From a virus, in IMG/VR virus record IMGVR_UViG_3300045988_120991, positions 101,979 to 165,978 of that record: a stretch of 64,000 bases of DNA. The stretch is one strand, 5' to 3'. Both the position numbers and the translations under genes were made by a program. Of this stretch, positions 1-64,000 are shown piece after piece. Numbering within the stretch: the first letter of the stretch is position 1; each line of letters starts with the position of its first letter. Under the pieces are notes generated by a model. The model saw only the letters and a list, made by a program, of their open reading frames with translations. It ran no database searches and was not told where the DNA came from.

Positions 1-575
1 TATGAGTAATCGTTCCATCTACTGTCACCAGTGTGTTGATAGCTTTTATCAAGTCGATAATATCTTTCGTATTGATAATTACTGTCTTTGACTATATATC
101 TTATACAATTAATCCATGTTTCCTGTGGTTCATACCAATAATCTGGCTGAAAGCATGTGCATTTCTTACTTATAGTTGTACCATCAGGCCAAGTCAAAAC
201 CCAGTTTCTATTTTCATCACATTTATCGCACTTAGGCTTTTCATGTGGTTTATTATCTGCAAACCAGAGCTGAGATTTTTCAAGCGCGTCCTTAAAGATA
301 TCGTCAATAGCAGTCTTATAAAATTCTTTTTCTACTTCTCTGCGAAGATTTTGTGCTTTATATTCCAAGTCAATTTCTTTGCTCGATACTTCTCGTGCCT
401 TGTCCTCAAGCTCTTTATTGCGCTTCTCAAGATATTCATTACGACTTTTAAGTGATTCCATGTCGTTCTTCAAAGAAGCTTTTGCTGCATCAACAAGTTT
501 TGATTTCATTTCGTCAAAAAGTTCATCTGCTTCTGACGGCTCCCATATAGGTTCTTCATAATCCCAATAACTCAT
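1..575 (-). CDS. hypothetical coiled-coil protein with Cys-containing C-terminal part; 3' end lies beyond window start
   Basis: Not in the ORF track because it runs off the edge. ATG at 575-573, then an open frame to base 1 when translated by hand (MSYWDYEEPIWEPSEADELF...KCDKCDENRNW...). ATGA overlap with the upstream mini-ORF. Confidence 0.55.
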   Translation of the reverse strand, partial: MSYWDYEEPIWEPSEADELFDEMKSKLVDAAKASLKNDMESLKSRNEYLEKRNKELEDKAREVSSKEIDLEYKAQNLRREVEKEFYKTAIDDIFKDALEKSQLWFADNKPHEKPKCDKCDENRNWVLTWPDGTTISKKCTCFQPDYWYEPQETWINCIRYIVKDSNYQYERYYRLDKSYQHTGDSRWNDYS

Positions 576-685
576 TTTATCCCTCTTTTCTTTGCAATTG
601 TTCTCATTGCATATCTGGCTCCGTATTTGCCATACTTCTTTCTACAACTCCAATAAATCATCCAATATAAGTTAGAATGTTTCAT
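572..685 (-). CDS. small basic protein (37 aa), hypothetical
   Basis: Hand-translated MKHSNLYWMIYWSCRKKYGKYGARYAMRTIAKKRGIK. ATGA start/stop overlaps with both neighbours. Confidence 0.3.
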   Translation of the reverse strand: MKHSNLYWMIYWSCRKKYGKYGARYAMRTIAKKRGIK

Positions 686-954
686 ACGCCACTAATCCTC
701 TTATCGTGCAAAGGCTCCGTTGGAATAAAGTCTTTATAATTATTTGAATGTCTGCAATCCTTATGTTCACAATCTTGTTCACAACCATACGCATAATATG
801 AATTGTTGCAATAATCACAAACATTTCCACAATTAAGCATAATCAAACATTTAATTCTATCTACTGGAGCCATATGAGATACTTCACACATTCTACATTC
901 TTTAGAGCTTTTAAATTCCCGTCCACAAGTATCACATTTATAAATAGTAGTCAT
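682..954 (-). CDS. Cys-rich small protein (multiple CxxC), hypothetical zinc-binding
   Basis: ORF track, 90 aa. Contains CDTCG...CRMCE...CDYC motifs and sits in the same-strand gene train. Confidence 0.6.
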   Translation of the reverse strand: MTTIYKCDTCGREFKSSKECRMCEVSHMAPVDRIKCLIMLNCGNVCDYCNNSYYAYGCEQDCEHKDCRHSNNYKDFIPTEPLHDKRISGV

Positions 955-962
955 AAGTCACC

Positions 963-1796
963 TCAAATTAGTTTCTCGACATAGTTTCTGTCTTGAGTAA
1001 AGATAGGAATTTCATTATCAATTACCCACTTACTTCTCTTGATATAACCACAAATATTTCCTACTTCATCATACTCGGTAAGACTATCATCAGCCTTAAT
1101 GCAGCAGCTACCACGCTTTAGAGTTGTAGAATAATCATTCCAGTTGATGCCCTTCTGTAGCATAAGCATATCCTGAATGTTGTTGCAAGACTTACCGTGA
1201 AGTTCCTTCTGACTGAAGTTTGCCTGACCTACAGACTGGATAGAGTTGCGAGTGGCATCTTGCTGTCGCCAGATTAGCGCATTGCAAACTTCCTCCTTGG
1301 GAATTGTAAAGACACGAGAATCAAACATAGCACCTTTATTTCTTGCGTTAATGAGAATTTTTGTATATTCGGTTAAATCCTTTGTAATACCACAATCGGC
1401 ATCAAGATTGTTGTCAATATACTTTACAATATTGTCGTTAAATGCTTTATTAAATGCTAGCGTTGCCATACTTGCAGATACACTACACATCTTCTGTAAA
1501 TTGTTGCCGAACCAAGCGTCAGTTGTAAGCTCTGCATAGTCAGTAAGCACAAGAGAAATTTCGTCGCTCTGTGTATAGCCAAGGACACAACCTTGGATGT
1601 TCTCACAGAGATACTTCATAGTATCTTGCATAGTCTTTACAAAAATATCATCAAAAGGTTTTTTCATGCCCTTAGTAAAAGTATGACCAGCTTTCATATC
1701 CATTCTAATAATAATCGGCATTCTACGAGTTAAATAATACCGACTGATATTCTCGTAGTTATTTTTCATACGGTCGCCCAGCGTAGTCTTATCCAT
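963..1796 (-). CDS. tRNA(His) guanylyltransferase-like protein (Thg1/TLP family 3'-5' nucleotidyltransferase)
   Basis: 277 aa. N-terminal GDRMKxYE, IIRMDMKAGHTFTKG (compare RxDGxxFHxFT) and YTQSDEISLVL (compare SDEYSF) are Thg1 family signatures as I remember them. Confidence 0.8.
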   Translation of the reverse strand: MDKTTLGDRMKNNYENISRYYLTRRMPIIIRMDMKAGHTFTKGMKKPFDDIFVKTMQDTMKYLCENIQGCVLGYTQSDEISLVLTDYAELTTDAWFGNNLQKMCSVSASMATLAFNKAFNDNIVKYIDNNLDADCGITKDLTEYTKILINARNKGAMFDSRVFTIPKEEVCNALIWRQQDATRNSIQSVGQANFSQKELHGKSCNNIQDMLMLQKGINWNDYSTTLKRGSCCIKADDSLTEYDEVGNICGYIKRSKWVIDNEIPIFTQDRNYVEKLI

Positions 1797-1798
1797 CT

Positions 1799-2098
1799 TT
1801 AATCCTCCTTAACGATTTCTTCTAGGCTATTGGTTTGTACATTATAAACGTATGGCATTCCGTTTGGTGCATAATAAGGAGACATATAACCGTAACCAGA
1901 ATTTCCAGCACATTCATTAAAAAGTATATATACGATTTTTGTATTCGTATCATAATATAAATCTTGCATCATTGTAGGCTGTAGCCTACCATTGGTGCGT
2001 GTTGTATAACCTTTAGAACCAGCAAATGTGGCACTACACCCAGCTAGACAAAAAACAAGAAATACAGTTAGAATCAACGCAATAATTTTATTTCGCAT
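1799..2098 (-). CDS. putative lipoprotein
   Basis: Start moved to MRNKIIALILTVFLVFCLAGC, which has AAGGAG upstream. Signal peptide plus a lipobox-like LAGC. Confidence 0.6.
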   Translation of the reverse strand: MRNKIIALILTVFLVFCLAGCSATFAGSKGYTTRTNGRLQPTMMQDLYYDTNTKIVYILFNECAGNSGYGYMSPYYAPNGMPYVYNVQTNSLEEIVKED

Positions 2099-2636
2099 TA
2101 GTCTTGCTCCTTTCAATAATTTCATCAAGTGTTCTTGGCCAATATTCCATCCAAGGCATCATGCAACCAACATTGATAATATTGCCGCAGTTATCACTAT
2201 TTGTTTGTTTGCTATCCTTTAGCTCCTTCGTCCACTTTTCAACAAAATCCTGCTCTCTTGTTACATGAGTGTGTCCATGCAGCATATAGCAGTTCGGATT
2301 ATAAGATGCTTTATAACACATAATTGGATAGTGACACATAATAACATGTCGCCCACAGTCTGTAATTTCTTTATAATCAACCGCTTCTACGATATATTTC
2401 TTAACGTCATATGGATAATCCTTCAAATCATGATTGCCTTTGATGATATGAATATTGCCGTTTAGCAGCTTTAGATACTTAATCCAATCATCCTTCTTTC
2501 CCCAGCAAAAATCTCCAAGATGATACACATGGTCTGCATTACTTATAACTGAATTCCAGTTGTTGACTAGTGCTTCGTTCATCTCATCAATTGTTCCAAA
2601 CGGTCTGTTATCAAATCTGATAACATTTTTATGCAT
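2088..2636 (-). CDS. metallophosphoesterase (calcineurin-like phosphoesterase)
   Basis: 182 aa with HLGD, GNHD and HGHTH metal-binding motifs in the canonical order. Confidence 0.8.
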   Translation of the reverse strand: MHKNVIRFDNRPFGTIDEMNEALVNNWNSVISNADHVYHLGDFCWGKKDDWIKYLKLLNGNIHIIKGNHDLKDYPYDVKKYIVEAVDYKEITDCGRHVIMCHYPIMCYKASYNPNCYMLHGHTHVTREQDFVEKWTKELKDSKQTNSDNCGNIINVGCMMPWMEYWPRTLDEIIERSKTNAK

Positions 2637-2693
2637 TAAGCGCCTTCAACTAATGAAGGTCAGAAATATAGAAAATCTGACTCATAGATAATA

Positions 2694-2924
2694 TCACGCT
2701 CCTTTCTTTGGTCTTCCACGCTTTTTCTTTTCTGGTTTATCTTCAATTTCTTCAACTTCAAATTTTGGAGCCTCTGGCATTTGCATCCAATATACAACTT
2801 GAAGGTATGTGTTAAACTTCGCATTACCCATATGTAGGGCTGATTTTACGATGCCTTCGTTTGTACATATAATTACGTCCTGATACTTCTCAGGCCATTT
2901 ATCATTGATATTAATCCAATCCAT
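2694..2924 (-). CDS. DUF551-like small protein with C-terminal AT-hook-like KKRGRPKKG
   Basis: 76 aa. The WININDKWPE...WMQMPEAP pattern resembles phage DUF551. Basic GRP tail. Confidence 0.5.
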   Translation of the reverse strand: MDWININDKWPEKYQDVIICTNEGIVKSALHMGNAKFNTYLQVVYWMQMPEAPKFEVEEIEDKPEKKKRGRPKKGA

Positions 2925-3849
2925 TTCTACCTCTCAAAAAGTTAAACATATCCTTGATGTCATCCATGATAGGATAACGGTCTACTGCACAAGAGTTACG
3001 AGCAAATTCACGTTTTACGAGGTCTACATACATACTTGCCGAAGTCATCTCACCATCCAAGCCATCATCTCCCATATACATCTCATCCCATGCTTCCTTA
3101 GACATAATACGCTGAGGATTGAGCTGCTTAATGGCAAGATTATCAAAGCTAACGACATCAAACCAACCATGTTCTACAATCTCAGGAAGATAGTTGTATA
3201 GGTCTTGTTTAAGACCATCAATATGCTCTCTTGCATCAGCATTCTCATAAAGCTTTTCACCACGGCGAAATTCCTTGTAACCAAGAATTAGAATCTTAAG
3301 TCCATAATAGCGAAGCTGCTCCAAATTCTGCATAGTTACAATACCATTGATGACATGAATAACTGCATTAGGAAATTCCTTCACGGCATCAATGAAGCCA
3401 TCCTGCCAAGGATTAGAGAGGGAAATACCAAGACCATAAATAAGCCCCTCGTCACGAAGCTTACGAATAAAGTCAAGGTTCTGCATAAAGTGTTCCTGAC
3501 GAATAGTAGTGTTGCAAATAAGCTTGAGATTCTTGCACTTAACAAGGAAGTCATAGAAATCAGGATGCTCAAGAACATTACCGCCACCGAGAGCCAGTTC
3601 AGTATAAGGATGGAGTTTATCAATAAAGCTCTCAGACATAATGTCTCCATGAGCACCATCACACTTAGAGTCTTCGTGGCACATCGGACAATTCATATTG
3701 CAACGATTTGTGATCTTGATATCCATAGACTCAGGGAAAGCAGCATCAAAAAAGTCTAGGTCATTCTCTCTGATTTTAGTTCCCGTGTCCAAATCAATGC
3801 TTACAGTATAATTACCATTTTGATAACTTACCCAATTACTATTCATCAT
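2911..3849 (-). CDS. radical SAM domain protein
   Basis: 312 aa. CNMNCPMC (CxxxCxxC) lies near the N-terminus within ITNRCNMNCPMCHE. Confidence 0.75.
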   Translation of the reverse strand: MMNSNWVSYQNGNYTVSIDLDTGTKIRENDLDFFDAAFPESMDIKITNRCNMNCPMCHEDSKCDGAHGDIMSESFIDKLHPYTELALGGGNVLEHPDFYDFLVKCKNLKLICNTTIRQEHFMQNLDFIRKLRDEGLIYGLGISLSNPWQDGFIDAVKEFPNAVIHVINGIVTMQNLEQLRYYGLKILILGYKEFRRGEKLYENADAREHIDGLKQDLYNYLPEIVEHGWFDVVSFDNLAIKQLNPQRIMSKEAWDEMYMGDDGLDGEMTSASMYVDLVKREFARNSCAVDRYPIMDDIKDMFNFLRGRNGLD

Positions 3850-4012
3850 AATAGCTCCTTTTCGGTGTTAATATATCAATAATTTTTTCTTTCTGCTCAT
3901 CTGTTAGGGTACAGTAGTCTAGTGTAAAATTTTCACATCCATGCTCAGGATATGCAAGACCATCGTCACAATCCCAAGAATAGCGACTTTTGCAATATTC
4001 GCAAAGGCTCAT
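3839..4012 (-). CDS. small Cys-rich protein (57 aa), hypothetical
   Basis: Below the track cutoff. Hand-translated MSLCEYCKSRYSWDCDDG...; AAGGAGG lies 5 nt upstream of the ATG. The stop overlaps the next start. Confidence 0.45.
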   Translation of the reverse strand: MSLCEYCKSRYSWDCDDGLAYPEHGCENFTLDYCTLTDEQKEKIIDILTPKRSYYDE

Positions 4013-4021
4013 AGATCCTCC

Positions 4022-4444
4022 TTAACCATCGTAGCCGTAATATCCAAAAGCAACAATCTTATCTCCACTATTAGTTGTGTAATACTCTGAGAATGTCTCT
4101 GTACCACTATTATGACGAACGAGCCACTCATTGTGTGTTAAGTACTCATCATGGCTCTTCTTCTTTTTATTTATTAGAACATACTCTGTAGTATAATCCT
4201 TTCGATCTTCTGCACTTAGTTCATCCCAACTCTTGTAATATTTACCCTTGCTAGATTCGTACTTAGCCTTAGCCTCCTCATAATCATAAGAAGTTAGTTC
4301 TTCTGCTTCAAGAAAGTCTTTATTCCAATCTCCAAACAAAATCCTACCATCACACCACTTTTCATAAGTTTCCTGTGGACAAATAGTAATTGAGTGAGTA
4401 GAAGAACTGTTTGTTTCAAATGTCATTCGTCTTACCTGTCTCAT
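4022..4444 (-). CDS. hypothetical protein, FETNSSSTHS-motif family (paralog B)
   Basis: Start moved to MRQVRRMTFETNSSSTHSI. It shares its N-terminal motif, at the same offset, with the gene immediately upstream. Confidence 0.6.
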   Translation of the reverse strand: MRQVRRMTFETNSSSTHSITICPQETYEKWCDGRILFGDWNKDFLEAEELTSYDYEEAKAKYESSKGKYYKSWDELSAEDRKDYTTEYVLINKKKKSHDEYLTHNEWLVRHNSGTETFSEYYTTNSGDKIVAFGYYGYDG

Positions 4445-4446
4445 AG

Positions 4447-5022
4447 TTAATTCCCCTTCCAATACCAATCATAGTCATTGCGATCTGTCATATAATACGG
4501 ATTTTTAATCTTAGATTCCGTTTTGGTTTGCCAGTTATAATCATCGAGATACTCCTGATCTCTTTCAATAAAACAACGCTCTTCGGCATCAGAATTGTCA
4601 TTACCAGTAAATACTAGTCCTCTACTCAGAAAACGTACAAGTTTGTCTCCATCGTTTAGTAGCTCATTTACAAAATCCGTCAATTTACTGCCATGGTCAA
4701 TATAACCATCATCAAGATATAGATAATAGTTATTGCCATAAGAAGAAATGTGAGTTTTTACATCTTCAAAATAATATTCAATGTTATGAGAATCTAGAAT
4801 ATCCTTTAAGGTTTGAATCTTCTCTTCAACTTCGTTCTCTGTATTAGACGTTTCATAAATTGCCGTGTAAAAATAATCCGCTGGATCTACTTCTTCCCAG
4901 CCCCAACCAAAATCACCTACATGAAATGAAATGAAATTAGTTGCTTTACAATTCTTTGGAATAGCAATACTGTGAGTGCTAGATGAGTTCGTCTCAAATA
5001 CGTTACTTCGAATAGTCTTCAT
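4447..5022 (-). CDS. hypothetical protein, FETNSSSTHS-motif family (paralog A)
   Basis: 191 aa, MKTIRSNVFETNSSSTHSIAIP..., with a later GYIDHGS. Tandem paralog of 4022-4444. Confidence 0.65.
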   Translation of the reverse strand: MKTIRSNVFETNSSSTHSIAIPKNCKATNFISFHVGDFGWGWEEVDPADYFYTAIYETSNTENEVEEKIQTLKDILDSHNIEYYFEDVKTHISSYGNNYYLYLDDGYIDHGSKLTDFVNELLNDGDKLVRFLSRGLVFTGNDNSDAEERCFIERDQEYLDDYNWQTKTESKIKNPYYMTDRNDYDWYWKGN

Positions 5023-5024
5023 AT

Positions 5025-5321
5025 TTATTCTCCTTCATTATTCATAATTTCATATTCATGATTAATTGCCTCTCGCATTGTAGAAAACATCTTCTCATCA
5101 GAAGTCATATATTCTGCATGAAGAATCTGAATCCTCTTTGCAGCCTTATTGCGACTAGTTTCAGATGGATCAATAGGATATAGCTTTGTAACATTGGTTG
5201 TATACCAATTCTCTCCGTCATAATATGTGGCAATAGAAGTAGTTCCATTTACTCCTACAGAAATGTTATATACGGAAACTACTTTATTATTTTTCTTTAG
5301 CTTCATCTGGATAGGGTACAT
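5025..5321 (-). CDS. hypothetical protein
   Basis: ORF track, 98 aa. First gene behind a consensus promoter plus GGAGG. Confidence 0.6.
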   Translation of the reverse strand: MYPIQMKLKKNNKVVSVYNISVGVNGTTSIATYYDGENWYTTNVTKLYPIDPSETSRNKAAKRIQILHAEYMTSDEKMFSTMREAINHEYEIMNNEGE

Positions 5322-5335
5322 ATTTGTTCCTCCTT

Positions 5336-5378
5336 TAATTTTGTACTGTAATTATATCATATACTACTCATTTGTCAA
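5336..5378 (-). promoter_or_regulatory. sigma-70-type promoter plus conserved leader
   Basis: Minus strand reads TTGACA-N16-TATAAT-t-ACAGTACAAAATTAA-AGGAGG-ATG. Confidence 0.7.
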
Positions 5379-5391
5379 GTTGGCATATTGC

Positions 5392-5419
5392 ACAAAAGGT
5401 ACGGCAAAAATGCCGTACC
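5392..5419 (-). terminator. rho-independent terminator after the kinase-HD gene
   Basis: Minus strand reads GGTACGGCA-TTTTT-GCCGTACC followed by TTTTGTG. 9-bp GC-rich stem. Confidence 0.7.
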
Positions 5420-5426
5420 TAATTGG

Positions 5427-6302
5427 TTAATGTGCTGCAAGGTCTGCTTCGTGAAGCAAATCCACAGAATTTTTAAGATATGCTGGAAGATTTTTATAAC
5501 ACTTTTCATTTAGAAATGGTGCCATATGAGTGCTTACAAGCCAAGCAACATCTATTCTGATTTCATCTGCAACAAGACCATATATCATATATGCTCCAAC
5601 GCATTGATGCTGATAGAAGTGTGCAGTATCGCTCGGTTCACCTTTTGCATTAACGAATGCTTTGACATATGGTTTACCAACATCGTGAAATGATGCTGCA
5701 AGTGCCATAATGTTATCACACATATCGTTATTTACAATATACTTATATGCCGACTCACAATGATTGTAAATATCTAAAGTATGATGTGGGTTATCATGTA
5801 GAATTCGCATGGCCTCTGTAGAATCATCTATGTATTTTTGCATATCAAATCCATCTGGAAAAATGACTCTAATTTTATCAATGCCTTCATCATAATAAGG
5901 AGCTTGAAAACGCTTAAGCATTCTGTCAATAACTTCTTTACCAACAGTACGTTCTCTTGCGGCATCACGTTCAATGCAAGTTTCAATAGGTGCCCAAATA
6001 ATATGGCATTCAATTTGTGCAAACCTTGGGCACTTTGTAATGATGCTAGCTCTATCTTTTCTTGTGATATTTGTAGCATCATAGATGACATCAAAACCAT
6101 TATTCAATAACATAATTGCTCTATCCTGCATCAATGCAAATACATCTGAAGGATTTCCCTGTATATTTTCATCTCCATATAGTTCTTTTCTGATAGCATC
6201 AGAAGACAGATGATATGTATAGCTATTTTTCATTTTTTCTGCATAAGTGGTTTTCCCAGAACCAGGAATTCCACAAAGAAGTATTAGTACAGGTCTAGTC
6301 AT
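5427..6302 (-). CDS. bifunctional P-loop polynucleotide-kinase-like / HD phosphohydrolase protein
   Basis: N-terminal LLCGIPGSGKTTYA (Walker A) and DATNITRKDR. The C-terminal half has H..HD..H spacing (HHTLDIYNH, FHDVGKP, HFYQHQ, STHMAPF). Confidence 0.75.
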   Translation of the reverse strand: MTRPVLILLCGIPGSGKTTYAEKMKNSYTYHLSSDAIRKELYGDENIQGNPSDVFALMQDRAIMLLNNGFDVIYDATNITRKDRASIITKCPRFAQIECHIIWAPIETCIERDAARERTVGKEVIDRMLKRFQAPYYDEGIDKIRVIFPDGFDMQKYIDDSTEAMRILHDNPHHTLDIYNHCESAYKYIVNNDMCDNIMALAASFHDVGKPYVKAFVNAKGEPSDTAHFYQHQCVGAYMIYGLVADEIRIDVAWLVSTHMAPFLNEKCYKNLPAYLKNSVDLLHEADLAAH

Positions 6303-6549
6303 TCTTATTCTCCATTTCCATCATAAAGTTCTTTTTAAGAACATTCACAAGTACATCATTCATAACCTTCTCTGCAACTTTATTTATAATTGGTTTGTGA
6401 GTATCCATATACTTCTGCTTAACATCTTTTACAATTTCAACAATATTATCTGCAATTTCTACTGCTTCATCTTTGGAATAGATATACGAAGCCTTTACTT
6501 CAATTAAATCTTTAATTGCTCCAGCTACAGCTCCAACGTTATCTTTCAT
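6295..6549 (-). CDS. hypothetical protein
   Basis: Start moved to MKDNVGAVAG, with GAGGAGG upstream. Overlaps its neighbours by a few nt. Confidence 0.5.
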   Translation of the reverse strand: MKDNVGAVAGAIKDLIEVKASYIYSKDEAVEIADNIVEIVKDVKQKYMDTHKPIINKVAEKVMNDVLVNVLKKNFMMEMENKND

Positions 6550-6550
6550 A

Positions 6551-8029
6551 TTAATTCTCCTCCTCATTAATCTCTTCTTGTGCTTCTTCCATATCAGGAG
6601 TAGTTGCCTCAGCCTTTACTAGACCCTCAAGACACTTAAATGCAAAGTTCTTATGTTTATATGCGCAGAATTTAGGCTTATTCACAATACGAACTACTAC
6701 ACCCTCGCGTACATGAATCTTGCCAATAGGATCGGGGCCATCATAATATTGCTCTGCAATATTTTTAATCCATTCACCAGGGGTCCCTTCACGACAGACT
6801 CTCCAAGTGCCATGCTCGCCATAACAATCATAACCTTCTTCAAGACCCTCATCAGCGGGGATAAAACCTCTCCACAACATCGGGACACATTTACAACCCA
6901 TTTGCTCACAACGATAACGCATGAAGTCAGGAGAATACTCTACTACATCTCCGTCTTCATTTGTCATAGTCATACGATAAACATAAAAGTCAGACTGAGG
7001 AACTTCTCTTTCAGTGATACCAATACCTTCTTTGCCGTCTGGATTACAGCCATAAGAGAAAGTCGTAGTCTTACCATACTGCTTCACAAATTCCTTATCA
7101 TTGAGCTTCTTATTATCAGCGGTTGCCATAATAGGAGTGCTAGTATGGGTGAACCCAACTACCTCATAGTAGACCTCTTCACCCTTATGTAGTTTGCCCT
7201 CAAAGAACTTGGAGTGCTGTTCGCGGAACTCATTAGAGCCATAGTAGCCGCCATCAAAATTCTCAAGAACGGTACGACGAGTACCAGACACATAGCCCCA
7301 ATTATAAATAGGAGTTGCAGAAGAAAGTCCAAGATTCGCGAACTTCTGAGTTATAGCACCAACTTTATCACCAGACATTACCGCATCGAGAGCAGCTTGA
7401 TAGATACGGTTTGTACATCTGTAACCCTTAAATACAGGTAAATAGCCGGTGCGCTGAGAAGTACCATGCATCTTTAGAGTGATTTCAATCTGGTCTCCCG
7501 CCTGAAAAGCTCCAAGATTATAGGCTAGCTGTTCAGTATCAGCATGTTCAGTAAACAGAGGTGCGATAGGAACCTTCTTCTTACGAGTATGATTACCATT
7601 TGTAGCATGACCACTACGGGTATTTCTGCGAGGAATGTACTTAGCGCAAATCTCATGTCCATTGAATGTAGTAATAACATCTCCAACTTTTAGATTGGAT
7701 ACGTCACCAAAAGATTCTAAGCAAGCCAATGGTAGAAATAGACCATCTGACTTTTCACCACGAAGCCTAATAGAAGTTACATTGCGCTTGTCTGGGTCCA
7801 TATAACCGCCAATGTTATTACCATCTACATCCTTCTTACGAAGCAAATTATTAGTATCTGCAAACTCAACAGAAAGTTGACCATCCGTAGGGAAATATAC
7901 ACCAATCTGACCGTCTGTATATTCCATACTTACACAAACCGTATTGCCAAAACACTCACCAAGCTGTAATCTGTCTGCGTTAGGATGCTTACGCAGATTT
8001 TTAATTGTTGTTACATACGCATTATACAT
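6551..8029 (-). CDS. ATP-dependent RNA ligase with N-terminal tRNA-binding-type OB domain
   Basis: N-terminal KHPNADRLQLGE resembles the Trbp111/EMAP tRNA-binding OB fold. Nucleotidyltransferase motif I is LKMHGTS (compare KIHGTN of T4 Rnl2), motif IV is REGVVVRI and motif V is AYKHKNFAFK. Confidence 0.75.
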   Translation of the reverse strand: MYNAYVTTIKNLRKHPNADRLQLGECFGNTVCVSMEYTDGQIGVYFPTDGQLSVEFADTNNLLRKKDVDGNNIGGYMDPDKRNVTSIRLRGEKSDGLFLPLACLESFGDVSNLKVGDVITTFNGHEICAKYIPRRNTRSGHATNGNHTRKKKVPIAPLFTEHADTEQLAYNLGAFQAGDQIEITLKMHGTSQRTGYLPVFKGYRCTNRIYQAALDAVMSGDKVGAITQKFANLGLSSATPIYNWGYVSGTRRTVLENFDGGYYGSNEFREQHSKFFEGKLHKGEEVYYEVVGFTHTSTPIMATADNKKLNDKEFVKQYGKTTTFSYGCNPDGKEGIGITEREVPQSDFYVYRMTMTNEDGDVVEYSPDFMRYRCEQMGCKCVPMLWRGFIPADEGLEEGYDCYGEHGTWRVCREGTPGEWIKNIAEQYYDGPDPIGKIHVREGVVVRIVNKPKFCAYKHKNFAFKCLEGLVKAEATTPDMEEAQEEINEEEN

Positions 8030-8058
8030 TTTGTTCTCCTCTCATTAATTTTGTATCG

Positions 8059-8538
8059 TTAAGAAAAATATTGTATATCAAATTCATACCCTTGTGAATC
8101 AACAAAATAATTATTCACAAATTGATTAATGAACTTATAACTCTGCGGACTTCCTTGGATATGACTAATAGGATAATAATCTGGTATATTTTTATCATAT
8201 AATTGAGAATATTTATTTTGCTCAATCTTCTCTGGCTTCTTCGCCCCAACAACACCACCATTGTGCTTTAGTACTCTGTCGTCAAACGCATCCCAATTGT
8301 ACTCACAGCCATACTCATCATAAATACGGAATTCGCCCGTATCGTATGCGGCCTTATACTCTGCCACAGAACTAATTCCATCCTTGTGTGCTTGAAACAA
8401 AGGCAACCAGCCAACACTTGTCTTTGCAATATGAATTTTATAACCAAAGTGTGGCTCATCTGTAAGTTCATAAGAATATGGTGCATAGCGCTGTGCTTGT
8501 TCTTTATTCTTTGTAATCATATAAAAATTTGCGCCCAT
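8059..8538 (-). CDS. hypothetical protein
   Basis: ORF track, 159 aa, in the gene train. Confidence 0.6.
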   Translation of the reverse strand: MGANFYMITKNKEQAQRYAPYSYELTDEPHFGYKIHIAKTSVGWLPLFQAHKDGISSVAEYKAAYDTGEFRIYDEYGCEYNWDAFDDRVLKHNGGVVGAKKPEKIEQNKYSQLYDKNIPDYYPISHIQGSPQSYKFINQFVNNYFVDSQGYEFDIQYFS

Positions 8539-8541
8539 ATC

Positions 8542-8931
8542 TTAGCCCTCATAAAATCTGAATAGTTTACTTAGTGGCACCCCATTCGCCTTAGCAAGAC
8601 CCATAGCATAATCGCACACGTCATCATCGTCCGTCACACCAAGCTCATCACTCATGTAATCACTCAAGGTATCATAAGTATCATTATTGTTATTACTCCA
8701 GCCAATTAACATCTGCCCATTTACTGTAAAAATATCACAAGGTGAACCACCAGCACCATTTGAGAATTTACACCAAGCACCTTCGAGGACCGAGTTACTC
8801 AATGCTTTTGCATCTCTCTTGTCAACTTCAATTACTTTATACTTTTCACCAGAATACGTCTTATTGAAAGTAATGTCGTTGTCCTTTAGAATCTTCTCAA
8901 TATTGCCAGTCGTTAGCATTTCTACTTTCAT
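8542..8931 (-). CDS. hypothetical protein
   Basis: Start moved to MKVEMLTTGN, with AAGGAGG upstream. The longer track start would overlap the HD gene. Confidence 0.55.
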   Translation of the reverse strand: MKVEMLTTGNIEKILKDNDITFNKTYSGEKYKVIEVDKRDAKALSNSVLEGAWCKFSNGAGGSPCDIFTVNGQMLIGWSNNNNDTYDTLSDYMSDELGVTDDDDVCDYAMGLAKANGVPLSKLFRFYEG

Positions 8932-8941
8932 CTTGTCCTCC

Positions 8942-9718
8942 TTATAGTTCATCGTCTTCTTCTGCAAGCTTCTTCTTAATAGCTTTAATTGCAACTTGTA
9001 CATCTGGACGAGTAATGTTCTCCTCCATCCAGACCACATAATCGTCACCAGATTTGAATAGGTCAATCAGCTTCTCGCCCTTATGCTTACCAAATGTTAG
9101 CACATACTCTTCTGGCTTAGATTCTACTCTAGGAGTTTCAATGTTCTCAAAATCCATAGTAAGAGTTTTGCGAGATGCAAGGTAGTCTGCAAGATGTACT
9201 AGCTCTTGATATGTGTCTTCTGGTTTCGGCAAACATTCTCCGGTTTTTCTATCCACATTCCATTGGCCCATATGCGATTCAATACAATGAGCAATTAGTT
9301 CAATCTCATCGTGATTTAGATACTTGCCATCATAACTACGAATAACTGCTGCCATTTGTAGAGGGTGGTCGAATTTAGTATACTTACTTCTTTCATAATC
9401 TGATTGGGACCCACTCTTACGGCCATCATGAATCAGTCCTGCCACACGTAGCAAGTCTCTTTCTCTACTAGGAATTATTTTGTTGTATTGTTCAAGTTCA
9501 AGAAAGAAATTTAGGAATCTTACAACTGCAATCTGATGACACATCAATCCAAGTTCTCCAAGTGAATAGGCCGGATGGTACTTTCCAGTAGACGATGCTC
9601 CAACATGCCATATATATTCTGGAAGGTTGTCTAATAACACAATTGCAAAATCTTTAATATCATCATTTTCAAATGTATTTAGTACTGGTTGTACTATATT
9701 TAGTCTTTCAGGCGTCAT
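8942..9718 (-). CDS. HD-domain phosphohydrolase with C-terminal DUF3820-like tail
   Basis: 258 aa with KYHPAYS...CHQ...LIHDGRK...HCIESH (H..HD..H). The C-terminal FGKHKGEKLIDL...YVVWM motif is seen in phage/ExoX-like tails. Confidence 0.7.
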   Translation of the reverse strand: MTPERLNIVQPVLNTFENDDIKDFAIVLLDNLPEYIWHVGASSTGKYHPAYSLGELGLMCHQIAVVRFLNFFLELEQYNKIIPSRERDLLRVAGLIHDGRKSGSQSDYERSKYTKFDHPLQMAAVIRSYDGKYLNHDEIELIAHCIESHMGQWNVDRKTGECLPKPEDTYQELVHLADYLASRKTLTMDFENIETPRVESKPEEYVLTFGKHKGEKLIDLFKSGDDYVVWMEENITRPDVQVAIKAIKKKLAEEDDEL

Positions 9719-9719
9719 A

Positions 9720-9968
9720 TTAGTCCTCCGTAGTGTAATACTCTAGTTCATCAAACATATTCGATAGGGTGATGACAGCATCTCTGCTATGATTATGTAC
9801 CGCATTAGTTGGGTTTTCATCTTCATAGTTCTCTACAAACCACATGATATTACTTAGTACAGTCTTTGCAAAATCAATAACCTCTACCACATCGTCTGCC
9901 TGGACATTCATAATACCGTTTTCTGAAATGTTATTACACACATTGAATAGGTCATTAAAAGTCTTCAT
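9720..9968 (-). CDS. hypothetical protein
   Basis: ORF track, 82 aa. Confidence 0.5.
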   Translation of the reverse strand: MKTFNDLFNVCNNISENGIMNVQADDVVEVIDFAKTVLSNIMWFVENYEDENPTNAVHNHSRDAVITLSNMFDELEYYTTED

Positions 9969-10132
9969 TCGTCATCCTCCTTAATATCATCTACAAGCTT
10001 TTCAATCTTTCCACAACAGGCACATGCTTCCATATAAGGTGTAAACACAATTCTGTCAATATTCTTCTTTGATAATTTGTGTTTCTTTAGGAAACATTTC
10101 CGGCAATAAATTCCATAATCAGTCTCGTTCAT
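9965..10132 (-). CDS. small zinc-ribbon-like protein (55 aa)
   Basis: Hand-translated MNETDYGIYCRKCF...ACACCGK. ATGA overlap with the next gene. Confidence 0.4.
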   Translation of the reverse strand: MNETDYGIYCRKCFLKKHKLSKKNIDRIVFTPYMEACACCGKIEKLVDDIKEDDE

Positions 10133-10147
10133 TTCTTTAATCCTTTC

Positions 10148-10555
10148 TTAATCAAATGTCTCTTGAATATATCCATTATCCGTTGTATAGTTAATCTTTT
10201 TAATGCCAAGGCTCTTGATAAGTTTTTGACATCCAGGACATGGTTTGCTCAATGCTTTGGTGCCGTTTTTCCACTCTCTATATATGTAAATCTGTACATC
10301 TTTCCAGTTGATATCTTTTCGATTCATAAGTGGTAAAAGAGCAGACGTTTCTGCGTGAAGAAAATGATTTGTATCTCCGTCAAAACGTTCTTTATTAAGT
10401 TCTTTTTGAAGGGGGTGGCTTTTTTTGATGTTACAAGCACTTGAAATAACTCTGTGCTTATATATCACGGCGCAACCTATATGATGCTTTTCAAAGTCGC
10501 TTAATTCAGAAACGGCTTTTGCCACATTAAAATATGTTCTATCCTTTTTTGTCAT
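10148..10555 (-). CDS. deoxycytidylate (dCMP) deaminase
   Basis: 135 aa with HAETSAL and PCPGCQKLI (the HAE...PCxxC zinc site of the cytidine/dCMP deaminase fold). Confidence 0.8.
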   Translation of the reverse strand: MTKKDRTYFNVAKAVSELSDFEKHHIGCAVIYKHRVISSACNIKKSHPLQKELNKERFDGDTNHFLHAETSALLPLMNRKDINWKDVQIYIYREWKNGTKALSKPCPGCQKLIKSLGIKKINYTTDNGYIQETFD

Positions 10556-10572
10556 AAATTAATTTTGTACTG

Positions 10573-11079
10573 TTAATCCTTTTTAATAATTGCCCACACA
10601 TCATTATACGTAACACTTTTACTTAGTGCTTCATCGTGTGTCTTAACCAAAACATCAATATGATTGCCGTTTACGGCACCACCTCTATCTTGAGCCGTTC
10701 TATATCCAATTCCATCAATATAAACTTTTGTGCCATATGGGATTACACTTGGATCAACTGCAATTGTTGTTCCAACATCTGTAGGTACTCCAGATGCGGT
10801 TACTCCAGACCCTCCACAAATATGATCTCTTCTTTCATCACAATAGTACGTAATTTTATATGATCCGAGATACATAAATTCAACACCAGGAGATTTCAGG
10901 TCCTCAATTTCTTGCTTCAATCGAGAATTTTCATCATCCTTTACAGAAATCACTTCGTTCAATCCATCAATAGAACTACTCATCATAGAGATTTCGTTAT
11001 TTTTCAAATGGATTGTCATTACAAGCAAAACAATCACCGTAGCCAAAATAAGATAAGATATGTATTTCTTTCTAATCAT
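10573..11079 (-). CDS. 3D-domain protein with N-terminal membrane anchor (cell-wall associated, MltA/YabE-like)
   Basis: N-terminal TM segment and a coiled coil. C-terminal GVTASG...IAVDPSVIPYGTKVYIDG...DRGGAVNGNHIDV is typical of a 3D domain. Confidence 0.7.
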   Translation of the reverse strand: MIRKKYISYLILATVIVLLVMTIHLKNNEISMMSSSIDGLNEVISVKDDENSRLKQEIEDLKSPGVEFMYLGSYKITYYCDERRDHICGGSGVTASGVPTDVGTTIAVDPSVIPYGTKVYIDGIGYRTAQDRGGAVNGNHIDVLVKTHDEALSKSVTYNDVWAIIKKD

Positions 11080-11097
11080 TCTTAATGTCCTTCCTAA

Positions 11098-11142
11098 ATT
11101 AATTTTGTACTGTAATTATAACAGATATTTTCTATTTGTCAA
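11098..11142 (-). promoter_or_regulatory. sigma-70-type promoter plus conserved leader
   Basis: Minus strand reads TTGACA-N16-TATAAT-t-ACAGTACAAAATTAA. The -35 overlaps the stop codon of the upstream gene. Confidence 0.65.
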
Positions 11143-12263
11143 GATGTTCTTAACCTTTCAATAAGTTTTTTTAGAATTTTAGCAATGTCAGAAATATCAT
11201 GCTGATTCAATGTTTCGTCCAATGTAATACGAATCGTGCTTAAAGCTTCTGCATCTGTAAGTCCAATAGCTTTTAACGTGCTACTTGGCACAGTCTCCCC
11301 ACTACTACAAGCAGAACCCGCAGAGATATAAATCCCACACATACTTGCTAGAGTCACAAGGTCACTAGCTTTTACTCCATCAATACGAACAGAAATATTA
11401 TTGCACAGACGATTAGTATCAAGTTCTGGACCATTTAGATGTACTCCAGGAATTTCAAGAATTTTCTTTGCAAGTTCATCCCTATTAAATCTAGTACAAA
11501 TGTTTGTATAGTCGTGTAACGTTCCTCTATTAATCTCTAGTGCTTTACCCATAGCTGCTATTGCAGGAGTATTTTCAGTTCCTCCTCGTTTGTGTAATTC
11601 TTGACTTCCATAAATAATCGGTGATAAATCAATTGTATCTTTGCAGTATAAAAATCCTGCACCTCTTCCACCTCTAAACTTCTGTGCTGAAATACTCATC
11701 ATATCTATTCTAAGCTTATCAACATCAATTCTTGATTCAGGGAAATATTGAACGGCATCCACATGTAATATACAATTATATTTATGCGTAATATATGAAA
11801 TAGATTTAATATCTTGGAGTGTTCCAATTTCAGAGTTTGCATACTGAATACTAACAATAGAATTATTATGTTCTTTTATTGTATCTTCTAAAATATTTGC
11901 ATCAATATTTCCAAATTCATCTACTGGAATATAATGTACATTAGTAAATTTATGATGATTTAAAATTTCACTAATAGATTTATGCTCTAATTGTGTCGTT
12001 ATAATAGTGTCAAAATTTGTTCCACAAAGTGCTAAAGTGTTTGCCTCTACTCCACCACTTGTGAAAATTATTTCTTTAGGTTCACAATTAATGTCTGCTG
12101 CAATTTGATCTCTTACATTTTCAATTATATTTTTAGCATCTTGCCCCATCTCATGAGTCGAAGATGGGTTGCCATAATGATTATACATTACATCGGCAAC
12201 CACATCTACAACTTCTTTGTATGGTTGAGTAGTAGATGCGCAATCTAAAAAGTATTTCTTCAT
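11139..12263 (-). CDS. cysteine desulfurase / class V aminotransferase (NifS/IscS-like)
   Basis: 374 aa. PLP-lysine context is SAQKFRGGRGAGFLY (compare SGHKxxGPKGxGxLY). C-terminal active-site loop is SAGSACSSG. Confidence 0.8.
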   Translation of the reverse strand: MKKYFLDCASTTQPYKEVVDVVADVMYNHYGNPSSTHEMGQDAKNIIENVRDQIAADINCEPKEIIFTSGGVEANTLALCGTNFDTIITTQLEHKSISEILNHHKFTNVHYIPVDEFGNIDANILEDTIKEHNNSIVSIQYANSEIGTLQDIKSISYITHKYNCILHVDAVQYFPESRIDVDKLRIDMMSISAQKFRGGRGAGFLYCKDTIDLSPIIYGSQELHKRGGTENTPAIAAMGKALEINRGTLHDYTNICTRFNRDELAKKILEIPGVHLNGPELDTNRLCNNISVRIDGVKASDLVTLASMCGIYISAGSACSSGETVPSSTLKAIGLTDAEALSTIRITLDETLNQHDISDIAKILKKLIERLRTS

Positions 12264-12266
12264 TGT

Positions 12267-12710
12267 CTACTCCTCAAATTCAATTTTCTCCTGGTGCCCA
12301 TTACGAACCTCTGTGTACAGATACTTACTAGCAGCATAATCATTGTGAAAGTGCGCCCACTTATAAGCATCAAACATTGAATCGAAATCTACATCGTATC
12401 CGTAATAAATTGTATAGAAAGATGTGTCGTCTCTATATCTTCCAATCATTACAAGTACATTATCCTCGTTCTGCAAAACGTTTCCAAGATACTTATGTGG
12501 GATTTCATAGATATTGTTAAGAACATCCTCCACAATATCATAATCTACTGTAGTAACATTCTTTGTGATAAGAACTGTATTATTGTTACATTTGCAAACT
12601 GCATGGTAATACTTTAACCCCTTTATCTTATTCTCTGTGAACTCAGCAGATACTACCTCAAGCATTGCCCCTGAAACATCATATAATGTGCTCATGTCTA
12701 ACCTCCTCAA
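12267..12710 (-). CDS. hypothetical protein
   Basis: ORF track, 147 aa, directly behind a consensus promoter. Confidence 0.6.
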   Translation of the reverse strand: MRRLDMSTLYDVSGAMLEVVSAEFTENKIKGLKYYHAVCKCNNNTVLITKNVTTVDYDIVEDVLNNIYEIPHKYLGNVLQNEDNVLVMIGRYRDDTSFYTIYYGYDVDFDSMFDAYKWAHFHNDYAASKYLYTEVRNGHQEKIEFEE

Positions 12711-12754
12711 TTAATTTTGTATTATAATTATAACGCAAATTTCTCATTTGTCAA
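12711..12754 (-). promoter_or_regulatory. sigma-70-type promoter plus conserved leader variant
   Basis: Minus strand reads TTGACA-N16-TATAAT-TATAATACAAAATTAATTGAGGAGG. Confidence 0.6.
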
Positions 12755-12763
12755 GTGCATTTT

Positions 12764-12793
12764 AGAAAAATAGCCACCTTTTTACAGGCGGCT
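12764..12793 (-). terminator. rho-independent terminator after glyA
   Basis: Minus strand reads AGCCGCC-TGTAAAA-AGGTGGCT followed by ATTTTTCT. Confidence 0.65.
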
Positions 12794-12799
12794 TATTTT

Positions 12800-14038
12800 T
12801 TACATATAAATTGGATGTAGTTCGCATAGTTGACGAGCTATATCGGAGATATATTTCTTATTGCCATCGAAGTCTTTGATGGCCAACGAAATAAGTCCCG
12901 CCACATTTCTTGCGTCAAACTTATCAAAGCCACGTGTAGTAATTGCGGGAGTCCCAATACGAAGACCACTAGTTACAAATGTGGATAGAGGGTCGTTAGG
13001 AATTGAATTTTTATTCGTTGTAATGTTTACACTATCGAGCTTCTCCTGTAATTCTTTGCCAGTAATTCCTGTGTCTCTAAGGTCTAGAATCATTAGATGA
13101 TTATCTGTTCCACCAGAAATAAGCTTAATGCCGTTTGTTTTAAATACACTTGCCATAGCCTTTGCATTATTAATAACATTATTCTGATATTCTGCAAATT
13201 CTGTCTTCAGTGCTTCACCAAAACATACTGCCTTTGCTGCAATTATATGTTCTAGTGGACCGCCCTGAGTACCAGGAAATACTGCCGAATCAATCTTCTT
13301 TGCAAGTTTACTCTTGCACAAAATAACTGCACCACGAGGGCCTCTCATGGATTTATGAGTCGTAAATGTGCAAACATCAGCATAAGGGACAGGACTTGGA
13401 TGTACACCTCCTGCTACAAGTCCAGCAATATGCGCCATGTCTACAAAGAGATAAGCGCCTACTTCATCTGCAATTTCACGGAACTTTGCAAAATCAATGA
13501 TACGCGGATATGCAGAAGCTCCTGCCAAAATCATCTTAGGCTTGTTATTTAGTGCAAGGTCCCTCACATTATCATAGTCAATAAAGCCATTTTCGCCTAC
13601 TCCATAACGAACTACGTTAAAGTACTTGCCAGAAATGTTGAATGGTGCTCCGTGACTGAGATGCCCACCAGCAGAAAGATCCATGGACAGAACGGTATCA
13701 CCAGGGGATAATAGTGCATAAAATACTGCCAAATTTGCGCTTGCTCCTGAATGCGGCTGCACGTTTGCATGTTCTGCTCCAAATAGCTTTTTACAACGTT
13801 CAATTGCAAGAAGTTCTACTTCATCAATATACTGACATCCACCATAGTATCTCGCATGAGGCTTTCCTTCTGCGTATTTATTGGTTAGAACAGATGACAT
13901 TGCGTCAAGAACTGCTGGAGACACAATGTTTTCTGATGCAATAAGTTCGATTGTACCACGCTGCCTGTTAAGTTCTTTCAAACAAATATCGTATACTTCT
14001 ACATCTTGCTTTTTTAGGTTGTCTAGCATTATATTCAC
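12800..14038 (-). CDS. glyA: serine hydroxymethyltransferase
   Basis: 412 aa. Family-wide similarity is evident, including [11 protein letters not shown] (PLP lysine), [10 protein letters not shown] and [10 protein letters not shown]. Confidence 0.9.
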
Positions 14039-14045
14039 TCCTTAC

Positions 14046-14074
14046 TTAAAAATAGGGGAGACTTTCGTCTCCCC
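14046..14074 (-). terminator. rho-independent terminator closing the tRNA array
   Basis: Minus strand reads GGGGAGAC-GAAA-GTCTCCCC followed by TATTTTTAAG, which runs into the glyA RBS. Confidence 0.75.
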
Positions 14075-14077
14075 TTA

Positions 14078-14153
14078 TGGAGCACGTGACGAGGCTTGAA
14101 CTCGCAACAGCCAGATTGGAAATCTGGAACTCTACCAATTGAGCTACACGTGC
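14078..14153 (-). tRNA. tRNA-Gly(UCC)
   Basis: Hand-folded cloverleaf: GCACGTG/CACGTGC acceptor, loop TTTCCAA, T-loop TTCAAGC, CCA encoded. Confidence 0.85.
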
Positions 14154-14158
14154 ATTTG

Positions 14159-14235
14159 TGGTACACCTTGAAGGACTCAAACCTTCGACCTTCTGATCCG
14201 TAGTCAGACGTTCTATTCAACTGAACTAAAGGTGC
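14159..14235 (-). tRNA. tRNA-Arg(ACG)
   Basis: Cloverleaf with TCTGA-CTACGGA-TCAGA anticodon arm, T-loop TTTGAGT, CCA encoded. Confidence 0.85.
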
Positions 14236-14240
14236 ATATA

Positions 14241-14315
14241 TGGTGCCCGTGGAGAGATTCGAACTCTCGACTCACGGCTTAAAAGGCCGTTACTCTACCA
14301 CTGAGTTACACGAGC
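14241..14315 (-). tRNA. tRNA-Lys(UUU)
   Basis: ACGGC-CTTTTAA-GCCGT anticodon arm, GAGAG-TTCGAAT-CTCTC T arm, CCA encoded. Confidence 0.9.
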
Positions 14316-14318
14316 ATA

Positions 14319-14395
14319 TGGTCGGAGTGCAGGGGCTTGAACCCTGGGCCTCTAGATCCCAAATCTAGCGCTCTACCAAACTGAGCTACACCCCG
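14319..14395 (-). tRNA. tRNA-Pro(UGG)
   Basis: CTAGA-TTTGGGA-TCTAG anticodon arm, CAGGG-TTCAAGC-CCCTG T arm, CCA encoded. Confidence 0.9.
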
Positions 14396-14400
14396 AAATG

Positions 14401-14477
14401 TGGCACCCCGTGTTGGACTCAAACCAACGACACATGGCTTAGAAGGCCATTGCTCTGTTCAACTGAGCTAACGGGGC
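14401..14477 (-). tRNA. tRNA-Arg(UCU)
   Basis: ATGGC-CTTCTAA-GCCAT anticodon arm, GTTGG-TTTGAGT-CCAAC T arm, CCA encoded. Confidence 0.9.
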
Positions 14478-14482
14478 ATATA

Positions 14483-14577
14483 TGGCGCCGAGGGTGGGAT
14501 TCGAACCCACGGGCCGAATATAAATCGGCACACAAGATTTCAAGTCTAGGCGCTTATGACCACTTGCGCACCTCGGC
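14483..14577 (-). tRNA. tRNA-Ser(UGA), class II
   Basis: Loop CTTGAAA, long variable arm GCCGA...TCGGC, GTGGG-TTCGAAT-CCCAC T arm, CCA encoded. One mismatch in the anticodon stem. Confidence 0.8.
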
Positions 14578-14690
14578 ATATTAACTTTGTAATCCCAAAC
14601 TCCTCCACACAGATTACTGGGCACCCCTTACCTCGAATGCTAGTTAGTAGCAACAAACGTTTGTGCCGTTTCCACAAATAAAGATACACC

Positions 14691-14885
14691 TCACTGCGTA
14701 TTAACCTCTGTATATTCAGTACTAGATAAGGTAATCATTCTTTCGCATCCGTCCTGTGGACAAAAAATATTTGCAACCCCAAGATTATTTATTCCGTCAG
14801 ACGGATTAAATGCAAATTCACAACCACAATAAGGGCAGATTGCCTTATAGGTCTTAACTTTGCCTCCCTTGATAATATACTTCAT
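14691..14885 (-). CDS. small zinc-ribbon protein embedded in the tRNA array
   Basis: 64 aa with CPYCGC...CPQDGC. GAGGTG RBS. Confidence 0.5.
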   Translation of the reverse strand: MKYIIKGGKVKTYKAICPYCGCEFAFNPSDGINNLGVANIFCPQDGCERMITLSSTEYTEVNTQ

Positions 14886-14896
14886 AATAACACCTC

Positions 14897-15016
14897 TTAA
14901 TTAAACTTGTTCAACTGCCGCTTAACTTTACGGATAAGGCCCTCGTTCATAGTCTCGCCTCGTGCCAAAAGCTTTGCTAGACGATTTTCATAATGTTCCT
15001 TAGTGCGAAAGTTCAT
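14897..15016 (-). CDS. small basic helical protein (39 aa) embedded in the tRNA array
   Basis: Hand-translated MNFRTKEHYENRLAKLLARGETMNEGLIRKVKRQLNKFN. Strong AGGAGG upstream. Confidence 0.35.
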   Translation of the reverse strand: MNFRTKEHYENRLAKLLARGETMNEGLIRKVKRQLNKFN

Positions 15017-15042
15017 AATATGTACCTCCTAAAATTTTTGTA

Positions 15043-15165
15043 TGGCAGGGGTAGTAGGGTTCGAACCTACGATGCGGGAGTCTGGTCAAGGTAGTTGGTA
15101 CTGCCCCAACTAAATTCACTTGAATACCTTGAAAGTCCCGTGCCTTACCACTTGGCTATACCCCT
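15043..15165 (-). tRNA. tRNA-Gln-like gene interrupted by a 49-nt insertion in the anticodon loop (UUG if CTTT+GAC are joined; UUC is the alternative)
   Basis: AGGGGTA/TACCCCT acceptor, GCC-AAGTGGTAA-GGC D arm, CGGGA...TCCCG anticodon stem enclosing 56 nt, GTAGG-TTCGAAC-CCTAC T arm, G73, CCA. Insertion at 15083-15131. Confidence 0.65.
15094..15110 (-). repeat. conserved insertion hairpin, copy 1 (GTTGG-GGCAGTA-CCAAC)
   Basis: The same 5-bp stem and 7-nt GGCAGNA loop recur in the insertions at 16662-16678 and 17532-17548. Confidence 0.7.
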
Positions 15166-15168
15166 ATA

Positions 15169-15243
15169 TGGTGGATCTGACGTGACTCGAACACGCAACT
15201 TCTTCCTTGCAAGGGAAGCTTTCTCCCATTGAAATACAGACCC
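15169..15243 (-). tRNA. tRNA-Cys(GCA)
   Basis: CTTCC-CTTGCAA-GGAAG anticodon arm, GCGTG-TTCGAGT-CACGT T arm, CCA encoded. Confidence 0.85.
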
Positions 15244-15405
15244 AGATTTTATGAGATAGCTACACTATGTATACCTAATGTAGCTATTAGGTTTTCTAAC
15301 TCCTCACCTCAAACCATTTTTATCTGTCTCTCCTCTTAGCCAATCAGATTTGAGTGACTTGAACGGACCGCCGTCCTCACATTGATAAAATAGTAAAATC
15401 AACAA
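15244..15405 (-). other. 162-nt non-coding spacer with strong hairpin inside the tRNA array
   Basis: Minus strand contains ATAGCTACA-N14-TGTAGCTAT (9-bp stem) and GGTTT...AAACC. I found no tRNA fold and no ORF. Confidence 0.3.
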
Positions 15406-15496
15406 TGGCGCGATAGGAAGGCTTCGAACCTTCGCACGGCTTTCACCGCCTAGCAGATTAGCAATCTACCCTCTTCAACCACTTGAGTACTACCGC
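15406..15496 (-). tRNA. tRNA-Ser(GCU), class II
   Basis: GTAGA-TTGCTAA-TCTGC anticodon arm, long variable arm GGCGGTGAAAGCCGT, CCA encoded. Confidence 0.85.
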
Positions 15497-15499
15497 ATA

Positions 15500-15703
15500 T
15501 TAATCTAATGTTCTTCCAGTTGCTAATTCAAAAATTAAATTATCAACACAGGGAATGTGCATTGCCTCTATCTCATATTGAGTACGATGTTCAATGTCAT
15601 TAATATAGATAGGACAATCTTTACATTCTACATTTTCACAAAAACGAACAGCTTTTTCTACTATTTTAGAATTCGCAAATTTTATATATTCTTCCCAACG
15701 CAT
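15500..15703 (-). CDS. small Cys-containing protein embedded in the tRNA array
   Basis: Start moved to MRWEEYIKF, with GGAGG 5 nt upstream. 67 aa. Confidence 0.5.
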   Translation of the reverse strand: MRWEEYIKFANSKIVEKAVRFCENVECKDCPIYINDIEHRTQYEIEAMHIPCVDNLIFELATGRTLD

Positions 15704-15723
15704 AAAATCCTCCATAAAACGAG

Positions 15724-15752
15724 CAGTTTATACAGTGATACTCAGCACTATC
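15724..15752 (-). repeat. 29-nt direct repeat, copy A (contains hairpin ATAGTG-N8-CACTGT)
   Basis: 25 of 29 nt identical to 16117-16145. Both copies sit just downstream (minus sense) of a tRNA 3' end. Confidence 0.6.
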
Positions 15753-15775
15753 CCACGGTCCCAATCGAGCTTTTC

Positions 15776-15850
15776 TGGAGCTGATGGAGAATTTCGAAAT
15801 CTCGACCTAGTGATTACAAATCACTCGCTCTGCCTCTGAGCTACACCAGC
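15776..15850 (-). tRNA. tRNA-Thr(UGU)
   Basis: AGTGA-TTTGTAA-TCACT anticodon arm, CCA encoded. One T-stem mismatch. Confidence 0.8.
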
Positions 15851-15956
15851 AGATCTCCTCGTCTTTCCGAGGTGTCAATCGCACTTTTACATTAATAATC
15901 TTAAATTATTCTTTAATAGGAAGATGACGCCAATCTTGTGTGATTACCTTTTATGT

Positions 15957-16025
15957 GAGGTCTTAATTGGAATCGAACCAACACCTGCCCCACCACGGGG
16001 CCGATCTACCATTGAACTATAAGAC
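15957..16025 (-). tRNA. atypical tRNA-like gene with a shortened (15-nt) anticodon arm; identity undetermined
   Basis: GGTCTTA/TAAGACC acceptor and GTTGG-TTCGATT-CCAAT T arm. The anticodon region is GCCCC-GTGGT-GGGGC (5-nt loop, or 4-bp stem with loop CGTGGTG). No CCA encoded. Confidence 0.4.
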
Positions 16026-16027
16026 CT

Positions 16028-16105
16028 ATGGTGACGCTACCGGGGATCGAACCCGGACACTCCACGGTGAAAGCGTGGTAACTCTACCAATTCGTCCATA
16101 GCGCC
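16028..16105 (-). tRNA. tRNA-Glu(UUC)
   Basis: CCACG-CTTTCAC-CGTGG anticodon arm, CCGGG-TTCGATC-CCCGG T arm, CCA encoded. Confidence 0.8.
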
Positions 16106-16116
16106 ATATCTTTGGA

Positions 16117-16145
16117 CAGTTTATACAGTGATGTCCAGCACTGTC
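16117..16145 (-). repeat. 29-nt direct repeat, copy B (hairpin ACAGTG-N8-CACTGT)
   Basis: See 15724-15752. Confidence 0.6.
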
Positions 16146-16156
16146 ACTTTTGGGAG

Positions 16157-16241
16157 TGGTAGCGGTGGTGGGCTACGATCCCACACGTCATAAGACATTG
16201 GTTTTTGAGACCAACCTGTCTGCCTGTTCCAGCACACCGCC
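16157..16241 (-). tRNA. tRNA-Leu(CAA), class II, atypical T-loop
   Basis: TTGGT-CTCAAAA-ACCAA anticodon arm, long variable arm. The T arm is GTGGG-ATCGTAG-CCCAC, with A where T54 normally sits. CCA encoded. Confidence 0.75.
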
Positions 16242-16448
16242 ATATTAAGCACAACCTACATAGAGCTAGCCTCGCTCACACTTGCTTTCCCGAACACTTC
16301 CCACCCTCGGTTATGCTTTGTTATTGTTTATCCTATTTTCACAATAACATATGCCTCGTTCTCTTCTCGTTACTATGGGTTAGTAACTTAGTAGCTTTTC
16401 TCTTGTGGATAGCACTTATCAATACACCGAGAACCCCAATAGGCGGCA
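16242..16448 (-). ncRNA. 207-nt structured non-coding spacer (candidate ncRNA)
   Basis: No credible ORF. Minus strand contains CTCGGT...ACCGAG enclosing about 110 nt, GTTACTA-ACCCA-TAGTAAC and GTTATTGT-N13-ACAATAAC hairpins. Confidence 0.3.
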
Positions 16449-16524
16449 TGGTTGCGAAGTTCTGGAATCGAACCAGATTCTGATAGCTTATGAGACTACC
16501 TGAGATTCCTACCTCCCACTCGCA
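16449..16524 (-). tRNA. tRNA with CAU anticodon (Met, or Ile2 if lysidine-modified)
   Basis: GTAGT-CTCATAA-GCTAT anticodon arm, TCTGG-TTCGATT-CCAGA T arm, CCA encoded. The acceptor has one mismatch. Confidence 0.7.
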
Positions 16525-16608
16525 TTATCTAGCAGACTACAATGCCGTCTGCTAGGGCATTAGAAAGAGGTGATGCCTATAACCAAGGCTCTGAACTTGT
16601 CATTCAGA

Positions 16609-16758
16609 TGGTCCCCCACCGGTGGATTGAACACCGAACCTCCCGATTATTTGTCACTACAGTAAGTCCTGCCCTTACATTACTGATTATCCTTCAGTGG
16701 TGTTGCTTTTACACTATGTAGTGAAGTCGGGTGCTCTAGCCAGTTGAGCTAGCAGGGG
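16609..16758 (-). tRNA. class I tRNA interrupted by an approx. 73-nt insertion in the anticodon loop (Ile-UAU-like if CTT+ATAA are joined; Arg-UCU or UCA readings also possible)
   Basis: CCCCTGC/GTGGGGG acceptor, GCTC-AACTGGCTA-GAGC D arm, CCCGA...TCGGG stem enclosing 80 nt, AGGTT variable loop, CGGTG-TTCAATC-CACCG T arm, A73, CCA. Confidence 0.6.
16662..16678 (-). repeat. conserved insertion hairpin, copy 2 (GTAAG-GGCAGGA-CTTAC)
   Basis: Shares stem ends and the GGCAGNA loop with copies 1 and 3. Confidence 0.7.
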
Positions 16759-17056
16759 ACATATAATCCGGCTTTTACGGTACGCCCAATAAGATGGACA
16801 CGCTTGAATTTCACAATTGCCATCAAAGTGCCTGATGACTAACACCCAATATGAAGCCTTGATATCATTGCTTCTAAGTCGTTATTGGGAACAACAGATG
16901 GTAATGATAGCAAGCGAAGCCGCGCATGACTCCATTTCACAGTGCTTCATCAACTACTTTTGGCATTTCTAATTATTATCGGTGCAGGTAGCTAATCCTG
17001 TAACGGCTTATCCTCATTGATTATCTCCTATGAAATTTGCACTACTTACTATCATT
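16759..17056 (-). ncRNA. 298-nt non-coding spacer (candidate structured RNA)
   Basis: No ORF above about 22 codons and no tRNA fold found by eye. Several 5-6-bp hairpins (e.g. CATCA-N7-TGATG). Confidence 0.25.
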
Positions 17057-17141
17057 TGGTGGGCCAGGGTGGTGCCGACCCACCTACTCCCGAAGGAAAC
17101 GGATTTACAGTCCGCCGCAGTTGCCGATTTGCTACTGACCC
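17057..17141 (-). tRNA. tRNA-Tyr(GUA), class II, atypical T-loop
   Basis: GCGGA-CTGTAAA-TCCGT anticodon arm, variable arm TTCCTTCGGGAGTA. The T arm is GGTGG-GTCGGCA-CCACC (G54/G58). CCA encoded. Confidence 0.75.
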
Positions 17142-17468
17142 ATATAGCTATACTTTTTAACTTGGGCAAGAAGTATAGTGAAACTTGCCAGACGATCAAA
17201 CCTTCATCCACATGGGAGCCACACGCAGTTCGTCCGTAGTATGTGGTTTTAATGTTTGAGTTGGTTCGCTACACCAACTCCGACTGACTTGCAATCGCAC
17301 TATTTTCTCTACAATTGGCCTTTGCACTACATTCGCACCCTAGTGCATTAACCTTCCTATATAGTGAACTTCCCTTTCATTTTCTGCTTCGAGAACCAAT
17401 CGCTTGTTCTCTACTCCAAGACTTTGGACGGGAGATGGGGCGGTAGTTTAATGACTTGCCAAGGTCGA
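17142..17468 (-). ncRNA. 327-nt structured non-coding element closed by a terminal helix (candidate large ncRNA)
   Basis: Minus-strand 5' CTTGGCAAG can pair with 3' CTTGCCCAAG. Internal hairpins are GAGAAC-N9-GTTCTC, GCACTA-N11-TAGTGC and GAGTTGG-N9-CCAACTC. No ORF. Confidence 0.35.
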
Positions 17469-17601
17469 TGGTGCGGGTAGCGAGACTTGAACTCGCACGG
17501 ATATTTCACCGAGGGATTTTTGGTGAGTATTGTAGGTGCTGCCCCTACCAAAGCACTGGCTATACCCAAGTCCCTTGTGTCTGCCATTCCACCATACCCG
17601 C
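17469..17601 (-). tRNA. tRNA-Leu (class II) interrupted by a 47-nt insertion in the anticodon loop (UAA if CTT+AAAA are joined)
   Basis: GCGGGTA/TACCCGC acceptor, Leu-type D arm GTG-GAATGGCAGA-CAC, AGGGA...TCCCT stem enclosing 54 nt, long variable arm, GCGAG-TTCAAGT-CTCGC T arm, A73, CCA. Confidence 0.65.
17532..17548 (-). repeat. conserved insertion hairpin, copy 3 (GTAGG-GGCAGCA-CCTAC)
   Basis: Shares stem ends and the GGCAGNA loop with copies 1 and 2. Confidence 0.7.
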
Positions 17602-17649
17602 ATATCACAGGGCAGCTTTAAGGTGATGCCCAGCACCATACTTAACTCC

Positions 17650-19203
17650 TTAAGAGTTCTTCAATGCGGCTTCCACCGCATCATATCTATCACTCATAAG
17701 CGTCTCAACGAGGCACTCATAAGGATTGGTCTTACCACTCATAACCATCTTGCAGACATTAGTGGAGAATCCACTAACAAGAGCAACACCAAGGTCATTC
17801 TCCTTTATAGGAATAGTTCCAGTGCGAGAATTTACATTCCAGAAGACTAGTCTAGGCATCTGATACCCAGCATCCTCGAAACGCTTCTTGATTACCTTAA
17901 AAAGTTTTGCATTAGGTCTATTAAGACCATATCTAGCGGAACCGTCACAAGTTGCACAAGAGTCAAACTCCATATCTGAAATAATCAGTACGTTCTTAGG
18001 CATATCCTCTTGCTTCATATGACCATTCACCGCAGTAGTAAGAATCAAATCAAACACCTTTTCAATGTTTGTATTTGAACACTCGTCATGACCATATGCA
18101 ACACGTAACTTATCTCTCAGAGAATCGCACTGACTAAAATCAACCAACTGAGGTCTGCTAGAGAAAGTAATGTATTTATCCTTAAAGTCTCCAGAAGAAT
18201 GTTCTGCAAAGTAAATCGCAAGTGCATTTGCAACTTCAAGTGCAGTAACACGGCTACTTCCACCAACGTTGCAACACATAGAACCAGAGCCATCTGCAAC
18301 TACAATGGTGTTTCCACATTCATTTACTGTGTTAGGCAAAGCTTTCCAAAGAGATTCAAGAGTTGCATCGTATTTGCCGATACCGCCGTACCATCCAGTT
18401 GCACTAGAATACTTATGCACAATGTCGTGAGGGAACAAAGTTCCAGCATTAATCTTAGTTTCGCCCTTTTCAAGCTTACTCAGATACTCTCTGCGACGCT
18501 CCTCATCATTACGAAGGAAAGCTCCGTTATAAATGAGATTTGCACGAGAAGGAACTGTTTCGTACTTAATGTCTCCCCATTTCTTTGCAGACATCTTGCC
18601 CTCTACAATATCAATGTAAGAACGCAGAGAAGAAAGTGTCTTACGATACTCACGCTCAGTCATACCAAGATTCTTGCAAATGTATCTTGCATCCATCTTA
18701 GTTTTTGCAGAAGAAGCATTCACAGAAGGAAGCCACTTGGCAAGAAGAGATACGGGCTTATTATCAGCCATATTTGCAATATCATCAGTGAGCTGCTTTT
18801 TGATGATGTCAAAAATAATACCATCTACGTCTGTACCAAACAGACACCACAGGTCATCATAACGACCATACTCACTCACCAGAGGAGCAAGATGCTTAAC
18901 AATATCAACGTCATCCTTTGCCATATTCTTAATAATCGCTCTGAACAAACGTCTTTCACCAAGACCACCACGAACATCTCTGGCGAAGAACAGCCAACGT
19001 AGAGCCATCATTTTATCTTCAAAATAAGCCTTAGTAAACTTATTATAGATATTCTCCTCACTCATACCACGCATAGAAGAAACTGCAAAGTTTAGGTCAA
19101 CCAGTTCCTTACCAGAGGTACGATACCCAAGAGCGCCATTCTCAGTTACTGAATAGTTGAAATCCTCGTTCAGAGTATTCTTTACTGCATTCATAAAAGA
19201 CAT
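17650..19203 (-). CDS. Ro60/TROVE-like vWA protein (DUF2828-type architecture)
   Basis: Start moved to MSFMNAVKN, with GGAGG upstream. N-terminal VTENGALGYRTSGKELVDLNF. C-terminal vWA domain with MIDAS VADGSGSM, and a tail FWNVNSRTGTIPI...VSGFS that parallels the Ro60 C-terminus. Confidence 0.65.
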   Translation of the reverse strand: MSFMNAVKNTLNEDFNYSVTENGALGYRTSGKELVDLNFAVSSMRGMSEENIYNKFTKAYFEDKMMALRWLFFARDVRGGLGERRLFRAIIKNMAKDDVDIVKHLAPLVSEYGRYDDLWCLFGTDVDGIIFDIIKKQLTDDIANMADNKPVSLLAKWLPSVNASSAKTKMDARYICKNLGMTEREYRKTLSSLRSYIDIVEGKMSAKKWGDIKYETVPSRANLIYNGAFLRNDEERRREYLSKLEKGETKINAGTLFPHDIVHKYSSATGWYGGIGKYDATLESLWKALPNTVNECGNTIVVADGSGSMCCNVGGSSRVTALEVANALAIYFAEHSSGDFKDKYITFSSRPQLVDFSQCDSLRDKLRVAYGHDECSNTNIEKVFDLILTTAVNGHMKQEDMPKNVLIISDMEFDSCATCDGSARYGLNRPNAKLFKVIKKRFEDAGYQMPRLVFWNVNSRTGTIPIKENDLGVALVSGFSTNVCKMVMSGKTNPYECLVETLMSDRYDAVEAALKNS

Positions 19204-19239
19204 TTTCTTTCCTCCATTTTTTTGATTTATTTCTAAATC

Positions 19240-19442
19240 CCAAGACACATTATTATGTACAATCTCCACATTAAAAATTTGCTGTTAGTGTCTTTGGAGT
19301 TTATTCAACGAGACGCCAAAATAAAACCATTAGTAAAAATATCATTTTCATCTTTTTAAATTGCTGTAAGCGTCTCTATGTAAGGCAAGGCACCATCAAT
19401 ATAAATCCATATCATATTATGTAAAGTTGCTGTTAGTGCCTT
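19240..19442 (-). repeat. three tandem imperfect hairpin units, each carrying a CTAACAGCAA-N-TTT box, in the leader of the Ro-like gene
   Basis: Minus-strand stems are AAGGCAC/GTGCCTT, GAGACGC/GCGTCTC and CCAAAGACAC/GTGTCTTGG. Each is followed on its 5' arm by (C)T(A/T)ACAGCAA-N-TTT. A fourth box lies inside the tRNA-Asn insertion. Confidence 0.6.
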
Positions 19443-19448
19443 TTTAAA

Positions 19449-19567
19449 GTCTCCTGACAGGACTTGAACCTGCGACCTCTGGTTTAACAGACCAATTAGA
19501 AACTTGCTGTTTAAGGCTTTTACAAGTCTCGTTATTAAGCGCTCTATCCGACTGAGCTACAGGAGAC
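19449..19567 (-). tRNA. tRNA-Asn(GUU)-like gene with a 44-nt insertion at the top of the anticodon stem; encoded G-1 opposite C73; no CCA
   Basis: Removing 19495-19538 gives TCTCCTG-TA-GCTC-AGTCGGATA-GAGC-G-CTGGT-CTGTTAA-ACCAG-AGGTC-GCAGG-TTCAAGT-CCTGT-CAGGAGA-C, a canonical cloverleaf. Confidence 0.6.
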
Positions 19568-19604
19568 ATATTTATGAGCAGTTTAACGAGGTGCTCGGCT
19601 CACT

Positions 19605-19649
19605 TTAATTTTGTACTGTGATTATACCACAGATTACTTATTTTGTCAA
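19605..19649 (-). promoter_or_regulatory. sigma-70-type promoter plus conserved leader, driving the tRNA-Asn-like / Ro-like unit
   Basis: Minus strand reads TTGACA-N17-TATAAT-c-ACAGTACAAAATTAA, with a TGTGG extended -10 context. Confidence 0.7.
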
Positions 19650-19763
19650 GTACTTTTTTACTTTTTATTCCAGAGAAGCCATCCACAAGCAACTCCGAAC
19701 AAGAAACATACAATTTCCTTCATCTTTACTTCTTCCTTATTATACCATATTCGGCATCATTTG

Positions 19764-20114
19764 TCAAGCATTTTCTCGATTTTTTCTTGTGCAATTTACT
19801 CGATTGCAGAACTCAAACATTGCTGCATTAAGATCCTCTGCAAACTCATCACACTTGGTATCCAGTGCTGCATAGTACCGATCCAGAAGCTTCGCCTTTG
19901 CCATCTTCATACCAATAGCAGGATCATACTCATCATCAGGATGACACACGACAACCGCACGATAAGAACTACTCATCAGGTACTTACTAGGATCGAAGCA
20001 CAGAGATTTGGTCTGTCCCATAATCTTTGCAATCTTATGGATAGCATCATACTTCGTGTTCTCAAGAACCGCAATGGTCTTGTTCTGCTCCGGCACATGT
20101 ACAAACTTAATCAT
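19764..20114 (-). CDS. hypothetical protein
   Basis: ORF track, 116 aa, behind two tandem consensus promoters. Confidence 0.6.
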   Translation of the reverse strand: MIKFVHVPEQNKTIAVLENTKYDAIHKIAKIMGQTKSLCFDPSKYLMSSSYRAVVVCHPDDEYDPAIGMKMAKAKLLDRYYAALDTKCDEFAEDLNAAMFEFCNRVNCTRKNRENA

Positions 20115-20134
20115 TTTTGTTATCCTTTCTTGTT

Positions 20135-20179
20135 TTAATTTTGTATTGTGATTATAACATGCTTTCTTGAACTTGTCAA
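20135..20179 (-). promoter_or_regulatory. sigma-70-type promoter plus conserved leader
   Basis: Minus strand reads TTGACA-N17-TATAAT-c-ACAATACAAAATTAA. Confidence 0.65.
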
Positions 20180-20228
20180 GCCCTTTTTAACCATCCCGGT
20201 AAAGGTTCTTGCCTCATTCATTGTTTGT

Positions 20229-20257
20229 ATTATAGCGCATTAATTTTGTTTTGTCAA
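20229..20257 (-). promoter_or_regulatory. second, upstream sigma-70-type promoter
   Basis: Minus strand reads TTGACA-N17-TATAAT. The -35 overlaps the stop codon of the preceding gene. Confidence 0.55.
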
Positions 20258-21402
20258 GTATCTTTTTTAAATAATTTTCTAGTTTCTTCATAAGACAGGT
20301 ACTTAATATTAATGCCCGTCAAATTCAGCAGTTTTTCATTTTTAAACTCGTTAACATGAGTTACTGCAAGAGATACCTCATAGGCAATATCCCCAATGTC
20401 TTCCTTAATTCTTTGCATAAGCTCACCAACATCAAGATGCCCATACCGAATGGACCCCTGATACTGGTTTGTAATATTGGTCTTGTCATCAATGTTAATG
20501 TTAATCTCCGACTTATCACATTCACATTCAAAGTCACCAGCACCATGCTTCGTCATATATGTTCTAGTAACATAGCACACTTCAACGTTTGCATTAGGTA
20601 AATACTTTTCAATGATTATATGAGGATTTGCAATGCCAGTATTGCTAGGAGTCGTATTATCATAATACTGAACATGACGCTGATCCAACAGCAATCCTTG
20701 CCCATTTTCAAATACGACATTATCAAACTTTTGCAAAATCCTACTATAATCAAATACTACATGAGAATGCATAAACTGCGCATCGTCAATAAAGTTATAA
20801 ATCAAATTGTCGGATGCCAAAATATCTTCCCATTCCTGCAAAACTTCAGGACTAGCCTTTAGCAGCCTCTTAGACGTATATTCATCCCTGACACGCTTAA
20901 GAAATGCGACCTGCTCGTCCTTAGTCATATTATAGAACTGCTGGAAAGACGGGCTTGTAGTATTCCTATATCTAAGAACAGTTTCCCAAATACCCATACC
21001 ACAAGAGCCATACCGATTTTTGCCACGACTATCCTCAAGGATTTGATTTGTAATCATATCATATGGAGTAGACCATCTGCAATTCCAATGACTATAAACA
21101 CGAGGTGCATAGCCTAATGCCTTCAATTCCTCGTACTCTTTTCTAAAAGTCATAGGGTTTAGAATATACTCTTCCCCAAAATAAGTATCTGCTCCCGCAA
21201 AGGTTCCTGAACCAAAATGGTGGAACACATGTCTAATGCCATCTGGAGTAACTACAGTATGTCCTCTTTGTGCGCCGCCATTGCATAGAGCAACGATACA
21301 AGATTCATTCCGCTTACTTGCTTCGGCACAAAAGTAATCGGTCATCAGACCTTTTCCCTCGTCGCCAAAGTTGCTACCAATTACTACCTTAACATTAGAC
21401 AT
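20254..21402 (-). CDS. adenylosuccinate synthetase family protein (short form; PurA/PurZ-like)
   Basis: Start moved to MSNVKVVIGSNFGDEGKGLMTDYF (AdSS P-loop GDEGKG). Also NGGAQRGHTV (compare GGHNAGHT), FENGQGLLLD and TRTYMTKHGAGDF (compare TRVGxGPF). Confidence 0.7.
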   Translation of the reverse strand: MSNVKVVIGSNFGDEGKGLMTDYFCAEASKRNESCIVALCNGGAQRGHTVVTPDGIRHVFHHFGSGTFAGADTYFGEEYILNPMTFRKEYEELKALGYAPRVYSHWNCRWSTPYDMITNQILEDSRGKNRYGSCGMGIWETVLRYRNTTSPSFQQFYNMTKDEQVAFLKRVRDEYTSKRLLKASPEVLQEWEDILASDNLIYNFIDDAQFMHSHVVFDYSRILQKFDNVVFENGQGLLLDQRHVQYYDNTTPSNTGIANPHIIIEKYLPNANVEVCYVTRTYMTKHGAGDFECECDKSEININIDDKTNITNQYQGSIRYGHLDVGELMQRIKEDIGDIAYEVSLAVTHVNEFKNEKLLNLTGINIKYLSYEETRKLFKKDT

Positions 21403-21416
21403 GTGTTTATCCTTTC

Positions 21417-22271
21417 TTACCAAGAAATACCTTCACTAGATGTTGCTACATTGCCACCAGAAAACGCATTGGTGACAATATCAATGATGTCATCTGCAAT
21501 CTTATCAATAGACGTATCCTTCAGATGGTTCTCGTCCAGAAGCAGCCCAAAAGTCCTATGAACGGCCTCATGATAACGACCATAACCATGCTTAACATAC
21601 AGATGATAAATGTCAAACTTCTCAGACGCATTAGCGTAAAGCTGTGCCGTTTCAACATCGCTCTGTAGATTATCACCAGTTACTGCGGATAGAGCCTTCT
21701 TCGGCAGATATGGATTCATAGGCTCGTCACCCATAGTGATAATGACACCCTTCTGTCCACGATTCCAGCAATCTAGCTTCGTGTGATTAAGACCGAAATA
21801 CCATGCGGCGCTATAAGACTCATAATCATTGCCTCCACCACCGCCCTCAAAATAAATCTTATCAAGCTGTTCTGCGATGCGGATATCAGACTCAAACTGT
21901 GATGCCTGAATAGGAGCGCAATCGTAAGCAAGATCCCCAATGCCCATAACCATGAACTCTACGTCTGCGATATTCTCGTATAGCTTAGTCATTACTACAT
22001 TGATCTGCTTTGCAACTTCCATAGCCGCCTTGCCCATGCTACCAGTTACATCGAGTGCCAGAATAACAGGCTTGGTATTAGGATGTTCCACAGAGTCAAC
22101 ACACTCACGCATTACATTCTTAGGATTAAGGTCTGCTACTAGCATTTTAGATTTAAAATTGTCCTGCACATTAGAGGACATTCCAGTGACTACACCATCC
22201 ATTGATACGCTGTACCCCTTGGTAGTCGCATAAGTGGTAAAAGCATTTTTAGTCCAACTGCCACCGCCCAT
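21417..22271 (-). CDS. von Willebrand factor A (vWA) domain protein
   Basis: 284 aa. MIDAS-like ILALDVTGSMG, followed by MVMGIGD and IITMGDE motifs. Confidence 0.7.
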   Translation of the reverse strand: MGGGSWTKNAFTTYATTKGYSVSMDGVVTGMSSNVQDNFKSKMLVADLNPKNVMRECVDSVEHPNTKPVILALDVTGSMGKAAMEVAKQINVVMTKLYENIADVEFMVMGIGDLAYDCAPIQASQFESDIRIAEQLDKIYFEGGGGGNDYESYSAAWYFGLNHTKLDCWNRGQKGVIITMGDEPMNPYLPKKALSAVTGDNLQSDVETAQLYANASEKFDIYHLYVKHGYGRYHEAVHRTFGLLLDENHLKDTSIDKIADDIIDIVTNAFSGGNVATSSEGISW

Positions 22272-22273
22272 TT

Positions 22274-22849
22274 TTACTCAGCCTCACTTTCATCATCAAT
22301 ATCAAAATCAAACATGCCACTAAACATGTCGGATACATTGTTACCGTTCATAAGCATCATCATAGGAAGCATAGAACCCATACCATTGCTGGAAGTATTG
22401 CTACCCTTCATCATCTCGGACATTACCATATAAGACATCATCTTATCCATACCCTTCTTGCCCTTCATAAAGTTGTTGCCGAACATGGAAACAATCTTGC
22501 CGTAGAAATAGGTATTGCCCATAAAGACATGACGCTCAGGAAGAATGGTTTCTACAGTAGAATCCTCGTAGTTAATTACCGTGATGGTATCCTTGTCAGA
22601 CTTAACAACACACTTGGGCTTACCAGATACCAGAATGATGTCTCCAACCTCAACCTTGTTTGTAGGAATAACGAAGAAGAACTCCTCACCAATGTCGAAG
22701 ACGAAGCTATCACAGTTCGTTAGACGACCATTCTTCACATTGTAGCTCTTATAGCCGGTAGTCGTCTTAACTGCAATGCCACCACTCATAGAAAGTCTGC
22801 ACATACCAGGGGCAATCTTGCCGAACATACCATTGAATACATTTGTCAT
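22274..22849 (-). CDS. hypothetical protein with Met-rich, acidic C-terminal tail
   Basis: 191 aa. C-terminal MMSYMVMSEMMKG...MLPMMMLMNG...DIDDESEAE. First gene of the 3-gene operon. Confidence 0.6.
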   Translation of the reverse strand: MTNVFNGMFGKIAPGMCRLSMSGGIAVKTTTGYKSYNVKNGRLTNCDSFVFDIGEEFFFVIPTNKVEVGDIILVSGKPKCVVKSDKDTITVINYEDSTVETILPERHVFMGNTYFYGKIVSMFGNNFMKGKKGMDKMMSYMVMSEMMKGSNTSSNGMGSMLPMMMLMNGNNVSDMFSGMFDFDIDDESEAE

Positions 22850-22870
22850 AACACTTCTCCTTTTTGAACT

Positions 22871-22930
22871 TTAATTTTGTATTGTGTTTTTTGATAATTG
22901 AATAATACCACGCCATTTTCGTTTTGTCAA
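22871..22930 (-). promoter_or_regulatory. sigma-70-type promoter plus conserved leader
   Basis: Minus strand reads TTGACA-N17-TATTAT ... ACAATACAAAATTAA ... AAGGAG. Confidence 0.55.
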
Positions 22931-22977
22931 GAGGTAATTCGGTGGCAGTATGCGTAAGTTTTTGACTGAATTACCTC
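22931..22977. promoter_or_regulatory. 10-bp perfect inverted repeat between tandem promoters
   Basis: GAGGTAATTC-N27-GAATTACCTC, abutting the -35 of the downstream promoter. Confidence 0.4.
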
Positions 22978-22992
22978 TCAACTGTATTTTGG

Positions 22993-23021
22993 ATTATAGC
23001 ACTATATATTTCATTTGTCAA
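22993..23021 (-). promoter_or_regulatory. sigma-70-type promoter
   Basis: Minus strand reads TTGACA-N17-TATAAT. Confidence 0.55.
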
Positions 23022-23187
23022 GTGCTTTTTCATATTTTTCGCAATCTAATTGTAGTCTTGCCTGAGAGTATATATCTTTGTTGTTGCTTATATGCCTCTG
23101 ACAATTGATGTGAGTGCAGTCTTTGCCATCACATACGGTAAAGCACATAGGATTTGTGTGCTCATCATATTCAATAAAATAATTCAT
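23011..23187 (-). CDS. small Cys/His-rich protein (58 aa)
   Basis: Hand-translated MNYFIEYDEHTNPMCFTVCDGKDCTHINCQRH.... AAGGTGA RBS. Confidence 0.4.
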   Translation of the reverse strand: MNYFIEYDEHTNPMCFTVCDGKDCTHINCQRHISNNKDIYSQARLQLDCEKYEKALDK

Positions 23188-23196
23188 AATATCACC

Positions 23197-26100
23197 TTAT
23201 ATAATTATATTTACAAGATAATTCGTCAACCAAGGTTCTTGCTCTGGGAGTTTAACCCATTGACCATTCTCGTCCTTACGGCTCTTATTTCTCATTTCAG
23301 AATGGAACTGTAATATACAATCTTTATTAAAAGGATTCTTCTCATAAGCCTTTTTCTGTACCTTATAGACTACAGTTTGCCCATCCCAAAGTTGATAAAC
23401 CGTAATACGAGGACTCCAATTTGTATTCAAATCCATAACATAACCAATATTCTTTTTATCTGGAATTACCAATGAACAGAATCCAAAAAGGTCACATTGC
23501 CATTTTATTTTAGACTGAATAGGAACTTCTACTTGTGGAATCATAGAACATAATTCTTTAAGTAGTCCATCTGGATCGGTAATTCTATATTGTTTCTCTG
23601 TAGCCGTTGTGTATTTGTCAAGAAGTTCTTGTGGAAGTCTACATTTGTCCTTCTTCAAAATTTTCTTTCCAGCAAACTGGTCATATACTTCTACAAGGTG
23701 CAAAAGAGTTCCCGAAGGTCCAAAGTCAGAAAAATAGTCAATCTTAATCAATGTATCAATCTTTGCAGAGTTTAAACTAGGAATCTTTTTCATAGCAGTA
23801 AGTAACTCAATGAAACTATCAAACTTCTGTTTCTGTGAAAGTTCATACAAATCATCCGCACAAGCTTGGCTTAGTCCTTTAATTGACAATAGAGACGGGT
23901 TAATTACATGCTTCTCCTTGTCTGCAACAAACTTTCTGTTATCAACACCAAATTTATACTCACCCTCTTTAATGCCAAAAGCTACTTGCATCTCCTGTTT
24001 AAGAGCTTGAACTTTATCCTTCTTGCCCTTATCAGAAAACACTTGTAGAAGGACTTCATAAAATTCATATTGATAATGAGCCTTTAACCATGCACAATAC
24101 AGACTATCAAGAGCCATACAATAAGCATGAGCACTATTGAAGCCATATCCGCAGGAATCATCAATAATCTGCCATACCTTTGCACTCATTTCTTCCGCTT
24201 CTGCATCTGGAATATGGTCATCCTCCATAATACGCTTCTTGAATCCTTCAATGAATCTAGATTTCAAAGGACGAACCTTTTCTGGATGCTTCTTTGCAAT
24301 AGCTTTAATAATTCCATAGCATTCATCAAGGGGGAATCCAGCATAGTTTAATGTATTCATACTCTGCTCTTGATAAAGAATATAAGAATATGGGAATTGT
24401 GGTGTTTGAAGAATCTTATCAAAAGCCTTAATTCCATACTCAAAATGCTCACGTGATTCAAACTTAGAATACATAGACTTAAAAGCAGGACGAATTGCAG
24501 CAATCCAAGCGGCTAACTCTGAAATATTCTGAGGCTTATACTTTTTGAGCTTTCTCATTGCAGATTCTTTCTCACACTGATTAACTCCAATAGTATATCC
24601 ATTGGCATAAATATCCCATACTTTCTTGTCACCATCAACAAGGTCACTAATCTCGCTAGCCGTATGTACTGGAATACCAATACGCTTATAAATCATATCA
24701 ATGAGCAAAACAACATCTACTTTAAGCAAGTCATTTTTAAGGAACTTGTACTTTTCTGCAATTGCTCCATCAATAACTGTAGTAATATATTCACGCTTTG
24801 TGCTTTCACTCTTGCACTTGATAAGACCAATTTCTTCTCTGATGCTACCCTGGTACAATAAGTAGGCACAAGGGGCCTTGTTTTTGTGGTCAATTACTCC
24901 CCAATATTTCTTGCTCTTATCAATATATGGTTTATACTGCTCATCAATAAAGTCATAAATATTAATATCATCCTTGTCGTCATCGTCGGCATATTTTACT
25001 GCTTCTTCATACTTATCAATCTGCTTAGAAATTTCATTTGCAATATCATAATCTAAGTTAGCTGCTCTTGCGTACAACTTGAATGCTGACTTCTTCTTTA
25101 GTGTACCAAAAGCAACCATAGGATATGCATGATCTTCTCCAAGAATTTCTTTCTGAGCTTCTGCAAAAGGTTCTACCGTGCCAAGGTTCATATCCAAATC
25201 TGGTAATGACTTGGTTTCCAAAATTCTCGTCTTACTAATAAAACGCTCTGGATACAGTTTAATTGGAGATGTAAATCTATCAACCTTAGAAAATCCACAT
25301 AGGGTATTGGTAAAATAACCAACGGCACTACCTCTGCCAGTAGTTGTGATAAGCCCACCCTTTTCAATGCCACGCTTAATAATAGCATAATCCATCAAAG
25401 GATAGTCCACCATACCAGTTTCTTTATATACTGATACTTCTTGTTTAACTCCATCAAAGTATTCTTTATATTTATCCTTTGGAACATGTTTCACATAGTC
25501 TTTAAAAAGCCTAGAAATAAGCTTACTATATATTTTATTTCGTTCCTCCTGTGTTTTATCTGGATACAATGTAGGTAACTTAATGTCTGTAGTAAATACT
25601 GGCACATTGTCATAATCATCAAAAGTTAGCAGAATATCAGTATTGTCCATAGCTTTTTGCACAGTTTCTGCATCAAACACACCTTGCTCTACAAATCTTT
25701 GACGAACAGTATCATCGTCTGGATAATCCATATACCAACCAACTTCATTGTCATCAAACTGAATATTTCGCCCAGCTAGGATATCATCTCTTTCTACCGA
25801 TTGCTCTGGATAAATATAATGGCTATCAAGTCCAACTATCATTGGAATGTTATACTTCTCAGACAATTCTTTAATATGCTTGTTTAGAATAATTTGTCTT
25901 GAAGTATTGTGATTTTGAATTTCTAACATGAAGTTGTCTTTAAAATAATCATGTAGATGTTTTACAATTTCGTCACTGTCTTCATATTTCCAAAAGGCAA
26001 TACATGCAGTTGTGATAAAAACATCATCAGCAGGAAGTGAAAAAATTAAATCAAGGTCAATTCTTGGTTTATAATAATATCCTGTTTCGTTAGCATCAGA

Positions 26101-26463
26101 TAGAATACGATTTATGGCACGTCTTCCGTTTTCGTTCTTAGCAAGAATAATTATATGATTGTTGGATTTATCTTTATTGGTACGAATTATTCCATCTTTA
26201 TTCTTTTTAACTTCACCAGTTTCTTTATCGTATTCTTCATATTCTTTCTGGCGATCTTTAACCCAATATGCTTCCGTACCAAAAATGAACTTTAAATTAT
26301 ATTCTTTTGCCAACTCAAATGCTTTATGATAATAGCCTTGCCATCCATGTTCAACAGAGCTAATAACCTTATGCCCAAGTTCTACTGCTCTTTTTGCATA
26401 TTCCTCTGGCATTGCTGCACTATCACCTTCGCTATAGCTTGTATGACGATGGTAATTTTGCAT
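23197..26463 (-). CDS. dnaE: DNA polymerase III alpha subunit (DnaE-type, N-terminal PHP domain)
   Basis: 1088 aa. N-terminal HRHTSYSEGDS...SVEHG PHP motifs. Size and overall layout are typical of C-family replicases. Confidence 0.85.
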   Translation of the reverse strand: MQNYHRHTSYSEGDSAAMPEEYAKRAVELGHKVISSVEHGWQGYYHKAFELAKEYNLKFIFGTEAYWVKDRQKEYEEYDKETGEVKKNKDGIIRTNKDKSNNHIIILAKNENGRRAINRILSDANETGYYYKPRIDLDLIFSLPADDVFITTACIAFWKYEDSDEIVKHLHDYFKDNFMLEIQNHNTSRQIILNKHIKELSEKYNIPMIVGLDSHYIYPEQSVERDDILAGRNIQFDDNEVGWYMDYPDDDTVRQRFVEQGVFDAETVQKAMDNTDILLTFDDYDNVPVFTTDIKLPTLYPDKTQEERNKIYSKLISRLFKDYVKHVPKDKYKEYFDGVKQEVSVYKETGMVDYPLMDYAIIKRGIEKGGLITTTGRGSAVGYFTNTLCGFSKVDRFTSPIKLYPERFISKTRILETKSLPDLDMNLGTVEPFAEAQKEILGEDHAYPMVAFGTLKKKSAFKLYARAANLDYDIANEISKQIDKYEEAVKYADDDDKDDINIYDFIDEQYKPYIDKSKKYWGVIDHKNKAPCAYLLYQGSIREEIGLIKCKSESTKREYITTVIDGAIAEKYKFLKNDLLKVDVVLLIDMIYKRIGIPVHTASEISDLVDGDKKVWDIYANGYTIGVNQCEKESAMRKLKKYKPQNISELAAWIAAIRPAFKSMYSKFESREHFEYGIKAFDKILQTPQFPYSYILYQEQSMNTLNYAGFPLDECYGIIKAIAKKHPEKVRPLKSRFIEGFKKRIMEDDHIPDAEAEEMSAKVWQIIDDSCGYGFNSAHAYCMALDSLYCAWLKAHYQYEFYEVLLQVFSDKGKKDKVQALKQEMQVAFGIKEGEYKFGVDNRKFVADKEKHVINPSLLSIKGLSQACADDLYELSQKQKFDSFIELLTAMKKIPSLNSAKIDTLIKIDYFSDFGPSGTLLHLVEVYDQFAGKKILKKDKCRLPQELLDKYTTATEKQYRITDPDGLLKELCSMIPQVEVPIQSKIKWQCDLFGFCSLVIPDKKNIGYVMDLNTNWSPRITVYQLWDGQTVVYKVQKKAYEKNPFNKDCILQFHSEMRNKSRKDENGQWVKLPEQEPWLTNYLVNIII

Positions 26464-26479
26464 TATGTCACCTCCTACT

Positions 26480-26521
26480 TTAATTTTGTACTGTTATATC
26501 ATAATTCTTCTTCTTTGTCAA
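26480..26521 (-). promoter_or_regulatory. sigma-70-type promoter plus conserved leader inside the 3' end of the RecJ-like gene
   Basis: Minus strand reads TTGACA-N17-TATAAC-AGTACAAAATTAA-AGTAGGAGG. Confidence 0.6.
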
Positions 26522-28235
26522 CCACTTCATAATCATTAATAATCATTTGGGCAATTCTTTTTCCCCCATAATCATTAATGCTACATTCTCCAACAACATT
26601 AAGTTTAATATTTTCTCCTATTGCCTCATTTGCCAACTGTAGCAACTCATCATCTTGTGGAAGCTTGAACTTGCAATATTTTACACCATCGGCAAAAAAC
26701 GATATGGAATTCTTGTCTTTGCCCATAATTGCAATTTCATCTGTAGAAACCTCAACCCCTTCTACTGCAACCAAAGGCTCAGAAACTCCATGTCCCCAAA
26801 CCCATTGATTTTTATCAAGCGTCTGAAAGAAATCTGCGTCTAAATCATACGGGCTAAAAATAAAATCTACATATATAGTATCATCATATTCAATATGATT
26901 CAAAGCTTCATTAAGTGCTTTTTTTGCATCTTCAAGTTTATCCTTATCAATATCACAGCCAAATGCACCTGAATGACCTTGTGCGAAATTAAATAAACCA
27001 ACAGAATTTACTAATTCCTTAAAATCTTTCACTGGGGAACCATCGTAATTTCTTGCAGAACCACCTAATGCACCGTCTTTATATTCTTGAAGAACAATAG
27101 TAGGTTTGCTTGCAAAGTCGCATAGTTTCATACATGATAGACCTACAATGCCACTATCGGCACCATTCACTACAAGCACAACGACCTTATCGTCTGGATT
27201 AATTTCATCTTTAAGCTCATTATATAAAGCATCTCTCATTTTGTCTTGCTTGGCTTTAATATTTTTACAGAGTCTTGCTGCTCTTGTATAAATATCTTCA
27301 TCAACCTCGATATCACTTCCACGTTTCTTATATGGAAATCTTTCATCAGTTTCAATAAATGCTCTAAATACAAGATCTCTATCTTCCATACTTCCAATAC
27401 GTATCATACTATTTAAAATTGGGGTCCAATACCATGAAATTGTATGAATGTTTATAATCCCCTTTGTACTAAATTCTTGTGCTTTTGCTAGAGCTAGTAA
27501 GAATTTATTTTTGATGTTCTTAATGCCTTCTTCAATATAATATCTTGTTTGTGAATTGCGTATATCCATAACATCGCTAATGTTTGCAAAGGCACATAGG
27601 TCTAAAAACTTATCAGCATAATCACAAATGTAATAATCATCAAGCGCTCTAAGAAACTCCATTGCAATTCCTGCACCTGAAAAATCTTTATCTGTGTAAT
27701 TTTTGCTCATTTGATTATTGACAATAATAGCTTTATTTGATTTTGCTATATCTTCGGCTTCGTGATGGTCTAAAACAATACAATCAATACCACTATCAAT
27801 AAGCTTATTAAATTGCTCTGCATCATTTGTTCCTGCATCTGGTACTATAAATAATTTTGTACCATCTGGAATACAAAAATCTCCATCTTCCATCTTCACA
27901 AGACCATGTGTTTTGTTATTATTATGTAAAATATATCTAACTGGATAATCCTCTTCTAGCATTTTGATATAACTATATAACATTGCCGCACTTGAAAATC
28001 CGTCAGGATCACTATCGACGAGAATGGAAATACAGTCATTGTTTTCAAAATGCTTCGCGAAGCAGTCAACAGCTTCTTCCATATTGTCAAGGTTATCATA
28101 GTCATTTATGCAACTCGAATCCAGAGAAAGGTATTCCTCTGGATTCTCAATGCCACGATTTAAAAGCACTGTTTCTATTAATTTGTCTTTATCATTTAAA
28201 TTATTTTTAAAAAGTTTATAATTCAAATAAATCAT
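26499..28235 (-). CDS. DHH-family ssDNA exonuclease (RecJ-like)
   Basis: ILVDSDPDGFSSA, VPDAGTND and IVLDHHE are DHH motifs I-III. Start chosen at MIYLNYK to avoid a 52-nt overlap, so the start is uncertain (track start is 28292). Confidence 0.75.
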   Translation of the reverse strand: MIYLNYKLFKNNLNDKDKLIETVLLNRGIENPEEYLSLDSSCINDYDNLDNMEEAVDCFAKHFENNDCISILVDSDPDGFSSAAMLYSYIKMLEEDYPVRYILHNNNKTHGLVKMEDGDFCIPDGTKLFIVPDAGTNDAEQFNKLIDSGIDCIVLDHHEAEDIAKSNKAIIVNNQMSKNYTDKDFSGAGIAMEFLRALDDYYICDYADKFLDLCAFANISDVMDIRNSQTRYYIEEGIKNIKNKFLLALAKAQEFSTKGIINIHTISWYWTPILNSMIRIGSMEDRDLVFRAFIETDERFPYKKRGSDIEVDEDIYTRAARLCKNIKAKQDKMRDALYNELKDEINPDDKVVVLVVNGADSGIVGLSCMKLCDFASKPTIVLQEYKDGALGGSARNYDGSPVKDFKELVNSVGLFNFAQGHSGAFGCDIDKDKLEDAKKALNEALNHIEYDDTIYVDFIFSPYDLDADFFQTLDKNQWVWGHGVSEPLVAVEGVEVSTDEIAIMGKDKNSISFFADGVKYCKFKLPQDDELLQLANEAIGENIKLNVVGECSINDYGGKRIAQMIINDYEVVDKEEEL

Positions 28236-28239
28236 TCCT

Positions 28240-29529
28240 TTATTCTGTTTTCCACCTAAATACAAACCCTTTTGTTTTTTCTTGTACACCATGACAGCAT
28301 TCTAAAATTCTTGTTTTACTTGCATTCGTATTTTTTACGGCATCCGCAACATTTTTATATTCTGCTATAAAATTTCCATCTAAATCATACTGTAATACTG
28401 GAAGTCTAACTGGGCTTTTATGATAATTTGTAGATTTAATTTTATCTAAATCATAATCTCCGTCGGCATATTTCCATACAAATCCACCAGCCATAGAGCC
28501 ATCTTTAGCTAAACATCTCGATATGGTAGAATTGTTAATTCCAGTTATCCTTGATGCCTCAACAATACTTTCATAAGTTGCAATAATATTTCCATTTGTG
28601 TCTATTTGCACAACTTCTTTATATACTGGATTTTTATATACATATGTTTTTGACGGGTCATATTCTTCTTTGTATATCCAGATATATTCGCCAGCGTGGT
28701 TATAATTGCCTTTGCAGCACATAGTTATACTTGAATCATAAATATTTGTGTTTATACTTGCGTCTTTTATAGTACTATATTCTGCTATAAAATTACCCAA
28801 TTTATCCAATTGTACAACCGGCCTTAATGTATTATTATCATATGTTATATCATTATGAGGATCATAATCTTTTTTATAAACCCAAAGAAACTTTCCGCCA
28901 GATTTAGAATGTAATTTACCAAGGCAGCACTTGTTAATAGTTGTTTCATCAACACCAGTTATTTCACTGGCTTCTCTACCACTTTTAAATTCTGCTATAT
29001 ATTTTCCATCTAAGCCTAATTGAATAACTGGTACACTTTGTATTTTGCTTATAACATTTTTTGTTTCATCCGAATGATGTTTACCATAAAATGGGTTACA
29101 TTCTCCAGAAAATTTCTTGCTCCACTTTTCTTTTAACTCGTCTGTCCATCTATTTCTTTGAGCTTCACTCATTTTGTTTTTAGTATCATCAGATACTATT
29201 AATCCACTTACTCCGCCTCCACCATAACAAAGATTGTACCAATTTTTATCTTCTACAACATTAAGAAAAACACTTAAATCATATTCAGATTTATTTAATT
29301 CTTCTAATGAATCACAAAAACATATAATATTTCTAGAAAAATTTTCTTTGCCATATTTTCTTACTGCACTTTTAAATGCACTACCGCTTCCTAAATAATT
29401 CTTCCATTTATAATTATCATCAAAAGATTTTTGTCCAAGGTATCTTTTGCCGTTAACCATATTTGTAGTAATATATATAAATCCATATGGTTCTTTAATT
29501 ATTTTTTTTACTTCTTCCACAACTCTCAA
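28240..29529 (-). CDS. GIY-YIG homing endonuclease with four tandem NUMOD/IENR-like DNA-binding repeats
   Basis: N-terminal GFIYITTNMVNGKRYLGQ (GIY...YxG). Repeated units of the form xVxQxDxxGNxIAxYxSxxEAxxxTG....I..C......GGFxWxY. Non-ATG (TTG/GTG) start. Confidence 0.8.
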   Translation of the reverse strand: MRVVEEVKKIIKEPYGFIYITTNMVNGKRYLGQKSFDDNYKWKNYLGSGSAFKSAVRKYGKENFSRNIICFCDSLEELNKSEYDLSVFLNVVEDKNWYNLCYGGGGVSGLIVSDDTKNKMSEAQRNRWTDELKEKWSKKFSGECNPFYGKHHSDETKNVISKIQSVPVIQLGLDGKYIAEFKSGREASEITGVDETTINKCCLGKLHSKSGGKFLWVYKKDYDPHNDITYDNNTLRPVVQLDKLGNFIAEYSTIKDASINTNIYDSSITMCCKGNYNHAGEYIWIYKEEYDPSKTYVYKNPVYKEVVQIDTNGNIIATYESIVEASRITGINNSTISRCLAKDGSMAGGFVWKYADGDYDLDKIKSTNYHKSPVRLPVLQYDLDGNFIAEYKNVADAVKNTNASKTRILECCHGVQEKTKGFVFRWKTE

Positions 29530-29561
29530 TCATAAGAGTTTTTATCGCATCTTTTGTTCTC

Positions 29562-29735
29562 TTAATTACTCCTTTCTTGATTAATTTGCAATGCATCTAC
29601 AATATCTAAATAATCATCAATAATATCCAAAATCATTTCTCTGTCGTTATCATCCCTAAAAACGCACTCTCCACGACTTCTTGCTTCTTTTTGTCTCGCG
29701 ATAAATTCTTCTTCTGTTTCGTAAGAATACTTCAT
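29562..29735 (-). CDS. small acidic protein (57 aa)
   Basis: Hand-translated MKYSYETEEEFIARQKEARSRGEC.... Fills the gap between neighbours. Confidence 0.35.
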   Translation of the reverse strand: MKYSYETEEEFIARQKEARSRGECVFRDDNDREMILDIIDDYLDIVDALQINQERSN

Positions 29736-29749
29736 TTACATCACCAACA

Positions 29750-30031
29750 TTAATTTTTCGCAGTTATTGTAATACATTTTGTGCCAACATAAGGAACAGT
29801 TTTTCGAGCATAGCATTTTCTACACATATAATCCGTTCCTCCTGTGGACATTCCAATACATTCCCACTCATGGTCGGATTCTGATTGGCACGTTTTATTA
29901 GCGGCAGCATCATCAATAGGATTACACTTTGCTCTTTGTCCACGCTCTGGTGTCTTTTTATCACACTTCTTATCCCACTTTGAGCACCATCCACAAGGGG
30001 TTTCATACACACAATTTATTGTTCCCATCAT
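29750..30031 (-). CDS. Cys-rich small protein
   Basis: Start moved to MMGTINCVYETPCGWC, with GAGGTG upstream. More than 10 Cys residues. Confidence 0.5.
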   Translation of the reverse strand: MMGTINCVYETPCGWCSKWDKKCDKKTPERGQRAKCNPIDDAAANKTCQSESDHEWECIGMSTGGTDYMCRKCYARKTVPYVGTKCITITAKN

Positions 30032-30036
30032 AATTT

Positions 30037-30204
30037 TCACCTCATATTCACCGTAGCATAAATTTCATAATCCTTATGCTCTCCAATTCCGTACCCACTA
30101 TATACTTTGCTAATTGAAACAATCACCTGTTCTTCTTTAACATCAAACTCTTTTGCAATTAGCCGCTTAATATCTTTTGCATCTAATTCAATTGTTTGTT
30201 TCAT
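30037..30204 (-). CDS. small protein (55 aa)
   Basis: Hand-translated MKQTIELDAKDIKRLIAKEFDV.... GAGGTG RBS. Confidence 0.4.
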   Translation of the reverse strand: MKQTIELDAKDIKRLIAKEFDVKEEQVIVSISKVYSGYGIGEHKDYEIYATVNMR

Positions 30205-30212
30205 GCTTCACC

Positions 30213-30566
30213 TCAATAAACAATATTCTGTCCCAAGGTGCAGAAACAAATGCCATCTCCACCATTCTTCGGGTTGCTAGGACAATTTTCACAGGCCTTC
30301 GCACCAAATGCAGTAATAGCACTTGAAGTTGCTAGATTTGTACTATCCCAACCTGTTGATGTTCCATTCCAACTTAGTGGAATACTATCCTTATTAATAA
30401 GAGTATCTTTATTACCACCGAACGGTACTCTGGTAATCTTCTCTGGCTTCCCTGTCCAGCTCCATCCGCAATTCCAACACACCTTACGAGGAATAGGTGG
30501 ATATGTGCAAATCACTGTATTCTGTAAATCGTGCCCACACTTTGGGCAAGTTTCAATAACAATCAT
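30213..30566 (-). CDS. zinc-ribbon protein, hypothetical
   Basis: 117 aa. CPKCGH...CWNCGW at the N-terminus. Confidence 0.55.
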   Translation of the reverse strand: MIVIETCPKCGHDLQNTVICTYPPIPRKVCWNCGWSWTGKPEKITRVPFGGNKDTLINKDSIPLSWNGTSTGWDSTNLATSSAITAFGAKACENCPSNPKNGGDGICFCTLGQNIVY

Positions 30567-30760
30567 CTCTTATCCTCCTTAAACTTAACCTCATATTTCA
30601 TACCATCATCAAAGTTAACAAATAGCCGTCTATATTCTTCAGGACAATCATTATCGAATATATAATCAAAGCAGCTTGTGTCCCACCACTCATAAAAGTC
30701 TTCGTCATAACATCCATCTTTGTCATAAAAGGCAACTTGAAAATTTTCAATCTTCTTCAT
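30563..30760 (-). CDS. hypothetical protein
   Basis: ORF track, 65 aa. 4-nt overlap coupling. Confidence 0.5.
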   Translation of the reverse strand: MKKIENFQVAFYDKDGCYDEDFYEWWDTSCFDYIFDNDCPEEYRRLFVNFDDGMKYEVKFKEDKR

Positions 30761-30995
30761 TATTCATTCTCCACCAATCTTTCATATCCCACCGATAACT
30801 TTCTTGAGCTTCCTTATGCATTCTCCTCAGCGAGTCCTTCAAGAATGCTTTAGTTTGTTCGTCCCAACCAATGCACTCTAACTGCATACGAGCATTATCA
30901 TCACATTTACTTAGAGCATGGTCTAAATTCCCAAGAAAAGAGATTGCCTTATTATATGCTGGATAAAAATGTTTATTATAATCAGATGTAGTCAT
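30747..30995 (-). CDS. hypothetical protein
   Basis: ORF track, 82 aa. Confidence 0.5.
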   Translation of the reverse strand: MTTSDYNKHFYPAYNKAISFLGNLDHALSKCDDNARMQLECIGWDEQTKAFLKDSLRRMHKEAQESYRWDMKDWWRMNNEED

Positions 30996-31004
30996 TCTAC
31001 TACC

Positions 31005-31223
31005 TCACAATCCAAGATAATATTCTGGCTCGTTACTGCCGCCATTATAAGCCTGAACTTCATATCCAAAGAGAATGTGAGTCATGTCATTATAAACAAG
31101 AATTTCCGATTGACAAAGCCTAAAGGCAGGATAATTCAAGAAAATCTTTTTAGGCTCTAAATTATCAAATTTAAGCATCATAATGGAACAATAAATACTA
31201 TTCAAAAAATCTTCTTTATTCAT
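31005..31223 (-). CDS. hypothetical protein
   Basis: ORF track, 72 aa. GAGGAGG upstream. Confidence 0.5.
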   Translation of the reverse strand: MNKEDFLNSIYCSIMMLKFDNLEPKKIFLNYPAFRLCQSEILVYNDMTHILFGYEVQAYNGGSNEPEYYLGL

Positions 31224-31226
31224 AAT

Positions 31227-31385
31227 TCAATCCTCCTCTGAAATAGCTTCAATGGCATCAATAAGCTCCTGCCAAAAATCAAAAGCCTCTATATCGTCGG
31301 CTTTGTTCCTACTATACAGACCTATTGGGTAAGTTTCCTTCTGTCTATTTTCTAAAATTGAAATGACTGATTCCTTATAAATCAT
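31227..31385 (-). CDS. small acidic protein (52 aa)
   Basis: Hand-translated MIYKESVISILENRQKETYPIG.... First ORF behind the promoter at 31400-31443. Confidence 0.4.
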   Translation of the reverse strand: MIYKESVISILENRQKETYPIGLYSRNKADDIEAFDFWQELIDAIEAISEED

Positions 31386-31399
31386 TGTAATTTACTCCA

Positions 31400-31443
31400 T
31401 TAATTTTGTACTGTCATTATATCACATGATTTCTATTTGTTAA
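31400..31443 (-). promoter_or_regulatory. sigma-70-type promoter plus conserved leader
   Basis: Minus strand reads TTAACA-N16-TATAAT-g-ACAGTACAAAATTAA-TGGAG. Confidence 0.55.
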
Positions 31444-31625
31444 ATAGAACTTCTTGGGTATTTAGTAGTATTAGAGATTATAATCAACGCTCTTACTGCC
31501 GTATTACAAATACAATCTCCATCTTGCCACCACATACATTTCTCCTTTTCACACATCAATGTCCCTGGAGACAGTGCAGTATCAGCAAGGCAATAACACA
31601 GTGGACAAAATTTTCTATCTTCCAT
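31440..31625 (-). CDS. Cys-rich small protein
   Basis: ORF track, 61 aa. CPLCYC...CEKEKC...CIC. Confidence 0.45.
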   Translation of the reverse strand: MEDRKFCPLCYCLADTALSPGTLMCEKEKCMWWQDGDCICNTAVRALIIISNTTKYPRSSI

Positions 31626-31636
31626 AATAATCCTCC

Positions 31637-32065
31637 TTAATAGCTATCATAAAAATACGCCGTGTCTTCTGGGTGTTTCTTCAACCAACACTTTAGCCTA
31701 TATAGCCCAACAAGATTTCTTGCCTGATTGTGTCGAGTATATTTGTCCCAATCCCAGATGGTGTTTCCTTCATATACCCAAGTATCCTTGTGGAGAAAAT
31801 GCTTGAATGCTTTAATGACATCATCAATATTATCAAGCGTCACAGGATACTCATACTCATTTGTTACTGTCGGGTCTACCGCTCGTAAGATAGCATTCCT
31901 AATTCCCCAGCACTTCCTCCAGTAGCAAACGGAACATTCACCTGGTTCATACCACTCTTCGTGACTAAATAGTTTATATGCCTTTTTATAATTCTCTATA
32001 TTCTTTACATGTAGGTCAATACCATTATCAAGTCCCAAATCAATTACCTCCCAAAATACAGCCAA
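31637..32065 (-). CDS. hypothetical protein
   Basis: ORF track, 142 aa. Confidence 0.6.
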   Translation of the reverse strand: MAVFWEVIDLGLDNGIDLHVKNIENYKKAYKLFSHEEWYEPGECSVCYWRKCWGIRNAILRAVDPTVTNEYEYPVTLDNIDDVIKAFKHFLHKDTWVYEGNTIWDWDKYTRHNQARNLVGLYRLKCWLKKHPEDTAYFYDSY

Positions 32066-32478
32066 AATCTATTTTTAGACAAGTTAATCTGATCCTCTTT
32101 TAGTTCCTTAATTTTATTGTTGTTATCTACATAAATCTCAAGCTGCTTTGTAGCAAGTTCATTGCTCTGTAGTTCAGGATATGCAGAAGCAAATAGAACT
32201 GCATTCTCAGGTTTCAAAGAGCTATATGTATCAGACTCGTGCTTATAATAATCTTTTACAAGTACATCAAGGCTCTGCTCAATCCTCAAATTCTCTTCTT
32301 CATACATTTCAATCTTGTCATCGAAAGTTCTCCCATGAATAAGAATACCAATATTGATAAAAATGCCTAATAAAGCTATTCCTATAATAATAACTCCGAA
32401 TTCACCAAGGCCATCTTCTGTTGTATGTACATATAATATGATAAGAACAACTCCAATAAGAAAGAATAAAATAAACAT
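32044..32478 (-). CDS. membrane protein, hypothetical
   Basis: Start moved to MFILFFLIGVVLII, with GGAGGT upstream. Two N-terminal TM segments. Confidence 0.55.
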   Translation of the reverse strand: MFILFFLIGVVLIILYVHTTEDGLGEFGVIIIGIALLGIFINIGILIHGRTFDDKIEMYEEENLRIEQSLDVLVKDYYKHESDTYSSLKPENAVLFASAYPELQSNELATKQLEIYVDNNNKIKELKEDQINLSKNRFWLYFGR

Positions 32479-32480
32479 AG

Positions 32481-32882
32481 TTACCTCCAAAACTTCTTCA
32501 TATTAAGCCCACGAAATTGTTCTTGTCCCTTATAAATCTCTCCTTTATACGGAGCTGATTTCCATGTATGACCTTCTGAGTATTTTTTGATGTAATAATT
32601 ACTCTCACCTTCATGATATAGCTTCTCAGCTTCTCTATCTGTCATATAAACCTGAGAGAACACACTGACTCCGTTGCAATAAAGAATATAACCATTTAAG
32701 TTGTTCTTGCACCACGCAAAATAAAGCTCCTTATAACACCAACCGATAATGTTCAAGATAAAAACAGGTACACAAAGAACGAAAACAAAGACATCATCGT
32801 TCTCACCACTTGCCTCATAAATAATAATACCAATAATCTGCCACACTAGAATCCCGATAAGCCCAGCGATAATATAATTCAT
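32481..32882 (-). CDS. membrane protein, hypothetical
   Basis: 133 aa with two hydrophobic N-terminal segments. Confidence 0.55.
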   Translation of the reverse strand: MNYIIAGLIGILVWQIIGIIIYEASGENDDVFVFVLCVPVFILNIIGWCYKELYFAWCKNNLNGYILYCNGVSVFSQVYMTDREAEKLYHEGESNYYIKKYSEGHTWKSAPYKGEIYKGQEQFRGLNMKKFWR

Positions 32883-33073
32883 CTGCTACCACCCCTTCTT
32901 TCAAAGTCAATCAGTGCAGTAATATCTGCAATACTTAGCCCATAATCTTCTGCTACTTGCTTGATTTTATCAATACTAATCTCAAAGTCGTCTTTACACG
33001 ACCATGCCGTGCATCCATCAAAGGAATCGTAGCATTTACAACAATAACATTTCATGTTTTTAATATCACTCAT
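32879..33073 (-). CDS. small Cys-rich protein
   Basis: ORF track, 64 aa. CYCCKCYDSFDGC. Confidence 0.5.
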   Translation of the reverse strand: MSDIKNMKCYCCKCYDSFDGCTAWSCKDDFEISIDKIKQVAEDYGLSIADITALIDFERRGGSR

Positions 33074-33393
33074 TATTTTTCTCCTTTTGCAAACGGATCA
33101 TATTCTGACGGGTCTGCTTTATTTGCCCACTCAACCCATCGTACCGCCTTATCTCTCAGTTCATCATCGAGTAGAAATGGCTCTTGCACAAGAATAAGAC
33201 TTGGATTCTTCTTCATAATATCAGCGTTATCTACGATTTCCTCATAATCAATTGGGAATTGTAACATTTTCGAGTAAACTCGGTCTCCGCGTGAACTAAT
33301 TCTACGAGTAAATGTCTCTTCTCTGAACTTAAACTTCTCTGTTAAGTGTGGATTAAGTGTTAAATCATATTTTACGATATAGCCAATTTTCAT
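33073..33393 (-). CDS. hypothetical protein
   Basis: Start moved to MKIGYIVKYD (TAATG overlap; GGGAGG upstream). Confidence 0.5.
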   Translation of the reverse strand: MKIGYIVKYDLTLNPHLTEKFKFREETFTRRISSRGDRVYSKMLQFPIDYEEIVDNADIMKKNPSLILVQEPFLLDDELRDKAVRWVEWANKADPSEYDPFAKGEK

Positions 33394-33662
33394 TAAATTT
33401 TCCTCCCTAGACAATCAACTTCAATAATGTCGTTGTCAAGTACATCTGTTTCGTAAAGCATCTTTTCCAATGCATGAAGTTCATTGAAATAACGCTCAAG
33501 TTCTTTCTTGAGATTCTTTACTGCTTCTTCTTTTGTCTCTCCATATCCACGGATGTTTGTTATATCAAATTCATGATAATCATCAGCATCATTAAATAAA
33601 TAACAGGTATGTGATTCCCGTTTTTCTTTACCATCATTGTGGTGTGCAATCTTCATTAACAT
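33393..33662 (-). CDS. hypothetical protein
   Basis: ORF track, 89 aa. Confidence 0.5.
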   Translation of the reverse strand: MLMKIAHHNDGKEKRESHTCYLFNDADDYHEFDITNIRGYGETKEEAVKNLKKELERYFNELHALEKMLYETDVLDNDIIEVDCLGRKI

Positions 33663-33683
33663 AATTCATTCTCCTTGGCGATA

Positions 33684-33947
33684 TTATCTATAATACCCTC
33701 CATCCGACGCATCTCTCTTATAACGCTTACAACCTACTGGGTTGCCATGGCATCCAACTTCGTATACACACTTGCTGCAATCTCTTGTGAATGGAACTTT
33801 GTCTCCAAGTGCAACGTCTTTAACGTCCACAAATTGCTCTGCATGTTTACACGTGGCTTTTTCTATAACTTCTGGATGTTCGTGTATATATTCATCAAAC
33901 TTCTTAACGGCATCTACAAATGCCTGATATTGTTCTGGTGTCAGCAT
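33684..33947 (-). CDS. hypothetical Cys-containing protein
   Basis: ORF track, 87 aa. Confidence 0.5.
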   Translation of the reverse strand: MLTPEQYQAFVDAVKKFDEYIHEHPEVIEKATCKHAEQFVDVKDVALGDKVPFTRDCSKCVYEVGCHGNPVGCKRYKRDASDGGYYR

Positions 33948-33952
33948 AATTA

Positions 33953-34111
33953 CTACACTACCCTCTTTCTAAACAAGTCAAATTTTCGGAAGAACTTTCC
34001 CCATGGTAAGCAACACCAATATGTTACTCTATACCTACCATTTGAAGTAGTCTCGTAATAATGCCAAAAGCCGAAAAACGAATAAATCTTTTGCCATAGT
34101 GTCTTTTTCAT
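33953..34111 (-). CDS. small aromatic/basic protein (52 aa)
   Basis: Hand-translated MKKTLWQKIYSFFGFWHYYE.... GAGGAG RBS. Confidence 0.35.
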   Translation of the reverse strand: MKKTLWQKIYSFFGFWHYYETTSNGRYRVTYWCCLPWGKFFRKFDLFRKRVV

Positions 34112-34116
34112 CTTAT

Positions 34117-34362
34117 TTACTCCTCGCCTTCCTCATCTTCCTTTGCTGGTTTTCCATGAATCCCAAATAGCTTACCATCCCACAGACAATCTCGTGCTTG
34201 ATTAGCCATTTCAACCAATTCAGCAACAAGATTTTTCAAATCCTCAACAGAACGACACCCATCATAATCACAACCAATTGCCCAAATATCAAATAACAAC
34301 TCGTCCACACAGTCTGGAGAACACATCTTACAATTAGTTTGTTTATCAATCCAATACTTCAA
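34117..34362 (-). CDS. hypothetical protein
   Basis: ORF track, 81 aa. Confidence 0.5.
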   Translation of the reverse strand: MKYWIDKQTNCKMCSPDCVDELLFDIWAIGCDYDGCRSVEDLKNLVAELVEMANQARDCLWDGKLFGIHGKPAKEDEEGEE

Positions 34363-34540
34363 AATTTATTCTCCTTTTATCACAAATAATAAAATTCGGC
34401 TTAGCTTTGGGAGTATAATGAAATGCTAACTGTGCCAGACTCAAATCTAACTCACAAAATGTACCTTGCCAATGAGGACAATCTGTATCAGGAGCAGTAC
34501 AGTATCCATGTCCGTGGTCACAAAAAGGAATATTAATCAA
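34346..34540 (-). CDS. hypothetical Cys/His-rich protein
   Basis: ORF track, 64 aa. Confidence 0.45.
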   Translation of the reverse strand: MINIPFCDHGHGYCTAPDTDCPHWQGTFCELDLSLAQLAFHYTPKAKPNFIICDKRRINFEVLD

Positions 34541-34743
34541 AATACCGCCTCCTCATAATTCATACACCAAAAGTCCTCACAATAGCTACATCCTCTCACT
34601 AATTGTGTGTGCTCTTTATCCAAGTGTAATTTACAAAAAATAGGGCTACCTATAACTTTACCACTTTCAAATTCAATCACTTCATGAACTACATAGTTAC
34701 AATAATCGCAACAAGGGATACATTCTTCACTACATTTCCTCAT
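34537..34743 (-). CDS. Cys-rich small protein
   Basis: ORF track, 68 aa. CSEECIPCCDYCNY...CKLH...CSYCEDFWC. Confidence 0.5.
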   Translation of the reverse strand: MRKCSEECIPCCDYCNYVVHEVIEFESGKVIGSPIFCKLHLDKEHTQLVRGCSYCEDFWCMNYEEAVF

Positions 34744-35231
34744 AGTCTCCTCCCAATTTCATTCGTAATTCTTTCGGCCTCTCTAATTTCTTTCTCTGCT
34801 TGCTTACGGATACTGTCGATGTCCTTCTGAACAAGTTCAAGCATCCCTCTCATATCTTCGTTGTGCTTATACTTCTTCTTTACCTTTTGTTTATGTTTAT
34901 CCCAATAATAAAATCTGATATATGAGAATAATTTAAATTTGATTTTATATTTGTTTCTAAACTGTACACCATATTGACAATACATATTATATTCATTATA
35001 TTCTTCTTTAATATTTAAAGAACATGGTTCTCCATTATTGTATTCTATTTCATATCTGTCTGGATTTAAATTATAAAAATCTATAAAATCTTTGAAGGAT
35101 AAAAATATTTCACTTTTGCCATCGCCATAACCACTCTGATTGAAATAGTTTTGCTTTATAACAAGCATCAATACAAAAATAGCAATACCAATAATTGTGA
35201 AAAATATTAAACAAAAAATAGGAAATGTCAT
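34740..35231 (-). CDS. membrane-anchored hypothetical protein
   Basis: 163 aa with an N-terminal TM segment. Confidence 0.55.
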   Translation of the reverse strand: MTFPIFCLIFFTIIGIAIFVLMLVIKQNYFNQSGYGDGKSEIFLSFKDFIDFYNLNPDRYEIEYNNGEPCSLNIKEEYNEYNMYCQYGVQFRNKYKIKFKLFSYIRFYYWDKHKQKVKKKYKHNEDMRGMLELVQKDIDSIRKQAEKEIREAERITNEIGRRL

Positions 35232-35845
35232 AACTCCTCCTCTAACTCCGTTTCGTTTTTTATGTTTTCTGCTAATATATTTTCAAAAACCTCCTTGCCC
35301 TCGTCAGAGGGATTTATATTATATTTTTCAAAAAGATGGAGCTGAGGAGCAAACTCTCCGTAGTATTTTGCTTCTGCTTTAAGACGAGTAATAATTGCAT
35401 CCTCTTTATTTATGAAACACCCCAATTGAACCTGATTTTTATTAATTGAAATGTATACGCGCCAATAGTTTTGCTTCTTGTCATAACAGACACCAACAAC
35501 ACCAGAATTATTTCTATTTGTTTTCTTTCTATTTTGACTTTGTTGCTCTTGTGTAGCTTTTCTTAAATTGCTTTTTCTATTATTCATAGGGTCCCTATCC
35601 TTATGGTCGTATTCTTTCCCCACAATTAACCAATGCATCCATATCATTTGTTCTAAATTAGAATCCCATGCTCTTAATTCATGATAACCATTTCTCCATC
35701 TATCACTCCATGTATAATCTTTTATTTTATCATAATCCTCTGGATCAAAATAAAACGGATTTCCAGTATTTCTACAATATCCTACACCTGGAATATTTTC
35801 GTCATATTTATTTCCTTGTTTTTTCTTTATTTGTTTATCTTCCAT
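35228..35845 (-). CDS. HNH homing endonuclease with AP2 DNA-binding domain
   Basis: WMHWLIVGKEYDHKDRDPMNNRKSNLR (HNH) followed by SGVVGVCYDKKQNYWRVYISINKNQVQLGCF...AEAKYYGEFA (AP2-like). Confidence 0.7.
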   Translation of the reverse strand: MEDKQIKKKQGNKYDENIPGVGYCRNTGNPFYFDPEDYDKIKDYTWSDRWRNGYHELRAWDSNLEQMIWMHWLIVGKEYDHKDRDPMNNRKSNLRKATQEQQSQNRKKTNRNNSGVVGVCYDKKQNYWRVYISINKNQVQLGCFINKEDAIITRLKAEAKYYGEFAPQLHLFEKYNINPSDEGKEVFENILAENIKNETELEEEL

Positions 35846-35907
35846 AATCCATTATTGAGTAAGAATTCTTTTATGGTATTTTTTAATTTCCTACATTCTC
35901 CTTTTCA

Positions 35908-36960
35908 TTAAATTTCATCTTCTGCTAATTCTTCCTCTAATTCGTTGATATCTTGAATTTCATTATTTAATATATAATAAAAATTATCTTTTCCTCCGTC
36001 TGTTGGAGATTCCTTTTCACCTATTGACAAAGAATTCCTCCAGTCAAACCAAGTAATTTTAAATTTCCTCATAGTTGCTAACGATTTTAATGTTTGTGCA
36101 TTTTTATATGTAATTTCTGGATCAAGTCCTTCATCGAGCATAAAACAATACTCTTTTGCATTTAAACTTAATAATTCTTTAGCTTGGTTTTCGCTTAATA
36201 TGTTGCCCATAATACTTACAGCATTTTGATAACCATAAGAATCTGCTGCAATTACACTTTTTTCTGCTTCAAATATAAATATTTTATCTGAACCATATAG
36301 CCAAGGATAGTTCTGATAAGCACCATAAAGTATTAAGCTTTTTTGACATGGATATTCAAAAATATATTTTGGATCATCTTCATTATCCGTATCATAATTT
36401 CTCCTGCACTTTGTCCCACACAAATCACCAAATGTATTCCTAATAGGTATGACTATTCTATCTGTTTCAACATTATACATAATTTCAAAACGACGTTGAC
36501 TTTCTAACGATAAATGGTCTTTTAGAAATCTTGTGTTGCCTACTTTTAGATAATTATTTAAAATTGATTCGTTATACACTTTTGGTTGAGGTTTTGTCTT
36601 ATTAATTATTCTAGAGAATACACCTCCAAATATTTCTCTTTTATTACTTTGTGGCCTCCAATCGTCTGACAAATGAAGAATCTTCTTGATAGCTGTAAGT
36701 ACAGTTCTAAAGTCTGTATGCTTTTCTTTAATAATATATGAAACAATATCACAATGCTCAGACCTTGCGTAGTCTGTTACATTGAGATAGTCATTATTCT
36801 CAAGCCTTATACGAATGTTCTGTCCGCCTTCACTGTTTCTAGCAAAGCGAATTTCATTTCTTTTAAGTGTGATATGCTCAAACTCGAACTCTTCAAGGAG
36901 GGCGTGAATGCTTTCTGGATTTTCTAATAGTTGTTTTTTTAGTTCTTGAATCACATTCAC
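35908..36960 (-). CDS. DNA primase (Toprim-type), putative
   Basis: 350 aa directly upstream of the DnaB-like helicase. IFIFEAEKSVIAADSYG resembles the Toprim E-motif and LDEGLD the DxD. This call rests partly on gene context. Confidence 0.55.
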   Translation of the reverse strand: MNVIQELKKQLLENPESIHALLEEFEFEHITLKRNEIRFARNSEGGQNIRIRLENNDYLNVTDYARSEHCDIVSYIIKEKHTDFRTVLTAIKKILHLSDDWRPQSNKREIFGGVFSRIINKTKPQPKVYNESILNNYLKVGNTRFLKDHLSLESQRRFEIMYNVETDRIVIPIRNTFGDLCGTKCRRNYDTDNEDDPKYIFEYPCQKSLILYGAYQNYPWLYGSDKIFIFEAEKSVIAADSYGYQNAVSIMGNILSENQAKELLSLNAKEYCFMLDEGLDPEITYKNAQTLKSLATMRKFKITWFDWRNSLSIGEKESPTDGGKDNFYYILNNEIQDINELEEELAEDEI

Positions 36961-36973
36961 ACCACTCCTTTCG

Positions 36974-37017
36974 TTAATTTTGTATTGTAATTATATCATA
37001 AAATTTGGATTTGTCAA
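36974..37017 (-). promoter_or_regulatory. sigma-70-type promoter plus conserved leader
   Basis: Minus strand reads TTGACA-N16-TATAAT-t-ACAATACAAAATTAA-CGAAAGGAG. Confidence 0.65.
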
Positions 37018-37059
37018 GAGGAAGATGCTTATTTATATTTTATTTATTCACTAGGTCTA

Positions 37060-38628
37060 TTAATTTGAGCCAATAAACCCATGCTTCGGTTTGCCCCAGC
37101 AACATTCACTAAATGTAGCATATCTACCGTTAAACCTAAACATCAATGCAGAACCAGAAGATGTAGAGTTTTCTGAATTTCTACTTTTTGCCAAGAAGCA
37201 GAATTTCCATGGATACTTTGGGTCGCACAAATAATCTTTTGTTACAGAATTTCCGTTTTCGTCTCTTACAATTTGATATGGATGACAAAAATATTTTGAA
37301 GATTGGTCAAGCTCATCCTTATATACATCTCTAATACAGAGTAATGTATCAAGTTGTTCTACCATTCCTTTTGCGCCTGATAACATATTAGAGTCTAGGA
37401 ATAAGGCTCCCTTTTGGCTTTGTGCTAACTGGACAGAAGCGCACATAATCAGGTTAAATTTCTTTGCCAGGATGTCAAGATCGCGGCTATACTGTACAAG
37501 TTCTTCCCATGCTGCTAAATTACCATCTCTCTTATTGCTATCAGAAATCTTTAGTGTGTCGAAAATAACCATAGAATACCCATACTGCAATGCATAGAAT
37601 CTGATCTTTGACTTTACTACGTCAAATGAATTTTCAGAGAGTTGAATAAAATGCATTCTTCCTTTATAATGCTCGTTGAAATAATCCTTTGCCTTTTGAA
37701 GCATCCTTTTATTTTCGTCTGTTAATTTACCAGCCATAAGACTCGACTTTGTGATACCATACTCTTTAAAATGTTTGTATAGAATGAACAGTATCATGTT
37801 GATCTTCCAAACTTTTGATGATTGCTCATTACACAAAATCAATATCTTTTCTTGAAGTGCCATAGACATGGCAATTGAACACCACATTGCAGTTTTACCA
37901 CTTGACGAAAACCCAGCAATATAGTGTGACGCTTGTCGAGTGAATCCCAATGTCAAAGAGGAAAGATAAGGAAAGACGTTCATGTTGTCCCCATTTATAT
38001 CTTTTCCTGCGTATGCGTATGGAGTTCCGTACTCTTCTGCATTTTCCAACGACTCTAGAAATTCATCCGTAATTTCAATATCTACATCTTCAAGCAACTT
38101 TACATCGTAACCGCCAACATACATTTTGTTAAGCTGCGTTTCATACCACTCCACAAGTTCTGTTGATGTAAGATTTTTAGAAAATTCGAGTGGTGTCATT
38201 TCTTTTTTACCAATTTGAATCTTCTTTGTAAGATTAAATCCAGCATCATATAGGCGTAAAATTGTATTATATCTATAAAGTTCATCTAGAATGCTATCTT
38301 TATTCTTCAATGAAACAACGCTTGCCATATTATCAATTGCCTTATACCCTCCACGTTCATTGAACTTTTCTAGTGCTTCTTCAGATAAATTACTAATTAC
38401 TGCAACTTCATCAAACTCGTTCAAATTTTTCGAACGAAGATGTTTTTCTACACCGAAATAAAAGCGCCCATCTTTACTGAAAAAGTCTGCCGATGATAAT
38501 GAAATTTCATCTAGAATAAGTGGGTCTTGCCACAGGACACCAATTACAGATGCTTCTGCATTGATACGTCCTTCTAGTAGTTCTTTTGGATATTTGTCTT
38601 CTACACCTCTTAACCAAACATCATTCAT
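37060..38628 (-). CDS. dnaB: replicative DNA helicase (DnaB-like)
   Basis: 522 aa. N-terminal EASVIGVLWQDPLIL is typical of DnaB. Walker A is GFSSSGKTAM. RecA-like C-terminal domain. Confidence 0.75.
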   Translation of the reverse strand: MNDVWLRGVEDKYPKELLEGRINAEASVIGVLWQDPLILDEISLSSADFFSKDGRFYFGVEKHLRSKNLNEFDEVAVISNLSEEALEKFNERGGYKAIDNMASVVSLKNKDSILDELYRYNTILRLYDAGFNLTKKIQIGKKEMTPLEFSKNLTSTELVEWYETQLNKMYVGGYDVKLLEDVDIEITDEFLESLENAEEYGTPYAYAGKDINGDNMNVFPYLSSLTLGFTRQASHYIAGFSSSGKTAMWCSIAMSMALQEKILILCNEQSSKVWKINMILFILYKHFKEYGITKSSLMAGKLTDENKRMLQKAKDYFNEHYKGRMHFIQLSENSFDVVKSKIRFYALQYGYSMVIFDTLKISDSNKRDGNLAAWEELVQYSRDLDILAKKFNLIMCASVQLAQSQKGALFLDSNMLSGAKGMVEQLDTLLCIRDVYKDELDQSSKYFCHPYQIVRDENGNSVTKDYLCDPKYPWKFCFLAKSRNSENSTSSGSALMFRFNGRYATFSECCWGKPKHGFIGSN

Positions 38629-39185
38629 AGATCATCCTCCAATTCCGCAAATGATTTTCGTACCTTTTTATTCTCCCTTACTGGCTCGAATAATACAAAA
38701 GAAGATTCCTTTGGTATAGCATTGTCAACAACTGGAGGCTGTCCTCTATAATCATGTAGCTTCGATGACACAATAACACTATAATAGCGCACACGATTAA
38801 AGTCATTTGAAAATTCCTTTCGTGCTAATATGGAAGATAAGAAATCTTCATTCTCTTTGAGATAGCTTAAAATCTTCTTTCTGTCCGCAAGCTTCTCCCA
38901 ATTCTTTACTTCTCTTTTCAGTATTCCATAGCCTTGAAACTCATACCCGAAGATAGTTTTTGTTTCTTCAAAAATTTCATCGTACTCTGCCTTTTCTTTC
39001 ACATATTCTTCCCTCTCTTGCTTATTTGCAAGTCTCTCAATCTCTTTCACTTTCTTTTCTGCGTTTGCTTTGTCATAGCATTCTTGATTACAATAATATG
39101 TATTATATTTCTCTCCTGGAATTTGAAGAGCATCTTTCTTTTCTATTTTAGACTTACAGTATCTGCAAGTTACTCTCATTCCCAT
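38625..39185 (-). CDS. hypothetical protein with N-terminal zinc ribbon
   Basis: 186 aa. CRYCKS...CNQEC. Confidence 0.55.
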   Translation of the reverse strand: MGMRVTCRYCKSKIEKKDALQIPGEKYNTYYCNQECYDKANAEKKVKEIERLANKQEREEYVKEKAEYDEIFEETKTIFGYEFQGYGILKREVKNWEKLADRKKILSYLKENEDFLSSILARKEFSNDFNRVRYYSVIVSSKLHDYRGQPPVVDNAIPKESSFVLFEPVRENKKVRKSFAELEDDL

Positions 39186-39232
39186 AGTCTACCTCCAAAA
39201 AAATAAGGGGAAGGTTGCCCTCCCCCTGTTTG

Positions 39233-40435
39233 TTAAGCTAGGGCTTCTAGAATTGCCTTTAGAGTCTTCTCATCATGTACGTCTGCAAGCTTTGCACCAT
39301 TTAGAATTCCCTTAATAATCTTCTTGGTTTCTGCATCTGCTACCTTGAATGCAGGTCTGATAGTTGCTTTGGCTGCGTCCTCATCAAAAGTCTCTGTATC
39401 GCCTTCGTTATCTTCATCGAAAAGATCCGTGTCATCATCGTCCCAAGGAGCAGCTTCTGCTTCATCTGACTGAACTGGAGTAGCATCAATCTCTTCGTCT
39501 TCCTCAACGACAGGCTCCTCAACCTTTGCCTTCTTGGTAATCTTCTTAGCAGTCTTCTTGACTAAAACCTCTACATCACCAGAAGAAGCGTTGCAAGTCT
39601 TACTCTTTTCCATACCATCCTCGATAACCTTGATAAAATCCTTTGCCATATTTGGCTTGTCAAATACTAGATACTCAGGCACTGCACCAAAAGCAAATCT
39701 GCCACCAGCATCAATTTCAGGGGTGCCGCGGAAATAAAGCTTACGAATAGAATCAGTTGCATATCTCTTAGCATCGCTTCCCTCTCCAACAGTCTCAATA
39801 TTACGGTCAATCATACCAGTAACAACGACATCAAAGATGTCGCCTAGAGCCGCTTCATATGCGGCAGATAGATTGCTTGTTAGCTGCATATAGCCCTCGC
39901 TGTCTACATTTGCCTTATCCTTAATATTCTTATACTTCGAATGGCCTAGAACCCAAACCTGAATACCCGCCTTGCGAATCTTATCAAAATAGTTCTTCAT
40001 AAGAGTGGCGGAATACTGTTCTCCTGCAGTATAGCCCCCCATAGCCGCCTTCACAGATTTTACCGTCTTCTGAGGATTCTCAATATTGTGCTGACGGATA
40101 GTTTCCTTATCAAACAGGGGAACAAGTTCATCGGCAACATCGAAACCAACAATTTCAATGTGATGCTCAGTTCCCTTGCCCTCAATCAGCCACTTTTGGA
40201 ACTCAATAAGATCCTTGTAAGTATCTAGATGAAGAGTGTTTAGGTTATCTAGCAGCTCATCACCGTGCTCCATGCCAATTTCTGCAAGGCATCCATAGGT
40301 TGGGTCTCCATACTTCTCCATAATTACGTCTCTAAATAGAGTGGACTTTCCGAATTTCTTTACTGAACGAATATAAATACTTACATTCTTTAGATCTGGT
40401 TTAATAGTCTTTACAGTAGGTTTTACAAATGCCAT
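39233..40435 (-). CDS. RecA-like P-loop ATPase (AAA_24 / Sak4-like) with acidic C-terminal extension
   Basis: Start moved to MAFVKPTVKT, with AAGGAG upstream. P-loop-like KKFGKSTL. Long Asp/Glu-rich tail. Confidence 0.6.
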   Translation of the reverse strand: MAFVKPTVKTIKPDLKNVSIYIRSVKKFGKSTLFRDVIMEKYGDPTYGCLAEIGMEHGDELLDNLNTLHLDTYKDLIEFQKWLIEGKGTEHHIEIVGFDVADELVPLFDKETIRQHNIENPQKTVKSVKAAMGGYTAGEQYSATLMKNYFDKIRKAGIQVWVLGHSKYKNIKDKANVDSEGYMQLTSNLSAAYEAALGDIFDVVVTGMIDRNIETVGEGSDAKRYATDSIRKLYFRGTPEIDAGGRFAFGAVPEYLVFDKPNMAKDFIKVIEDGMEKSKTCNASSGDVEVLVKKTAKKITKKAKVEEPVVEEDEEIDATPVQSDEAEAAPWDDDDTDLFDEDNEGDTETFDEDAAKATIRPAFKVADAETKKIIKGILNGAKLADVHDEKTLKAILEALA

Positions 40436-40436
40436 A

Positions 40437-40814
40437 TTAATTATCTCCTTCATTAATTAAAATTTTTTCATAATTTTCTTTATACATGAAAATATATCCA
40501 TGAGAATATTTATGACGACCAGAACAACATTCACCAATACTAGATTTAGAAAATCCAGTTTGATTTGAAGCTTCTGATATGCTTGAATACTCCTTAATAT
40601 ATTTATTATCTTTTGTTAATTGCACAACTAATCTTTCTCTATGTGATTTATATTTATATACAATAGATGGATCGTATTCGTCTTCGTATAACCACATAAA
40701 ACCACCGGATGATATTTTTATATGTCTCACACAGGCACTAATTTGCTGATATCTAACTCCGGTACACTTTTCTGCTTCTTTTAATGAATTATATGTTTGT
40801 AAATATTCTCCATT
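40437..40814 (-). pseudogene. remnant of a homing-endonuclease DNA-binding region (two NUMOD/IENR-like repeats, no catalytic domain, no in-frame ATG)
   Basis: The frame reads NGEYLQTYNSLKEAEKCTGVRYQQISACV...GGFMWLYEDEYD...VVQLTKDNKYIKEYSSISEASNQTGFSKSSIGEC...GYIFMYKE, matching the repeats of 28240-29529. The only nearby ATG is out of frame and stops after 10 codons. Confidence 0.5.
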
Positions 40815-40856
40815 TTATTATCTCTAAATTCACCTCCATTAATTTTGTATTATAAA

Positions 40857-40874
40857 GGGAGAAATTAATCTCCC
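40857..40874 (-). terminator. hairpin directly after the SSB-like gene (terminator-like)
   Basis: Minus strand reads GGGAGA-TTAATT-TCTCCC followed by TTTATAAT. Confidence 0.4.
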
Positions 40875-42050
40875 TTATAGATCATCATCAAACAAATCCA
40901 CATCTTCTGTATCTTCTTTGACATCGGCTCTAGCAGGATGCATATCGTCTGTAGTATAACTTGTATCTTCAACATTCTTTTTTCTTGCATTTAGACCCTT
41001 GAAACGAATCTCGGAAATTCTTTCTCCTGCCTTTTGTCCACCCATTGCTGCCGCTAACTCTTCTACTGTCACTAGCCCACAGTCCACATCCTCTTTATCT
41101 TCATCACTCAAATCTTCATAAGTAATTGCAGACATACTCGCACCTTGAATTACTTCTCCTACAAGACCAATGTTCTTAATTTCATCGTCATCTGCAACGA
41201 GCTTCTTCTTCATCACTTTTAGCTTCTTTTCATCACGAACAACAAATGTAATAGGTGTAAAGCCGTTTTTCTTCATCATACCATCCCAATATGTGGTATA
41301 CCCATTGATAAATCCCTTGCCAGTTTCATCAAAGTCTGAATCATCTACTGCGTTAGCTCCAAAATAAAAATCTACAGAAAGATCTGTGGCTTCATCAATA
41401 CCATCTTTTGCAATATCAACACGGTTCACATGATAATTTACATAGAAACGACCCTTTTCTGCATTATACTGCACCTCCTGATAGCCAGAAATACGGAACA
41501 CAGTATCCTTAATTTTAGGGGAAGAAACTACCTTAGTCATAAACTCGGCAAAATCCCACTCACTCAAGAACACATGGCGTCTCTTGTTACTCTTATCAAG
41601 AGCTTCCTTTACCTCTTCAAGATTATTACATCCTGTCTTGGCAATTAATTCATCAGTAATCTCATCATTTTCAAATGCCTTTACTGCATCTTGTAGTGCA
41701 TAACGCATCTGAGCATCCCCAAGATCTACAACAAATTTACGATAGCCCGCAACTTTTTCGATTTCCTTTTCATCAAATCTCTTTGACCAGGGAATGTCAA
41801 TCTTTTCTCCCTTGGTAACAGAACCGTCCTCATTAGTTACAGTTTTTGCAATTGTCTTTACAACATTTTTTTTGTCATCATTCCATTTTCCACCTTGTGC
41901 TACACACATCACACGATTAGTTCTAGAAATGCAGTTAAATCTAACTGTAGTCATAGACCAGCCTGAATCAAAAGTCTTTTTCTCTACTGGATGAAATGAG
42001 TTCGAATCCTTAATGCTTTGAATTTTCCCGATAAATGTAAATTGATTCAT
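40875..42050 (-). CDS. single-stranded DNA-binding protein-like (OB-fold N-terminus, acidic tail)
   Basis: 391 aa. The N-terminal FTFIGKIQSIKD...TTVRFN pattern and the C-terminal DVDLFDDDL tail are typical of SSB. Sits in the replication module. Confidence 0.5.
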   Translation of the reverse strand: MNQFTFIGKIQSIKDSNSFHPVEKKTFDSGWSMTTVRFNCISRTNRVMCVAQGGKWNDDKKNVVKTIAKTVTNEDGSVTKGEKIDIPWSKRFDEKEIEKVAGYRKFVVDLGDAQMRYALQDAVKAFENDEITDELIAKTGCNNLEEVKEALDKSNKRRHVFLSEWDFAEFMTKVVSSPKIKDTVFRISGYQEVQYNAEKGRFYVNYHVNRVDIAKDGIDEATDLSVDFYFGANAVDDSDFDETGKGFINGYTTYWDGMMKKNGFTPITFVVRDEKKLKVMKKKLVADDDEIKNIGLVGEVIQGASMSAITYEDLSDEDKEDVDCGLVTVEELAAAMGGQKAGERISEIRFKGLNARKKNVEDTSYTTDDMHPARADVKEDTEDVDLFDDDL

Positions 42051-42087
42051 TATTATATTTCCTTTCTTTCATTAATTTTGTACTGTA

Positions 42088-42291
42088 TTAATATAAAAAA
42101 TATCTTGGATCGTTATTTATATCCCAATATAAATACTTATCATCCAAGTTGTCGCCTATCCATAACTGTAATGTTTCGTCTTCACATTCTTCACAAAACA
42201 TTTCATAATATAGTTCTTCTGTCTTATATGGATATTTTATGTAATGCACTGCACCACAACTGCAGCATTGGTAGTATCCTCCTACTTTCAT
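42088..42291 (-). CDS. Cys-rich small protein
   Basis: ORF track, 67 aa. CCSCG...CEECE. Confidence 0.45.
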   Translation of the reverse strand: MKVGGYYQCCSCGAVHYIKYPYKTEELYYEMFCEECEDETLQLWIGDNLDDKYLYWDINNDPRYFLY

Positions 42292-42370
42292 ACACTCGCC
42301 CTAATGTCAACCCGACATTTTGCTGCCTCCTTTCCTCATGTGGTATAACCACTTTTCTACTTATGTTGTG

Positions 42371-42399
42371 ATTATACCACATAATGTAAGTTTTGTCAA
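42371..42399 (-). promoter_or_regulatory. sigma-70-type promoter (extended -10 TGTGGTATAAT)
   Basis: Minus strand reads TTGACA-N17-TATAAT. The -35 overlaps the upstream stop codon. Confidence 0.6.
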
Positions 42400-42647
42400 T
42401 AGTTTAAAATAATTTTTATTGTCATCCTATTTCCGTTGATTACGATCCTTCCATCATCAACCTCATACGAAACAACATCATCTTTATCAATACATATTGC
42501 CTGTCCATACACACGGAACCCCCATCCCGCTTCTGTCTCTGGTACAAACTTCATCTGAATATGTTGCTTGTCAAAGAGCTTATGCTCAGTATAAATATCT
42601 ACATTTTTCCCCTTTATTTCTTTTAATGCATCAATTAATTGTCTCAT
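42396..42647 (-). CDS. hypothetical protein
   Basis: ORF track, 83 aa. Preceded by a promoter carrying the LexA-like box. Confidence 0.5.
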   Translation of the reverse strand: MRQLIDALKEIKGKNVDIYTEHKLFDKQHIQMKFVPETEAGWGFRVYGQAICIDKDDVVSYEVDDGRIVINGNRMTIKIILNY

Positions 42648-42683
42648 GTTTTTCTCCCCTTTTCGTCTAAAGTTTGTACGGAT

Positions 42684-42712
42684 ATTTTAGCATATTTGAC
42701 CATAAATTACAA
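42684..42712 (-). promoter_or_regulatory. sigma-70-type promoter (TTGTAA-N17-TGcTAAAAT)
   Basis: Read on the minus strand upstream of 42396-42647. Confidence 0.45.
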
Positions 42713-42725
42713 GAACAAATGTTCT
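42712..42725. promoter_or_regulatory. Cheo-box-like palindrome AGAACAAATGTTCT (GAAC-N4-GTTC), candidate LexA operator
   Basis: Perfect dyad abutting the -35 of the 42684-42712 promoter. It matches the core of the Gram-positive LexA consensus CGAACRNRYGTTYC. Confidence 0.45.
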
Positions 42726-42783
42726 CCTTCTATAAATTACTAATTAATTTTGTGCTGTAAGCAGTATATAATAAGCAATATGC

Positions 42784-43689
42784 TTATACATACTGCTCGT
42801 ATTTCTGACAAATGTTGTCTACATAATAATCACCAAACCCATATTGCTTTGCCAATATTTCTCCCTTGTTTGTCTTCAAGAACTCTCTAAGGTCCAATCC
42901 CGTTTCCTTCATACCATGTTGAAGATAATGCCATAAACCAGACGCTGCAATATTCTTCATTGTTAGACCAGGTATATCTAAATAGTCCCTAAATATTTGA
43001 ATTTTACGATAAAAGTAGCGAAAATGCACATCATCAGAGTCTACGCCTCTTGTATTTGGTCTTTCTTTATAAATACGCCCTCTACCGATTACTTGTGAGA
43101 TCCTCATTGTGTTTCCATATGCCATAGATTCTGTTTCAGAAAACGCTTTCGGTAAAAATTCTTTTAGTCTTCTTGTCATAGTAAACTCTTTACCGTTTAC
43201 ACATAACTTATCTCCTTGCACACAGTCTTCTGTAACTGAATATATATCATTCATATTCTTACCAGCGACACCTTCCCAAAGCAATTCTACGATTGCCTTG
43301 TCTACCCAGTTAAGAAGCTGCACTTCAACATCATCAAGTTCCTCCCTTGTAAGCAAGATATTTGCATCTTTGTCTACCATATCGGCAACATCTGCTTTTC
43401 CAATTGACTCATACGCATTTGTACCAACTTCTCCGAATACGAATCTAGAATAATGCTTTAAAACTATGGTGTAATTCAACAAAGAGTTGATTGACTTTGC
43501 CTTAAATTTTGCAAGCATATCTAGAATCTCATCCCTAGTAAACTTTGACACATCCTTATTAAGTTTCTCTTCAAAATCCTCTGTCTTTTTAAAAACTGCA
43601 TAAAGGCTAGTTTCTGCAACCACCTTACTCCTCAAGTACTTTTTTATAAACGTCTCTTTTTGCGCTTCGTTAAACATCTCCTTCTTCAC
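42784..43689 (-). CDS. hypothetical protein adjacent to integrase (possible recombinase-fold regulator; unassigned)
   Basis: 301 aa with its own consensus promoter. No catalytic R-H-R-Y motif that I could place. Confidence 0.5.
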   Translation of the reverse strand: MKKEMFNEAQKETFIKKYLRSKVVAETSLYAVFKKTEDFEEKLNKDVSKFTRDEILDMLAKFKAKSINSLLNYTIVLKHYSRFVFGEVGTNAYESIGKADVADMVDKDANILLTREELDDVEVQLLNWVDKAIVELLWEGVAGKNMNDIYSVTEDCVQGDKLCVNGKEFTMTRRLKEFLPKAFSETESMAYGNTMRISQVIGRGRIYKERPNTRGVDSDDVHFRYFYRKIQIFRDYLDIPGLTMKNIAASGLWHYLQHGMKETGLDLREFLKTNKGEILAKQYGFGDYYVDNICQKYEQYV

Positions 43690-43702
43690 TCCTTATAACT
43701 GT

Positions 43703-43731
43703 ATTATACAGTACAATATTAATTTTGTCAA
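43703..43731 (-). promoter_or_regulatory. sigma-70-type promoter
   Basis: Minus strand reads TTGACA-N17-TATAAT, followed by AAGGAG. Confidence 0.6.
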
Positions 43732-43734
43732 GTT

Positions 43735-44712
43735 TTAAATAATGCTATCAAGAATATTAACAGCTTCCTGCTTCTGCTTATCGAGTGCAGCGACATATCT
43801 CATAGTCGTATTGACATTATTATGCCCCAAAATTTCCTTTATTACTTGCACTGGTACATCGTGTGCTCCCATTTGTGTTGCTGCAGTTGCTCTAAGCTTA
43901 TGAGGTGTAATATGCTTATCTGTAACACCCTCAATATATTTCTTCAATAGCAATTCTATATTCTTTGGTGACATTCTATTATTCCATTGTGATACAAACA
44001 AAGGACCTCTTTCATCTACATCAAAATAATCCCTTCTGTCCTGAAGCCAATTTAATAACAATTGTTTCATATTTTCACCAAATCCAATAGTTCTTTCTTT
44101 TCTTCCCTTTTCAATAACTGTGATTGTATTTGTCTTGAAATTCACATCTTCTACATTTATTTGCACCAATGCAGACTTTCTTAATCCGGTAGAAATGAAA
44201 AGTGAGAAGATACACAAATCTCTATTAAACAATCTTTCTGTAGACTTTTCTTTTATGTTTGCAAACAGCTTACTAATCTCGTCCTCCTCCAAGAATGTTA
44301 CTTCACTTTTTGCTTTTACTTTTGGTCTCTTTGCCCCTTCTACCGGATTATTATCTGTAAAACCAAGATCATTCAAGAATACGAATAATTTTTTAATTGC
44401 CGACCATTTTGTTGCAAGAATACTATCGCCCGTTCTTACAATCTCTCCTTCTTTTTCCTTTGTTCTCTGAGAAGAAATAAACTGCCTTACATTGGATTGA
44501 GTTACATTCTTATAATACTCATCGTCCTTTTTTCCTCCTGTAATATATTCCATGAATTCAACATTATAATCAATATAATGCTCTATCGTATTATAAGATC
44601 TATCATCTTCTTCCATATAACTATAAAATTCTGTAAAGATAGGCGGAAGCTTTTTCAATTTTGCCTTAATAACTTTTTGCTTATTCAATTCAGATTCCAA
44701 ACGTCCGTTCAT
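43735..44712 (-). CDS. tyrosine recombinase / phage integrase (XerC/D-like)
   Basis: 325 aa. GLRKSALVQI (Arg I), HKLRATAAT (HxxR) and LGHNNVNTTMRYV (H...Y) in canonical order. Confidence 0.8.
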   Translation of the reverse strand: MNGRLESELNKQKVIKAKLKKLPPIFTEFYSYMEEDDRSYNTIEHYIDYNVEFMEYITGGKKDDEYYKNVTQSNVRQFISSQRTKEKEGEIVRTGDSILATKWSAIKKLFVFLNDLGFTDNNPVEGAKRPKVKAKSEVTFLEEDEISKLFANIKEKSTERLFNRDLCIFSLFISTGLRKSALVQINVEDVNFKTNTITVIEKGRKERTIGFGENMKQLLLNWLQDRRDYFDVDERGPLFVSQWNNRMSPKNIELLLKKYIEGVTDKHITPHKLRATAATQMGAHDVPVQVIKEILGHNNVNTTMRYVAALDKQKQEAVNILDSII

Positions 44713-44726
44713 AATAATATCCTCCT

Positions 44727-45170
44727 TTAATTATACTTTGAAGATTTCCAAATAAGATAGAATATTGTTGCACCAATCCAACCGATAATTCTATCATTAA
44801 AGATTGTCAGAAGCAACATGACGACTACATACAACAAAGTTCCGTTGAATGTGTCTACTGATTGCTTCTTATTTTTACCATCAAGATATAATGGTCCACT
44901 CTTTTTCCATTTTTCTGGCTCACTAGCATAATACACTTCTTGAAGAATATTCAGAATGTCACGACGAGCTGCAACAACACCCATTTCGTTTTCGTCAATA
45001 CAGTTATAAATTTCATTCCCGTGACTGTCGTACAAATAATAATCTCCTTTAATATAATGCATTTGATTGTCTACCATACATTTTATATACCCCTCTAAAC
45101 GCAGTTTTGTCTTATACTTGCCTTTTCTTTGCATATCGTTTAGCCACTTATCAAATCCCGGTTTTGCCAT
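44727..45170 (-). CDS. hypothetical protein with C-terminal TM segments
   Basis: Start moved to MAKPGFDKWL (TAATG overlap; GAAGGTGGA upstream). Confidence 0.5.
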   Translation of the reverse strand: MAKPGFDKWLNDMQRKGKYKTKLRLEGYIKCMVDNQMHYIKGDYYLYDSHGNEIYNCIDENEMGVVAARRDILNILQEVYYASEPEKWKKSGPLYLDGKNKKQSVDTFNGTLLYVVVMLLLTIFNDRIIGWIGATIFYLIWKSSKYN

Positions 45171-45595
45171 TAATCCACCTTCTTTCCAACATACTCCCAA
45201 TAATTGCCCACAACTCCATCCGTACAATCCCAAATGTCATACCAGCTATGGTCACACAGATAGCTCATATGGTGAGTACCCACATGAGCAAGACATCTTC
45301 CGTTATAAATCTTTGCAAACTCATAACCTCTATATTTCTGTCTATTGCTCTTCACAGGTTGCTTCATTTTCTTCCAACCATTCTCCTCAAAATACAAGGT
45401 ATAATTTTCTACTGCCGTTACCATATATCCAGTTCTAATTGAATATTCTACGAGTTTTCTTAAAACATCTTCCCATGTTTTTCCTTCTGCCGCTGCAATT
45501 GCACGAATTACACAATCATCAGTTCTTTTACCTTTAGGATTTGCGTTGTAATAAACATATGCAGGTTCCCCATTGTACTTTGTCTTCTTAAACAT
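45170..45595 (-). CDS. hypothetical protein (possible Cys-His peptidase-like)
   Basis: Start moved to MFKKTKYNGE, with GGAGG upstream. TDDCVIRAIAAA ... HVGTHH suggests a Cys/His pair. Weak call. Confidence 0.45.
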   Translation of the reverse strand: MFKKTKYNGEPAYVYYNANPKGKRTDDCVIRAIAAAEGKTWEDVLRKLVEYSIRTGYMVTAVENYTLYFEENGWKKMKQPVKSNRQKYRGYEFAKIYNGRCLAHVGTHHMSYLCDHSWYDIWDCTDGVVGNYWEYVGKKVD

Positions 45596-45821
45596 TTTCA
45601 ATACCTCCACAAAGTCTTTCTTTTCTTTCAATTCTCTTTCGTTTTGCTGCAGCTCTTTGTTGCCACCAATTATGGGTTTCATTCTTCTCTAGGTGCCAAC
45701 ATTGCTTTTGCAAGCAATTCTTTTGTCTGATTTGTTTTACCGTTAAATAACAAGAATGATGATGACAATAGGCGGCGCAGTTCTTAGATTCACACCTATT
45801 CAATGTTTTCATCAACATCAA
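45588..45821 (-). CDS. Cys/His-rich small protein
   Basis: ORF track, 77 aa. Confidence 0.45.
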   Translation of the reverse strand: MMLMKTLNRCESKNCAAYCHHHSCYLTVKQIRQKNCLQKQCWHLEKNETHNWWQQRAAAKRKRIERKERLCGGIENV

Positions 45822-45883
45822 CCTTCCTTTCTTTTATAATAACGCCTTAATTTCGTATTGTCAATAATTTTGAGAATATTTTG

Positions 45884-46423
45884 TCAACTTGCCATCCTCT
45901 TTTCAAACGCTGTTTTGTATCTTGCGTAAGCTGCAACTTCATCATATCCATTTTTCTTCAAAATCTCCCGCCTTTCCTTTTCGTCCAACACCCTCATAAC
46001 ACGAATTGCACTTGTAATAATCCACGTTCCACGAGAACCTTCCTTAAACCAGTAGAATCCATTCTCTGGGACTTTGTCTTTCATACACTTTCCTGGGAGC
46101 TTCAATACCTCCTCTCTATAATCATTTGTTGCATCGTATTCACACAAGCACCATACTCGTTTCCATCCTTTATTCCTTCCCTTATAAGGTCCAAGGTCAG
46201 AACCGTCATATCCACGAAGCCAAGGAGCATCAGGGATATCCATACCAAGGTGCCATCCTGGTCTGAGCGAAAACCCCTTTGTCGGCAAATTCTCTGCAGG
46301 AATCCATTCTCCAATCTTAGTTTCCTTATTTTTGCCAATAAAAAGAGGATACAACTTGCCAGTAGTATCCATTTCAAACAGTTTGTAACCATATCCAGTT
46401 TTCATTTTAAAATCTCCTTTCAA
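45884..46423 (-). CDS. hypothetical protein
   Basis: ORF track, 179 aa. Confidence 0.55.
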   Translation of the reverse strand: MKGDFKMKTGYGYKLFEMDTTGKLYPLFIGKNKETKIGEWIPAENLPTKGFSLRPGWHLGMDIPDAPWLRGYDGSDLGPYKGRNKGWKRVWCLCEYDATNDYREEVLKLPGKCMKDKVPENGFYWFKEGSRGTWIITSAIRVMRVLDEKERREILKKNGYDEVAAYARYKTAFEKRMAS

Positions 46424-46665
46424 ACATTACAAGCAACGACTTCCGTCATAATAATATGACCTCCAGTACAATGAAAGTCATATCTGTGATATAATGCACC
46501 GGGCATCACATCATACTCCTCTCTTACACCAAACAAATCACACTTCTCTTCAAAACTCATCTCCTCAAAATCCAAAACTTCTTCATCATTCTCAAGCTCG
46601 TACACATAAACACGGTCTGCCGATTCGTCCCAACCACAAAGAGGTGAAGTATAAATGTGTTTCAT
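46420..46665 (-). CDS. hypothetical protein
   Basis: ORF track, 81 aa. 4-nt overlap. Confidence 0.5.
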   Translation of the reverse strand: MKHIYTSPLCGWDESADRVYVYELENDEEVLDFEEMSFEEKCDLFGVREEYDVMPGALYHRYDFHCTGGHIIMTEVVACNV

Positions 46666-46678
46666 AATTAATTTCCTT

Positions 46679-47035
46679 TCAATATTCCATAGTTGTTACT
46701 TTACCGACAACATTACAGTGACTAACATATAGCCACAAACACTTTCCGTTTTCTATATTTTCCATTAGGTCTTTTACTTCGTTTTCCTTGTACTTTGACC
46801 CGTGTACGTTTTTATAGTTTCTACTTTTAACTGCGACTCTTATCGCTCCATAGGCATTATTACTGGCTTCGGCTCGGTAATTCCCATCATCATCCTTATA
46901 AATCTCATAAATGAAATTGCAAACTCCATCTGGCATTCGTCTACTTCCAATAAATCCTGTATAATACGGTTCCCAATCAATTTTTTCGTGCGTCCGACAA
47001 GGCTGCGTATAATGAATAGGTCTATTAATTTTCAT
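46679..47035 (-). CDS. hypothetical protein
   Basis: ORF track, 118 aa. Confidence 0.5.
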   Translation of the reverse strand: MKINRPIHYTQPCRTHEKIDWEPYYTGFIGSRRMPDGVCNFIYEIYKDDDGNYRAEASNNAYGAIRVAVKSRNYKNVHGSKYKENEVKDLMENIENGKCLWLYVSHCNVVGKVTTMEY

Positions 47036-47047
47036 AATTAATCTCCT

Positions 47048-47320
47048 TTACATTTTCAAGATTTCCTCCAACAGAGCTTCTGCTTTTTTATCTTCTGTGT
47101 CATGATATAGAGTACCATCATAATAAAGATACCTTCTATCAAGATAACCAAGATCAAAAAGTTTTTCGGCACATCTCCAATCTATCTCAAATTCGCTTAC
47201 CCATGAATTAAATATATTAACTATGTTATCCAGAGTCTCCAATAATTCATTTCCATCAAATTTCACTCCATCTACAATATAATACGTAGTTGGAATCATC
47301 TTAGTAATTTTAGTAATCAT
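47048..47320 (-). CDS. hypothetical protein
   Basis: Start moved to MITKITKMIP, with GGAGG upstream. Confidence 0.5.
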   Translation of the reverse strand: MITKITKMIPTTYYIVDGVKFDGNELLETLDNIVNIFNSWVSEFEIDWRCAEKLFDLGYLDRRYLYYDGTLYHDTEDKKAEALLEEILKM

Positions 47321-47321
47321 T

Positions 47322-48038
47322 TTAATCCTCCAAGAAGTTATCTTCCAACACAAGTACATTTACCTTGTGTGTCCAAGCAGTGCAGGCATCCAAACCAATG
47401 CATCCATCGTGCTCAATAATATCAAAGCAAGCATCTTCATCGAACTCACTACCAATTCCCTTTCTGTGCCAACCGTAGCTATTATGAAAATGTCCATGTA
47501 CAATCGTCTTGCCAGTTTTATTTCCAATTACTGACGCAATATCAAAAGGATTGCCCCAAAACGCCTTGTTCCATTTGCTTTGTGAAGCATATCTCCAGTC
47601 TTTGCCGCCAGGAATCCAGCTATGTACAAAAACATAGTGTTCTGTCTCAAAGTAATTCACCAACAAGCTCATATACTTTTGATATTCTGGATCATCTCTC
47701 AGTTCTCCAAGAATCTGAGCGTGGCTCATGAGCCCAGCATTTTCCTTTGTGCAAAAATCATATGCAGTATTTGCTGTACCATTATGGAAATCATGCATTA
47801 GAAAACATCTTCTTTGAATTGCGTCTTGCATGAGTTGTTCATGATTTCCTTTAACCAATACTTTATTTGGTAGTCCATTGAGAAACTCAATTACTTCCCT
47901 AGGTTGTTTGCCTCTATCCATTGCATCTCCGCAACTTATAAATAAATCTGTTTCAGGATTAAAGTTTACTTTATCCAATGCATCCATTAATTTATCGTAA
48001 AATCCGTGAATATCACTGCAAACTACAAGTCTCTGCAT
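47322..48038 (-). CDS. metallophosphoesterase (Ser/Thr phosphatase / ApaH-like)
   Basis: 238 aa. VCSDIHG, GDAMDRG, GNHE and HGHFH motifs. Confidence 0.75.
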   Translation of the reverse strand: MQRLVVCSDIHGFYDKLMDALDKVNFNPETDLFISCGDAMDRGKQPREVIEFLNGLPNKVLVKGNHEQLMQDAIQRRCFLMHDFHNGTANTAYDFCTKENAGLMSHAQILGELRDDPEYQKYMSLLVNYFETEHYVFVHSWIPGGKDWRYASQSKWNKAFWGNPFDIASVIGNKTGKTIVHGHFHNSYGWHRKGIGSEFDEDACFDIIEHDGCIGLDACTAWTHKVNVLVLEDNFLED

Positions 48039-48052
48039 CTTTTATTCCTCCA

Positions 48053-48472
48053 TTACAGGTTATTTCCTTGGTCAAAACTTGATACTCTATCTTCTTTAGC
48101 AAACCTAAACATATCCATACAAGAAATTCTCTTAGCCGCTTCTTCTTTCTCTTCTTCTGTGCCAATGTACACTTCATAAAGTGTATCCTCTCTGCCAACA
48201 ATATCTCTTACAAATTTCACTTTTCTTTGATGCTTCTCATAGTAGTCAATGATTTTGTCTACATATTTTACTGTATCATCATCATCCATATCTCCGTAGA
48301 AGTATGTGATTAACTTGTCGTATACAAGAACATTTGTATCAAACAACTCCCAAACATCACCAAATTCATCAATAATTACATTGTACTCTGTTGTGATTTG
48401 CCCAATTGTATATTCGTGTCCTCCATCAGAAGTGTAAATCAACGCTCCGTATTTCTTTTCTAATTTACTCAT
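48053..48472 (-). CDS. hypothetical protein
   Basis: ORF track, 139 aa. Confidence 0.55.
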   Translation of the reverse strand: MSKLEKKYGALIYTSDGGHEYTIGQITTEYNVIIDEFGDVWELFDTNVLVYDKLITYFYGDMDDDDTVKYVDKIIDYYEKHQRKVKFVRDIVGREDTLYEVYIGTEEEKEEAAKRISCMDMFRFAKEDRVSSFDQGNNL

Positions 48473-48485
48473 TTTTTATTCCTCC

Positions 48486-48713
48486 TTAAATCTTCTTGCG
48501 ACGAAAAGTTTTATTATCAATCAGGACAATGTGTCCTTTCTCAATTTTTCGCATGAAGCTATTAAACTTTTTCTCATCAGTTTCTGTTGTGTTGATTCCA
48601 ATGTCACCAATGTATTCAGTACGAATTATCTTATAGCACTTATTTTTGAGTTCTACCATCATTTCCTTTCTTGTTACTGGTTTGCCGTTTACATAATATT
48701 GATATTTGTTCAT
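48486..48713 (-). CDS. hypothetical protein
   Basis: ORF track, 75 aa. Confidence 0.5.
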   Translation of the reverse strand: MNKYQYYVNGKPVTRKEMMVELKNKCYKIIRTEYIGDIGINTTETDEKKFNSFMRKIEKGHIVLIDNKTFRRKKI

Positions 48714-48725
48714 TAATATTCCTCC

Positions 48726-49340
48726 TTAATTAAACCATTTAATTTTCGGTTCTCCATTGAACCCTTTTTGCCAGATATACCAGCAATAAGCAACTGCTGA
48801 ATCAGCCTTCAGATTTCCATTTTTATCCTTCTTAAATTCACCGTTCTTTGCACAACCAATACGAGAAGTAGAAACATAAACCGTCTTAGGTGGATACTTT
48901 TTAAACAATTCTCTTCTGCTTTGCCCCTCAAGAAATGTCAACTTAAGAAACATTGCAACCTTATGCCCGTCTGTTACAACTTCCATTGCATGTTCTACAA
49001 ATTCTTTTGCCATACTATAGGGAGGATTTGTAACAATATCTACATCCATTGGTTTGTTCATGCAGAAAAAGTCTACTCCTCCAATACCATACCCTCTGTC
49101 AATAAGATCTGTTGCCAAAACCCTATGCCCATGAGCTTTAAGAACCTCCGCAATATGTCCCTCTCCACAAGCCGGTTCCATAATTATTTCGCTGAAACCC
49201 TCAAGCCCAAGCAACATCTCTACTGCACTAGGAGGAGTCGCATAATAATCATTTGCTTCTCGTTCAGTATCACTGTGATTACTTGCTCCGTGACAAGAAT
49301 AAATTGCCTTACTATTACCGGTCCAATCACTAGTTGTCAT
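48726..49340 (-). CDS. DNA methyltransferase (amino-MTase, NPPY type; N6-adenine likely)
   Basis: 204 aa. EPACGEGH (SAM motif I) and TNPPYS (motif IV). Confidence 0.7.
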   Translation of the reverse strand: MTTSDWTGNSKAIYSCHGASNHSDTEREANDYYATPPSAVEMLLGLEGFSEIIMEPACGEGHIAEVLKAHGHRVLATDLIDRGYGIGGVDFFCMNKPMDVDIVTNPPYSMAKEFVEHAMEVVTDGHKVAMFLKLTFLEGQSRRELFKKYPPKTVYVSTSRIGCAKNGEFKKDKNGNLKADSAVAYCWYIWQKGFNGEPKIKWFN

Positions 49341-49358
49341 TATGTCATTTCCTTTCTG

Positions 49359-49532
49359 TTATTCATTAACCAAAACTACAGTTTCGCCGTCTTCAAATTC
49401 TTTTCCACATATATCACAATAACGTCCATGTGGGTCGTCGAAATCTTCTGTTGCATCAAACCATTGCCAGTAATCAAACTCAGCTTCTTTGTATGTTTCA
49501 TCTCCTTTAAAGCATTGTTTGCAAATAATCAT
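49359..49532 (-). CDS. small zinc-ribbon protein (57 aa)
   Basis: Start moved to MIICKQCF...CDICGK, with AAGGAGGTG upstream. Confidence 0.45.
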   Translation of the reverse strand: MIICKQCFKGDETYKEAEFDYWQWFDATEDFDDPHGRYCDICGKEFEDGETVVLVNE

Positions 49533-49563
49533 TAAATCACCTCCTTGCGTTAATTTTGTATTG

Positions 49564-50259
49564 TTAATGTTGGTCAAATTTAATAGATTGGATTTTCTTA
49601 TTGAAGCACTTCCTACAAATACTACAAGTGATTGTTTTATCCTTTTGGTTAGGACAACCAGTCGTTCCATTCGGAAACTCAGGATTCAAAGTTTTGTCTT
49701 TAAAGTCTACATAGGCAATAGGTAAGCTGTGAGGATTTTCTACCTTCCAACCAATATGCCATGCAGAGAATCTTACTGTGAAGTTATCTGGCAAATCTCC
49801 ATTCTTATCAATCCATTCGTTAACAATCCAATATTTCTTTGTGTATGCAAGGAACTTAATGTCGGGAAATGTGTTTGCCAAGTCTACCATACCAACAAAG
49901 AAATCTGCATCTGGAATGTCGCCGCTATCAGTCCAACGAAACAAAGGATAGGGACGGTGTTTAATCTTAAATTTCACTTGCTCCCAGAAGTCTACAGGAT
50001 TTGTATTATACAATCTCAAGTTTCTTGCATATGCAGCCTGTACAACTGCTAATTGCTGTCTGCCCTTGTTGCAATAACAGCCTCCCTCTCTGCACGGTGC
50101 ATCCTCACGGCATGTACAAATAGGAAATGCTAGGTCATTACACAAGGGTCCAGTCTTACTATTTCTGTCGCTGATATGCACCTCATTACTTTGTGCTGCG
50201 AGATAATTAATATAGTCTTCTCTTTCCATCCATACTTTGCTTTCATTTTTCTTTTTCAT
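49564..50259 (-). CDS. Cys-rich hypothetical protein (GP88-like by memory; unverified)
   Basis: Start moved to MKKKNESKVW, with GGAGGT upstream. N-terminal CNDLAFPICTCREDAPCREGGCYC cluster. Confidence 0.5.
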   Translation of the reverse strand: MKKKNESKVWMEREDYINYLAAQSNEVHISDRNSKTGPLCNDLAFPICTCREDAPCREGGCYCNKGRQQLAVVQAAYARNLRLYNTNPVDFWEQVKFKIKHRPYPLFRWTDSGDIPDADFFVGMVDLANTFPDIKFLAYTKKYWIVNEWIDKNGDLPDNFTVRFSAWHIGWKVENPHSLPIAYVDFKDKTLNPEFPNGTTGCPNQKDKTITCSICRKCFNKKIQSIKFDQH

Positions 50260-50272
50260 AATTTGTACCTCC

Positions 50273-50301
50273 ATTATACATTAATTTTGTATCCTTGTCA
50301 A
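50273..50301 (-). promoter_or_regulatory. sigma-70-type promoter
   Basis: Minus strand reads TTGACA-N17-TATAAT-GGAGG. Here the ACAAAATTAA box lies in the spacer. Confidence 0.6.
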
Positions 50302-50302
50302 G

Positions 50303-50325
50303 TAAAAAGGAGCCTTTCGGCTCCT
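50303..50325 (-). terminator. rho-independent terminator
   Basis: Minus strand reads AGGAGCC-GAAA-GGCTCCT followed by TTTTTAC. Confidence 0.7.
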
Positions 50326-50486
50326 TACATTTCCCAAAATCCAACTTTATTCCCGTTAATGTCTATAATTGCGCCGTGGTCATATCCTCGCCTTACCTTA
50401 TGCACAATTTCCTCAAGGATACGAGCTACCTCAGTACCACCATATTCATCAAAAGCCGCATTACTTGTATTGAATTCAATTTTCAT
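50325..50486 (-). CDS. small protein (53 aa)
   Basis: Hand-translated MKIEFNTSNAAFDEYGGTEVARILEEI.... GGGAGA RBS. Followed by a terminator. Confidence 0.45.
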   Translation of the reverse strand: MKIEFNTSNAAFDEYGGTEVARILEEIVHKVRRGYDHGAIIDINGNKVGFWEM

Positions 50487-50499
50487 TTTTAATTCTCCC

Positions 50500-50880
50500 T
50501 TAAAACTTCAAAGTGTTTTTTGCAATCTCCGAAAGCATATGCGTAAAGTCTTCAACAACTTTACTTAACAGATATACATCTGCCCAATCGCCATCAGATG
50601 TTGTTGTCATATACCATCCGTTGCCTGAGTACTCTTCAATTCCGTAAATGTCGCTATAGTTATACTTTAGATATGTCATAAACATATTGAACTCATTTTC
50701 TGAAGTAATTTTGTAAGCGACGTGAGTATAAAGGCCGTCGTCTCCATAAGGAATTTGTACGTCAAACTTCTGCAAATTGACATCTTTAAATGCATTTGCT
50801 TCATACTCCACGCAATCGCTACGGCTCACAAATTCCTTTCCATCAAATGCCTTGTAAACTGTGCTTGTAATTTCTTTCAT
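50500..50880 (-). CDS. hypothetical protein
   Basis: Start moved to MKEITSTVYK, with GGGGAGG upstream. The longer track ORF overlaps the upstream gene. Confidence 0.5.
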   Translation of the reverse strand: MKEITSTVYKAFDGKEFVSRSDCVEYEANAFKDVNLQKFDVQIPYGDDGLYTHVAYKITSENEFNMFMTYLKYNYSDIYGIEEYSGNGWYMTTTSDGDWADVYLLSKVVEDFTHMLSEIAKNTLKF

Positions 50881-50881
50881 T

Positions 50882-51106
50882 TTAATATTCCTCCCCATCA
50901 ATCTGATTTCCATTGTACCATTCACGAAGATAATCTTCGTCAAAGCAATCGACTTCCCAAGAACCATCCATAAATGTCCCATCATCTGGAATAGGAATAA
51001 CACCTGCATCATCTTTTGCAATTTCAATTGCTTCTGCAAGAGTATTTGCTTCAACCTTTACAGTTCCCATCATTGCCCAACACACAGGAATTTTCCAAGT
51101 TTTCAT
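50882..51106 (-). CDS. hypothetical protein
   Basis: ORF track, 74 aa. Confidence 0.5.
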   Translation of the reverse strand: MKTWKIPVCWAMMGTVKVEANTLAEAIEIAKDDAGVIPIPDDGTFMDGSWEVDCFDEDYLREWYNGNQIDGEEY

Positions 51107-51253
51107 TTAATTTTCCTTCCTTTCATAAATCATAGAATGAATCGCATCATTTACAACATCAAGGTCTTCCCAATATTCTTCTGGGATATTAAGAAGCCTT
51201 AATTCTTCTTCATCAAGTGTAACATATGTTTGAACATACTTATTATTTTCCAT
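51107..51253 (-). CDS. small acidic protein (48 aa)
   Basis: Hand-translated MENNKYVQTYVTLDEEELRLL.... GGAGGAGG upstream. TAAATG junction. Confidence 0.35.
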   Translation of the reverse strand: MENNKYVQTYVTLDEEELRLLNIPEEYWEDLDVVNDAIHSMIYERKEN

Positions 51254-51724
51254 TTAGCCTTCCTCCTCCAAAATCCAATCATATCCGAACCATTTAATTT
51301 CGTCATCCGAAAATCCTATGGCGTCCAAATCTCTTCGTACAATCGCAAGCTCTACGTTTCCGTTATTTGTACAACATTTAATTGCATTGTCAAGCAATTC
51401 AAGTGCCCTTCTGTATGTAATATATCCAGAATTATGTGTCTTGTCTGGTGAAATTTCATTTCCATTTTCGTCTTCGTCGCCTTCAACCCACCAAGATGAC
51501 CACATATTGTAAGTTTCACTTAACCTTTCTACCATAAACTCTTCGCAACAAGAATCTTCGACATATGCTCTATAATCAGGATCTTCAATTTCTTCTGTGC
51601 TATGCCATTCAGAATAATATTCGTCAAGCATATCAAGAATTTCCCTTTCAAGATGTTTGTACGCATCATCCCATTCGATACATAATTCTCTTTCAAAACA
51701 ATTTACCCAATATTTTGTTATCAT
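51254..51724 (-). CDS. hypothetical acidic protein
   Basis: ORF track, 156 aa. Confidence 0.55.
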   Translation of the reverse strand: MITKYWVNCFERELCIEWDDAYKHLEREILDMLDEYYSEWHSTEEIEDPDYRAYVEDSCCEEFMVERLSETYNMWSSWWVEGDEDENGNEISPDKTHNSGYITYRRALELLDNAIKCCTNNGNVELAIVRRDLDAIGFSDDEIKWFGYDWILEEEG

Positions 51725-51991
51725 TTATTCCTCCTCCTCATGAATATTAATTTTAAATTCATTGGTATAGTCTTCATTGTTTGCATCTGCATATACTAAA
51801 ACATTAATTCCTTTGTCTTGTATAATTTCATAATCCTCATTATAATGATACTTTTGTCCCACTACTGCAATGTCTTGTAGCCACACTCCATTTTTATCTT
51901 CAAGAGAAACAATCACTTCTCTATAATCCTTGTCTGCTCCTCTTTCAGCAACTAATGTTGCAAATCCAAGGTCGATTTTAATTTTATCCAT
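51725..51991 (-). CDS. hypothetical protein
   Basis: ORF track, 88 aa. Confidence 0.5.
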   Translation of the reverse strand: MDKIKIDLGFATLVAERGADKDYREVIVSLEDKNGVWLQDIAVVGQKYHYNEDYEIIQDKGINVLVYADANNEDYTNEFKINIHEEEE

Positions 51992-52213
51992 TTACATTTC
52001 CTCCTCATCAATCTCTATATTAAACTCAATATGGATACTCTTTCTTTTCTCATCATAGAAAATATCCATACCTCCAATTTCGTAATCCTCCCACTCAGAA
52101 TGCCTCAGATCTTCTTCTGAAATATCAAATGCTCTTTCGCTATTACAATCAAATATCGAAAATTCTACACCATCAATAGTACAGCAAGTATTAATAAAAT
52201 CATAAATTGTCAT
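51992..52213 (-). CDS. hypothetical protein
   Basis: ORF track, 73 aa. Confidence 0.5.
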   Translation of the reverse strand: MTIYDFINTCCTIDGVEFSIFDCNSERAFDISEEDLRHSEWEDYEIGGMDIFYDEKRKSIHIEFNIEIDEEEM

Positions 52214-52332
52214 TTACTCGTCCTCCTATTCTCTTCATAGTACCCGCCGATGTAATAAGCAATGCAGTCTGCCTCAATTTCGTTCCACACAGTTTCGTAA
52301 GGAATCCCCTTTGAATCGTACACAGTATACAT
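52210..52332 (-). CDS. small protein (40 aa)
   Basis: Hand-translated MYTVYDSKGIPYETVWNEIEADC.... GGAAGGAA upstream. ATGA overlap. Confidence 0.3.
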   Translation of the reverse strand: MYTVYDSKGIPYETVWNEIEADCIAYYIGGYYEENRRTSK

Positions 52333-52369
52333 TTTAATTTCCTTCCTTTCCATATAGCTAGCCTTATTT

Positions 52370-52756
52370 TTACCAGCTACTTACATAATAGACCATTTCC
52401 TTTTCAAAGTCCGTTGTTTCAAGCACTCGTGTCAGAATATCAATCGTATCCTCAACACCTCTCATATACCAATTGTCATACTCAGTTCCTCCAAAGAAGA
52501 ATCCTCCCTGAGTAGGAAGAAGTGCTGCAATTTCATCGGCATTTACAACGACCTCTCCGTCCTCATAACAATTCTTCCACTTTCCGTTTATAAGTGTCTG
52601 TCCATTTATAACCTTTCCTGGTTTCAATACTGCAATCTGCTTCACTTTCTCACAAGTATCAAGCAATTCCTCAAGAATTTCCTTTGTACACTCATTGTGG
52701 TAACGGCAGTCGTCAATTCCATCCTGAACATGGTCAACAAACCATTGATGAATCAT
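52370..52756 (-). CDS. hypothetical protein
   Basis: ORF track, 128 aa. Confidence 0.55.
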   Translation of the reverse strand: MIHQWFVDHVQDGIDDCRYHNECTKEILEELLDTCEKVKQIAVLKPGKVINGQTLINGKWKNCYEDGEVVVNADEIAALLPTQGGFFFGGTEYDNWYMRGVEDTIDILTRVLETTDFEKEMVYYVSSW

Positions 52757-52768
52757 ATTCTCTTTTCG

Positions 52769-53050
52769 TCAGTAACCAACCTGTTTCATAATGGAATTAT
52801 GTCCATAGTTGTGCTCAGTATCCCAAGCACAATACTTTGTGTTATAGAATTGCTTATAATAACTAATGATGTCATTATCAAGCAATATATTTTCATCTGC
52901 TCCACAATACTCTTGCCATGTACAATTTGCATACTCACTCCCTTCCTTTTTTGCTTTCTGCCAATCAAGATAGCCCTCAACTGCGTTTATTACACTTGCG
53001 GTAGCCTTCTTGTAACGAGGCATTCTGTAAAGCATCATATCAAGTCCCAT
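52769..53050 (-). CDS. hypothetical protein
   Basis: ORF track, 93 aa. Confidence 0.5.
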   Translation of the reverse strand: MGLDMMLYRMPRYKKATASVINAVEGYLDWQKAKKEGSEYANCTWQEYCGADENILLDNDIISYYKQFYNTKYCAWDTEHNYGHNSIMKQVGY

Positions 53051-53051
53051 A

Positions 53052-53480
53052 TTAAAATCCTCCTTTATTAATCATCTCTTTAATTTTATTTGCACCAAGC
53101 TGTTCTCTTGTTGGCTGTGCATCATCAATGTCGCAAAGCATTCCATACAAGTCGTAATTATACTGCTCGTTTTCATTAAAATATTCTCTGTCTACAATGT
53201 CCCACCCGTCAATGATATAAGTTCCGTTATCGTAGTTATCATAGTCAAGATGACTACACGTATCAATCCCAATAGAAAGTCCCCCGCCAAAGAAGTTTCC
53301 AATCACCTGGCAGAGTCTTGCCCACCCATAATTATCACTTGTCGGCTCTCTATATCCTTTCATTTTGCAATAGGTTAAGAATGCTTGTACACTATCTCGG
53401 CCTCCGTTCCAGTGTAGGTATACACCTACTCCATCGTTATTAAAGTTCTCCCTCGTAGTGATTACAGCTCTGTTACCCAT
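53052..53480 (-). CDS. hypothetical protein
   Basis: ORF track, 142 aa. Confidence 0.55.
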   Translation of the reverse strand: MGNRAVITTRENFNNDGVGVYLHWNGGRDSVQAFLTYCKMKGYREPTSDNYGWARLCQVIGNFFGGGLSIGIDTCSHLDYDNYDNGTYIIDGWDIVDREYFNENEQYNYDLYGMLCDIDDAQPTREQLGANKIKEMINKGGF

Positions 53481-53494
53481 TTTTAAATCCTCCT

Positions 53495-53704
53495 TTAATA
53501 TTTTGTTTCTCTTTCATTCATCAGCCAGCCAACGCCTTTGCTGTGGTTTTCATCAAACCAATGCCAAATCTCCTCTCTGTGAGTTCCTTTGCTCCAACCT
53601 TTCCAATCAACATCAAGGCATTCATTTTCGTCAATAGGTACATCTTCAAGCTCGTCCCACATAGATTCAAGAAGTTCATCATCGTATTTCTGATAAACAC
53701 TCAT
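53495..53704 (-). CDS. hypothetical protein
   Basis: ORF track, 69 aa. Confidence 0.5.
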   Translation of the reverse strand: MSVYQKYDDELLESMWDELEDVPIDENECLDVDWKGWSKGTHREEIWHWFDENHSKGVGWLMNERETKY

Positions 53705-54358
53705 TTACATTTCCTCCTCGTCGTCTTCTGTAATATACTCTACTCTAATCGCAACAATTTTCCCTTCCTCATTATGCGCAGTCCAACAACAATAACTGCC
53801 ATCTCCATATCCAGAAGAAGAAGCAAAGCCAAGACCATCAATAGTATTTCCATCATTAATTTGAATCGTTTGCCAACTTACCTTTGTGTTGTTGCTCCAT
53901 TCTCTGTACTTTTTTAACTGTTCAGCCATATCTTCTGCATTATAATCAAAAACGAATGCTACATAATTTGGATTTTTCTTAGTCGTTGTTGTAAGTTCAC
54001 ATACCCTCCAATACCAATCGTCATTTACGTGTTCGGTTTCATTATCATCACTATGATATTTCTTATAATATTCATAATCAAAAATACCAGCCTGACCACT
54101 ATCAACGCCGACCACGAAGCTTTCCTTACTGTATTCAAGGAACTTATTCATATAATCTGCATGTACAACCTGAATTGCGGAAACTCGTCTACCCCATGCG
54201 TCTTCATCAGAAGTTTCCACCGTACACTTATAGTTGCCTTTGAGCACATTATTAATCGCGCCTTGACACCAAGTATTCATTCCATAACATGGATCGGAAA
54301 CCATCACCTTATCATCAAGAGTTATAAAACCCTTATCATTAATTTCAATATTATTCAT
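53705..54358 (-). CDS. hypothetical protein (DUF4241-like SGYGDGSY motif; unverified)
   Basis: 217 aa. MVSDPCY ... SSSGYGDGSY. Confidence 0.5.
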   Translation of the reverse strand: MNNIEINDKGFITLDDKVMVSDPCYGMNTWCQGAINNVLKGNYKCTVETSDEDAWGRRVSAIQVVHADYMNKFLEYSKESFVVGVDSGQAGIFDYEYYKKYHSDDNETEHVNDDWYWRVCELTTTTKKNPNYVAFVFDYNAEDMAEQLKKYREWSNNTKVSWQTIQINDGNTIDGLGFASSSGYGDGSYCCWTAHNEEGKIVAIRVEYITEDDEEEM

Positions 54359-54569
54359 TCCTCATCTTCCTTTCATATTCATCAATTTGTTCCATACTCA
54401 ACCATACAGGCTTCTCTTCAAGTTCATTCCAAATTCGTCTCATGGCTTCAATGTGTTTTTCAACACTCTTTCCCCATAGATATTTTGTACTTCTGTTTCC
54501 AAAATCAAGATAATAGTCGCAATCTGACCTCATACGGTCAAGCATTTTGTATTGAAATTCACTATTCAT
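54351..54569 (-). CDS. hypothetical protein
   Basis: Start moved to MNSEFQYKML to avoid overlap with the upstream gene. Confidence 0.45.
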   Translation of the reverse strand: MNSEFQYKMLDRMRSDCDYYLDFGNRSTKYLWGKSVEKHIEAMRRIWNELEEKPVWLSMEQIDEYERKMRNE

Positions 54570-54570
54570 A

Positions 54571-54795
54571 TTAATCATCAACCTCACATTCAAAGAAGTT
54601 CTCATCACATTCTGAACATACATAATCGTATTGTTCTAAATCACTTAGAAGAAGCGGTCTTCCACAATGTGGACATCTCTTTTCTGTAATGAGCATATCA
54701 ATCAACGCCTTTACCTTAAAAATTGTGTACGTATCAAGCTCAATATTTTTCAATTCTTTTCTAATGGTTAGTCTTTTCTCGTAGTTCTTAGACAT
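54571..54795 (-). CDS. zinc-ribbon small protein
   Basis: 74 aa. CPHCG...CSECD. Confidence 0.5.
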   Translation of the reverse strand: MSKNYEKRLTIRKELKNIELDTYTIFKVKALIDMLITEKRCPHCGRPLLLSDLEQYDYVCSECDENFFECEVDD

Positions 54796-54809
54796 TTAAT
54801 TATCCTCCT

Positions 54810-55121
54810 TTAATTTTCTTCGGAACAAATATCCATGATTGTATCAACCAAATTCTGCAAAGAATCCACTCCATACCCATGTAGCGGAATCATTAACTCT
54901 CCAGTTTCCTTATCTCTCAGTTCGCAATAATGTGTCCATCCATCTTCCTCAAGATAATCGAAAGAAATGTCAAGTTCGTTTCCGTTAATAGAATTAATGT
55001 CATAAGTCACAATCCTTGTGTCAAAAGATTTCGGTCTTCTTCCTTCCCCATTCCAATTAGTAGGATTCATTTTCTCCAAAAAATCATCTGCAATTTTTTC
55101 TGCCTTTTCTCTGTTGAACAT
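54810..55121 (-). CDS. hypothetical protein
   Basis: ORF track, 103 aa. Leader box TTAATTTTGTATCGT lies upstream. Confidence 0.5.
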   Translation of the reverse strand: MFNREKAEKIADDFLEKMNPTNWNGEGRRPKSFDTRIVTYDINSINGNELDISFDYLEEDGWTHYCELRDKETGELMIPLHGYGVDSLQNLVDTIMDICSEEN

Positions 55122-55151
55122 AATTAAATCCTCCTTTAATTTTGTATCGTC

Positions 55152-55514
55152 TTAAATGCATCCACCGCAACATCCCCATGGAACGTTGTCATTAAATACT
55201 CTATCAATCTCTGCTGCATATTTTCGGAATTCTTCAGGAATCTCATCTGCGTCGATTTCCCATTCGCCTTGATATACATCAAAGTTCCAGTCTTCATCTG
55301 CCCGAATATTTCCTCCGCTATGCCAGAACGGTTCGCAGTTATGATCTCTAAATTTATTTGTATTAAAATCATAACTTCCAACTTCATGCCCAAAGCCATA
55401 TGCGAGTCCATCAATTCTCAACACGAGAACGCCACTACAAAGATTTGGATATCTGCCACTATAAGAAACAAACTCGACATGATTAGTTTCATTGTTGTTA
55501 TGATTAATCAACAT
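55152..55514 (-). CDS. hypothetical protein
   Basis: ORF track, 120 aa. Preferred over the overlapping 55136-55414 frame. Confidence 0.5.
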   Translation of the reverse strand: MLINHNNNETNHVEFVSYSGRYPNLCSGVLVLRIDGLAYGFGHEVGSYDFNTNKFRDHNCEPFWHSGGNIRADEDWNFDVYQGEWEIDADEIPEEFRKYAAEIDRVFNDNVPWGCCGGCI

Positions 55515-55515
55515 T

Positions 55516-55698
55516 TTATTCTCCTTTCAACATCTGCTCAATCAGTTCCATTGCCTTATCGCCTTCCAGATAGAAGCCATCACTTCCAATCTGTGTTTGA
55601 AGATTACATACCAACTGCATAAATCTCCAATCGGGAAACATGTGCCAGTATGCCTTGAGCATCTCACAAAATTTATCAATTCTCTTGGGGTCTCTCAT
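55516..55698 (-). CDS. hypothetical protein
   Basis: ORF track, 60 aa. Confidence 0.45.
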   Translation of the reverse strand: MRDPKRIDKFCEMLKAYWHMFPDWRFMQLVCNLQTQIGSDGFYLEGDKAMELIEQMLKGE

Positions 55699-55765
55699 TT
55701 TTGAATCTCCTTTAAATCAAATTCCATATCCAGCATGTTGTATGACATTTATTCTTCCTCCTTAT

Positions 55766-56101
55766 TTACTGCAAATGACCAGTTCTTCTTTCATCTTCAT
55801 ATGTCCACATAAAATTAGAAGTAACGAGTGGTTTATCTGCATCGTAAGTGAACAAATGGGCATCAATGGTAGCTGTAGCAAAACGAATGAAATGTTTTGT
55901 ATCGTGCGAAAGAAACGTGTATTGGACAGAAAAACTATCAGATTTCACTTCAAAAATTTCTGCCTCATCAGCATACTTTTGAATATAGTCAAAAGCATCT
56001 CCAAATGTTTGAAACATTCTTTTACGGCTTCTGATATAATCCACAATAGTAACAGTAAACAAACAAAACTGACCTGCGGGAATTGTACGTCTAAATTCCA
56101 T
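55766..56101 (-). CDS. hypothetical protein
   Basis: Start moved to MEFRRTIPAG, with AAGGAG upstream. Confidence 0.5.
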   Translation of the reverse strand: MEFRRTIPAGQFCLFTVTIVDYIRSRKRMFQTFGDAFDYIQKYADEAEIFEVKSDSFSVQYTFLSHDTKHFIRFATATIDAHLFTYDADKPLVTSNFMWTYEDERRTGHLQ

Positions 56102-56114
56102 GTTATATCTCCTT

Positions 56115-57674
56115 TCAAGCCAAACAAAAACAATGACTAATTCTACCATTCTCTGTGATGGGTTTACCACAGTTGGCGCAGATTCCAGAATGCCCAATGC
56201 TAATTACATTGTCACGGCTCTCGCTTCTTTCTCTTGGATAAGAAACGTTACAATCTTCAAAAGTTGTATAGTCACGATAGTGTACTCCGTAGGAATCTAC
56301 ATTATTGATTACATCACCATTTTCTTTCTTTTTCCAGACAGTATCCGTAAGACCAAGAATAGTGGCGAGTACATTTTGTACATAGTTGCGGAATACTTTA
56401 TACAAATCCGTTCTACCATCATTCCCCTGTGGATACACTCTGCCCTGTACAAGAATGTTATTTCCATAATGAAACATACACCTATAAATCTTTCCGTCCT
56501 CCCAATTGGTCGGAACATGATTATGCACAAAGGTAACAATCGAAGTGCTATCCAGCATATAACTCACAGTCCCTCCGCAGTACATACCAGAATAGGCGTT
56601 ATCCATACCTCTACGGTTCTCTTTGTCAATTGTATGGCAAGAAGCCCAGTTTACACCGAAGCTCATAGTTAAATAATCAATAGGATTGACGCTAATAAAG
56701 AACTTTAGCTTTCTCTTGAGTCCACTTACCATGTCGGCATACTTTGCAAATAGCTTATTATACTTAGGTAATTTATCTATTCCATAGAATCCGCACACTC
56801 GATTGAAAGCACGGCTGGTTTTCATGCCTTCCCTTACTTTATATTTTGCATCCATGCTTTCAGAAAATTCTTTATCAATAGTAGAAAGTCTGAACATCTT
56901 AAATTTACGCATTGCGCTATAGCACTCATTTTCGATTGCATGAGAAGCAAGCGTTGCTTTATCATCTGCAAACTTATTGCGTGCATCTGTTACATTTTTT
57001 AACTTTGCAACCACTTCTGGCTTCATCAAATCTTTTGCCGTAATGCACTCTACTCCAGTTCTGATGTAATCATCAATTTTCTTACCATACTCATCTTCGT
57101 ACTTCAGAATCAACCTGCTTGCGTCAACATTATTATAGAAGTTTTCGCAAAATGAATAAATATCATCTGCATTATTTTCTCTTTCGAGTTCAATGTCAAT
57201 CATGATTCGCATGTCGCCCATGTAATAAGCAGACTTTTGAAACAGTTCAATCAAATCCTTTTTGTTGGTGAAATATTCATTCAGCATCGTACATACGCCG
57301 TGCTCAGTATTTCTATGCCCATATTTGGTAAGCAGAGCCATCACATCATCGACGAGCTTGTCCGTGTCACAATACTGACCCCACGCTTCCTTGATATCTG
57401 CCTTTGTAAGAATGGTGCTTGGCTGTGCTGTAGGAACCGTCCCATCCTCAAAACCAGCAAAGTCAGCGCTGCCCCAAGAAAATTTCCCATCATCTTCTTC
57501 GAGGAAGTATTCAGTATCTTCTTCGATACCGTTATGTTCAACAACTCTTTCGATTGTTACAGCACGTCCATTAAAACGCTCCATTCCCCATCCGTACCCA
57601 TAACGATAATTTCTACTAATGACACCAAGATTTTCCCTTACAACAACACGATCCCCAACATTGTAGAGTGCCAT
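56115..57674 (-). CDS. large hypothetical protein, WASCH-motif family (paralog 1)
   Basis: Start moved to MALYNVGDRV. Shares SVNPxDYLTMSFGxxWASCHTIDKENRRGM...GTVSYMLDS...QGRxYPQxNDG with 62537-64000. Confidence 0.6.
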   Translation of the reverse strand: MALYNVGDRVVVRENLGVISRNYRYGYGWGMERFNGRAVTIERVVEHNGIEEDTEYFLEEDDGKFSWGSADFAGFEDGTVPTAQPSTILTKADIKEAWGQYCDTDKLVDDVMALLTKYGHRNTEHGVCTMLNEYFTNKKDLIELFQKSAYYMGDMRIMIDIELERENNADDIYSFCENFYNNVDASRLILKYEDEYGKKIDDYIRTGVECITAKDLMKPEVVAKLKNVTDARNKFADDKATLASHAIENECYSAMRKFKMFRLSTIDKEFSESMDAKYKVREGMKTSRAFNRVCGFYGIDKLPKYNKLFAKYADMVSGLKRKLKFFISVNPIDYLTMSFGVNWASCHTIDKENRRGMDNAYSGMYCGGTVSYMLDSTSIVTFVHNHVPTNWEDGKIYRCMFHYGNNILVQGRVYPQGNDGRTDLYKVFRNYVQNVLATILGLTDTVWKKKENGDVINNVDSYGVHYRDYTTFEDCNVSYPRERSESRDNVISIGHSGICANCGKPITENGRISHCFCLA

Positions 57675-57688
57675 AATTATATCTCCTT

Positions 57689-58483
57689 TCAATTATACAG
57701 GCTTGCAATTTTTTCCTTAATGCTTTTAAGGGTTTTGTCAGGAATGGATTCGGAACTATTGTATTCATTATACCAGCAACCATTAATAAGAAACAGCTTG
57801 TTGTACTTTTTAGAATACACAACATCAAACGACTGACTTCTGTAACAAATTACAAAACGGTCAACAATGTTTAACTTGTTGACTATTGCAGTAATATGAT
57901 TCTTCCCTTTCAGTTTATAGTAGGTAACGCCACTGTGTTTATATTCAATCTTTTCTGTGAACCCGTTTTCAAGAATTCTATCCACAGTAATTATGTCATC
58001 AAATAGGCCAGGATAATTTGTAAATATATCCTCAATGGGCTGCATTTCCGCCGTGGCACAACCTTTGAACCTACAGACTTCCCTTGCTTCTTGAGAATTA
58101 ATATCCTGGAACCTAAACGATGCTCTGCAATACAATTTAACGCTCTTTTTTGTATTTACCACGTAGCTCCCATCCTCTTGCAGAGTATATTTTGCAGATA
58201 ACTGCTTACCATCTCCTTCTCTCATGTACTGGCAACCAAAACAAGATGCAGAAGTTGAAGCCCTATCGGTATGTTCCTTAATTGCTTCCGGTGTATTTCT
58301 GATAAGTGCTCCGCAGAAAGAACACTTTACAAATTTCTTTCTGTTATCTCTTGAAATAGAAACAATGCCTGCTTGATACACGCAAGTTCCATCCTCTAAA
58401 GCAAATGTTCTTGCATCTTTCATTTCTGCCTTCTTCCATACATACCGATCTCCGTTTGGGCAGCTTCTGAGCAGCACTCTCAT
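57689..58483 (-). CDS. hypothetical Cys-containing protein
   Basis: ORF track, 264 aa. Confidence 0.55.
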   Translation of the reverse strand: MRVLLRSCPNGDRYVWKKAEMKDARTFALEDGTCVYQAGIVSISRDNRKKFVKCSFCGALIRNTPEAIKEHTDRASTSASCFGCQYMREGDGKQLSAKYTLQEDGSYVVNTKKSVKLYCRASFRFQDINSQEAREVCRFKGCATAEMQPIEDIFTNYPGLFDDIITVDRILENGFTEKIEYKHSGVTYYKLKGKNHITAIVNKLNIVDRFVICYRSQSFDVVYSKKYNKLFLINGCWYNEYNSSESIPDKTLKSIKEKIASLYN

Positions 58484-58515
58484 AAAATTACCTCCATTAA
58501 TTTTGTGTTGTGTAA

Positions 58516-58537
58516 GGGGTGGGGAAAATGCCCCTCC
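58516..58537 (-). terminator. weak hairpin after a small CDS (terminator-like)
   Basis: Minus strand reads GGAGGGGC-ATTTT-CCCCACCCC, with one internal mismatch and only a short T run. Confidence 0.3.
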
Positions 58538-58539
58538 GC

Positions 58540-58671
58540 TTACTTTGACTTTGTTTCAAACTTGTCAAACCACTCGTCTATTTCGTCGAACTTCTTGTTG
58601 AATCTCTCCTCCATTTCAAGCAATGCCTGAAGTATCACATCAACCACTTCTTGTAACTCTTTGTTTTCCAT
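58540..58671 (-). CDS. small acidic helical protein (43 aa)
   Basis: Hand-translated MENKELQEVVDVILQALLEMEERFNKKFDEIDEWF.... AAGGAG RBS. Confidence 0.4.
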   Translation of the reverse strand: MENKELQEVVDVILQALLEMEERFNKKFDEIDEWFDKFETKSK

Positions 58672-58744
58672 TTACACCAACTCCTTTTGCCTTTATTATA
58701 TCACCTCCCCTCTGAAATTCAATAAACAATTTTCACAAATTTTC

Positions 58745-59170
58745 TTAGCCGATTCTCACGAGTCCGCCAAACATTCCTTTTACGGCAATACTGCCGAATT
58801 CACTAAAATAGTCAATGGTTTTGTTCCATACATAAGCAAATACATAGCCTTCCTTAATATCGGCATTGTCCGTCTCCCATTCTTCCTGATAGTCAGACAC
58901 ATACAAGAAATTGTACATATCCATCACTTCTCCATCAAGCTTCATAAGAGTATGGATTACATGATACACAAGTGCATTGTTTTTCCTTTCAAACTCCTGC
59001 ACCTTTGCAGTAAGCTCCCTGTTGCTGCTAAATTCGTACAAGCCTCCAGTCAGCTCAGAAAGCTGTACTTCATCTCTGCTCTTAAATGCCTTGATGCAAG
59101 GAGCAAATAGCCCAAGCTCCTTCATGCGGTTAATTGCCTCTGCCTTCTTGATTTCTCTTGATACTTCCAT
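58745..59170 (-). CDS. hypothetical protein
   Basis: Start moved to MEVSREIKKA, with GGGAGG upstream. Confidence 0.5.
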   Translation of the reverse strand: MEVSREIKKAEAINRMKELGLFAPCIKAFKSRDEVQLSELTGGLYEFSSNRELTAKVQEFERKNNALVYHVIHTLMKLDGEVMDMYNFLYVSDYQEEWETDNADIKEGYVFAYVWNKTIDYFSEFGSIAVKGMFGGLVRIG

Positions 59171-59249
59171 GTTTATTCCTCCCTTTAATTTCGTACTGTA
59201 TTCTCGTTTTGTATTAGTTTGCCCCATTATAGGACAAACTATTTGTTTA

Positions 59250-59393
59250 GTCTAAAAGCCCACATGCATTTGTAATCATTGCAATAATTGCAAAAATTAT
59301 GATTGTTCCAATGAGAGCAATAATCCCGTCTTTTGTTTCGTCCTTTCCGAATAGTAGTACACAAGCAATGATGATAAGCAAAATAGTAATCAT
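59250..59393 (-). CDS. small two-TM membrane peptide (47 aa)
   Basis: Hand-translated MITILLIIIACVLLFGKDETKDGIIALIGTIIIFAIIAMITNACGLLD. GGGAGG RBS and its own promoter. Confidence 0.45.
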
Positions 59394-59426
59394 TTGTTTA
59401 CCTCCCTTTATACATTATTCGTAATT

Positions 59427-59455
59427 ATTTTACCCCTATTATGCTACTGCGTCAA
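59427..59455 (-). promoter_or_regulatory. sigma-70-type promoter
   Basis: Minus strand reads TTGACG-N17-TAAAAT. Confidence 0.45.
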
Positions 59456-59473
59456 CTTACTCTTACCTCCTTT

Positions 59474-59686
59474 TTATTCTCCCTTCAAACTCCTAAATAC
59501 GTTGTCATACTGCTTCTTGGTCATAAAGATTACATGTGGATGATACTCATCTCCCTCTCGAATTAGCTTGTTAACTTCTTCTTCGGAAATATCTCTGTCA
59601 TCAAATAATGCAACATTGTCTTGCTCAGCCCAGAAATCATATTTCTCTGTGTATTCAATCATTTTTACATGATGATTTGCGTTCAT
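59474..59686 (-). CDS. hypothetical protein
   Basis: ORF track, 70 aa. Confidence 0.5.
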   Translation of the reverse strand: MNANHHVKMIEYTEKYDFWAEQDNVALFDDRDISEEEVNKLIREGDEYHPHVIFMTKKQYDNVFRSLKGE

Positions 59687-59688
59687 AT

Positions 59689-59892
59689 TTATTCCACCTC
59701 AACTTTCTTTTTTAATTCTTCAAGTACATCAAGGTACTCTCTCATATCCACTTCATTTTGAATAAATATACGCTCTTCTTCCTCGTCTGCTGCACCCAAA
59801 ATACATAAATGATTGTTTGATATAGTTCCTTTGATTTCTTCAATTTCTCTTTCGTACAAATCCGTCAGCCAGAATTTAATCATTTCATTCAT
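59689..59892 (-). CDS. hypothetical protein
   Basis: ORF track, 67 aa. Confidence 0.5.
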   Translation of the reverse strand: MNEMIKFWLTDLYEREIEEIKGTISNNHLCILGAADEEEERIFIQNEVDMREYLDVLEELKKKVEVE

Positions 59893-59893
59893 G

Positions 59894-60049
59894 TTAATTT
59901 TCCCCCTTCAAGCAAATCAATGTTTCTTCAATAAGTGTGCAGTATTCGTTGTAGGTTTCAACGTCCCAAGTAGGATCTTCGGGAAATACTTTTGTCAGAA
60001 CTTTGTAAATGATATCCTCTACGTCTACGGCCTGTGCTGCAATTTTCAT
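59894..60049 (-). CDS. small protein (51 aa)
   Basis: Hand-translated MKIAAQAVDVEDIIYKVLTKVFPEDPTW.... AAGGAGG RBS. Confidence 0.4.
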   Translation of the reverse strand: MKIAAQAVDVEDIIYKVLTKVFPEDPTWDVETYNEYCTLIEETLICLKGEN

Positions 60050-60078
60050 TTTACTTTACCTCCTTTAAAATTATCATT

Positions 60079-60225
60079 TTAGAGTTCTTCTCCAGTTTCT
60101 GCATCGAATACGGAGAGATTGTTTACACAATCAAATCCAGTATGTTTAAGTTCGTCATTCACGGTGAACCAAGGAGTATAATCTGTCGGATAGATTTCGC
60201 ATTCAAATACTACTTTAACTTTCAT
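60079..60225 (-). CDS. small protein (48 aa)
   Basis: Hand-translated MKVKVVFECEIYPTDYTPWFTVNDELKH.... GGGAGG RBS. Confidence 0.4.
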   Translation of the reverse strand: MKVKVVFECEIYPTDYTPWFTVNDELKHTGFDCVNNLSVFDAETGEEL

Positions 60226-60226
60226 T

Positions 60227-60427
60227 TTATTTTACCTCCCTAACTGTCTTACCATACTCCGAAAACTCTGTTTCATATATCGGGCAATTGGGCGCCCGAT
60301 GAAGAAAACCGTTATAGACATAACCAATAACTTTTTCTTTTACCCATTCTTCAAGTCCAGTCCATCTTGGAGCATACCACTCAATTTCTAAACCAAGTTT
60401 ACACCAATCAGGAATATTGATTACCAT
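60227..60427 (-). CDS. hypothetical protein
   Basis: ORF track, 66 aa. Confidence 0.5.
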   Translation of the reverse strand: MVINIPDWCKLGLEIEWYAPRWTGLEEWVKEKVIGYVYNGFLHRAPNCPIYETEFSEYGKTVREVK

Positions 60428-60440
60428 TTATTTTGCCTCC

Positions 60441-60533
60441 TTATTTTTTATATATATCCACAAATATAGCTACAAATGCTCCAGACATTCCTCCAATCAT
60501 TGCAGATAAGATAACGATTGTGGCAATTGTCAT
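60441..60533 (-). CDS. single-TM micro-protein (30 aa)
   Basis: Hand-translated MTIATIVILSAMIGGMSGAFVAIFVDIYKK. GAGGAGG RBS. Confidence 0.35.
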   Translation of the reverse strand: MTIATIVILSAMIGGMSGAFVAIFVDIYKK

Positions 60534-60546
60534 TTACTTTACCTCC

Positions 60547-60744
60547 TCATAATTCAATCATCCTATTGTCAACTTCAATCACGTCAATTAAAAGTTTGTC
60601 TTGTACAATGTCAAGCATATCTTCAAACCCATTTGCTTCAAGCAGCGTTTTTGCCTTTTGTGCTTTCTCAAAAGTGGTACATCTTGCAAAAACCATTCCA
60701 TCTAAATCGTCAATGCCAATTACGTTAAATAGCTTTTCGGGCAT
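60547..60744 (-). CDS. hypothetical protein
   Basis: ORF track, 65 aa. Confidence 0.5.
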   Translation of the reverse strand: MPEKLFNVIGIDDLDGMVFARCTTFEKAQKAKTLLEANGFEDMLDIVQDKLLIDVIEVDNRMIEL

Positions 60745-61002
60745 TTACTTTTCCTCCTTATCCAAATACCGCTCAACTGCATTATTCCACGCTTCATTCA
60801 CGGAGATTTTTTCGTTTGTCCAATCTCCTTCAAAATCACAGAAAGAGCACTTCCTTTTTGTACCAACGCCTCTTTGACCATACCATACACTCGTACCCCT
60901 CTTGCCGCATACTGGGCAGGGTTTAATGGGAATATACGGTTTCTTTTTGATTAGACTATAACCGAGCTTGCTTGCTTCGGTTTTCAGTTCTTCAAGTGTC
61001 AT
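60745..61002 (-). CDS. zinc-ribbon small protein
   Basis: 85 aa. CPVCG...CSFCD. Confidence 0.5.
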   Translation of the reverse strand: MTLEELKTEASKLGYSLIKKKPYIPIKPCPVCGKRGTSVWYGQRGVGTKRKCSFCDFEGDWTNEKISVNEAWNNAVERYLDKEEK

Positions 61003-61184
61003 TTACTTTGTCTCCTTTTACTATACGCATTCACAACTACGTCTCTTTTATATCTTTCATATTCTTTGTCGGCCCTCATCTTCTCTCTTATGTTGTCTAC
61101 GCCGTTGCGAAAACTTATGTAATTTTCACAATTTGAGTGACACCCAACTGTTCTTTTTGTGCAGTTTTGACAAGGAGATTTCAT
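60999..61184 (-). CDS. Cys-rich small protein
   Basis: 61 aa. CQNCTKRTVGCHSNCE. Confidence 0.45.
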   Translation of the reverse strand: MKSPCQNCTKRTVGCHSNCENYISFRNGVDNIREKMRADKEYERYKRDVVVNAYSKRRQSK

Positions 61185-61549
61185 TCACCGTCCTCCTTAA
61201 TATTCTTGAACTTGCCCATTTCGGCGCACAGCTTCGCTTTCTTTCGCTCAATCTCTGCCAACTGAAGCTTCATTACATCATACTCCATCTTTGCCTTTGC
61301 ATAGATACGATCCTGAATCGCATCCGCATAATAGCTCATGTCTGCCACATAGCAGTACAGATGACCATCGACGGCAGGCTTTCCATCACGAAGCTTCACA
61401 TGGAAGTTTGCATAAGGCATATGCTTCAAATCAGCACATTCCTTTGCAGAAGTAAACACCTCACCGGTGTCCAGATTCATAACTGCCTTACCCTTACGAC
61501 GGTCGCTCTCCACAATATATTTGGCCTTGACGATTTTGATGTTTTTCAT
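61181..61549 (-). CDS. hypothetical protein
   Basis: ORF track, 122 aa. Confidence 0.5.
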   Translation of the reverse strand: MKNIKIVKAKYIVESDRRKGKAVMNLDTGEVFTSAKECADLKHMPYANFHVKLRDGKPAVDGHLYCYVADMSYYADAIQDRIYAKAKMEYDVMKLQLAEIERKKAKLCAEMGKFKNIKEDGE

Positions 61550-61583
61550 GATGTCAATTTCCTTTCTGCCAGTTTGGCGTTAA

Positions 61584-62528
61584 TTAATAATACAAATCCT
61601 GAGAGCACACGTCAACAACGTTGTCGTATGTCATATCAGTTTTGTCCATAACGAAGTGACCGATTGCTTCTGCTTTGGAACGAGCATAAGTGTCATAATA
61701 TTCAGTCGTGCCATACACATTCACATACTCGATAATATAATACTTCTGCGCATAGTAACTTTCCATTGTGCCGGTGTAGCTGTAGTTTGAGTATCCGCCG
61801 CTGTAACTATAGTTGTTACCATAATAGACAGAACTCATATCTTCCACATACTCAAACTTATCACTTTCCGTTGTCCTTTCGAGGATTGCACACGACGCCT
61901 CAATGCTTGCTTCCATTTCGGAAAACACCACATATTCACTTGTTGTGTGTGCATTGTGGTATCCACAAGACAGATTCACTGCCGCACAACCAAGAGCGGG
62001 AGCCACTTCGCAGATGTCAGAATAACTTCCATAGTTTGTTTTGTAGAAATCCTGCGTGATAAATTCCTCAAATTCATCATTTGCACAGGAATAAAACACA
62101 GCATCATTTGAGTTAGCTCGGTCAAACTCGATAATATAGTTAAAATCAAGTTCTTCAAGTAAGTCGCTTTTTGCAAACTTACCTGCACCAATTCCTCCCA
62201 CCTCCTCATCTTCCGTGAAAAGCACGGAGCAGTTAAATCTCTTGAGGATTTCAAAAATCATATACACGCCGCAACGATCATCTCCTCCAATCCCTTGCGG
62301 AGAAGAAATAATGTCTCCAGTGTCATCGTACACAATCAGGTTCGGAAGATTCTTGTGTACAGTATCCATATGAGCCACCAGCAGCACAGGAAATTTCCCT
62401 TGTGCATATACAAAACCATCTTCAACAATGGCCTTCCCATGAGTTACCTGCAACTTTTGCTTCACATGATTCTTCAAAGACTTCTGAGACATACGGCAAA
62501 TCTTTTCAAATTCTTTATTCATATACAT
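61584..62528 (-). CDS. Zn-metallopeptidase-like protein (M20/M28/M42-type motifs)
   Basis: 314 aa. VAHMDTVH, GGDDRCG and TEDEEVGGIGA match the H-x-D / D / EE metal-ligand pattern. Confidence 0.45.
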   Translation of the reverse strand: MYMNKEFEKICRMSQKSLKNHVKQKLQVTHGKAIVEDGFVYAQGKFPVLLVAHMDTVHKNLPNLIVYDDTGDIISSPQGIGGDDRCGVYMIFEILKRFNCSVLFTEDEEVGGIGAGKFAKSDLLEELDFNYIIEFDRANSNDAVFYSCANDEFEEFITQDFYKTNYGSYSDICEVAPALGCAAVNLSCGYHNAHTTSEYVVFSEMEASIEASCAILERTTESDKFEYVEDMSSVYYGNNYSYSGGYSNYSYTGTMESYYAQKYYIIEYVNVYGTTEYYDTYARSKAEAIGHFVMDKTDMTYDNVVDVCSQDLYY

Positions 62529-62536
62529 TACCTCCC

Positions 62537-64000
62537 TTAGACTTCAGTTTCGTTTTCGGCTTCCTCGGCACAGTTGGGGCAAAGCATACGACGAGCGACC
62601 TCCCTCATGTTTCTGTGTCTGTGCAGTTCGCCGCACTGTTCGCACGGCGCAAAGTTATCCTCGATGCAATCATCACAGAAGTATGCGCCCTCGCTTTCCA
62701 CATAAGTGGCATGTCTTTCGGTTACATATTCTCCACATTCATCGCAGTAATAGAAGTCGTCGAGGCAACTATCACATACAATTCCGAAACCTCTTACGCT
62801 GGTTCCCTCGCCAACATGATACTCCTCACACTGTTCACACCAGAAAGAACAGTCGCAGCAGTAAGGCTCATCGTCAATCCATCTGATGTCGCCATCATCA
62901 ATTTCACTTCCACAATGAGCACAGAAAACCTTCTTTGCACAGCAGGAAATATTGTCCTGTATGTCGTGTTCCTCGCCACAATTGATGCAGATAGGATCGT
63001 GGCCAATGATGATATTGTTCTCGTTCTCGCTTCCTTTCGGACGAGAAAGGGTGCAGTTGTCATAGCACTCATAGTCTTTGTAATGAGTTCCCTCAGAAAT
63101 CACATATTTTGCGGAAGCACCAGTCCCTCTGCCTACAGTCCACAGATTGGCAAACCCGAACAGTTCGGACATGATGCTTTGTACAATCTCCCTGTAAGGA
63201 GTGTATGCACCATTGTTACCGTCATTGTCCTGTGGATACAGTCTGCCTTGGATGAGCTTGTCCTCGCCCCAATGGAACATCTGACGGTTGATTTTAGGCT
63301 CATTCCAGAAATCGTTTCCTTTGTAGGAAGCATCCACAGTATAGAATACCATAGACGGAGAATCGAGCATATAACTTACAGTGCCAGAGGAATACATTCC
63401 CTCATAACTGTTGGGCATACCACGTCTGTTTTCCTTGTCGATGGTGTGGCAGCTTGCCCAGGAGTTACCGAAGGACATGGTGAGATAGTCCAGAGGATTC
63501 ACAGAAAGAACGGTATGCCTTGTAATTTGCAGAGGATTAAGCGCGTCGGCATATTTGGCAAAGGCACTGTTGTAGGCGGGCAGCTTGTCATATCCAATGT
63601 AGCTAAGGAGCTTATTAACCACACGGCTCATTTTCTGTCCCTTGTGGGCATGAATGCTGGGGCAGCTCCTGTTCAAATAATCGGTCATAACTTCATCAAT
63701 ATACTGTTCGGTACTATTAGGCAAGGAACTAATGAAATCGTAAAATTCCCTCGGAAGTTTCAGGCCATAGCAAATGACATGATCCCTCATATCTTCGGGC
63801 ATGAATTCTCTTACTGCCATAGCAGTATCATAACTAAGCAGCCACGTCCTAAACTTATCAATCTCATCCTTATCAACTTCGCGGTTGAAATTGTGGCTGA
63901 ACACAATCATAAACTTGCCTTCAAGATAATTCGGATGCCTCTTGAATGCGGTGATGAGGTCTGCCTTGTTGGTTGCCCAGGTGTCGATAATTTTGTTGAG
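62537..64000 (-). CDS. large hypothetical protein, WASCH-motif family (paralog 2) with CxxC-rich C-terminal tail; 5' end beyond window
   Basis: The frame stays open from 63910 to base 64000 (LNKIIDTWATNKADLITAFK...). That stretch aligns with NEYFTNKKDLIELFQK of paralog 1, so the true start is upstream of the window. The C-terminus has at least 8 CxxC pairs. Confidence 0.6.
   Translation of the reverse strand, partial: LNKIIDTWATNKADLITAFKRHPNYLEGKFMIVFSHNFNREVDKDEIDKFRTWLLSYDTAMAVREFMPEDMRDHVICYGLKLPREFYDFISSLPNSTEQYIDEVMTDYLNRSCPSIHAHKGQKMSRVVNKLLSYIGYDKLPAYNSAFAKYADALNPLQITRHTVLSVNPLDYLTMSFGNSWASCHTIDKENRRGMPNSYEGMYSSGTVSYMLDSPSMVFYTVDASYKGNDFWNEPKINRQMFHWGEDKLIQGRLYPQDNDGNNGAYTPYREIVQSIMSELFGFANLWTVGRGTGASAKYVISEGTHYKDYECYDNCTLSRPKGSENENNIIIGHDPICINCGEEHDIQDNISCCAKKVFCAHCGSEIDDGDIRWIDDEPYCCDCSFWCEQCEEYHVGEGTSVRGFGIVCDSCLDDFYYCDECGEYVTERHATYVESEGAYFCDDCIEDNFAPCEQCGELHRHRNMREVARRMLCPNCAEEAENETEV

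Follow-up and report, generated by a model that had tools for sequence, protein, structure and literature searches.

Nested tRNA-like modules interrupt the anticodon loops of phage tRNA genes

Background

In mitochondrial tRNA punctuation, in MALAT1-mascRNA and in plant t-elements, an internal tRNA or tRNA-like fold directs RNase P and RNase Z to both of its ends, and the flanks become separate products that are never re-joined. The permuted and split tRNA genes of Cyanidioschyzon merolae and Nanoarchaeum yield functional tRNAs once their RNA has been cut and ligated at or close to the anticodon loop, and these eukaryotic or archaeal systems use a bulge-helix-bulge (BHB) endonuclease and have no tRNA-like module nested in the loop. 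The Pnkp and Rnl1 enzymes of phage T4 reseal an anticodon-loop break next to U34 (review PMC3400036). Short, highly conserved 'enigmatic' introns occur in tRNA genes of the Lak megaphages as alleles with and without the intron; their excision points were guessed by a eukaryotic tRNA scan, and the study offered neither an anatomy nor a rule for the boundaries nor a mechanism (Devoto et al. 2019, 10.1101/356790, PMC6784885).

The locus described here lies in a 64,000-nt stretch of viral DNA, called the window below. Like the Lak introns, its insertions are short introns in phage tRNA genes with intron-plus and intron-less alleles; they differ from the published description of the Lak introns, on which this contrast is based, in running exactly from +1 to CCA, in their variant T-loop and in belonging to gut phages of ~150-170 kb. 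Unlike in tRNA punctuation, mascRNA and t-elements, the flanks are the halves of another tRNA, and ligation is required for its function. Whereas T4 repairs damage inflicted by a host anticodon nuclease, the break here would be programmed by the gene architecture, the ligase is of another family (DraRnl/NgrRnl-like, on a weak match) and the healing phosphatase would be an HD domain.

Results and discussion

A shared hairpin is the T-arm of a nested module

Three tRNA genes of the window (t1, t2 and t3; Table 1) were described preliminarily as carrying the same 17-nt hairpin in their insertions, and a search with GTNNGGGCAGNACNNAC (GTNNG-GGCAGNA-CNNAC) indeed recovers exactly these three sites in the 64-kb window, with zero matches expected and none in any of 100 dinucleotide-preserving shuffles; a pattern allowing one mismatch returns the identical three sites and no others. 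All three are on the tRNA-sense strand within the anticodon loops of interrupted tRNA genes, as recognized by Rfam tRNA and by ARAGORN with introns allowed. The co-variation reported for the stem interior (TG/CA, AA/TT, AG/CT) and the proposed 3' ends of the insertions (GACCA, GACAA and CACCA) are both correct; the statement that all insertions follow C32-U33-U34 holds for t2 and t3, which are inserted after U34, but not for t1, which is inserted after U35 (CTTT).

Two regularities were missed in the preliminary description. The hairpin is separated from the terminal ACCA or ACAA by exactly 7 nt in all three copies, giving a constant 28-nt unit (hairpin, 7 nt, ACMA; 3/3), and in every copy this 7-nt stretch base-pairs with the 5'-terminal heptamer of the insertion. 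Since these 7-nt stretches pair across the insertion, each insertion is a nested tRNA-like module, with a 7-bp acceptor stem stacked on a 5-bp T-stem, a small D-like element that carries AG, a variant-loop T-arm, a discriminator A and CCA. The hairpin is the T-arm of this module, with closing pair G53-C61 and the 7-nt variant loop GGCAGNA, and not a free-standing handle. AGTG is present in most module linkers. The nested helix and hairpin of t1 are found in its MFE fold, while the t2 module adopts a 7/4/5/5-bp cloverleaf in both MFE and centroid folds (-17.3 kcal/mol, z = -2.1).

Table 1. Coordinates of the interrupted tRNA genes, their nested modules and the candidate repair genes in the window
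Feature	Position	Strand	Basis
t1, interrupted tRNA-Gln(UUG)	15043..15165	-	Rfam tRNA 56.9 bits; ARAGORN with introns
t1 exons	5' 15132-15165; 3' 15043-15082	-	
t1 nested module, 49 nt	15083..15131	-	direct sequence reading; structured listing
t1 module acceptor 5' strand, CAAGGTA	15125-15131	-	
t1 module D-like linker, TTCAAGTGAATTTA	15111-15124	-	
t1 module T-arm	15094-15110	-	
t1 module acceptor 3' strand, TACCTTG; ACCA	15087-15093; 15083-15086	-	
t2, interrupted tRNA-Ile(UAU)	16609..16758	-	ARAGORN with introns
t2 exons	5' 16724-16758; 3' 16609-16650	-	
t2 nested module, 73 nt, full cloverleaf	16651..16723	-	MFE and centroid folds
t2 module acceptor, CACTACA	16717-16723	-	
t2 module inner D-arm and anticodon-like arm	16679-16716	-	
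t2 module T-arm	16662-16678	-	
t2 module acceptor 3' strand, TGTAGTG; ACAA	16655-16661; 16651-16654	-	
t3, interrupted tRNA-Leu(UAA), type II	17469..17601	-	Rfam tRNA 42.5 bits; ARAGORN
t3 exons	5' 17568-17601; 3' 17469-17520	-	
t3 nested module, 47 nt	17521..17567	-	direct sequence reading
t3 module acceptor, GGGTATA	17561-17567	-	
t3 module D-like linker, GCCAGTGCTTTG	17549-17560	-	
t3 module T-arm	17532-17548	-	
t3 module acceptor 3' strand, AATACTC; ACCA	17525-17531; 17521-17524	-	
ATP-dependent RNA ligase, candidate exon sealer	6551..8029	-	Pfam PHA02142 OB-fold and RNA_ligase
Polynucleotide 5'-kinase-HD phosphohydrolase fusion	5427..6302	-	Pfam AAA_33 and HD

Exact boundaries and the interrupted tRNAs

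Deletion of the modules leaves sequences that ARAGORN reads as canonical tRNA-Gln(ttg), tRNA-Ile(tat) and tRNA-Leu(taa), respectively. The restored loop of t1, CUUUGAC, is identical to that of intron-less phage Gln tRNAs, and its A1-U72, G73, G2-C71, G3-C70 and G10 match the GlnRS identity set. An intron-less tRNA-Leu allele in the close relative L193 (c[7857,7942]) fixes the boundaries of the t3 module exactly, as it is the t3 gene without the 47-nt module, with exons 100% identical and an unambiguous junction; it also shows that the module is dispensable. The intron is exactly the module, from nucleotide +1 through the A of CCA. Gln(UUG), Ile(UAU) and Leu(UAA) are represented in the tRNA array by the interrupted genes only, with no other copies.

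Recurrence and co-variation in other phages

Related IMG/VR contigs constitute a group of ~150-170 kb gut phages that are kin of Bacillus siphoviruses, and the nearest cultured relatives suggest Bacillus-type hosts. We found 36 nested copies of the GGCAG type, representing 18 distinct modules, as well as another 8 to 9 nested modules whose T-loop is of the ordinary kind; one of these, in L193, is a complete tRNA with anticodon CUA inside a tRNA-Ile. The t2 gene is identical in L139, L172 and L421, and the t3 module recurs in 8 loci, one of them a human-gut contig. Among distinct host tRNAs, 26/27 have U34, against a background of 43% (P about 5e-9). In every case removal of the intron yields a 7-nt anticodon loop in which position 33 is U and position 37 a purine, though outside the window such canonical-after-deletion evidence is partly circular, because acceptance by ARAGORN served as a filter.

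In a set of 11 distinct modules, pairing is kept in 97.7% of cells, and both sides change in 9/12 pairs; none of 500 shuffles paired as highly, and slid controls were 30-48% paired. All 18 distinct modules share the loop GGCAG-A without exception; it is the stems that vary. The outer anticodon stems, too, are perfectly paired across the intron by way of compensatory changes, those of the Leu hosts being AGGGA/TCCCT, CAGGA/TCCTG, ACGGA/TCCGT, ATGGA/TCCAT and GCGGA/TCCGC. Compensatory acceptor changes are seen in the orthologue of t1 in L193 (CAGGGTA/TACCCTG) and in those of t3 in L090 (GCTGATA/AATCAGT), L001 (GCTTGAT/ATCAAGT), L385 (GTTGGAT/ATCCGAC) and L410 (CGTGGTA/TACCACG), among others, and the t2 orthologues of L150 (CATCGTA/TACGATG, ACCA) and L028 (GGTAGAT/ATTTACC, ACCA) likewise co-vary. 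The orthologous modules have diverged together with their host tRNAs. The hairpin had been proposed to be a selected RNA (or ssDNA) recognition element: co-variation, retention in homologous introns of other phages and G-U pairs that work on the tRNA-sense strand only uphold a selected RNA structure.

Close relatives differ in whether a module is present, a polymorphism that to some extent favors acquisition and loss of the module as one discrete unit. In L139 the syntenic Gln gene carries another module, placed at 34/35 instead of 35/36. In the cultured relative Thrax1 a tRNA array and a Ro-like gene are laid out in the same way, with zero nested modules. A genuine group I intron lies in the tRNA array of the relative L178.

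The GGCAGNA T-loop outside the modules

The preliminary description knew of no family with this signature, but the identical arm occurs in alphaproteobacterial permuted tmRNAs (ARAGORN; Rfam RF01849/RF04321); nor is it confined to anticodon-loop insertions, with no fewer than 62 distinct full-length phage tRNAs having it as their T-arm. The 28-nt unit forms the 3' end of permuted tmRNAs (48 ARAGORN tmRNA* predictions, such ends also being matched by Rfam alpha_tmRNA/tmRNA_permuted) and of phage tRNAs recognized by Rfam. With the two-piece alphaproteobacterial tmRNA the modules share the T-arm (GTSGG-GGCAGTA-CCSAC), the 7-nt acceptor strand, ACCA and a tRNA-like domain that has no anticodon arm; unlike it, the window modules have neither a coding piece nor a tag reading frame, are devoid of the G3-U70 pair of alanine identity and sit inside tRNAs. 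No tmRNA is detected in the window by ARAGORN or by Rfam. In tRNAs with the GGCAGNA T-loop, the D-loop lacks GG in 43/49 and has AG in 46/49, whereas GG is present in the D-loops of 502/605 canonical tRNAs. The variant T-loop and the AG (not GG) D element probably form a separate inner 'elbow', by virtue of which the inner and outer tRNA folds would not exchange partners.

RNA repair genes and the Ro-like neighbor

Genes for an RNA ligase, a Pnkp-like kinase-HD protein, a Thg1-like enzyme and phosphoesterases are situated 5-13 kb from the tRNA array; the cluster also holds two paralogous proteins of unknown fold. The ligase shows a sub-threshold match to NCBIfam RNA_lig_DRB0094, a weak PDB match to the Naegleria gruberi RNA ligase, a weak resemblance to nick-sealing Rnl5 enzymes and 47-48% identity to the 'RNA ligase' of Bacillus phages PBC2, Thrax and Kirov. 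Within the window's own phage group, where this was checked, its homologues share IMG/VR contigs with the intron loci L139 and L172. It is a candidate for sealing exons in anticodon loops. The kinase-HD protein, with PDB matches to Pnkp1 and the C. thermocellum Pnkp kinase domain, an NCBIfam match to bacterial Pnkp and an HD region resembling that of the CCA-adding enzyme, is a candidate for end-healing. A gene for a Ro60-like RNA-binding protein (Pfam, PHROG; Foldseek top match Ro60) lies ~100 nt from t3, and homologues with 34-38% identity occur 0.1-3 kb from motif-bearing RNAs in several unrelated phages; about 710 cultured phages, with a wide range of hosts, carry the family, Thrax1 included. 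We found neither a reverse transcriptase or transposase nor an EndA-like domain in the window.

A predicted splicing route and its alternatives

The identity of the hairpin as the T-arm of a module suggests excision by ordinary tRNA-trimming enzymes, with a phage RNA ligase, and the span of the intron from +1 to the A of CCA gives it ordinary pre-tRNA recognition features. RNase P is known to recognize a 12-bp acceptor/T stack, a U at -1 and a 3' RCCA; the stack and U(-1) are present in all three window copies, and RCCA in t1 and t3, with t2 ending in ACAA, not ACCA. We consider it reasonably probable that a tRNA-like module nested in a phage tRNA anticodon loop is excised by RNase P and an endonuclease and that the exons are ligated. 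For the enzymatic steps we infer that host RNase P would cut after U(-1), directly 5' of +1, so that the 5' exon ends in a 3'-OH, and that an endonuclease, perhaps of the RNase Z/BN type or a phage enzyme, would cut directly 3' of CCA. The outer tRNA fold would keep the exon halves together for sealing by the phage ATP-dependent RNA ligase (predicted junctions joining, for example, GGGACUU to AAAAUCCC), after the kinase-HD protein had healed the ends if the 3' cut yields a 5'-OH. Against this route count the CCA end, which is an RNase Z anti-determinant in Bacillus-type hosts, the ACAA end of t2, the weak match of the ligase to Rnl5, the module-less allele and the Thrax1 array without nested modules.

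From the anatomy of the module, the first candidate is the general machinery of tRNA end processing, ahead of a dedicated protein or a mobile mini-element. A phage protein, be it a novel endonuclease, the FETNSSSTHS paralogs or the adjacent Ro60-like protein, might instead recognize the GGCAGNA T-arm for excision, U34 modification or sequestration of the precursor, as would befit the invariant loop amid varying stems, the Ro60-like gene next to t3 with its homologues near motif RNAs in unrelated phages, and the two paralogs of unknown fold in the repair cluster. We think this unlikely, given that the loop is shared by cellular alpha-tmRNAs and by ordinary full-length tRNAs needing no special factor, that nested modules with ordinary T-loops exist, and that the Ro-like family is so widespread, module-less Thrax1 included, that its closeness to the modules is not specific. 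Equally doubtful is a reading without splicing, in which the insertion is a scar, or else a selfish or payload RNA that tRNA processing sets free, the outer tRNA being a carrier left as halves; in one variant, the module may have entered, as RNA, an anticodon loop that a nuclease had cut, and the product may then have been copied into DNA. The presence/absence polymorphism, the L139 Gln gene, the extent of the inserted unit as a mature RNA from +1 to CCA, the complete tRNA(CUA) as the inner unit in L193 and insertion sites that coincide with known anticodon-nuclease cut sites all speak for it; yet the parts left in the exons always make up a canonical loop of 7 nt carrying the correct anticodon, the outer stems co-vary across the intron, which is needless for a mere carrier, the array's sole Gln(UUG), Ile(UAU) and Leu(UAA) genes are the interrupted ones, orthologous modules diverged with their host tRNAs, and the window has no detected reverse transcriptase or transposase.

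A self-splicing or self-cleaving RNA, that is, a minimal group I-like intron or small ribozyme, is very improbable. Although t3 shares with the bacterial tRNA-Leu(UAA) group I intron (RF00028) both the host tRNA and the insertion point U34/A35, the classic bacterial group I site, and L178 has a real one in its array, group I introns are at least 200 nt long with a conserved self-splicing core and a G end, whereas the modules measure 47-73 nt, end in A, match no Rfam ribozyme or intron family even at E<=1, and have an acceptor stem and T-arm (plus D- and anticodon-like arms in t2) in place of the core helices P3-P9. We give almost no credence to an archaeal/eukaryal-type BHB intron cut by a splicing endonuclease: a short, protein-dependent anticodon-loop intron with a kinase and ligase nearby does recall the yeast pathway, but no 3-nt bulges flank a 4-bp helix, a 7-bp helix has both junctions at the same end, the introns sit at 34/35 and 35/36 rather than 37/38, the replication genes are of bacterial type, the tRNAs encode CCA, and no EndA-like domain was found in the window. 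Extremely unlikely, too, is a DNA-level hairpin, such as an IS200/IS605- or REP-like single-strand element or a recombination site; a conserved hairpin with a fixed loop and presence/absence polymorphism would suit one, but acceptor G-U pairs (G2-U71 in t3; G1-U72 in L001 and L090) become A-C mismatches on the other strand, the orientation is always that of the tRNA, each element has a single hairpin, its ends are those of a tRNA-like RNA, and no transposase was found in the window.

Conclusions

If true, the removal of nested modules by tRNA-trimming enzymes together with a phage ligase would be a splicing route not yet described, for phage tRNA introns hitherto reported only as "enigmatic".

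Architecture of the anticodon-loop insertions

The pattern GTNNGGGCAGNACNNAC, which describes the 17-nt hairpin, has exactly three matches in the 64-kb window, all on the minus strand and each within an insertion in the anticodon loop of a tRNA gene of the array. Allowing one mismatch retrieves the same three sites and no others, and none of 100 dinucleotide-preserving shuffles contained a match. The three host genes, here t1 to t3, are recognized as tRNAs by Rfam or ARAGORN only when an anticodon-loop insertion is allowed. These results confirm the preliminary description, which had reported a hairpin common to three such insertions. In every copy the hairpin is followed by exactly 7 nt and then by ACCA (t1, t3) or ACAA (t2), and these 7 nt base-pair with the opening 7 nt of the insertion. 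The resulting 7-bp acceptor stem runs on into a T-stem of 5 bp capped by a T-loop of 7 nt, and a discriminator and a CCA end or, in t2, ACAA follow; the t2 orthologs in the loci L150 and L028 end in ACCA (L-numbers denote loci retrieved in the IMG/VR, metagenome and cellular-genome scans). Such a layout, with a single unpaired purine ahead of CCA, corresponds to the half of a tRNA that comprises acceptor and T-arm, and we refer to each insertion as a module. The module loop is GGCAGNA rather than the canonical T-loop UUCRANY that pairs with G18G19 of the D-loop. Both the minimum-energy and the centroid folds of the t2 module form a complete 73-nt cloverleaf, but with G33, while the t1 and t3 linkers hold a D-like hairpin of 2-4 bp carrying AGTG and have no anticodon arm; AGTG is present in most module linkers.

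Coordinates of the features discussed (positions without an L-number refer to the window; 7-nt segments flank the linker and hairpin of each module)
Feature	Coordinates	Strand	Remarks
tRNA array	~14078-19567	-	ARAGORN; Rfam
t1, interrupted tRNA-Gln(UUG) gene	15043-15165	-	module 15083-15131; first 7 nt CAAGGTA; linker 14 nt; hairpin GTTGG-GGCAGTA-CCAAC (15094-15110); next 7 nt TACCTTG; tail ACCA; predicted exon junction GGGACUUU/GACUCCCG
t2, interrupted tRNA-Ile(UAU) gene	16609-16758	-	module 16651-16723; first 7 nt CACTACA; linker 38 nt; hairpin GTAAG-GGCAGGA-CTTAC (16662-16678); next 7 nt TGTAGTG; tail ACAA; predicted exon junction CCCGACUU/AUAAUCGGG
t3, interrupted tRNA-Leu(UAA) gene	17469-17601	-	module 17521-17567; first 7 nt GGGTATA; linker 12 nt; hairpin GTAGG-GGCAGCA-CCTAC (17532-17548); next 7 nt AATACTC; tail ACCA; predicted exon junction GGGACUU/AAAAUCCCU
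Interrupted tRNA gene of another type	19448-19567	-	Rfam tRNA, 42.3 bits
RNA repair gene cluster	963-9718	-
Thg1-like 3'-5' polymerase	963-1796	-
Phosphoesterase, calcineurin-type	2088-2636	-
Radical SAM protein	2911-3849	-
Two FETNSSSTHS paralogs	4022-4468, 4447-5022	-
Polynucleotide kinase-HD fusion	5427-6302	-	matches Pnkp1, CthPnkp
ATP-dependent RNA ligase, N-terminal OB fold	6551-8029	-	weakly matches DraRnl/NgrRnl
Second HD protein	8942-9718	-
Aminotransferase	11139-12263
SHMT	12800-14038
Ro60-like protein	17650-19269	-	DUF2828 + DUF7788; PHROG 850
Motif GTGCTGNNNATCAC, three copies	15735-15748, 16128-16141, 17623-17636	-
Adenylosuccinate-synthetase homolog	20254-21423	-	divergent; PurZ match below threshold
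SegE-like GIY-YIG/NUMOD homing endonuclease	28240-29529	-	among replication genes
HNH/AP2 endonuclease	35228-35845	-	among replication genes
Nested 77-nt tRNA (CUA)	L193 6420-6496	-	minus-strand coordinates
Interrupted 141-nt tRNA gene	L139 6960-7100	-	absent from window
Group I intron	L178 1769-1987	+	RF00028, 61.5 bits
ROOL RNA	L026 9153-9754	+	347.6 bits
Full-length tRNAs with GGCAGNA T-loop (among others)	L026 3867-3937; L081 7485-7557; L017 5491-5562; L129 12350-12421; L170 425-496

The window also holds a fourth interrupted tRNA gene of another type, with anticodon loop CTGTTAA (Asn GUU) and a ~45-nt insertion that contains an 8-bp hairpin and apparently lies between the D-arm and an intact anticodon arm; this insertion has neither the GGCAG hairpin nor an acceptor-like stem nor CCA. 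The gene is 93-100% conserved in nine related loci, always with the insertion, and directly upstream of its counterpart in the close relative L139 lies a further interrupted tRNA gene with yet another kind of insertion.

Boundaries of the inserted unit and signs of selection

The decisive evidence on the boundaries comes from L193 (IMG/VR 3300045988_096339), a close relative of the window phage, which carries the tRNA-Leu gene of t3 without the 47 nt. The exons are 100% identical, the flanks are very similar, and the alignment opens a single clean gap whose junction cannot be shifted either way. The inserted unit runs exactly from +1 to the CCA end of a tRNA-like RNA. When the stretch that starts at the first acceptor nucleotide and ends with the final A of ACCA or ACAA is deleted, ARAGORN-canonical tRNAs result, namely Gln(UUG), Ile(UAU) and Leu(UAA) for t1, t2 and t3; that of t1 carries A1-U72, G73, G2-C71, G3-C70 and G10, a set which fits glutamine identity. 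The insertions had all been placed after U34, and this stands except for t1, which follows U35 (CTTT). These three tRNAs are represented in the array by the interrupted genes only, and codon usage (TTA 16% of Leu, ATA 12% of Ile, CAA 54% of Gln) gives no strong argument.

The reading of stem co-variation as a sign of selection withstood closer scrutiny: across 11 distinct modules, 97.7% of the inner-stem cells are paired, both sides have changed in 9 of 12 pairs, and none of 500 shuffles reached the observed pairing and co-variation, while sliding the partner by 1-3 columns lowers inner pairing to 30-48%. Some module pairs, such as G2-U71 in t3, are G-U pairs valid only on the tRNA-sense strand, which argues for an RNA rather than a DNA structure.

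Nested modules across phages

Two further scans, of IMG/VR and the JGI metagenomes, brought the total to 36 nested copies of modules with the GGCAGNA T-loop (GGCAG-type), comprising 18 distinct modules: 11 in Leu(UAA), three in Ile(UAU), two in Gln(UUG) and one each in Lys(UUU) and an amber-suppressor (CUA) tRNA. The Leu module of the window occurs in eight loci, one of them in a human-gut assembly. A generic scan of the retrieved loci, which accepted any 5-bp/7-nt hairpin followed by 7 nt and NCCA and required a perfect acceptor stem, showed that modules with ordinary T-loops are nested as well, in the tRNAs Glu(UUC), Pro(UGG), Lys(UUU), Gln(UUG) and Ile(UAU). Moreover, in L193 and L388 a full 77-nt tRNA with anticodon CUA, i.e. 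of the amber-suppressor type, and an ordinary T-loop follows U36 of a tRNA-Ile(UAU). Module junctions lie after position 34, 35 or 36, and a U precedes the module (position -1) in nearly all nested cases. U34 is present in 26 of 27 distinct host tRNAs versus 43% of 1062 uninterrupted tRNAs from the same loci (P ~5e-9). Since the syntenic Gln gene of the relative L139 holds a different module, at 34/35 instead of 35/36, modules have been gained, lost or exchanged repeatedly.

We found no close DNA relatives of the window phage among cultured phages. In Bacillus phage Thrax1, the closest relative as judged by ligase and Ro-like protein, the tRNA array is normal and nested modules are absent, and the stretch of PBC2 examined contains no tRNAs. 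The interrupted amber-suppressor tRNA lies on a 240-kb phage contig (L386/L397/L424); the acceptor stem of its module, GGGGCTA/TAGCTCC with A73, carries the G3-U70 alanine identity pair.

The same T-arm in full-length tRNAs and permuted tmRNAs

Exact-pattern scans, together with a structural scanner of our own, served to address the question for which a covariance model had been proposed. When IMG/VR was scanned for the 28-nt unit of hairpin, 7 nt and tail, at least 119 loci matched, with complementary stems in 116 of the 119 matches listed, and the listed matches fall into three classes. Class A is the nested arrangement in tRNA anticodon loops. Class B comprises full-length tRNAs in phage tRNA arrays with the T-loop GGCAGNA, which Rfam scores as tRNA and ARAGORN misses. 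Class C is the acceptor piece of permuted two-piece tmRNAs, at least 48 of which are called by ARAGORN with normal tag peptides and which Rfam assigns to alpha_tmRNA (RF01849) and tmRNA_permuted (RF04321). As the same arm recurs in all three classes, the hairpin is a variant T-arm and not a private signature of the insertions. Two earlier suggestions are not supported by these matches: that the hairpin is restricted to anticodon-loop insertions, and that it belongs to no described family. The modules themselves are not permuted tmRNAs: no tmRNA was called in the window by ARAGORN or Rfam, and the acceptor stems CAAGGTA, CACTACA and GGGTATA have no G3-U70.

The D-loops of class B lack GG in 43 of 49 scorable cases and contain AG in 46 of 49, versus GG in 502 of 605 ordinary tRNAs from the same loci. 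We infer from these sequence patterns that the GGCAGNA T-loop and the AG D-loop would together form an alternative D/T 'elbow'. At least 62 distinct full-length phage tRNAs have this T-loop, with AG replacing GG in the D-loop; one lies on a contig of Lak-megaphage size (L154, 543 kb). A ROOL RNA adjoins the tRNA array of another phage (L026). The corresponding scan of cellular genomes gave mostly chance matches, with complementary stems in only 38 of 121, and its yield was limited to tRNAs of the Pelagibacter type and, in Clostridia MAGs, a minihelix standing alone. The former (L284, L287, L292 and others) combine a GUG-type anticodon loop with the T-loop GGCAGAA, and the latter (L274, L278, L379, L381) places the same T-arm just upstream of a ribosome-binding site.

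Genomic setting

The window phage has a G+C content of ~37%. Its RNA ligase shares 47-48% identity with the ligases of PBC2, Thrax and Kirov, Bacillus siphoviruses of ~165 kb, which makes a host in the Bacillota plausible. The ligase belongs to an RNA repair set 5-13 kb from the tRNA array, and its homologs share IMG/VR contigs with the intron-bearing loci L139 and L172. A FETNSSSTHS paralog of this cluster gave a confident AlphaFold model (pLDDT 81), yet nothing in the PDB, Pfam or NCBIfam matched it. Searches of the window ORFs revealed neither an RNase Z or splicing endonuclease nor a reverse transcriptase or transposase.

Adjoining t3 is a gene for a Ro60-like protein, whose only Foldseek match to the PDB below 1e-3 is Ro60 in complex with misfolded RNA. 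Its homologs lie beside tRNA arrays in many phages. Fold and neighborhood made it a promising specific partner of the modules, but we downgraded it to a lead because the family occurs in ~710 cultured phage records of many kinds and is common in tRNA-rich phages generally. The only matches to the Y RNA family RF02553 score below threshold and coincide with ordinary tRNAs, so that the window yielded no Y RNA, and the modules contain no recognizable Ro-binding stem.

The motif GTGCTGNNNATCAC occurs three times in the window versus 0.74 expected, only inside the tRNA array; two copies are followed by TGTATAAAC, and one copy precedes tRNA-Glu and another precedes t3, each by ~20 nt. It may be a phage promoter or operator for the tRNA genes. 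The adenylosuccinate-synthetase homolog, with SHMT and an aminotransferase nearby, hints at modified-base or aminoadenine metabolism.

A possible route of excision and its alternatives

The features that bacterial RNase P recognizes are a coaxial acceptor/T stack of 12 bp, a U at -1 and RCCA at the 3' end. The sequences of t1 and t3 show all of them, whereas t2 shows only part of the set, having ACAA instead of RCCA. In the model that we consider somewhat probable, RNase P would cut at the 5' end of the module, a second endonuclease would cut right after CCA, and the phage ligase would seal the nicked outer tRNA, if needed after 5'-phosphorylation by the kinase-HD enzyme. The post-CCA cut is the least secure step: cleavage after CCA is within reach of E. 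coli RNase BN and Thermotoga RNase Z, whereas Bacillus RNase Z is inhibited by CCA, and no candidate nuclease for this step was identified in the window. More tentatively, this might amount to a phage-own, protein-dependent form of tRNA splicing, wherein a tRNA-mimic intron is excised by universal end-processing enzymes and the exons are joined by an RNA-repair ligase, with the AG/GGCAG elbow serving as an orthogonal device for folding independently of the outer tRNA. Under this possible scheme modules may spread as mature RNAs, by ligation into anticodon loops cut next to U34 and subsequent copying back into DNA, and the module, once released, could itself be a further product, for instance a decoy against defenses directed at the tRNA end or, in certain phages, a suppressor tRNA.

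Alternatively, the unit could be a carrier with a payload, or an insertion scar, in an RNA whose exons are never ligated. Against this, the outer anticodon stem, though split by the intron, is perfectly paired through compensatory changes (in Leu hosts AGGGA/TCCCT, CAGGA/TCCTG, ACGGA/TCCGT, ATGGA/TCCAT, GGGGA/TCCCC and GCGGA/TCCGC). Furthermore, what remains of the exons restores a loop of 7 nt with U33 and purine 37 in 26 of 26 tabulated nested-case anticodon arms (two of them duplicate sequences), a count that is partly circular outside the window, where ARAGORN acceptance was a filter, and non-circular for the three window copies. As a mere carrier RNA would need neither a rebuilt loop nor a paired outer stem, the exons are probably joined, and we regard the carrier or scar reading as unlikely. 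We give similarly little weight to a dedicated protein reading the GGCAG loop; this loop is common to the three window modules, and it recurs on the T-arm of full-length tRNAs and tmRNAs.

The established intron classes and DNA-level hairpin elements are each highly improbable. Self-splicing group I introns interrupt tRNAs in bacteria, organelles and phages, but the modules measure 47-73 nt versus ~200 nt or more for a P3-P9 core. They end in A (ACCA/ACAA), whereas group I introns have a terminal G at the 3' splice site, with U-G at the 5' splice site. The RF00028 model has no match in the window at the gathering score or E≤1, although it does detect the intron in L178, a genuine group I intron in a phage tRNA array from the same IMG/VR metagenome. 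Among the Rfam families, only tRNA matched the window (gathering scores; E≤1 over 13.5-21 kb). Bulge-helix-bulge introns of archaea and eukaryotes are cut by a dedicated endonuclease; here there is no 3-4-3 motif, the 5' site is flush with the base of the 7-bp helix and the 3' site lies behind a tail of 4 nt at this same helix end, and none of the 50 window ORFs scanned with Pfam is an EndA/TSEN splicing endonuclease. Mobile hairpins of the IS200/IS605 or REP kind, which lie near both ends of an element and work on either strand, are disfavored by the single hairpin per unit, by the G-U pairs that hold on the tRNA-sense strand only, and by the lack of a Y1 transposase/RAYT domain in the window ORFs.

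Relation to known systems and implications

tRNA-like folds are well known as RNase P/Z processing signals, as in mitochondrial punctuation and mascRNA, and so is the resealing of anticodon loops by phage enzymes such as T4 Pnkp/Rnl1. The gene architecture of the modules would combine such a processing signal with resealing of this kind, a combination not described in the literature searched; nor did the full text searched describe tRNA-like introns, the GGCAGNA T-loop or a route via RNase P and ligase. To our knowledge, phage tRNA introns have hitherto been noted only as unexplained oddities. Those of Lak megaphages were called enigmatic, one being predicted to encode a tRNA, with no mechanism or boundary rule (Devoto et al., PMC6784885). 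Otherwise the search turned up only the unrelated theta ribozymes.

Nested-module introns are a real and widespread feature, and they supply a rule for phage tRNA introns: the intron is a tRNA-like unit from +1 to CCA. The proposed mechanism is concrete and testable and reuses RNase P and an RNA repair ligase. If true, it would represent a new splicing route in the bacterial world and a compact natural design for releasing one RNA from within another; phage RNA ligase and kinase genes would serve beyond damage repair, and it would be clear why standard finders overlook tRNA genes of large phages, whether these are interrupted or have the GGCAGNA T-loop. Given that tRNAs with U34 are the usual targets of anticodon nucleases, the restriction of the modules to such tRNAs suggests a link to phage-host conflict over tRNAs.

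Follow-up and report, generated by a model that had tools for sequence, protein, structure and literature searches.

A phage tRNA gene whose anticodon loop is interrupted raises the question of whether the gene still encodes a working tRNA, which codon that tRNA would read and how the interruption would be removed. Within the window (the whole stretch of 64,000 nucleotides that was analysed), the original prediction described an interrupted tRNA with an insertion of about 73 nt in the anticodon loop, and this was borne out by reading the minus strand and by ARAGORN with intron search (-i), which places a 73-nt intron in a gene at c[16609,16758]. Neither default ARAGORN, run without intron search, nor Rfam detects the interrupted locus.

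Anatomy and identity of the split gene

The gene is divided as follows:

16609..16758, minus strand: the complete split gene, 150 nt with its encoded CCA, giving the precursor of tRNA-Ile(UAU) (sequence read, ARAGORN -i)
16724..16758, minus strand: 5' exon, 35 nt, with the acceptor 5' strand, D arm, anticodon-stem 5' strand, C32, U33 and U34
16651..16723, minus strand: insert (intron), 73 nt, a degenerate tRNA-like cloverleaf (MFE fold)
16609..16650, minus strand: 3' exon, 42 nt, with A35, U36, A37, A38, anticodon-stem 3' strand, variable loop, T arm, acceptor 3' strand, A73 and CCA

Read on the minus strand from 16758 to 16609, the gene runs CCCCTGC TA GCTC AACTGGCTA GAGC A CCCGA (80 nt) TCGGG AGGTT CGGTG TTCAATC CACCG GTGGGGG A CCA, with two G-U pairs in the outer acceptor stem. 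Thus, the cloverleaf is intact as predicted, all the stems listed at that time being present in strings that are the reverse complement of the window, and the count of 80 nt enclosed by CCCGA/TCGGG is exact, corresponding to a 7-nt loop plus the 73-nt insert. When the exons are joined at every possible junction that gives a 7-nt loop, ARAGORN calls a 77-nt tRNA each time. With the insert removed, the outer gene has the features expected of a tRNA (RF00005): a 7-bp acceptor stem, a D arm with GG, a TTCRA T loop, U33 and a discriminator followed by CCA. Both the anatomy and the tRNA-Ile(UAU) identity of the split gene are held with high confidence.

Among related viral contigs, the exons are identical at 77 of 77 positions between contigs whose inserts match at just 51 of 76. 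The 5' exon is identical (35/35) in L001-L004 and L012, where the 3' exon is identical at 42/42 or 41/42 positions. In addition, three insert-bearing orthologous variants keep all four outer stems through compensatory changes, and 26 viral contigs carry the insert in this gene. Because the exons remain identical despite the divergence of the insert, and because the outer stems covary, the locus is not a chance pattern.

The same observations weigh against the view that the gene is dead, carrying a tRNA-derived mobile or recombined element in the anticodon of a tRNA-Ile that is never spliced and gives no working tRNA. Such a view would agree with the decay of the inner tail to ACAA, with an inner anticodon loop without U33, with the failure of Rfam and default ARAGORN to recognise the locus and with inserts that come and go among close relatives, like mobile elements. 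It would also agree with the modest use of the codon: the original prediction had AUA as frequent, which does not hold, as ATA accounts for 152 codons, 9.3 per 1000 and just 13% of Ile codons, in the 74 minus-strand ORFs. However, ARAGORN, with or without intron search, gave no second AUA-reading tRNA in the window, and a dead gene is considered quite unlikely.

Regarding the anticodon, Ile-UAU was preferred originally, with UCU and UCA left open, and the comparison of alleles together with codon use supports UAU. By these sequence comparisons the assignment is taken as resolved, the junction being placed between U34 and A35, with CUU before the insert and AUAA after it. All 11 insert variants of the orthologous genes sit between CTT and ATAA. 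The insert of L074/L085 begins with T instead of C, and a join one base later would give UUU there and UCU elsewhere, so that UAU is the sole join invariant across orthologues. Moreover, the insert-free alleles L171 and L172 have the loop CTTATAA, with exons and flanks identical to those of the interrupted L072-type genes, and the orthologous gene of L005/L006 carries a different insert at 36/37, leaving CTTAT and AA.

UCU (Arg) was rejected on the basis of the T-initial inserts, with UUU at the one-base-later join, and of the UAU of the empty-site alleles. A separate Arg-UCU tRNA is present in the window at 14401-14477, and the spliced tRNA matches uninterrupted Ile(UAU) genes at 61/79 and 65/77 positions, compared to 50/80 for this Arg-UCU gene. 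UCA was also rejected: a UGA reader is unlikely because TGA terminates 19 of the 74 minus-strand ORFs in the window, as an ordinary stop codon where standard-code ORFs are dense, and in addition the type-B insert cannot yield UCA and the empty-site alleles are UAU. The identity elements of E. coli tRNA-Ile, reportedly worked out by Nureki and colleagues in 1994, comprise A73, C4-G69, U12-A23, C29-G41, A37 and A38. All of them can be read in the gene, which is supportive only, as the set was defined for the E. coli IleRS.

The insert as a decayed tRNA and its relatives

The 73-nt insert is a decayed tRNA, for which the correct label is tRNA-like or tRNA-derived. Its MFE fold (-17.3 kcal/mol), which makes up 49% of the ensemble, is a cloverleaf in which a 7-bp stem encloses three hairpins of 4, 5 and 5 bp, each with a 7-nt loop, and is followed by a 4-nt tail. 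One of 2000 dinucleotide shuffles of the insert folded into this topology. Its elements are given below:

16717..16723, minus strand: inner acceptor-like helix, 5' strand CACTACA, beginning at insert nt 1
16700..16714, minus strand: inner D-like arm, GTGT-AAAAGCA-ACAC (MFE fold)
16682..16698, minus strand: inner anticodon-like arm, ACTGA-AGGATAA-TCAGT, with a loop lacking U33 and thus degenerate (MFE fold)
16662..16678, minus strand: inner T-arm-like hairpin, GTAAG-GGCAGGA-CTTAC, abutting the 3' strand of the helix
16655..16661, minus strand: inner acceptor-like helix, 3' strand TGTAGTG
16651..16654, minus strand: inner discriminator and CCA-like tail, ACAA, with the 3' junction directly after it

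Insert nt 1-7 pair with the seven nucleotides just before the final four. The pairing of TCACTACA with TGTAGTGA that had been pointed out earlier is recovered as an 8-bp helix in the precursor MFE fold, where U34 can pair with the inner A73 and so extend the inner helix to 8 bp; this helix is the acceptor stem of the tRNA-shaped insert, a shape that the original prediction did not note. Compensatory changes are seen in six of its seven pairs among 11 orthologous inserts; the helix rule had itself helped to select the sequences used for covariation. As a hairpin, N5-GGCAGNA-N5' is present at only three places in the window, all of them within interrupted tRNAs, and the exact 17-mer of the T arm is found in 26 viral contigs, in Ile inserts every time. 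This arm is invariant in L001, L002 and L012, which were found without the 17-mer, whereas the other seven Ile variants were retrieved with it and are identical there by ascertainment.

The inner D stem is retained in the alifold consensus with one compensatory pair, and the anticodon-like arm differs in orthologues (CTTAA/TTAAG, CTAAA/TTTAG) and is absent from the consensus fold. As seen in the individual MFE folds of orthologous inserts, the cloverleaf is not formed by all of them, the robust parts being the acceptor helix and the T arm only; selection on the inner D and anticodon arms is not claimed. ARAGORN finds nothing in the 73 nt and Rfam gives no match at E<=1, so that the insert is not scored as a tRNA. 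Its T loop GGCAGGA, anticodon-like loop AGGATAA and tail CAA are non-canonical, and it is homologous to inserts ending in GCCA, such as that of L076, the nearest variant, which has the same acceptor helix.

In related phage contigs of about 150-170 kb, 33 unique inserts obey the same architecture, almost all of them preceded by U and with NCCA at the end. Their sizes are 47-93 nt, from full nested tRNAs down to acceptor/T-arm minihelices of 47-50 nt, and 27 of the 33 are positioned at 34/35. Comparing 27 unique inserts, the acceptor helix is paired at 7/7 positions (6/7 in the GGCAG-loop Leu inserts) and the T stem at 5/5 with a 7-nt loop; the tails are NCCA in 24 and ACAA in three, independently, and the exon base preceding the insert is U in 26. 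When the 35-nt minihelix is aligned, 98.6% of cells pair, compared to 58% after shuffling and 38-46% after sliding, with double changes in 11 of 12 pairs. The part kept throughout the family is exactly what tRNA end-processing enzymes recognise.

Two siblings of the Ile gene are present in the same window:

15043..15165, minus strand: tRNA-Gln(UUG), split at 35/36 by a 49-nt minihelix (15083-15131) ending in ACCA (Rfam tRNA match, 120 nt)
17469..17601, minus strand: tRNA-Leu(UAA), split at 34/35 by a 47-nt minihelix (17521-17567) ending in ACCA (Rfam match)

The L005 variant of the Gln insert shows the compensatory change CAGGGTA/TACCCTG, and L005 also has an uninterrupted Leu(UAA) allele, cttaaaa, inserts being gained and lost between close relatives. 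At the other end of the series, a tRNA-Asn(GUU) is nested in tRNA-Lys(UUU) in L016-L018 and L020, and a tRNA(CUA) is nested in Ile(UAU) in L005/L006, these inner tRNAs exceeding the Rfam gathering threshold with 57 and 43.5 bits. A nested tRNA would be functional only if cut at its +1 and after its CCA, which supports the same rule of cutting.

Inside the tRNA array there is a gene for a DUF2828/DUF7788 'RNA-binding protein' (TROVE-like). A Y RNA/YrlA tRNA mimic, a class prompted by this neighbour, was rejected, as YrlA gave just weak matches, with E 0.18-0.53 and scores well under the gathering threshold, on ordinary tRNAs at 14101-14432 and not on the interrupted locus, whose RNA ends form a normal acceptor stem with CCA, unlike the Ro-binding stem of YrlA.

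The full inner tRNAs of the relatives (Asn-GUU, CUA) are plausibly wanted products, and the locus may then be viewed as one of two products, where the excised tRNA-like RNA is the point, as a toxin or enzyme decoy or as a partner of the TROVE-like protein, and the outer halves are by-products or tRNA halves that are not religated. The invariant T arm of L001, L002 and L012 and the position of the DUF2828/DUF7788 gene are in line with this view. However, it leaves unexplained the strong purifying and compensatory selection on the outer exons and the insert-free alleles encoding a normal Ile(UAU) tRNA, and the reduced inserts of 47-50 nt retain processing signals only. A locus with the insert as its purpose is thus regarded as fairly unlikely.

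As for the distribution of the inserts, comparing the tRNA region by megablast with 50,697 phage records gave just two trivial tRNA matches, and MT835469, the nearest GenBank phage by Pol III alpha, has four tRNAs, with none interrupted. A search for the 17-mer T arm in 185,579 genomes, where a prophage or host was sought, gave 20 matches, all by chance and without helix/CCA context. The present phage sequence is a human-gut metagenome contig from ERR636364/PRJEB7369, and Bacillota is our guess for the host phylum, as its Pol III is 39% similar to those of Bacillus and Geobacillus phages.

A proposed route of splicing

Taken as a whole, the statement that tRNA-Ile(UAU) is split by a decayed-tRNA insert, which is excised by RNase P and a nuclease and sealed by an RNA ligase, is somewhat favoured by us, and the route through RNase P and ligase is put forward tentatively, at slightly under an even chance. 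We infer both the enzymes that cut and join and the use of the product. RNase P would read the insert as a pre-tRNA and cut at its +1, corresponding to the 5' splice site, leaving ...CUU-3'OH, and an endonuclease would cut directly 3' of the NCCA-like tail, at the 3' splice site. The outer cloverleaf would keep the exon halves together while the ligase seals the nick, giving a tRNA with the loop CUUAUAA that would read AUA, with ACCCGACUU directly followed by AUAAUCGGG at the spliced junction. The 25-mer across this junction, GAGCACCCGACUUAUAAUCGGGAGG, which in the model is made by splicing only, was not found in the viral-contig collection.

As a substrate of RNase P, the insert presents a 12-bp coaxial acceptor and T stem (7 + 5 bp, with the 7-nt loop), and U34 precedes it, RNase P preferring a U at -1. 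In place of the 3' RCCA the insert has ACAA, also present in two other lineages, so the contact between RNase P and CCA should be weaker. In tRNA-His processing, an extension of the helix could shift RNase P cleavage by one base, and the U34-A73 pair, with its 8-bp helix, could likewise move the cut by one base. Regarding the 3' cut, we know of no bacterial enzyme that generally cuts exactly 3' of an encoded CCA, and the RNase Z of Bacillota is inhibited by CCA. The stand-alone tRNAs of these phages have U at -1 in 226 of 287 cases and an encoded CCA in 249 of 287.

Two ORFs of the window are candidates for the joining step:

6551..8029, minus strand: candidate ATP-dependent RNA ligase of the DraRnl/Naegleria (Rnl5-like) type (PHROG 968 'RNA ligase', 4e-62)
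5427..6302, minus strand: candidate end-healing polynucleotide kinase (AAA_33) fused to an HD phosphohydrolase (Pfam AAA_33, 2e-26, and HD)

The first, the candidate sealer, also matches TIGR02306 at 1e-13, below its cutoff, and weakly Pfam RNA_ligase and PHA02142 OB, with the Naegleria RNA ligase as the nearest PDB entry (2e-3); it may act in tRNA splicing. The second, which also matches the PHROG polynucleotide kinase and the Pnkp kinase region (TIGR04075), would heal the exon ends if needed. RNA ligase, kinase/HD protein, a metallophosphoesterase and a Thg1-like protein all lie within 16 kb. Such RNA-repair genes are conventionally explained as a counter-defence against anticodon nucleases (PMC7824862). 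The co-occurrence of ligase and insert across contigs is bounded by a pattern-based search that recovers close relatives only, with five contigs overlapping.

The presence of a kinase and phosphoesterases beside the ligase, needed only for cyclic-phosphate and 5'-OH ends, would fit a dedicated and so far unrecognised splicing endonuclease of the phage or host, resembling either a bulge-helix-bulge (BHB) enzyme or an anticodon nuclease, whose products with 2',3'-cyclic phosphate and 5'-OH termini would be healed and then ligated, without RNase P. The prevalence of position 34/35 would fit as well, this site being cut by some anticodon nucleases, such as colicin E5 and gamma-toxin. However, there is no BHB, as what lies between the junctions is a 7-8 bp helix with an entire cloverleaf, not two 3-nt bulges 4 bp apart, and an EndA-like domain was not found in the 30 ORFs scanned. 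Such an enzyme also fails to explain the junctions fixed to the inner helix and not to the outer stem, the nested tRNAs and the NCCA tail, and it is considered unlikely. A BHB intron as a class was rejected, the 5' junction being at the base of the 7-8 bp helix and the 3' junction in a 7-nt single strand beyond the inner cloverleaf.

Comparison with known introns and possible consequences

The tRNA introns of bacteria and phages known so far are group I introns, and the classic cyanobacterial tRNA-Leu(UAA) intron is located between U34 and A35, the site of the present Leu insert, so that a self-splicing or self-cleaving insert, of the type of a miniature group I-like intron or of a small ribozyme, has to be weighed. 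Group I introns also interrupt the anticodon loops of bacterial-type tRNAs, with polymorphism in presence and absence. However, they are self-splicing ribozymes of at least 200 nt, and the inserts, at 47-93 nt, are far below that size, give no Rfam intron or ribozyme match (at gathering score in the window, and at E<=1 in 13500-20500) and conserve a plain helix, a hairpin and NCCA, which makes self-splicing very improbable. A canonical group I intron was rejected, as 73 nt compare with a core (P3-P9) of about 200 nt or more, and no Rfam intron match was obtained.

The archaeal and eukaryal BHB introns, ligated by RtcB or Trl1, are likewise short, protein-dependent and near the anticodon loop, with the halves held by the tRNA body. 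They differ by their position at 37/38, while the present insert is at 34/35 without a BHB motif, and the present phage is bacterial-type (Pol III alpha, DnaB), with the tRNA shape of the intron itself appearing to be the recognition element. In mitochondrial 'tRNA punctuation', MALAT1 mascRNA and phage T4 dimeric precursors, RNase P and 3'-end enzymes cut at tRNA or tRNA-like folds. There, the cuts at the tRNA fold define the ends of the flanks, and both splice sites are proposed here to be set in this way; however, those flanks are not rejoined, whereas here they are tRNA halves needing ligation.

No RNase P-dependent or tRNA-shaped intron family was found in the literature searched, the sole precedent found being a note on the Lak megaphages. 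Devoto et al. (2019, Nat Microbiol, PMC6784885) described 'enigmatic' tRNA introns in the anticodon loop and stated that the intron of a tRNA-Thr(TGT) 'itself may encode a tRNA'. As seen by inspection of their Table S6 (PMC6784885), the Tyr, Phe, Thr and Gly introns have a 7-bp helix and a T arm in their 3' portion. Like the present phages, the Lak phages also have insert-free alleles, and their genomes list a T4-type RNA ligase and a Thg1-like function (PMC6784885), comparable to the ligase and Thg1-like protein of the present window.

Besides these similarities, the Lak introns have a 5' leader of 26-30 nt with its own hairpin, which is absent from the present inserts, and they end in CA, ACA or CTA where the present family ends in NCCA. 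Due to this leader, one RNase P cut would be insufficient for a clean release of the Lak 5' exon. That report (PMC6784885) put forward neither a rule nor a family nor a mechanism, whereas the present clade offers a full series from real tRNAs to minihelices. The present inserts are a variant of the Lak-type nested tRNA-like introns and not their sequence relatives.

In T4 tRNA repair (PrrC against Pnkp and Rnl1) and in the RNA repair kits of jumbo phages (PMC7824862), a ligase, a kinase and a phosphatase seal a break in the anticodon loop, and the window contains this set of genes too. Those systems answer host damage; meanwhile, the break proposed here would be programmed in the phage's own genes. 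The boundaries of the inserts, which are those of mature tRNAs, and the hotspot at 34/35 could reflect an RNA-level ligation of a mature tRNA into a break made by an anticodon nuclease.

tRNA introns are now split in two, the self-splicing group I introns of bacteria, organelles and phages and the protein-spliced BHB introns of archaea and eukaryotes. A family conserving only the recognition elements of RNase P and of tRNA 3'-end enzymes would be a different solution. It is possible, though somewhat short of an even chance, that a third type of tRNA splicing, not characterised before, exists in bacterial viruses, where a tRNA or minihelix intron ending in NCCA is excised by the tRNA end-maturation enzymes of the host cell and a phage ligase rejoins the exons. 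If so, one transcript can give two tRNAs, U34-type tRNAs (Ile-UAU, Leu-UAA, Lys-UUU, Gln-UUG, Thr-UGU) would need the phage ligase for their expression, and phage RNA ligases would gain a housekeeping role beyond the repair of host damage.

Regarding annotation, ARAGORN -i assigns wrong anticodons to the split genes of the window, calling the Ile gene Arg-UCU, the Gln gene Glu-UUC and the Leu gene Pro-UGG. Standard annotation thus misses or mislabels such genes, which distorts phage tRNA repertoires and the codon-usage arguments built on them.

Anatomy and identity of the interrupted gene

Read on the minus strand from 16758 to 16609, the locus is CCCCTGC TA GCTC AACTGGCTA GAGC A CCCGA, 80 nt, TCGGG AGGTT CGGTG TTCAATC CACCG GTGGGGG A CCA; all cloverleaf elements listed in the original prediction are found there, and its count of 80 nt inside the anticodon stem is exact. 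The locus is reported neither by default ARAGORN nor by Rfam, at the gathering score or, over 13500-20500, at E<=1. With intron search, ARAGORN gives c[16609,16758] with an intron of 73 nt, and a 77-nt tRNA is called for all eight possible flank joins giving a 7-nt loop. At least 18 tRNA genes (14078-19567), all on the minus strand, form the array to which the locus belongs. The G+C content of the window is 36%; its minus strand is dense with standard-code ORFs, its genes are of phage type (Pol III alpha, DnaB, RecJ, GIY-YIG endonuclease and integrases), and one of its proteins has an exact copy on a 166-kb human gut metagenome contig. A GIY-YIG/NUMOD homing-endonuclease-like gene directly after RecJ and two adjacent tyrosine recombinase genes, all on the minus strand, are listed at 28240-29529 and 42784-44712.

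Regarding the anticodon, UAU had been preferred, with UCU and UCA left open. In the orthologous Ile genes of related viral contigs from IMG/VR (handles with L), which comprise three exon sets, all 11 unique insert variants lie between ...CTT and ATAA.... As the first base of the insert is mostly C, a join one base later gives UCU; in L074 and L085 this base is T, where the same join gives UUU, and one anticodon in all variants is obtained only by joining CTT to ATAA. In addition, L171 and L172 carry an insert-free allele. It agrees in all 77 nt with the exons of the L072-type interrupted gene, and its flanks are likewise the same; ARAGORN calls it tRNA-Ile(tat) with the loop CTTATAA. These variants, the T-initial inserts and the insert-free alleles settle the choice in favour of Ile-UAU, UCU and UCA being ruled out by the invariant join and the L171/L172 loop; a UGA reader is also unlikely because TGA ends 19 of 74 ORFs in the window. 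In the L005/L006 orthologue, whose 5' exon is approximately 91% identical, the insert follows position 36 and the loop remainder is CTTAT+AA; L005 also holds an uninterrupted Leu(UAA) allele.

The spliced tRNA is identical to uninterrupted Ile(UAU) genes at 61/79, 60/81 and 65/77 positions, compared to 50/80 for the separate Arg-UCU tRNA of the window (14401-14477), and it bears A73, C4-G69, U12-A23 and C29-G41, which are identity elements of E. coli tRNA-Ile. No second tRNA reading ATA was found in the window by ARAGORN with or without intron search; the codon, originally thought frequent, is minor here (9.3 per 1000, 13% of Ile codons). The original prediction thus holds and gains in precision: comparison of related sequences supports the anatomy and boundaries well, and the gene is a tRNA-Ile(UAU) interrupted between positions 34 and 35 by an insert derived from a tRNA.

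Comparing the window with L001, the exons are identical at 35/35 and 42/42 positions and the inserts at 51/76 (34/59 outside the shared T arm), while the three exon sets differ from each other by compensatory substitutions in the acceptor stem, the anticodon stem and the T stem. Exon identity and compensatory substitutions together form the pattern of a functional tRNA with a fast-evolving or exchangeable insert, and a pseudogene pattern does not fit.

The insert and its family

The MFE fold of the insert between CTT and ATAA, representing 49% of the ensemble, is a cloverleaf of tRNA dimensions: a 7-bp helix, 2 nt, a 4-bp stem with 7-nt loop, 1 nt, a 5-bp stem with 7-nt loop, 3 nt, then a second 5-bp stem with 7-nt loop directly abutting the 3' strand of the helix, and the 4-nt tail ACAA. 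When the dinucleotide composition was preserved in shuffling, one of 2000 shuffled sequences gave a cloverleaf topology. The pairing TCACTACA/TGTAGTGA, noticed originally between the anticodon side and the 3' end of the insert, is in the fold the inner acceptor stem, to which U34 and A73 may add one further pair. The insert is degenerate, having a GGCAGGA T loop, an anticodon-like loop AGGATAA without U33 and CAA replacing CCA, and it is called a tRNA neither by ARAGORN nor by Rfam (E<=1). A group I intron was ruled out by the size and the lack of an Rfam match, and a bulge-helix-bulge intron by the insert and precursor folds.

Rfam returns three over-long tRNA matches in the window, two of them with inserts of the same design.

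Over-long tRNA matches in the window (slashes mark insert junctions)
15165..15043, minus strand: tRNA-Gln(UUG), 49-nt minihelix insert, CTTT / CAAGGTA ... GTTGG-GGCAGTA-CCAAC TACCTTG ACCA / GAC
17601..17469, minus strand: tRNA-Leu(UAA), 47-nt minihelix insert, CTT / GGGTATA ... GTAGG-GGCAGCA-CCTAC AATACTC ACCA / AAAA
19566..19449, minus strand: tRNA-Asn(GUU), insert of an unrelated kind

The 64 kb contain the hairpin N5-GGCAGNA-N5' at just three places, one each in the Ile, Gln and Leu inserts. ARAGORN -i mislabels these genes Arg-UCU, Glu-UUC and Pro-UGG, respectively, because the canonical intron position is assumed.

For a wider comparison, 65 related loci, on contigs mostly of 90-170 kb, were fetched from IMG/VR with the DUF2828 protein gene within the array as anchor, and were scanned for GGCAG hairpins, ARAGORN introns and canonical tRNAs whose removal leaves another tRNA. 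With an added 17-nt T-arm scan, the total is 33 unique inserts of one design, and 22 of the 65 anchored loci hold at least one. The family rule was measured on the first 27 compared: nucleotides 1-7 of the insert are fully paired (7/7) with -11 to -5, apart from one mismatch (6/7) in the Leu inserts with a GGCAG loop, a 5-bp stem with 7-nt loop immediately precedes the 3' strand of the helix in 27/27, the tail is NCCA in 24 and ACAA in 3 from independent lineages, and the exon base 5' of the insert is U in 26. In an alignment of the 35-nt minihelix, 98.6% of cells are paired, compared to 58% when shuffled and 38-46% with the partner slid, and both partners vary in 11 of the 12 pairs. As the helix rule itself served in part to select the inserts, these values overstate independence; in the ARAGORN-derived subset, the T stem was no selection criterion.

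All 33 insert-carrying tRNAs have U34 (Ile-UAU, Leu-UAA, Lys-UUU, Gln-UUG and Thr-UGU), and the insert lies at 34/35, exactly 3' of U34, in 27 of them. This is a site that some anticodon nucleases cut, and where the classic group I intron of tRNA-Leu(UAA) lies.

Nested bacterial-type tRNA genes, unexpected to a specialist, are found among the inserts: a bona fide tRNA-Asn(GUU) within tRNA-Lys(UUU) in L016-L018 and L020 (L016 5989-6140), a canonical tRNA with anticodon CUA within tRNA-Ile(UAU) in L005 (12170-12246) and L006 (12179-12255), and a tRNA-like gene within tRNA-Lys in L008/L009, scoring 57, 43.5 and 47.5 Rfam bits, respectively, at a gathering score of 29. The shortest members, of 47-50 nt, consist only of helix, hairpin and NCCA. 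The CUA tRNA is a potential amber suppressor, and TAG is the stop of only 2/74 window ORFs. The outer Lys tRNA around the nested Asn has a non-canonical T loop, AGCAAAG.

A full-text literature search for precedent found a single one, the 'enigmatic' tRNA introns of Lak megaphages, whose authors noted that the intron of tRNA-Thr could be a tRNA gene in its own right (Devoto et al. 2019, PMC6784885). Four of the Lak introns (Table S6 sequences, PMC6784885) have a 3' part with a 7-bp helix and T arm; a 26-30 nt leader hairpin precedes this tRNA-like part in each, and they end in CA, ACA or CTA rather than NCCA. Devoto et al. proposed no rule or mechanism (PMC6784885), thus the clean rule, the series from full tRNA to minihelix and the empty-site alleles are new for a kind of insert barely described before.

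Two further sequences were also observed. At L005 12342-12418, a stand-alone 77-nt tRNA-shaped gene with loop CTCATGA (CAU), the unusual T loop GGCAGAG and ACCA matches in position the tRNA-Met(CAT) of the window (16449-16524) and receives no ARAGORN call, which shows that T loops of the GGCAG type also occur outside inserts. A peculiar 96-nt sequence (TGCCCTCATAGTTTAATGGTAAAAC...), called as tRNA-Ile(tat), lies at L008 12485-12580 and also occurs in L009-L011, L029 and L054. Its D arm, TA GTTT AATGGTA AAAC, matches the D-like arm of several inserts, and the sequence could be a relative of these elements that stands on its own.

Proposed processing and neighbouring genes

Both junctions keep a constant position with respect to the inner helix, and their distance from the outer anticodon stem varies, with 2, 3 or 4 loop bases remaining in the 3' exon; this indicates that the signals reside in the insert. 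The minimal substrate of tRNA end-processing enzymes is a 12-bp coaxial acceptor/T stack, discriminator and CCA, and a 12-bp acceptor/T stack, discriminator and CCA are the features kept in the family. The U before the insert also matches the preference of RNase P for U at -1; stand-alone tRNAs of related phages have -1 U in 226/287 and encoded CCA in 249/287. Moreover, a functional nested tRNA-Asn requires cleavage at +1 and immediately 3' of its CCA; if the outer tRNA were to survive as well, this second cut could not fall further downstream and be followed by trimming.

From these signals and cut requirements, a route is proposed in which RNase P would cut the 5' junction, so that the 5' exon ends in a 3'-OH, a second cut would be made by an endonuclease directly behind the NCCA-like tail, and the exon halves, kept together by the outer cloverleaf, would then be sealed. 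We regard this route as a serious possibility that falls a little short of probable; the ACAA tail of this copy and the possible U34-A73 pair argue against RNase P acting in the textbook manner. Comparable in concept are the tRNA-like processing signals of mitochondrial punctuation, mascRNA and T4 dimeric precursors, but the flanks are not rejoined there. A possible third tRNA splicing route is now directly testable.

RNA-repair genes of the window
963-1796, minus strand: Thg1-like protein
2088-2636, minus strand: metallophosphoesterase
5427-6302, minus strand: polynucleotide kinase fused to an HD domain
6551-8029, minus strand: candidate RNA ligase (PHROG 'RNA ligase', 4e-62), DRB0094/Naegleria type, suitable for sealing

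Ligases of the DRB0094/Naegleria type join 3'-OH to 5'-phosphate. The four genes can also be read conventionally, as a counter-measure to host anticodon nucleases (PMC7824862), so that their presence permits the splicing model without proving it. They belong to a block of RNA/tRNA-related genes downstream of the array (963-14038, minus strand), together with radical-SAM, HD and deaminase proteins, a NifS/IscS-type cysteine desulfurase and a serine hydroxymethyltransferase. Speculatively, the last two could feed U34 thiolation and xm5U synthesis, which is notable because the inserts are confined to U34 tRNAs. At the centre of the array, 17650-19203 (minus strand) encodes a DUF2828 + DUF7788 protein of PHROG 850 ('RNA-binding protein'), which may be TROVE/Ro-like and is conserved in 65/65 related loci.

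The insert of the tRNA-Asn(GUU) gene

This insert, of 44 nt (CTTAATAACGAGACTTGTAAAAGCCTTAAACAGCAAGTTTCTAA), lies between G26 and the anticodon stem and has no helix/NCCA design. Its motif is a hairpin arm followed by WACAGCAA, with three further copies just downstream, outside tRNAs (intergenic 19279-19434, minus strand); 4 of the 7 WACAGCAA matches of the window fall within 233 nt. The motif marks dozens of short tRNA inserts in most of the 65 related loci, and it seems to represent either a second class of tRNA inserts in phages or a motif with a role in processing or regulation.
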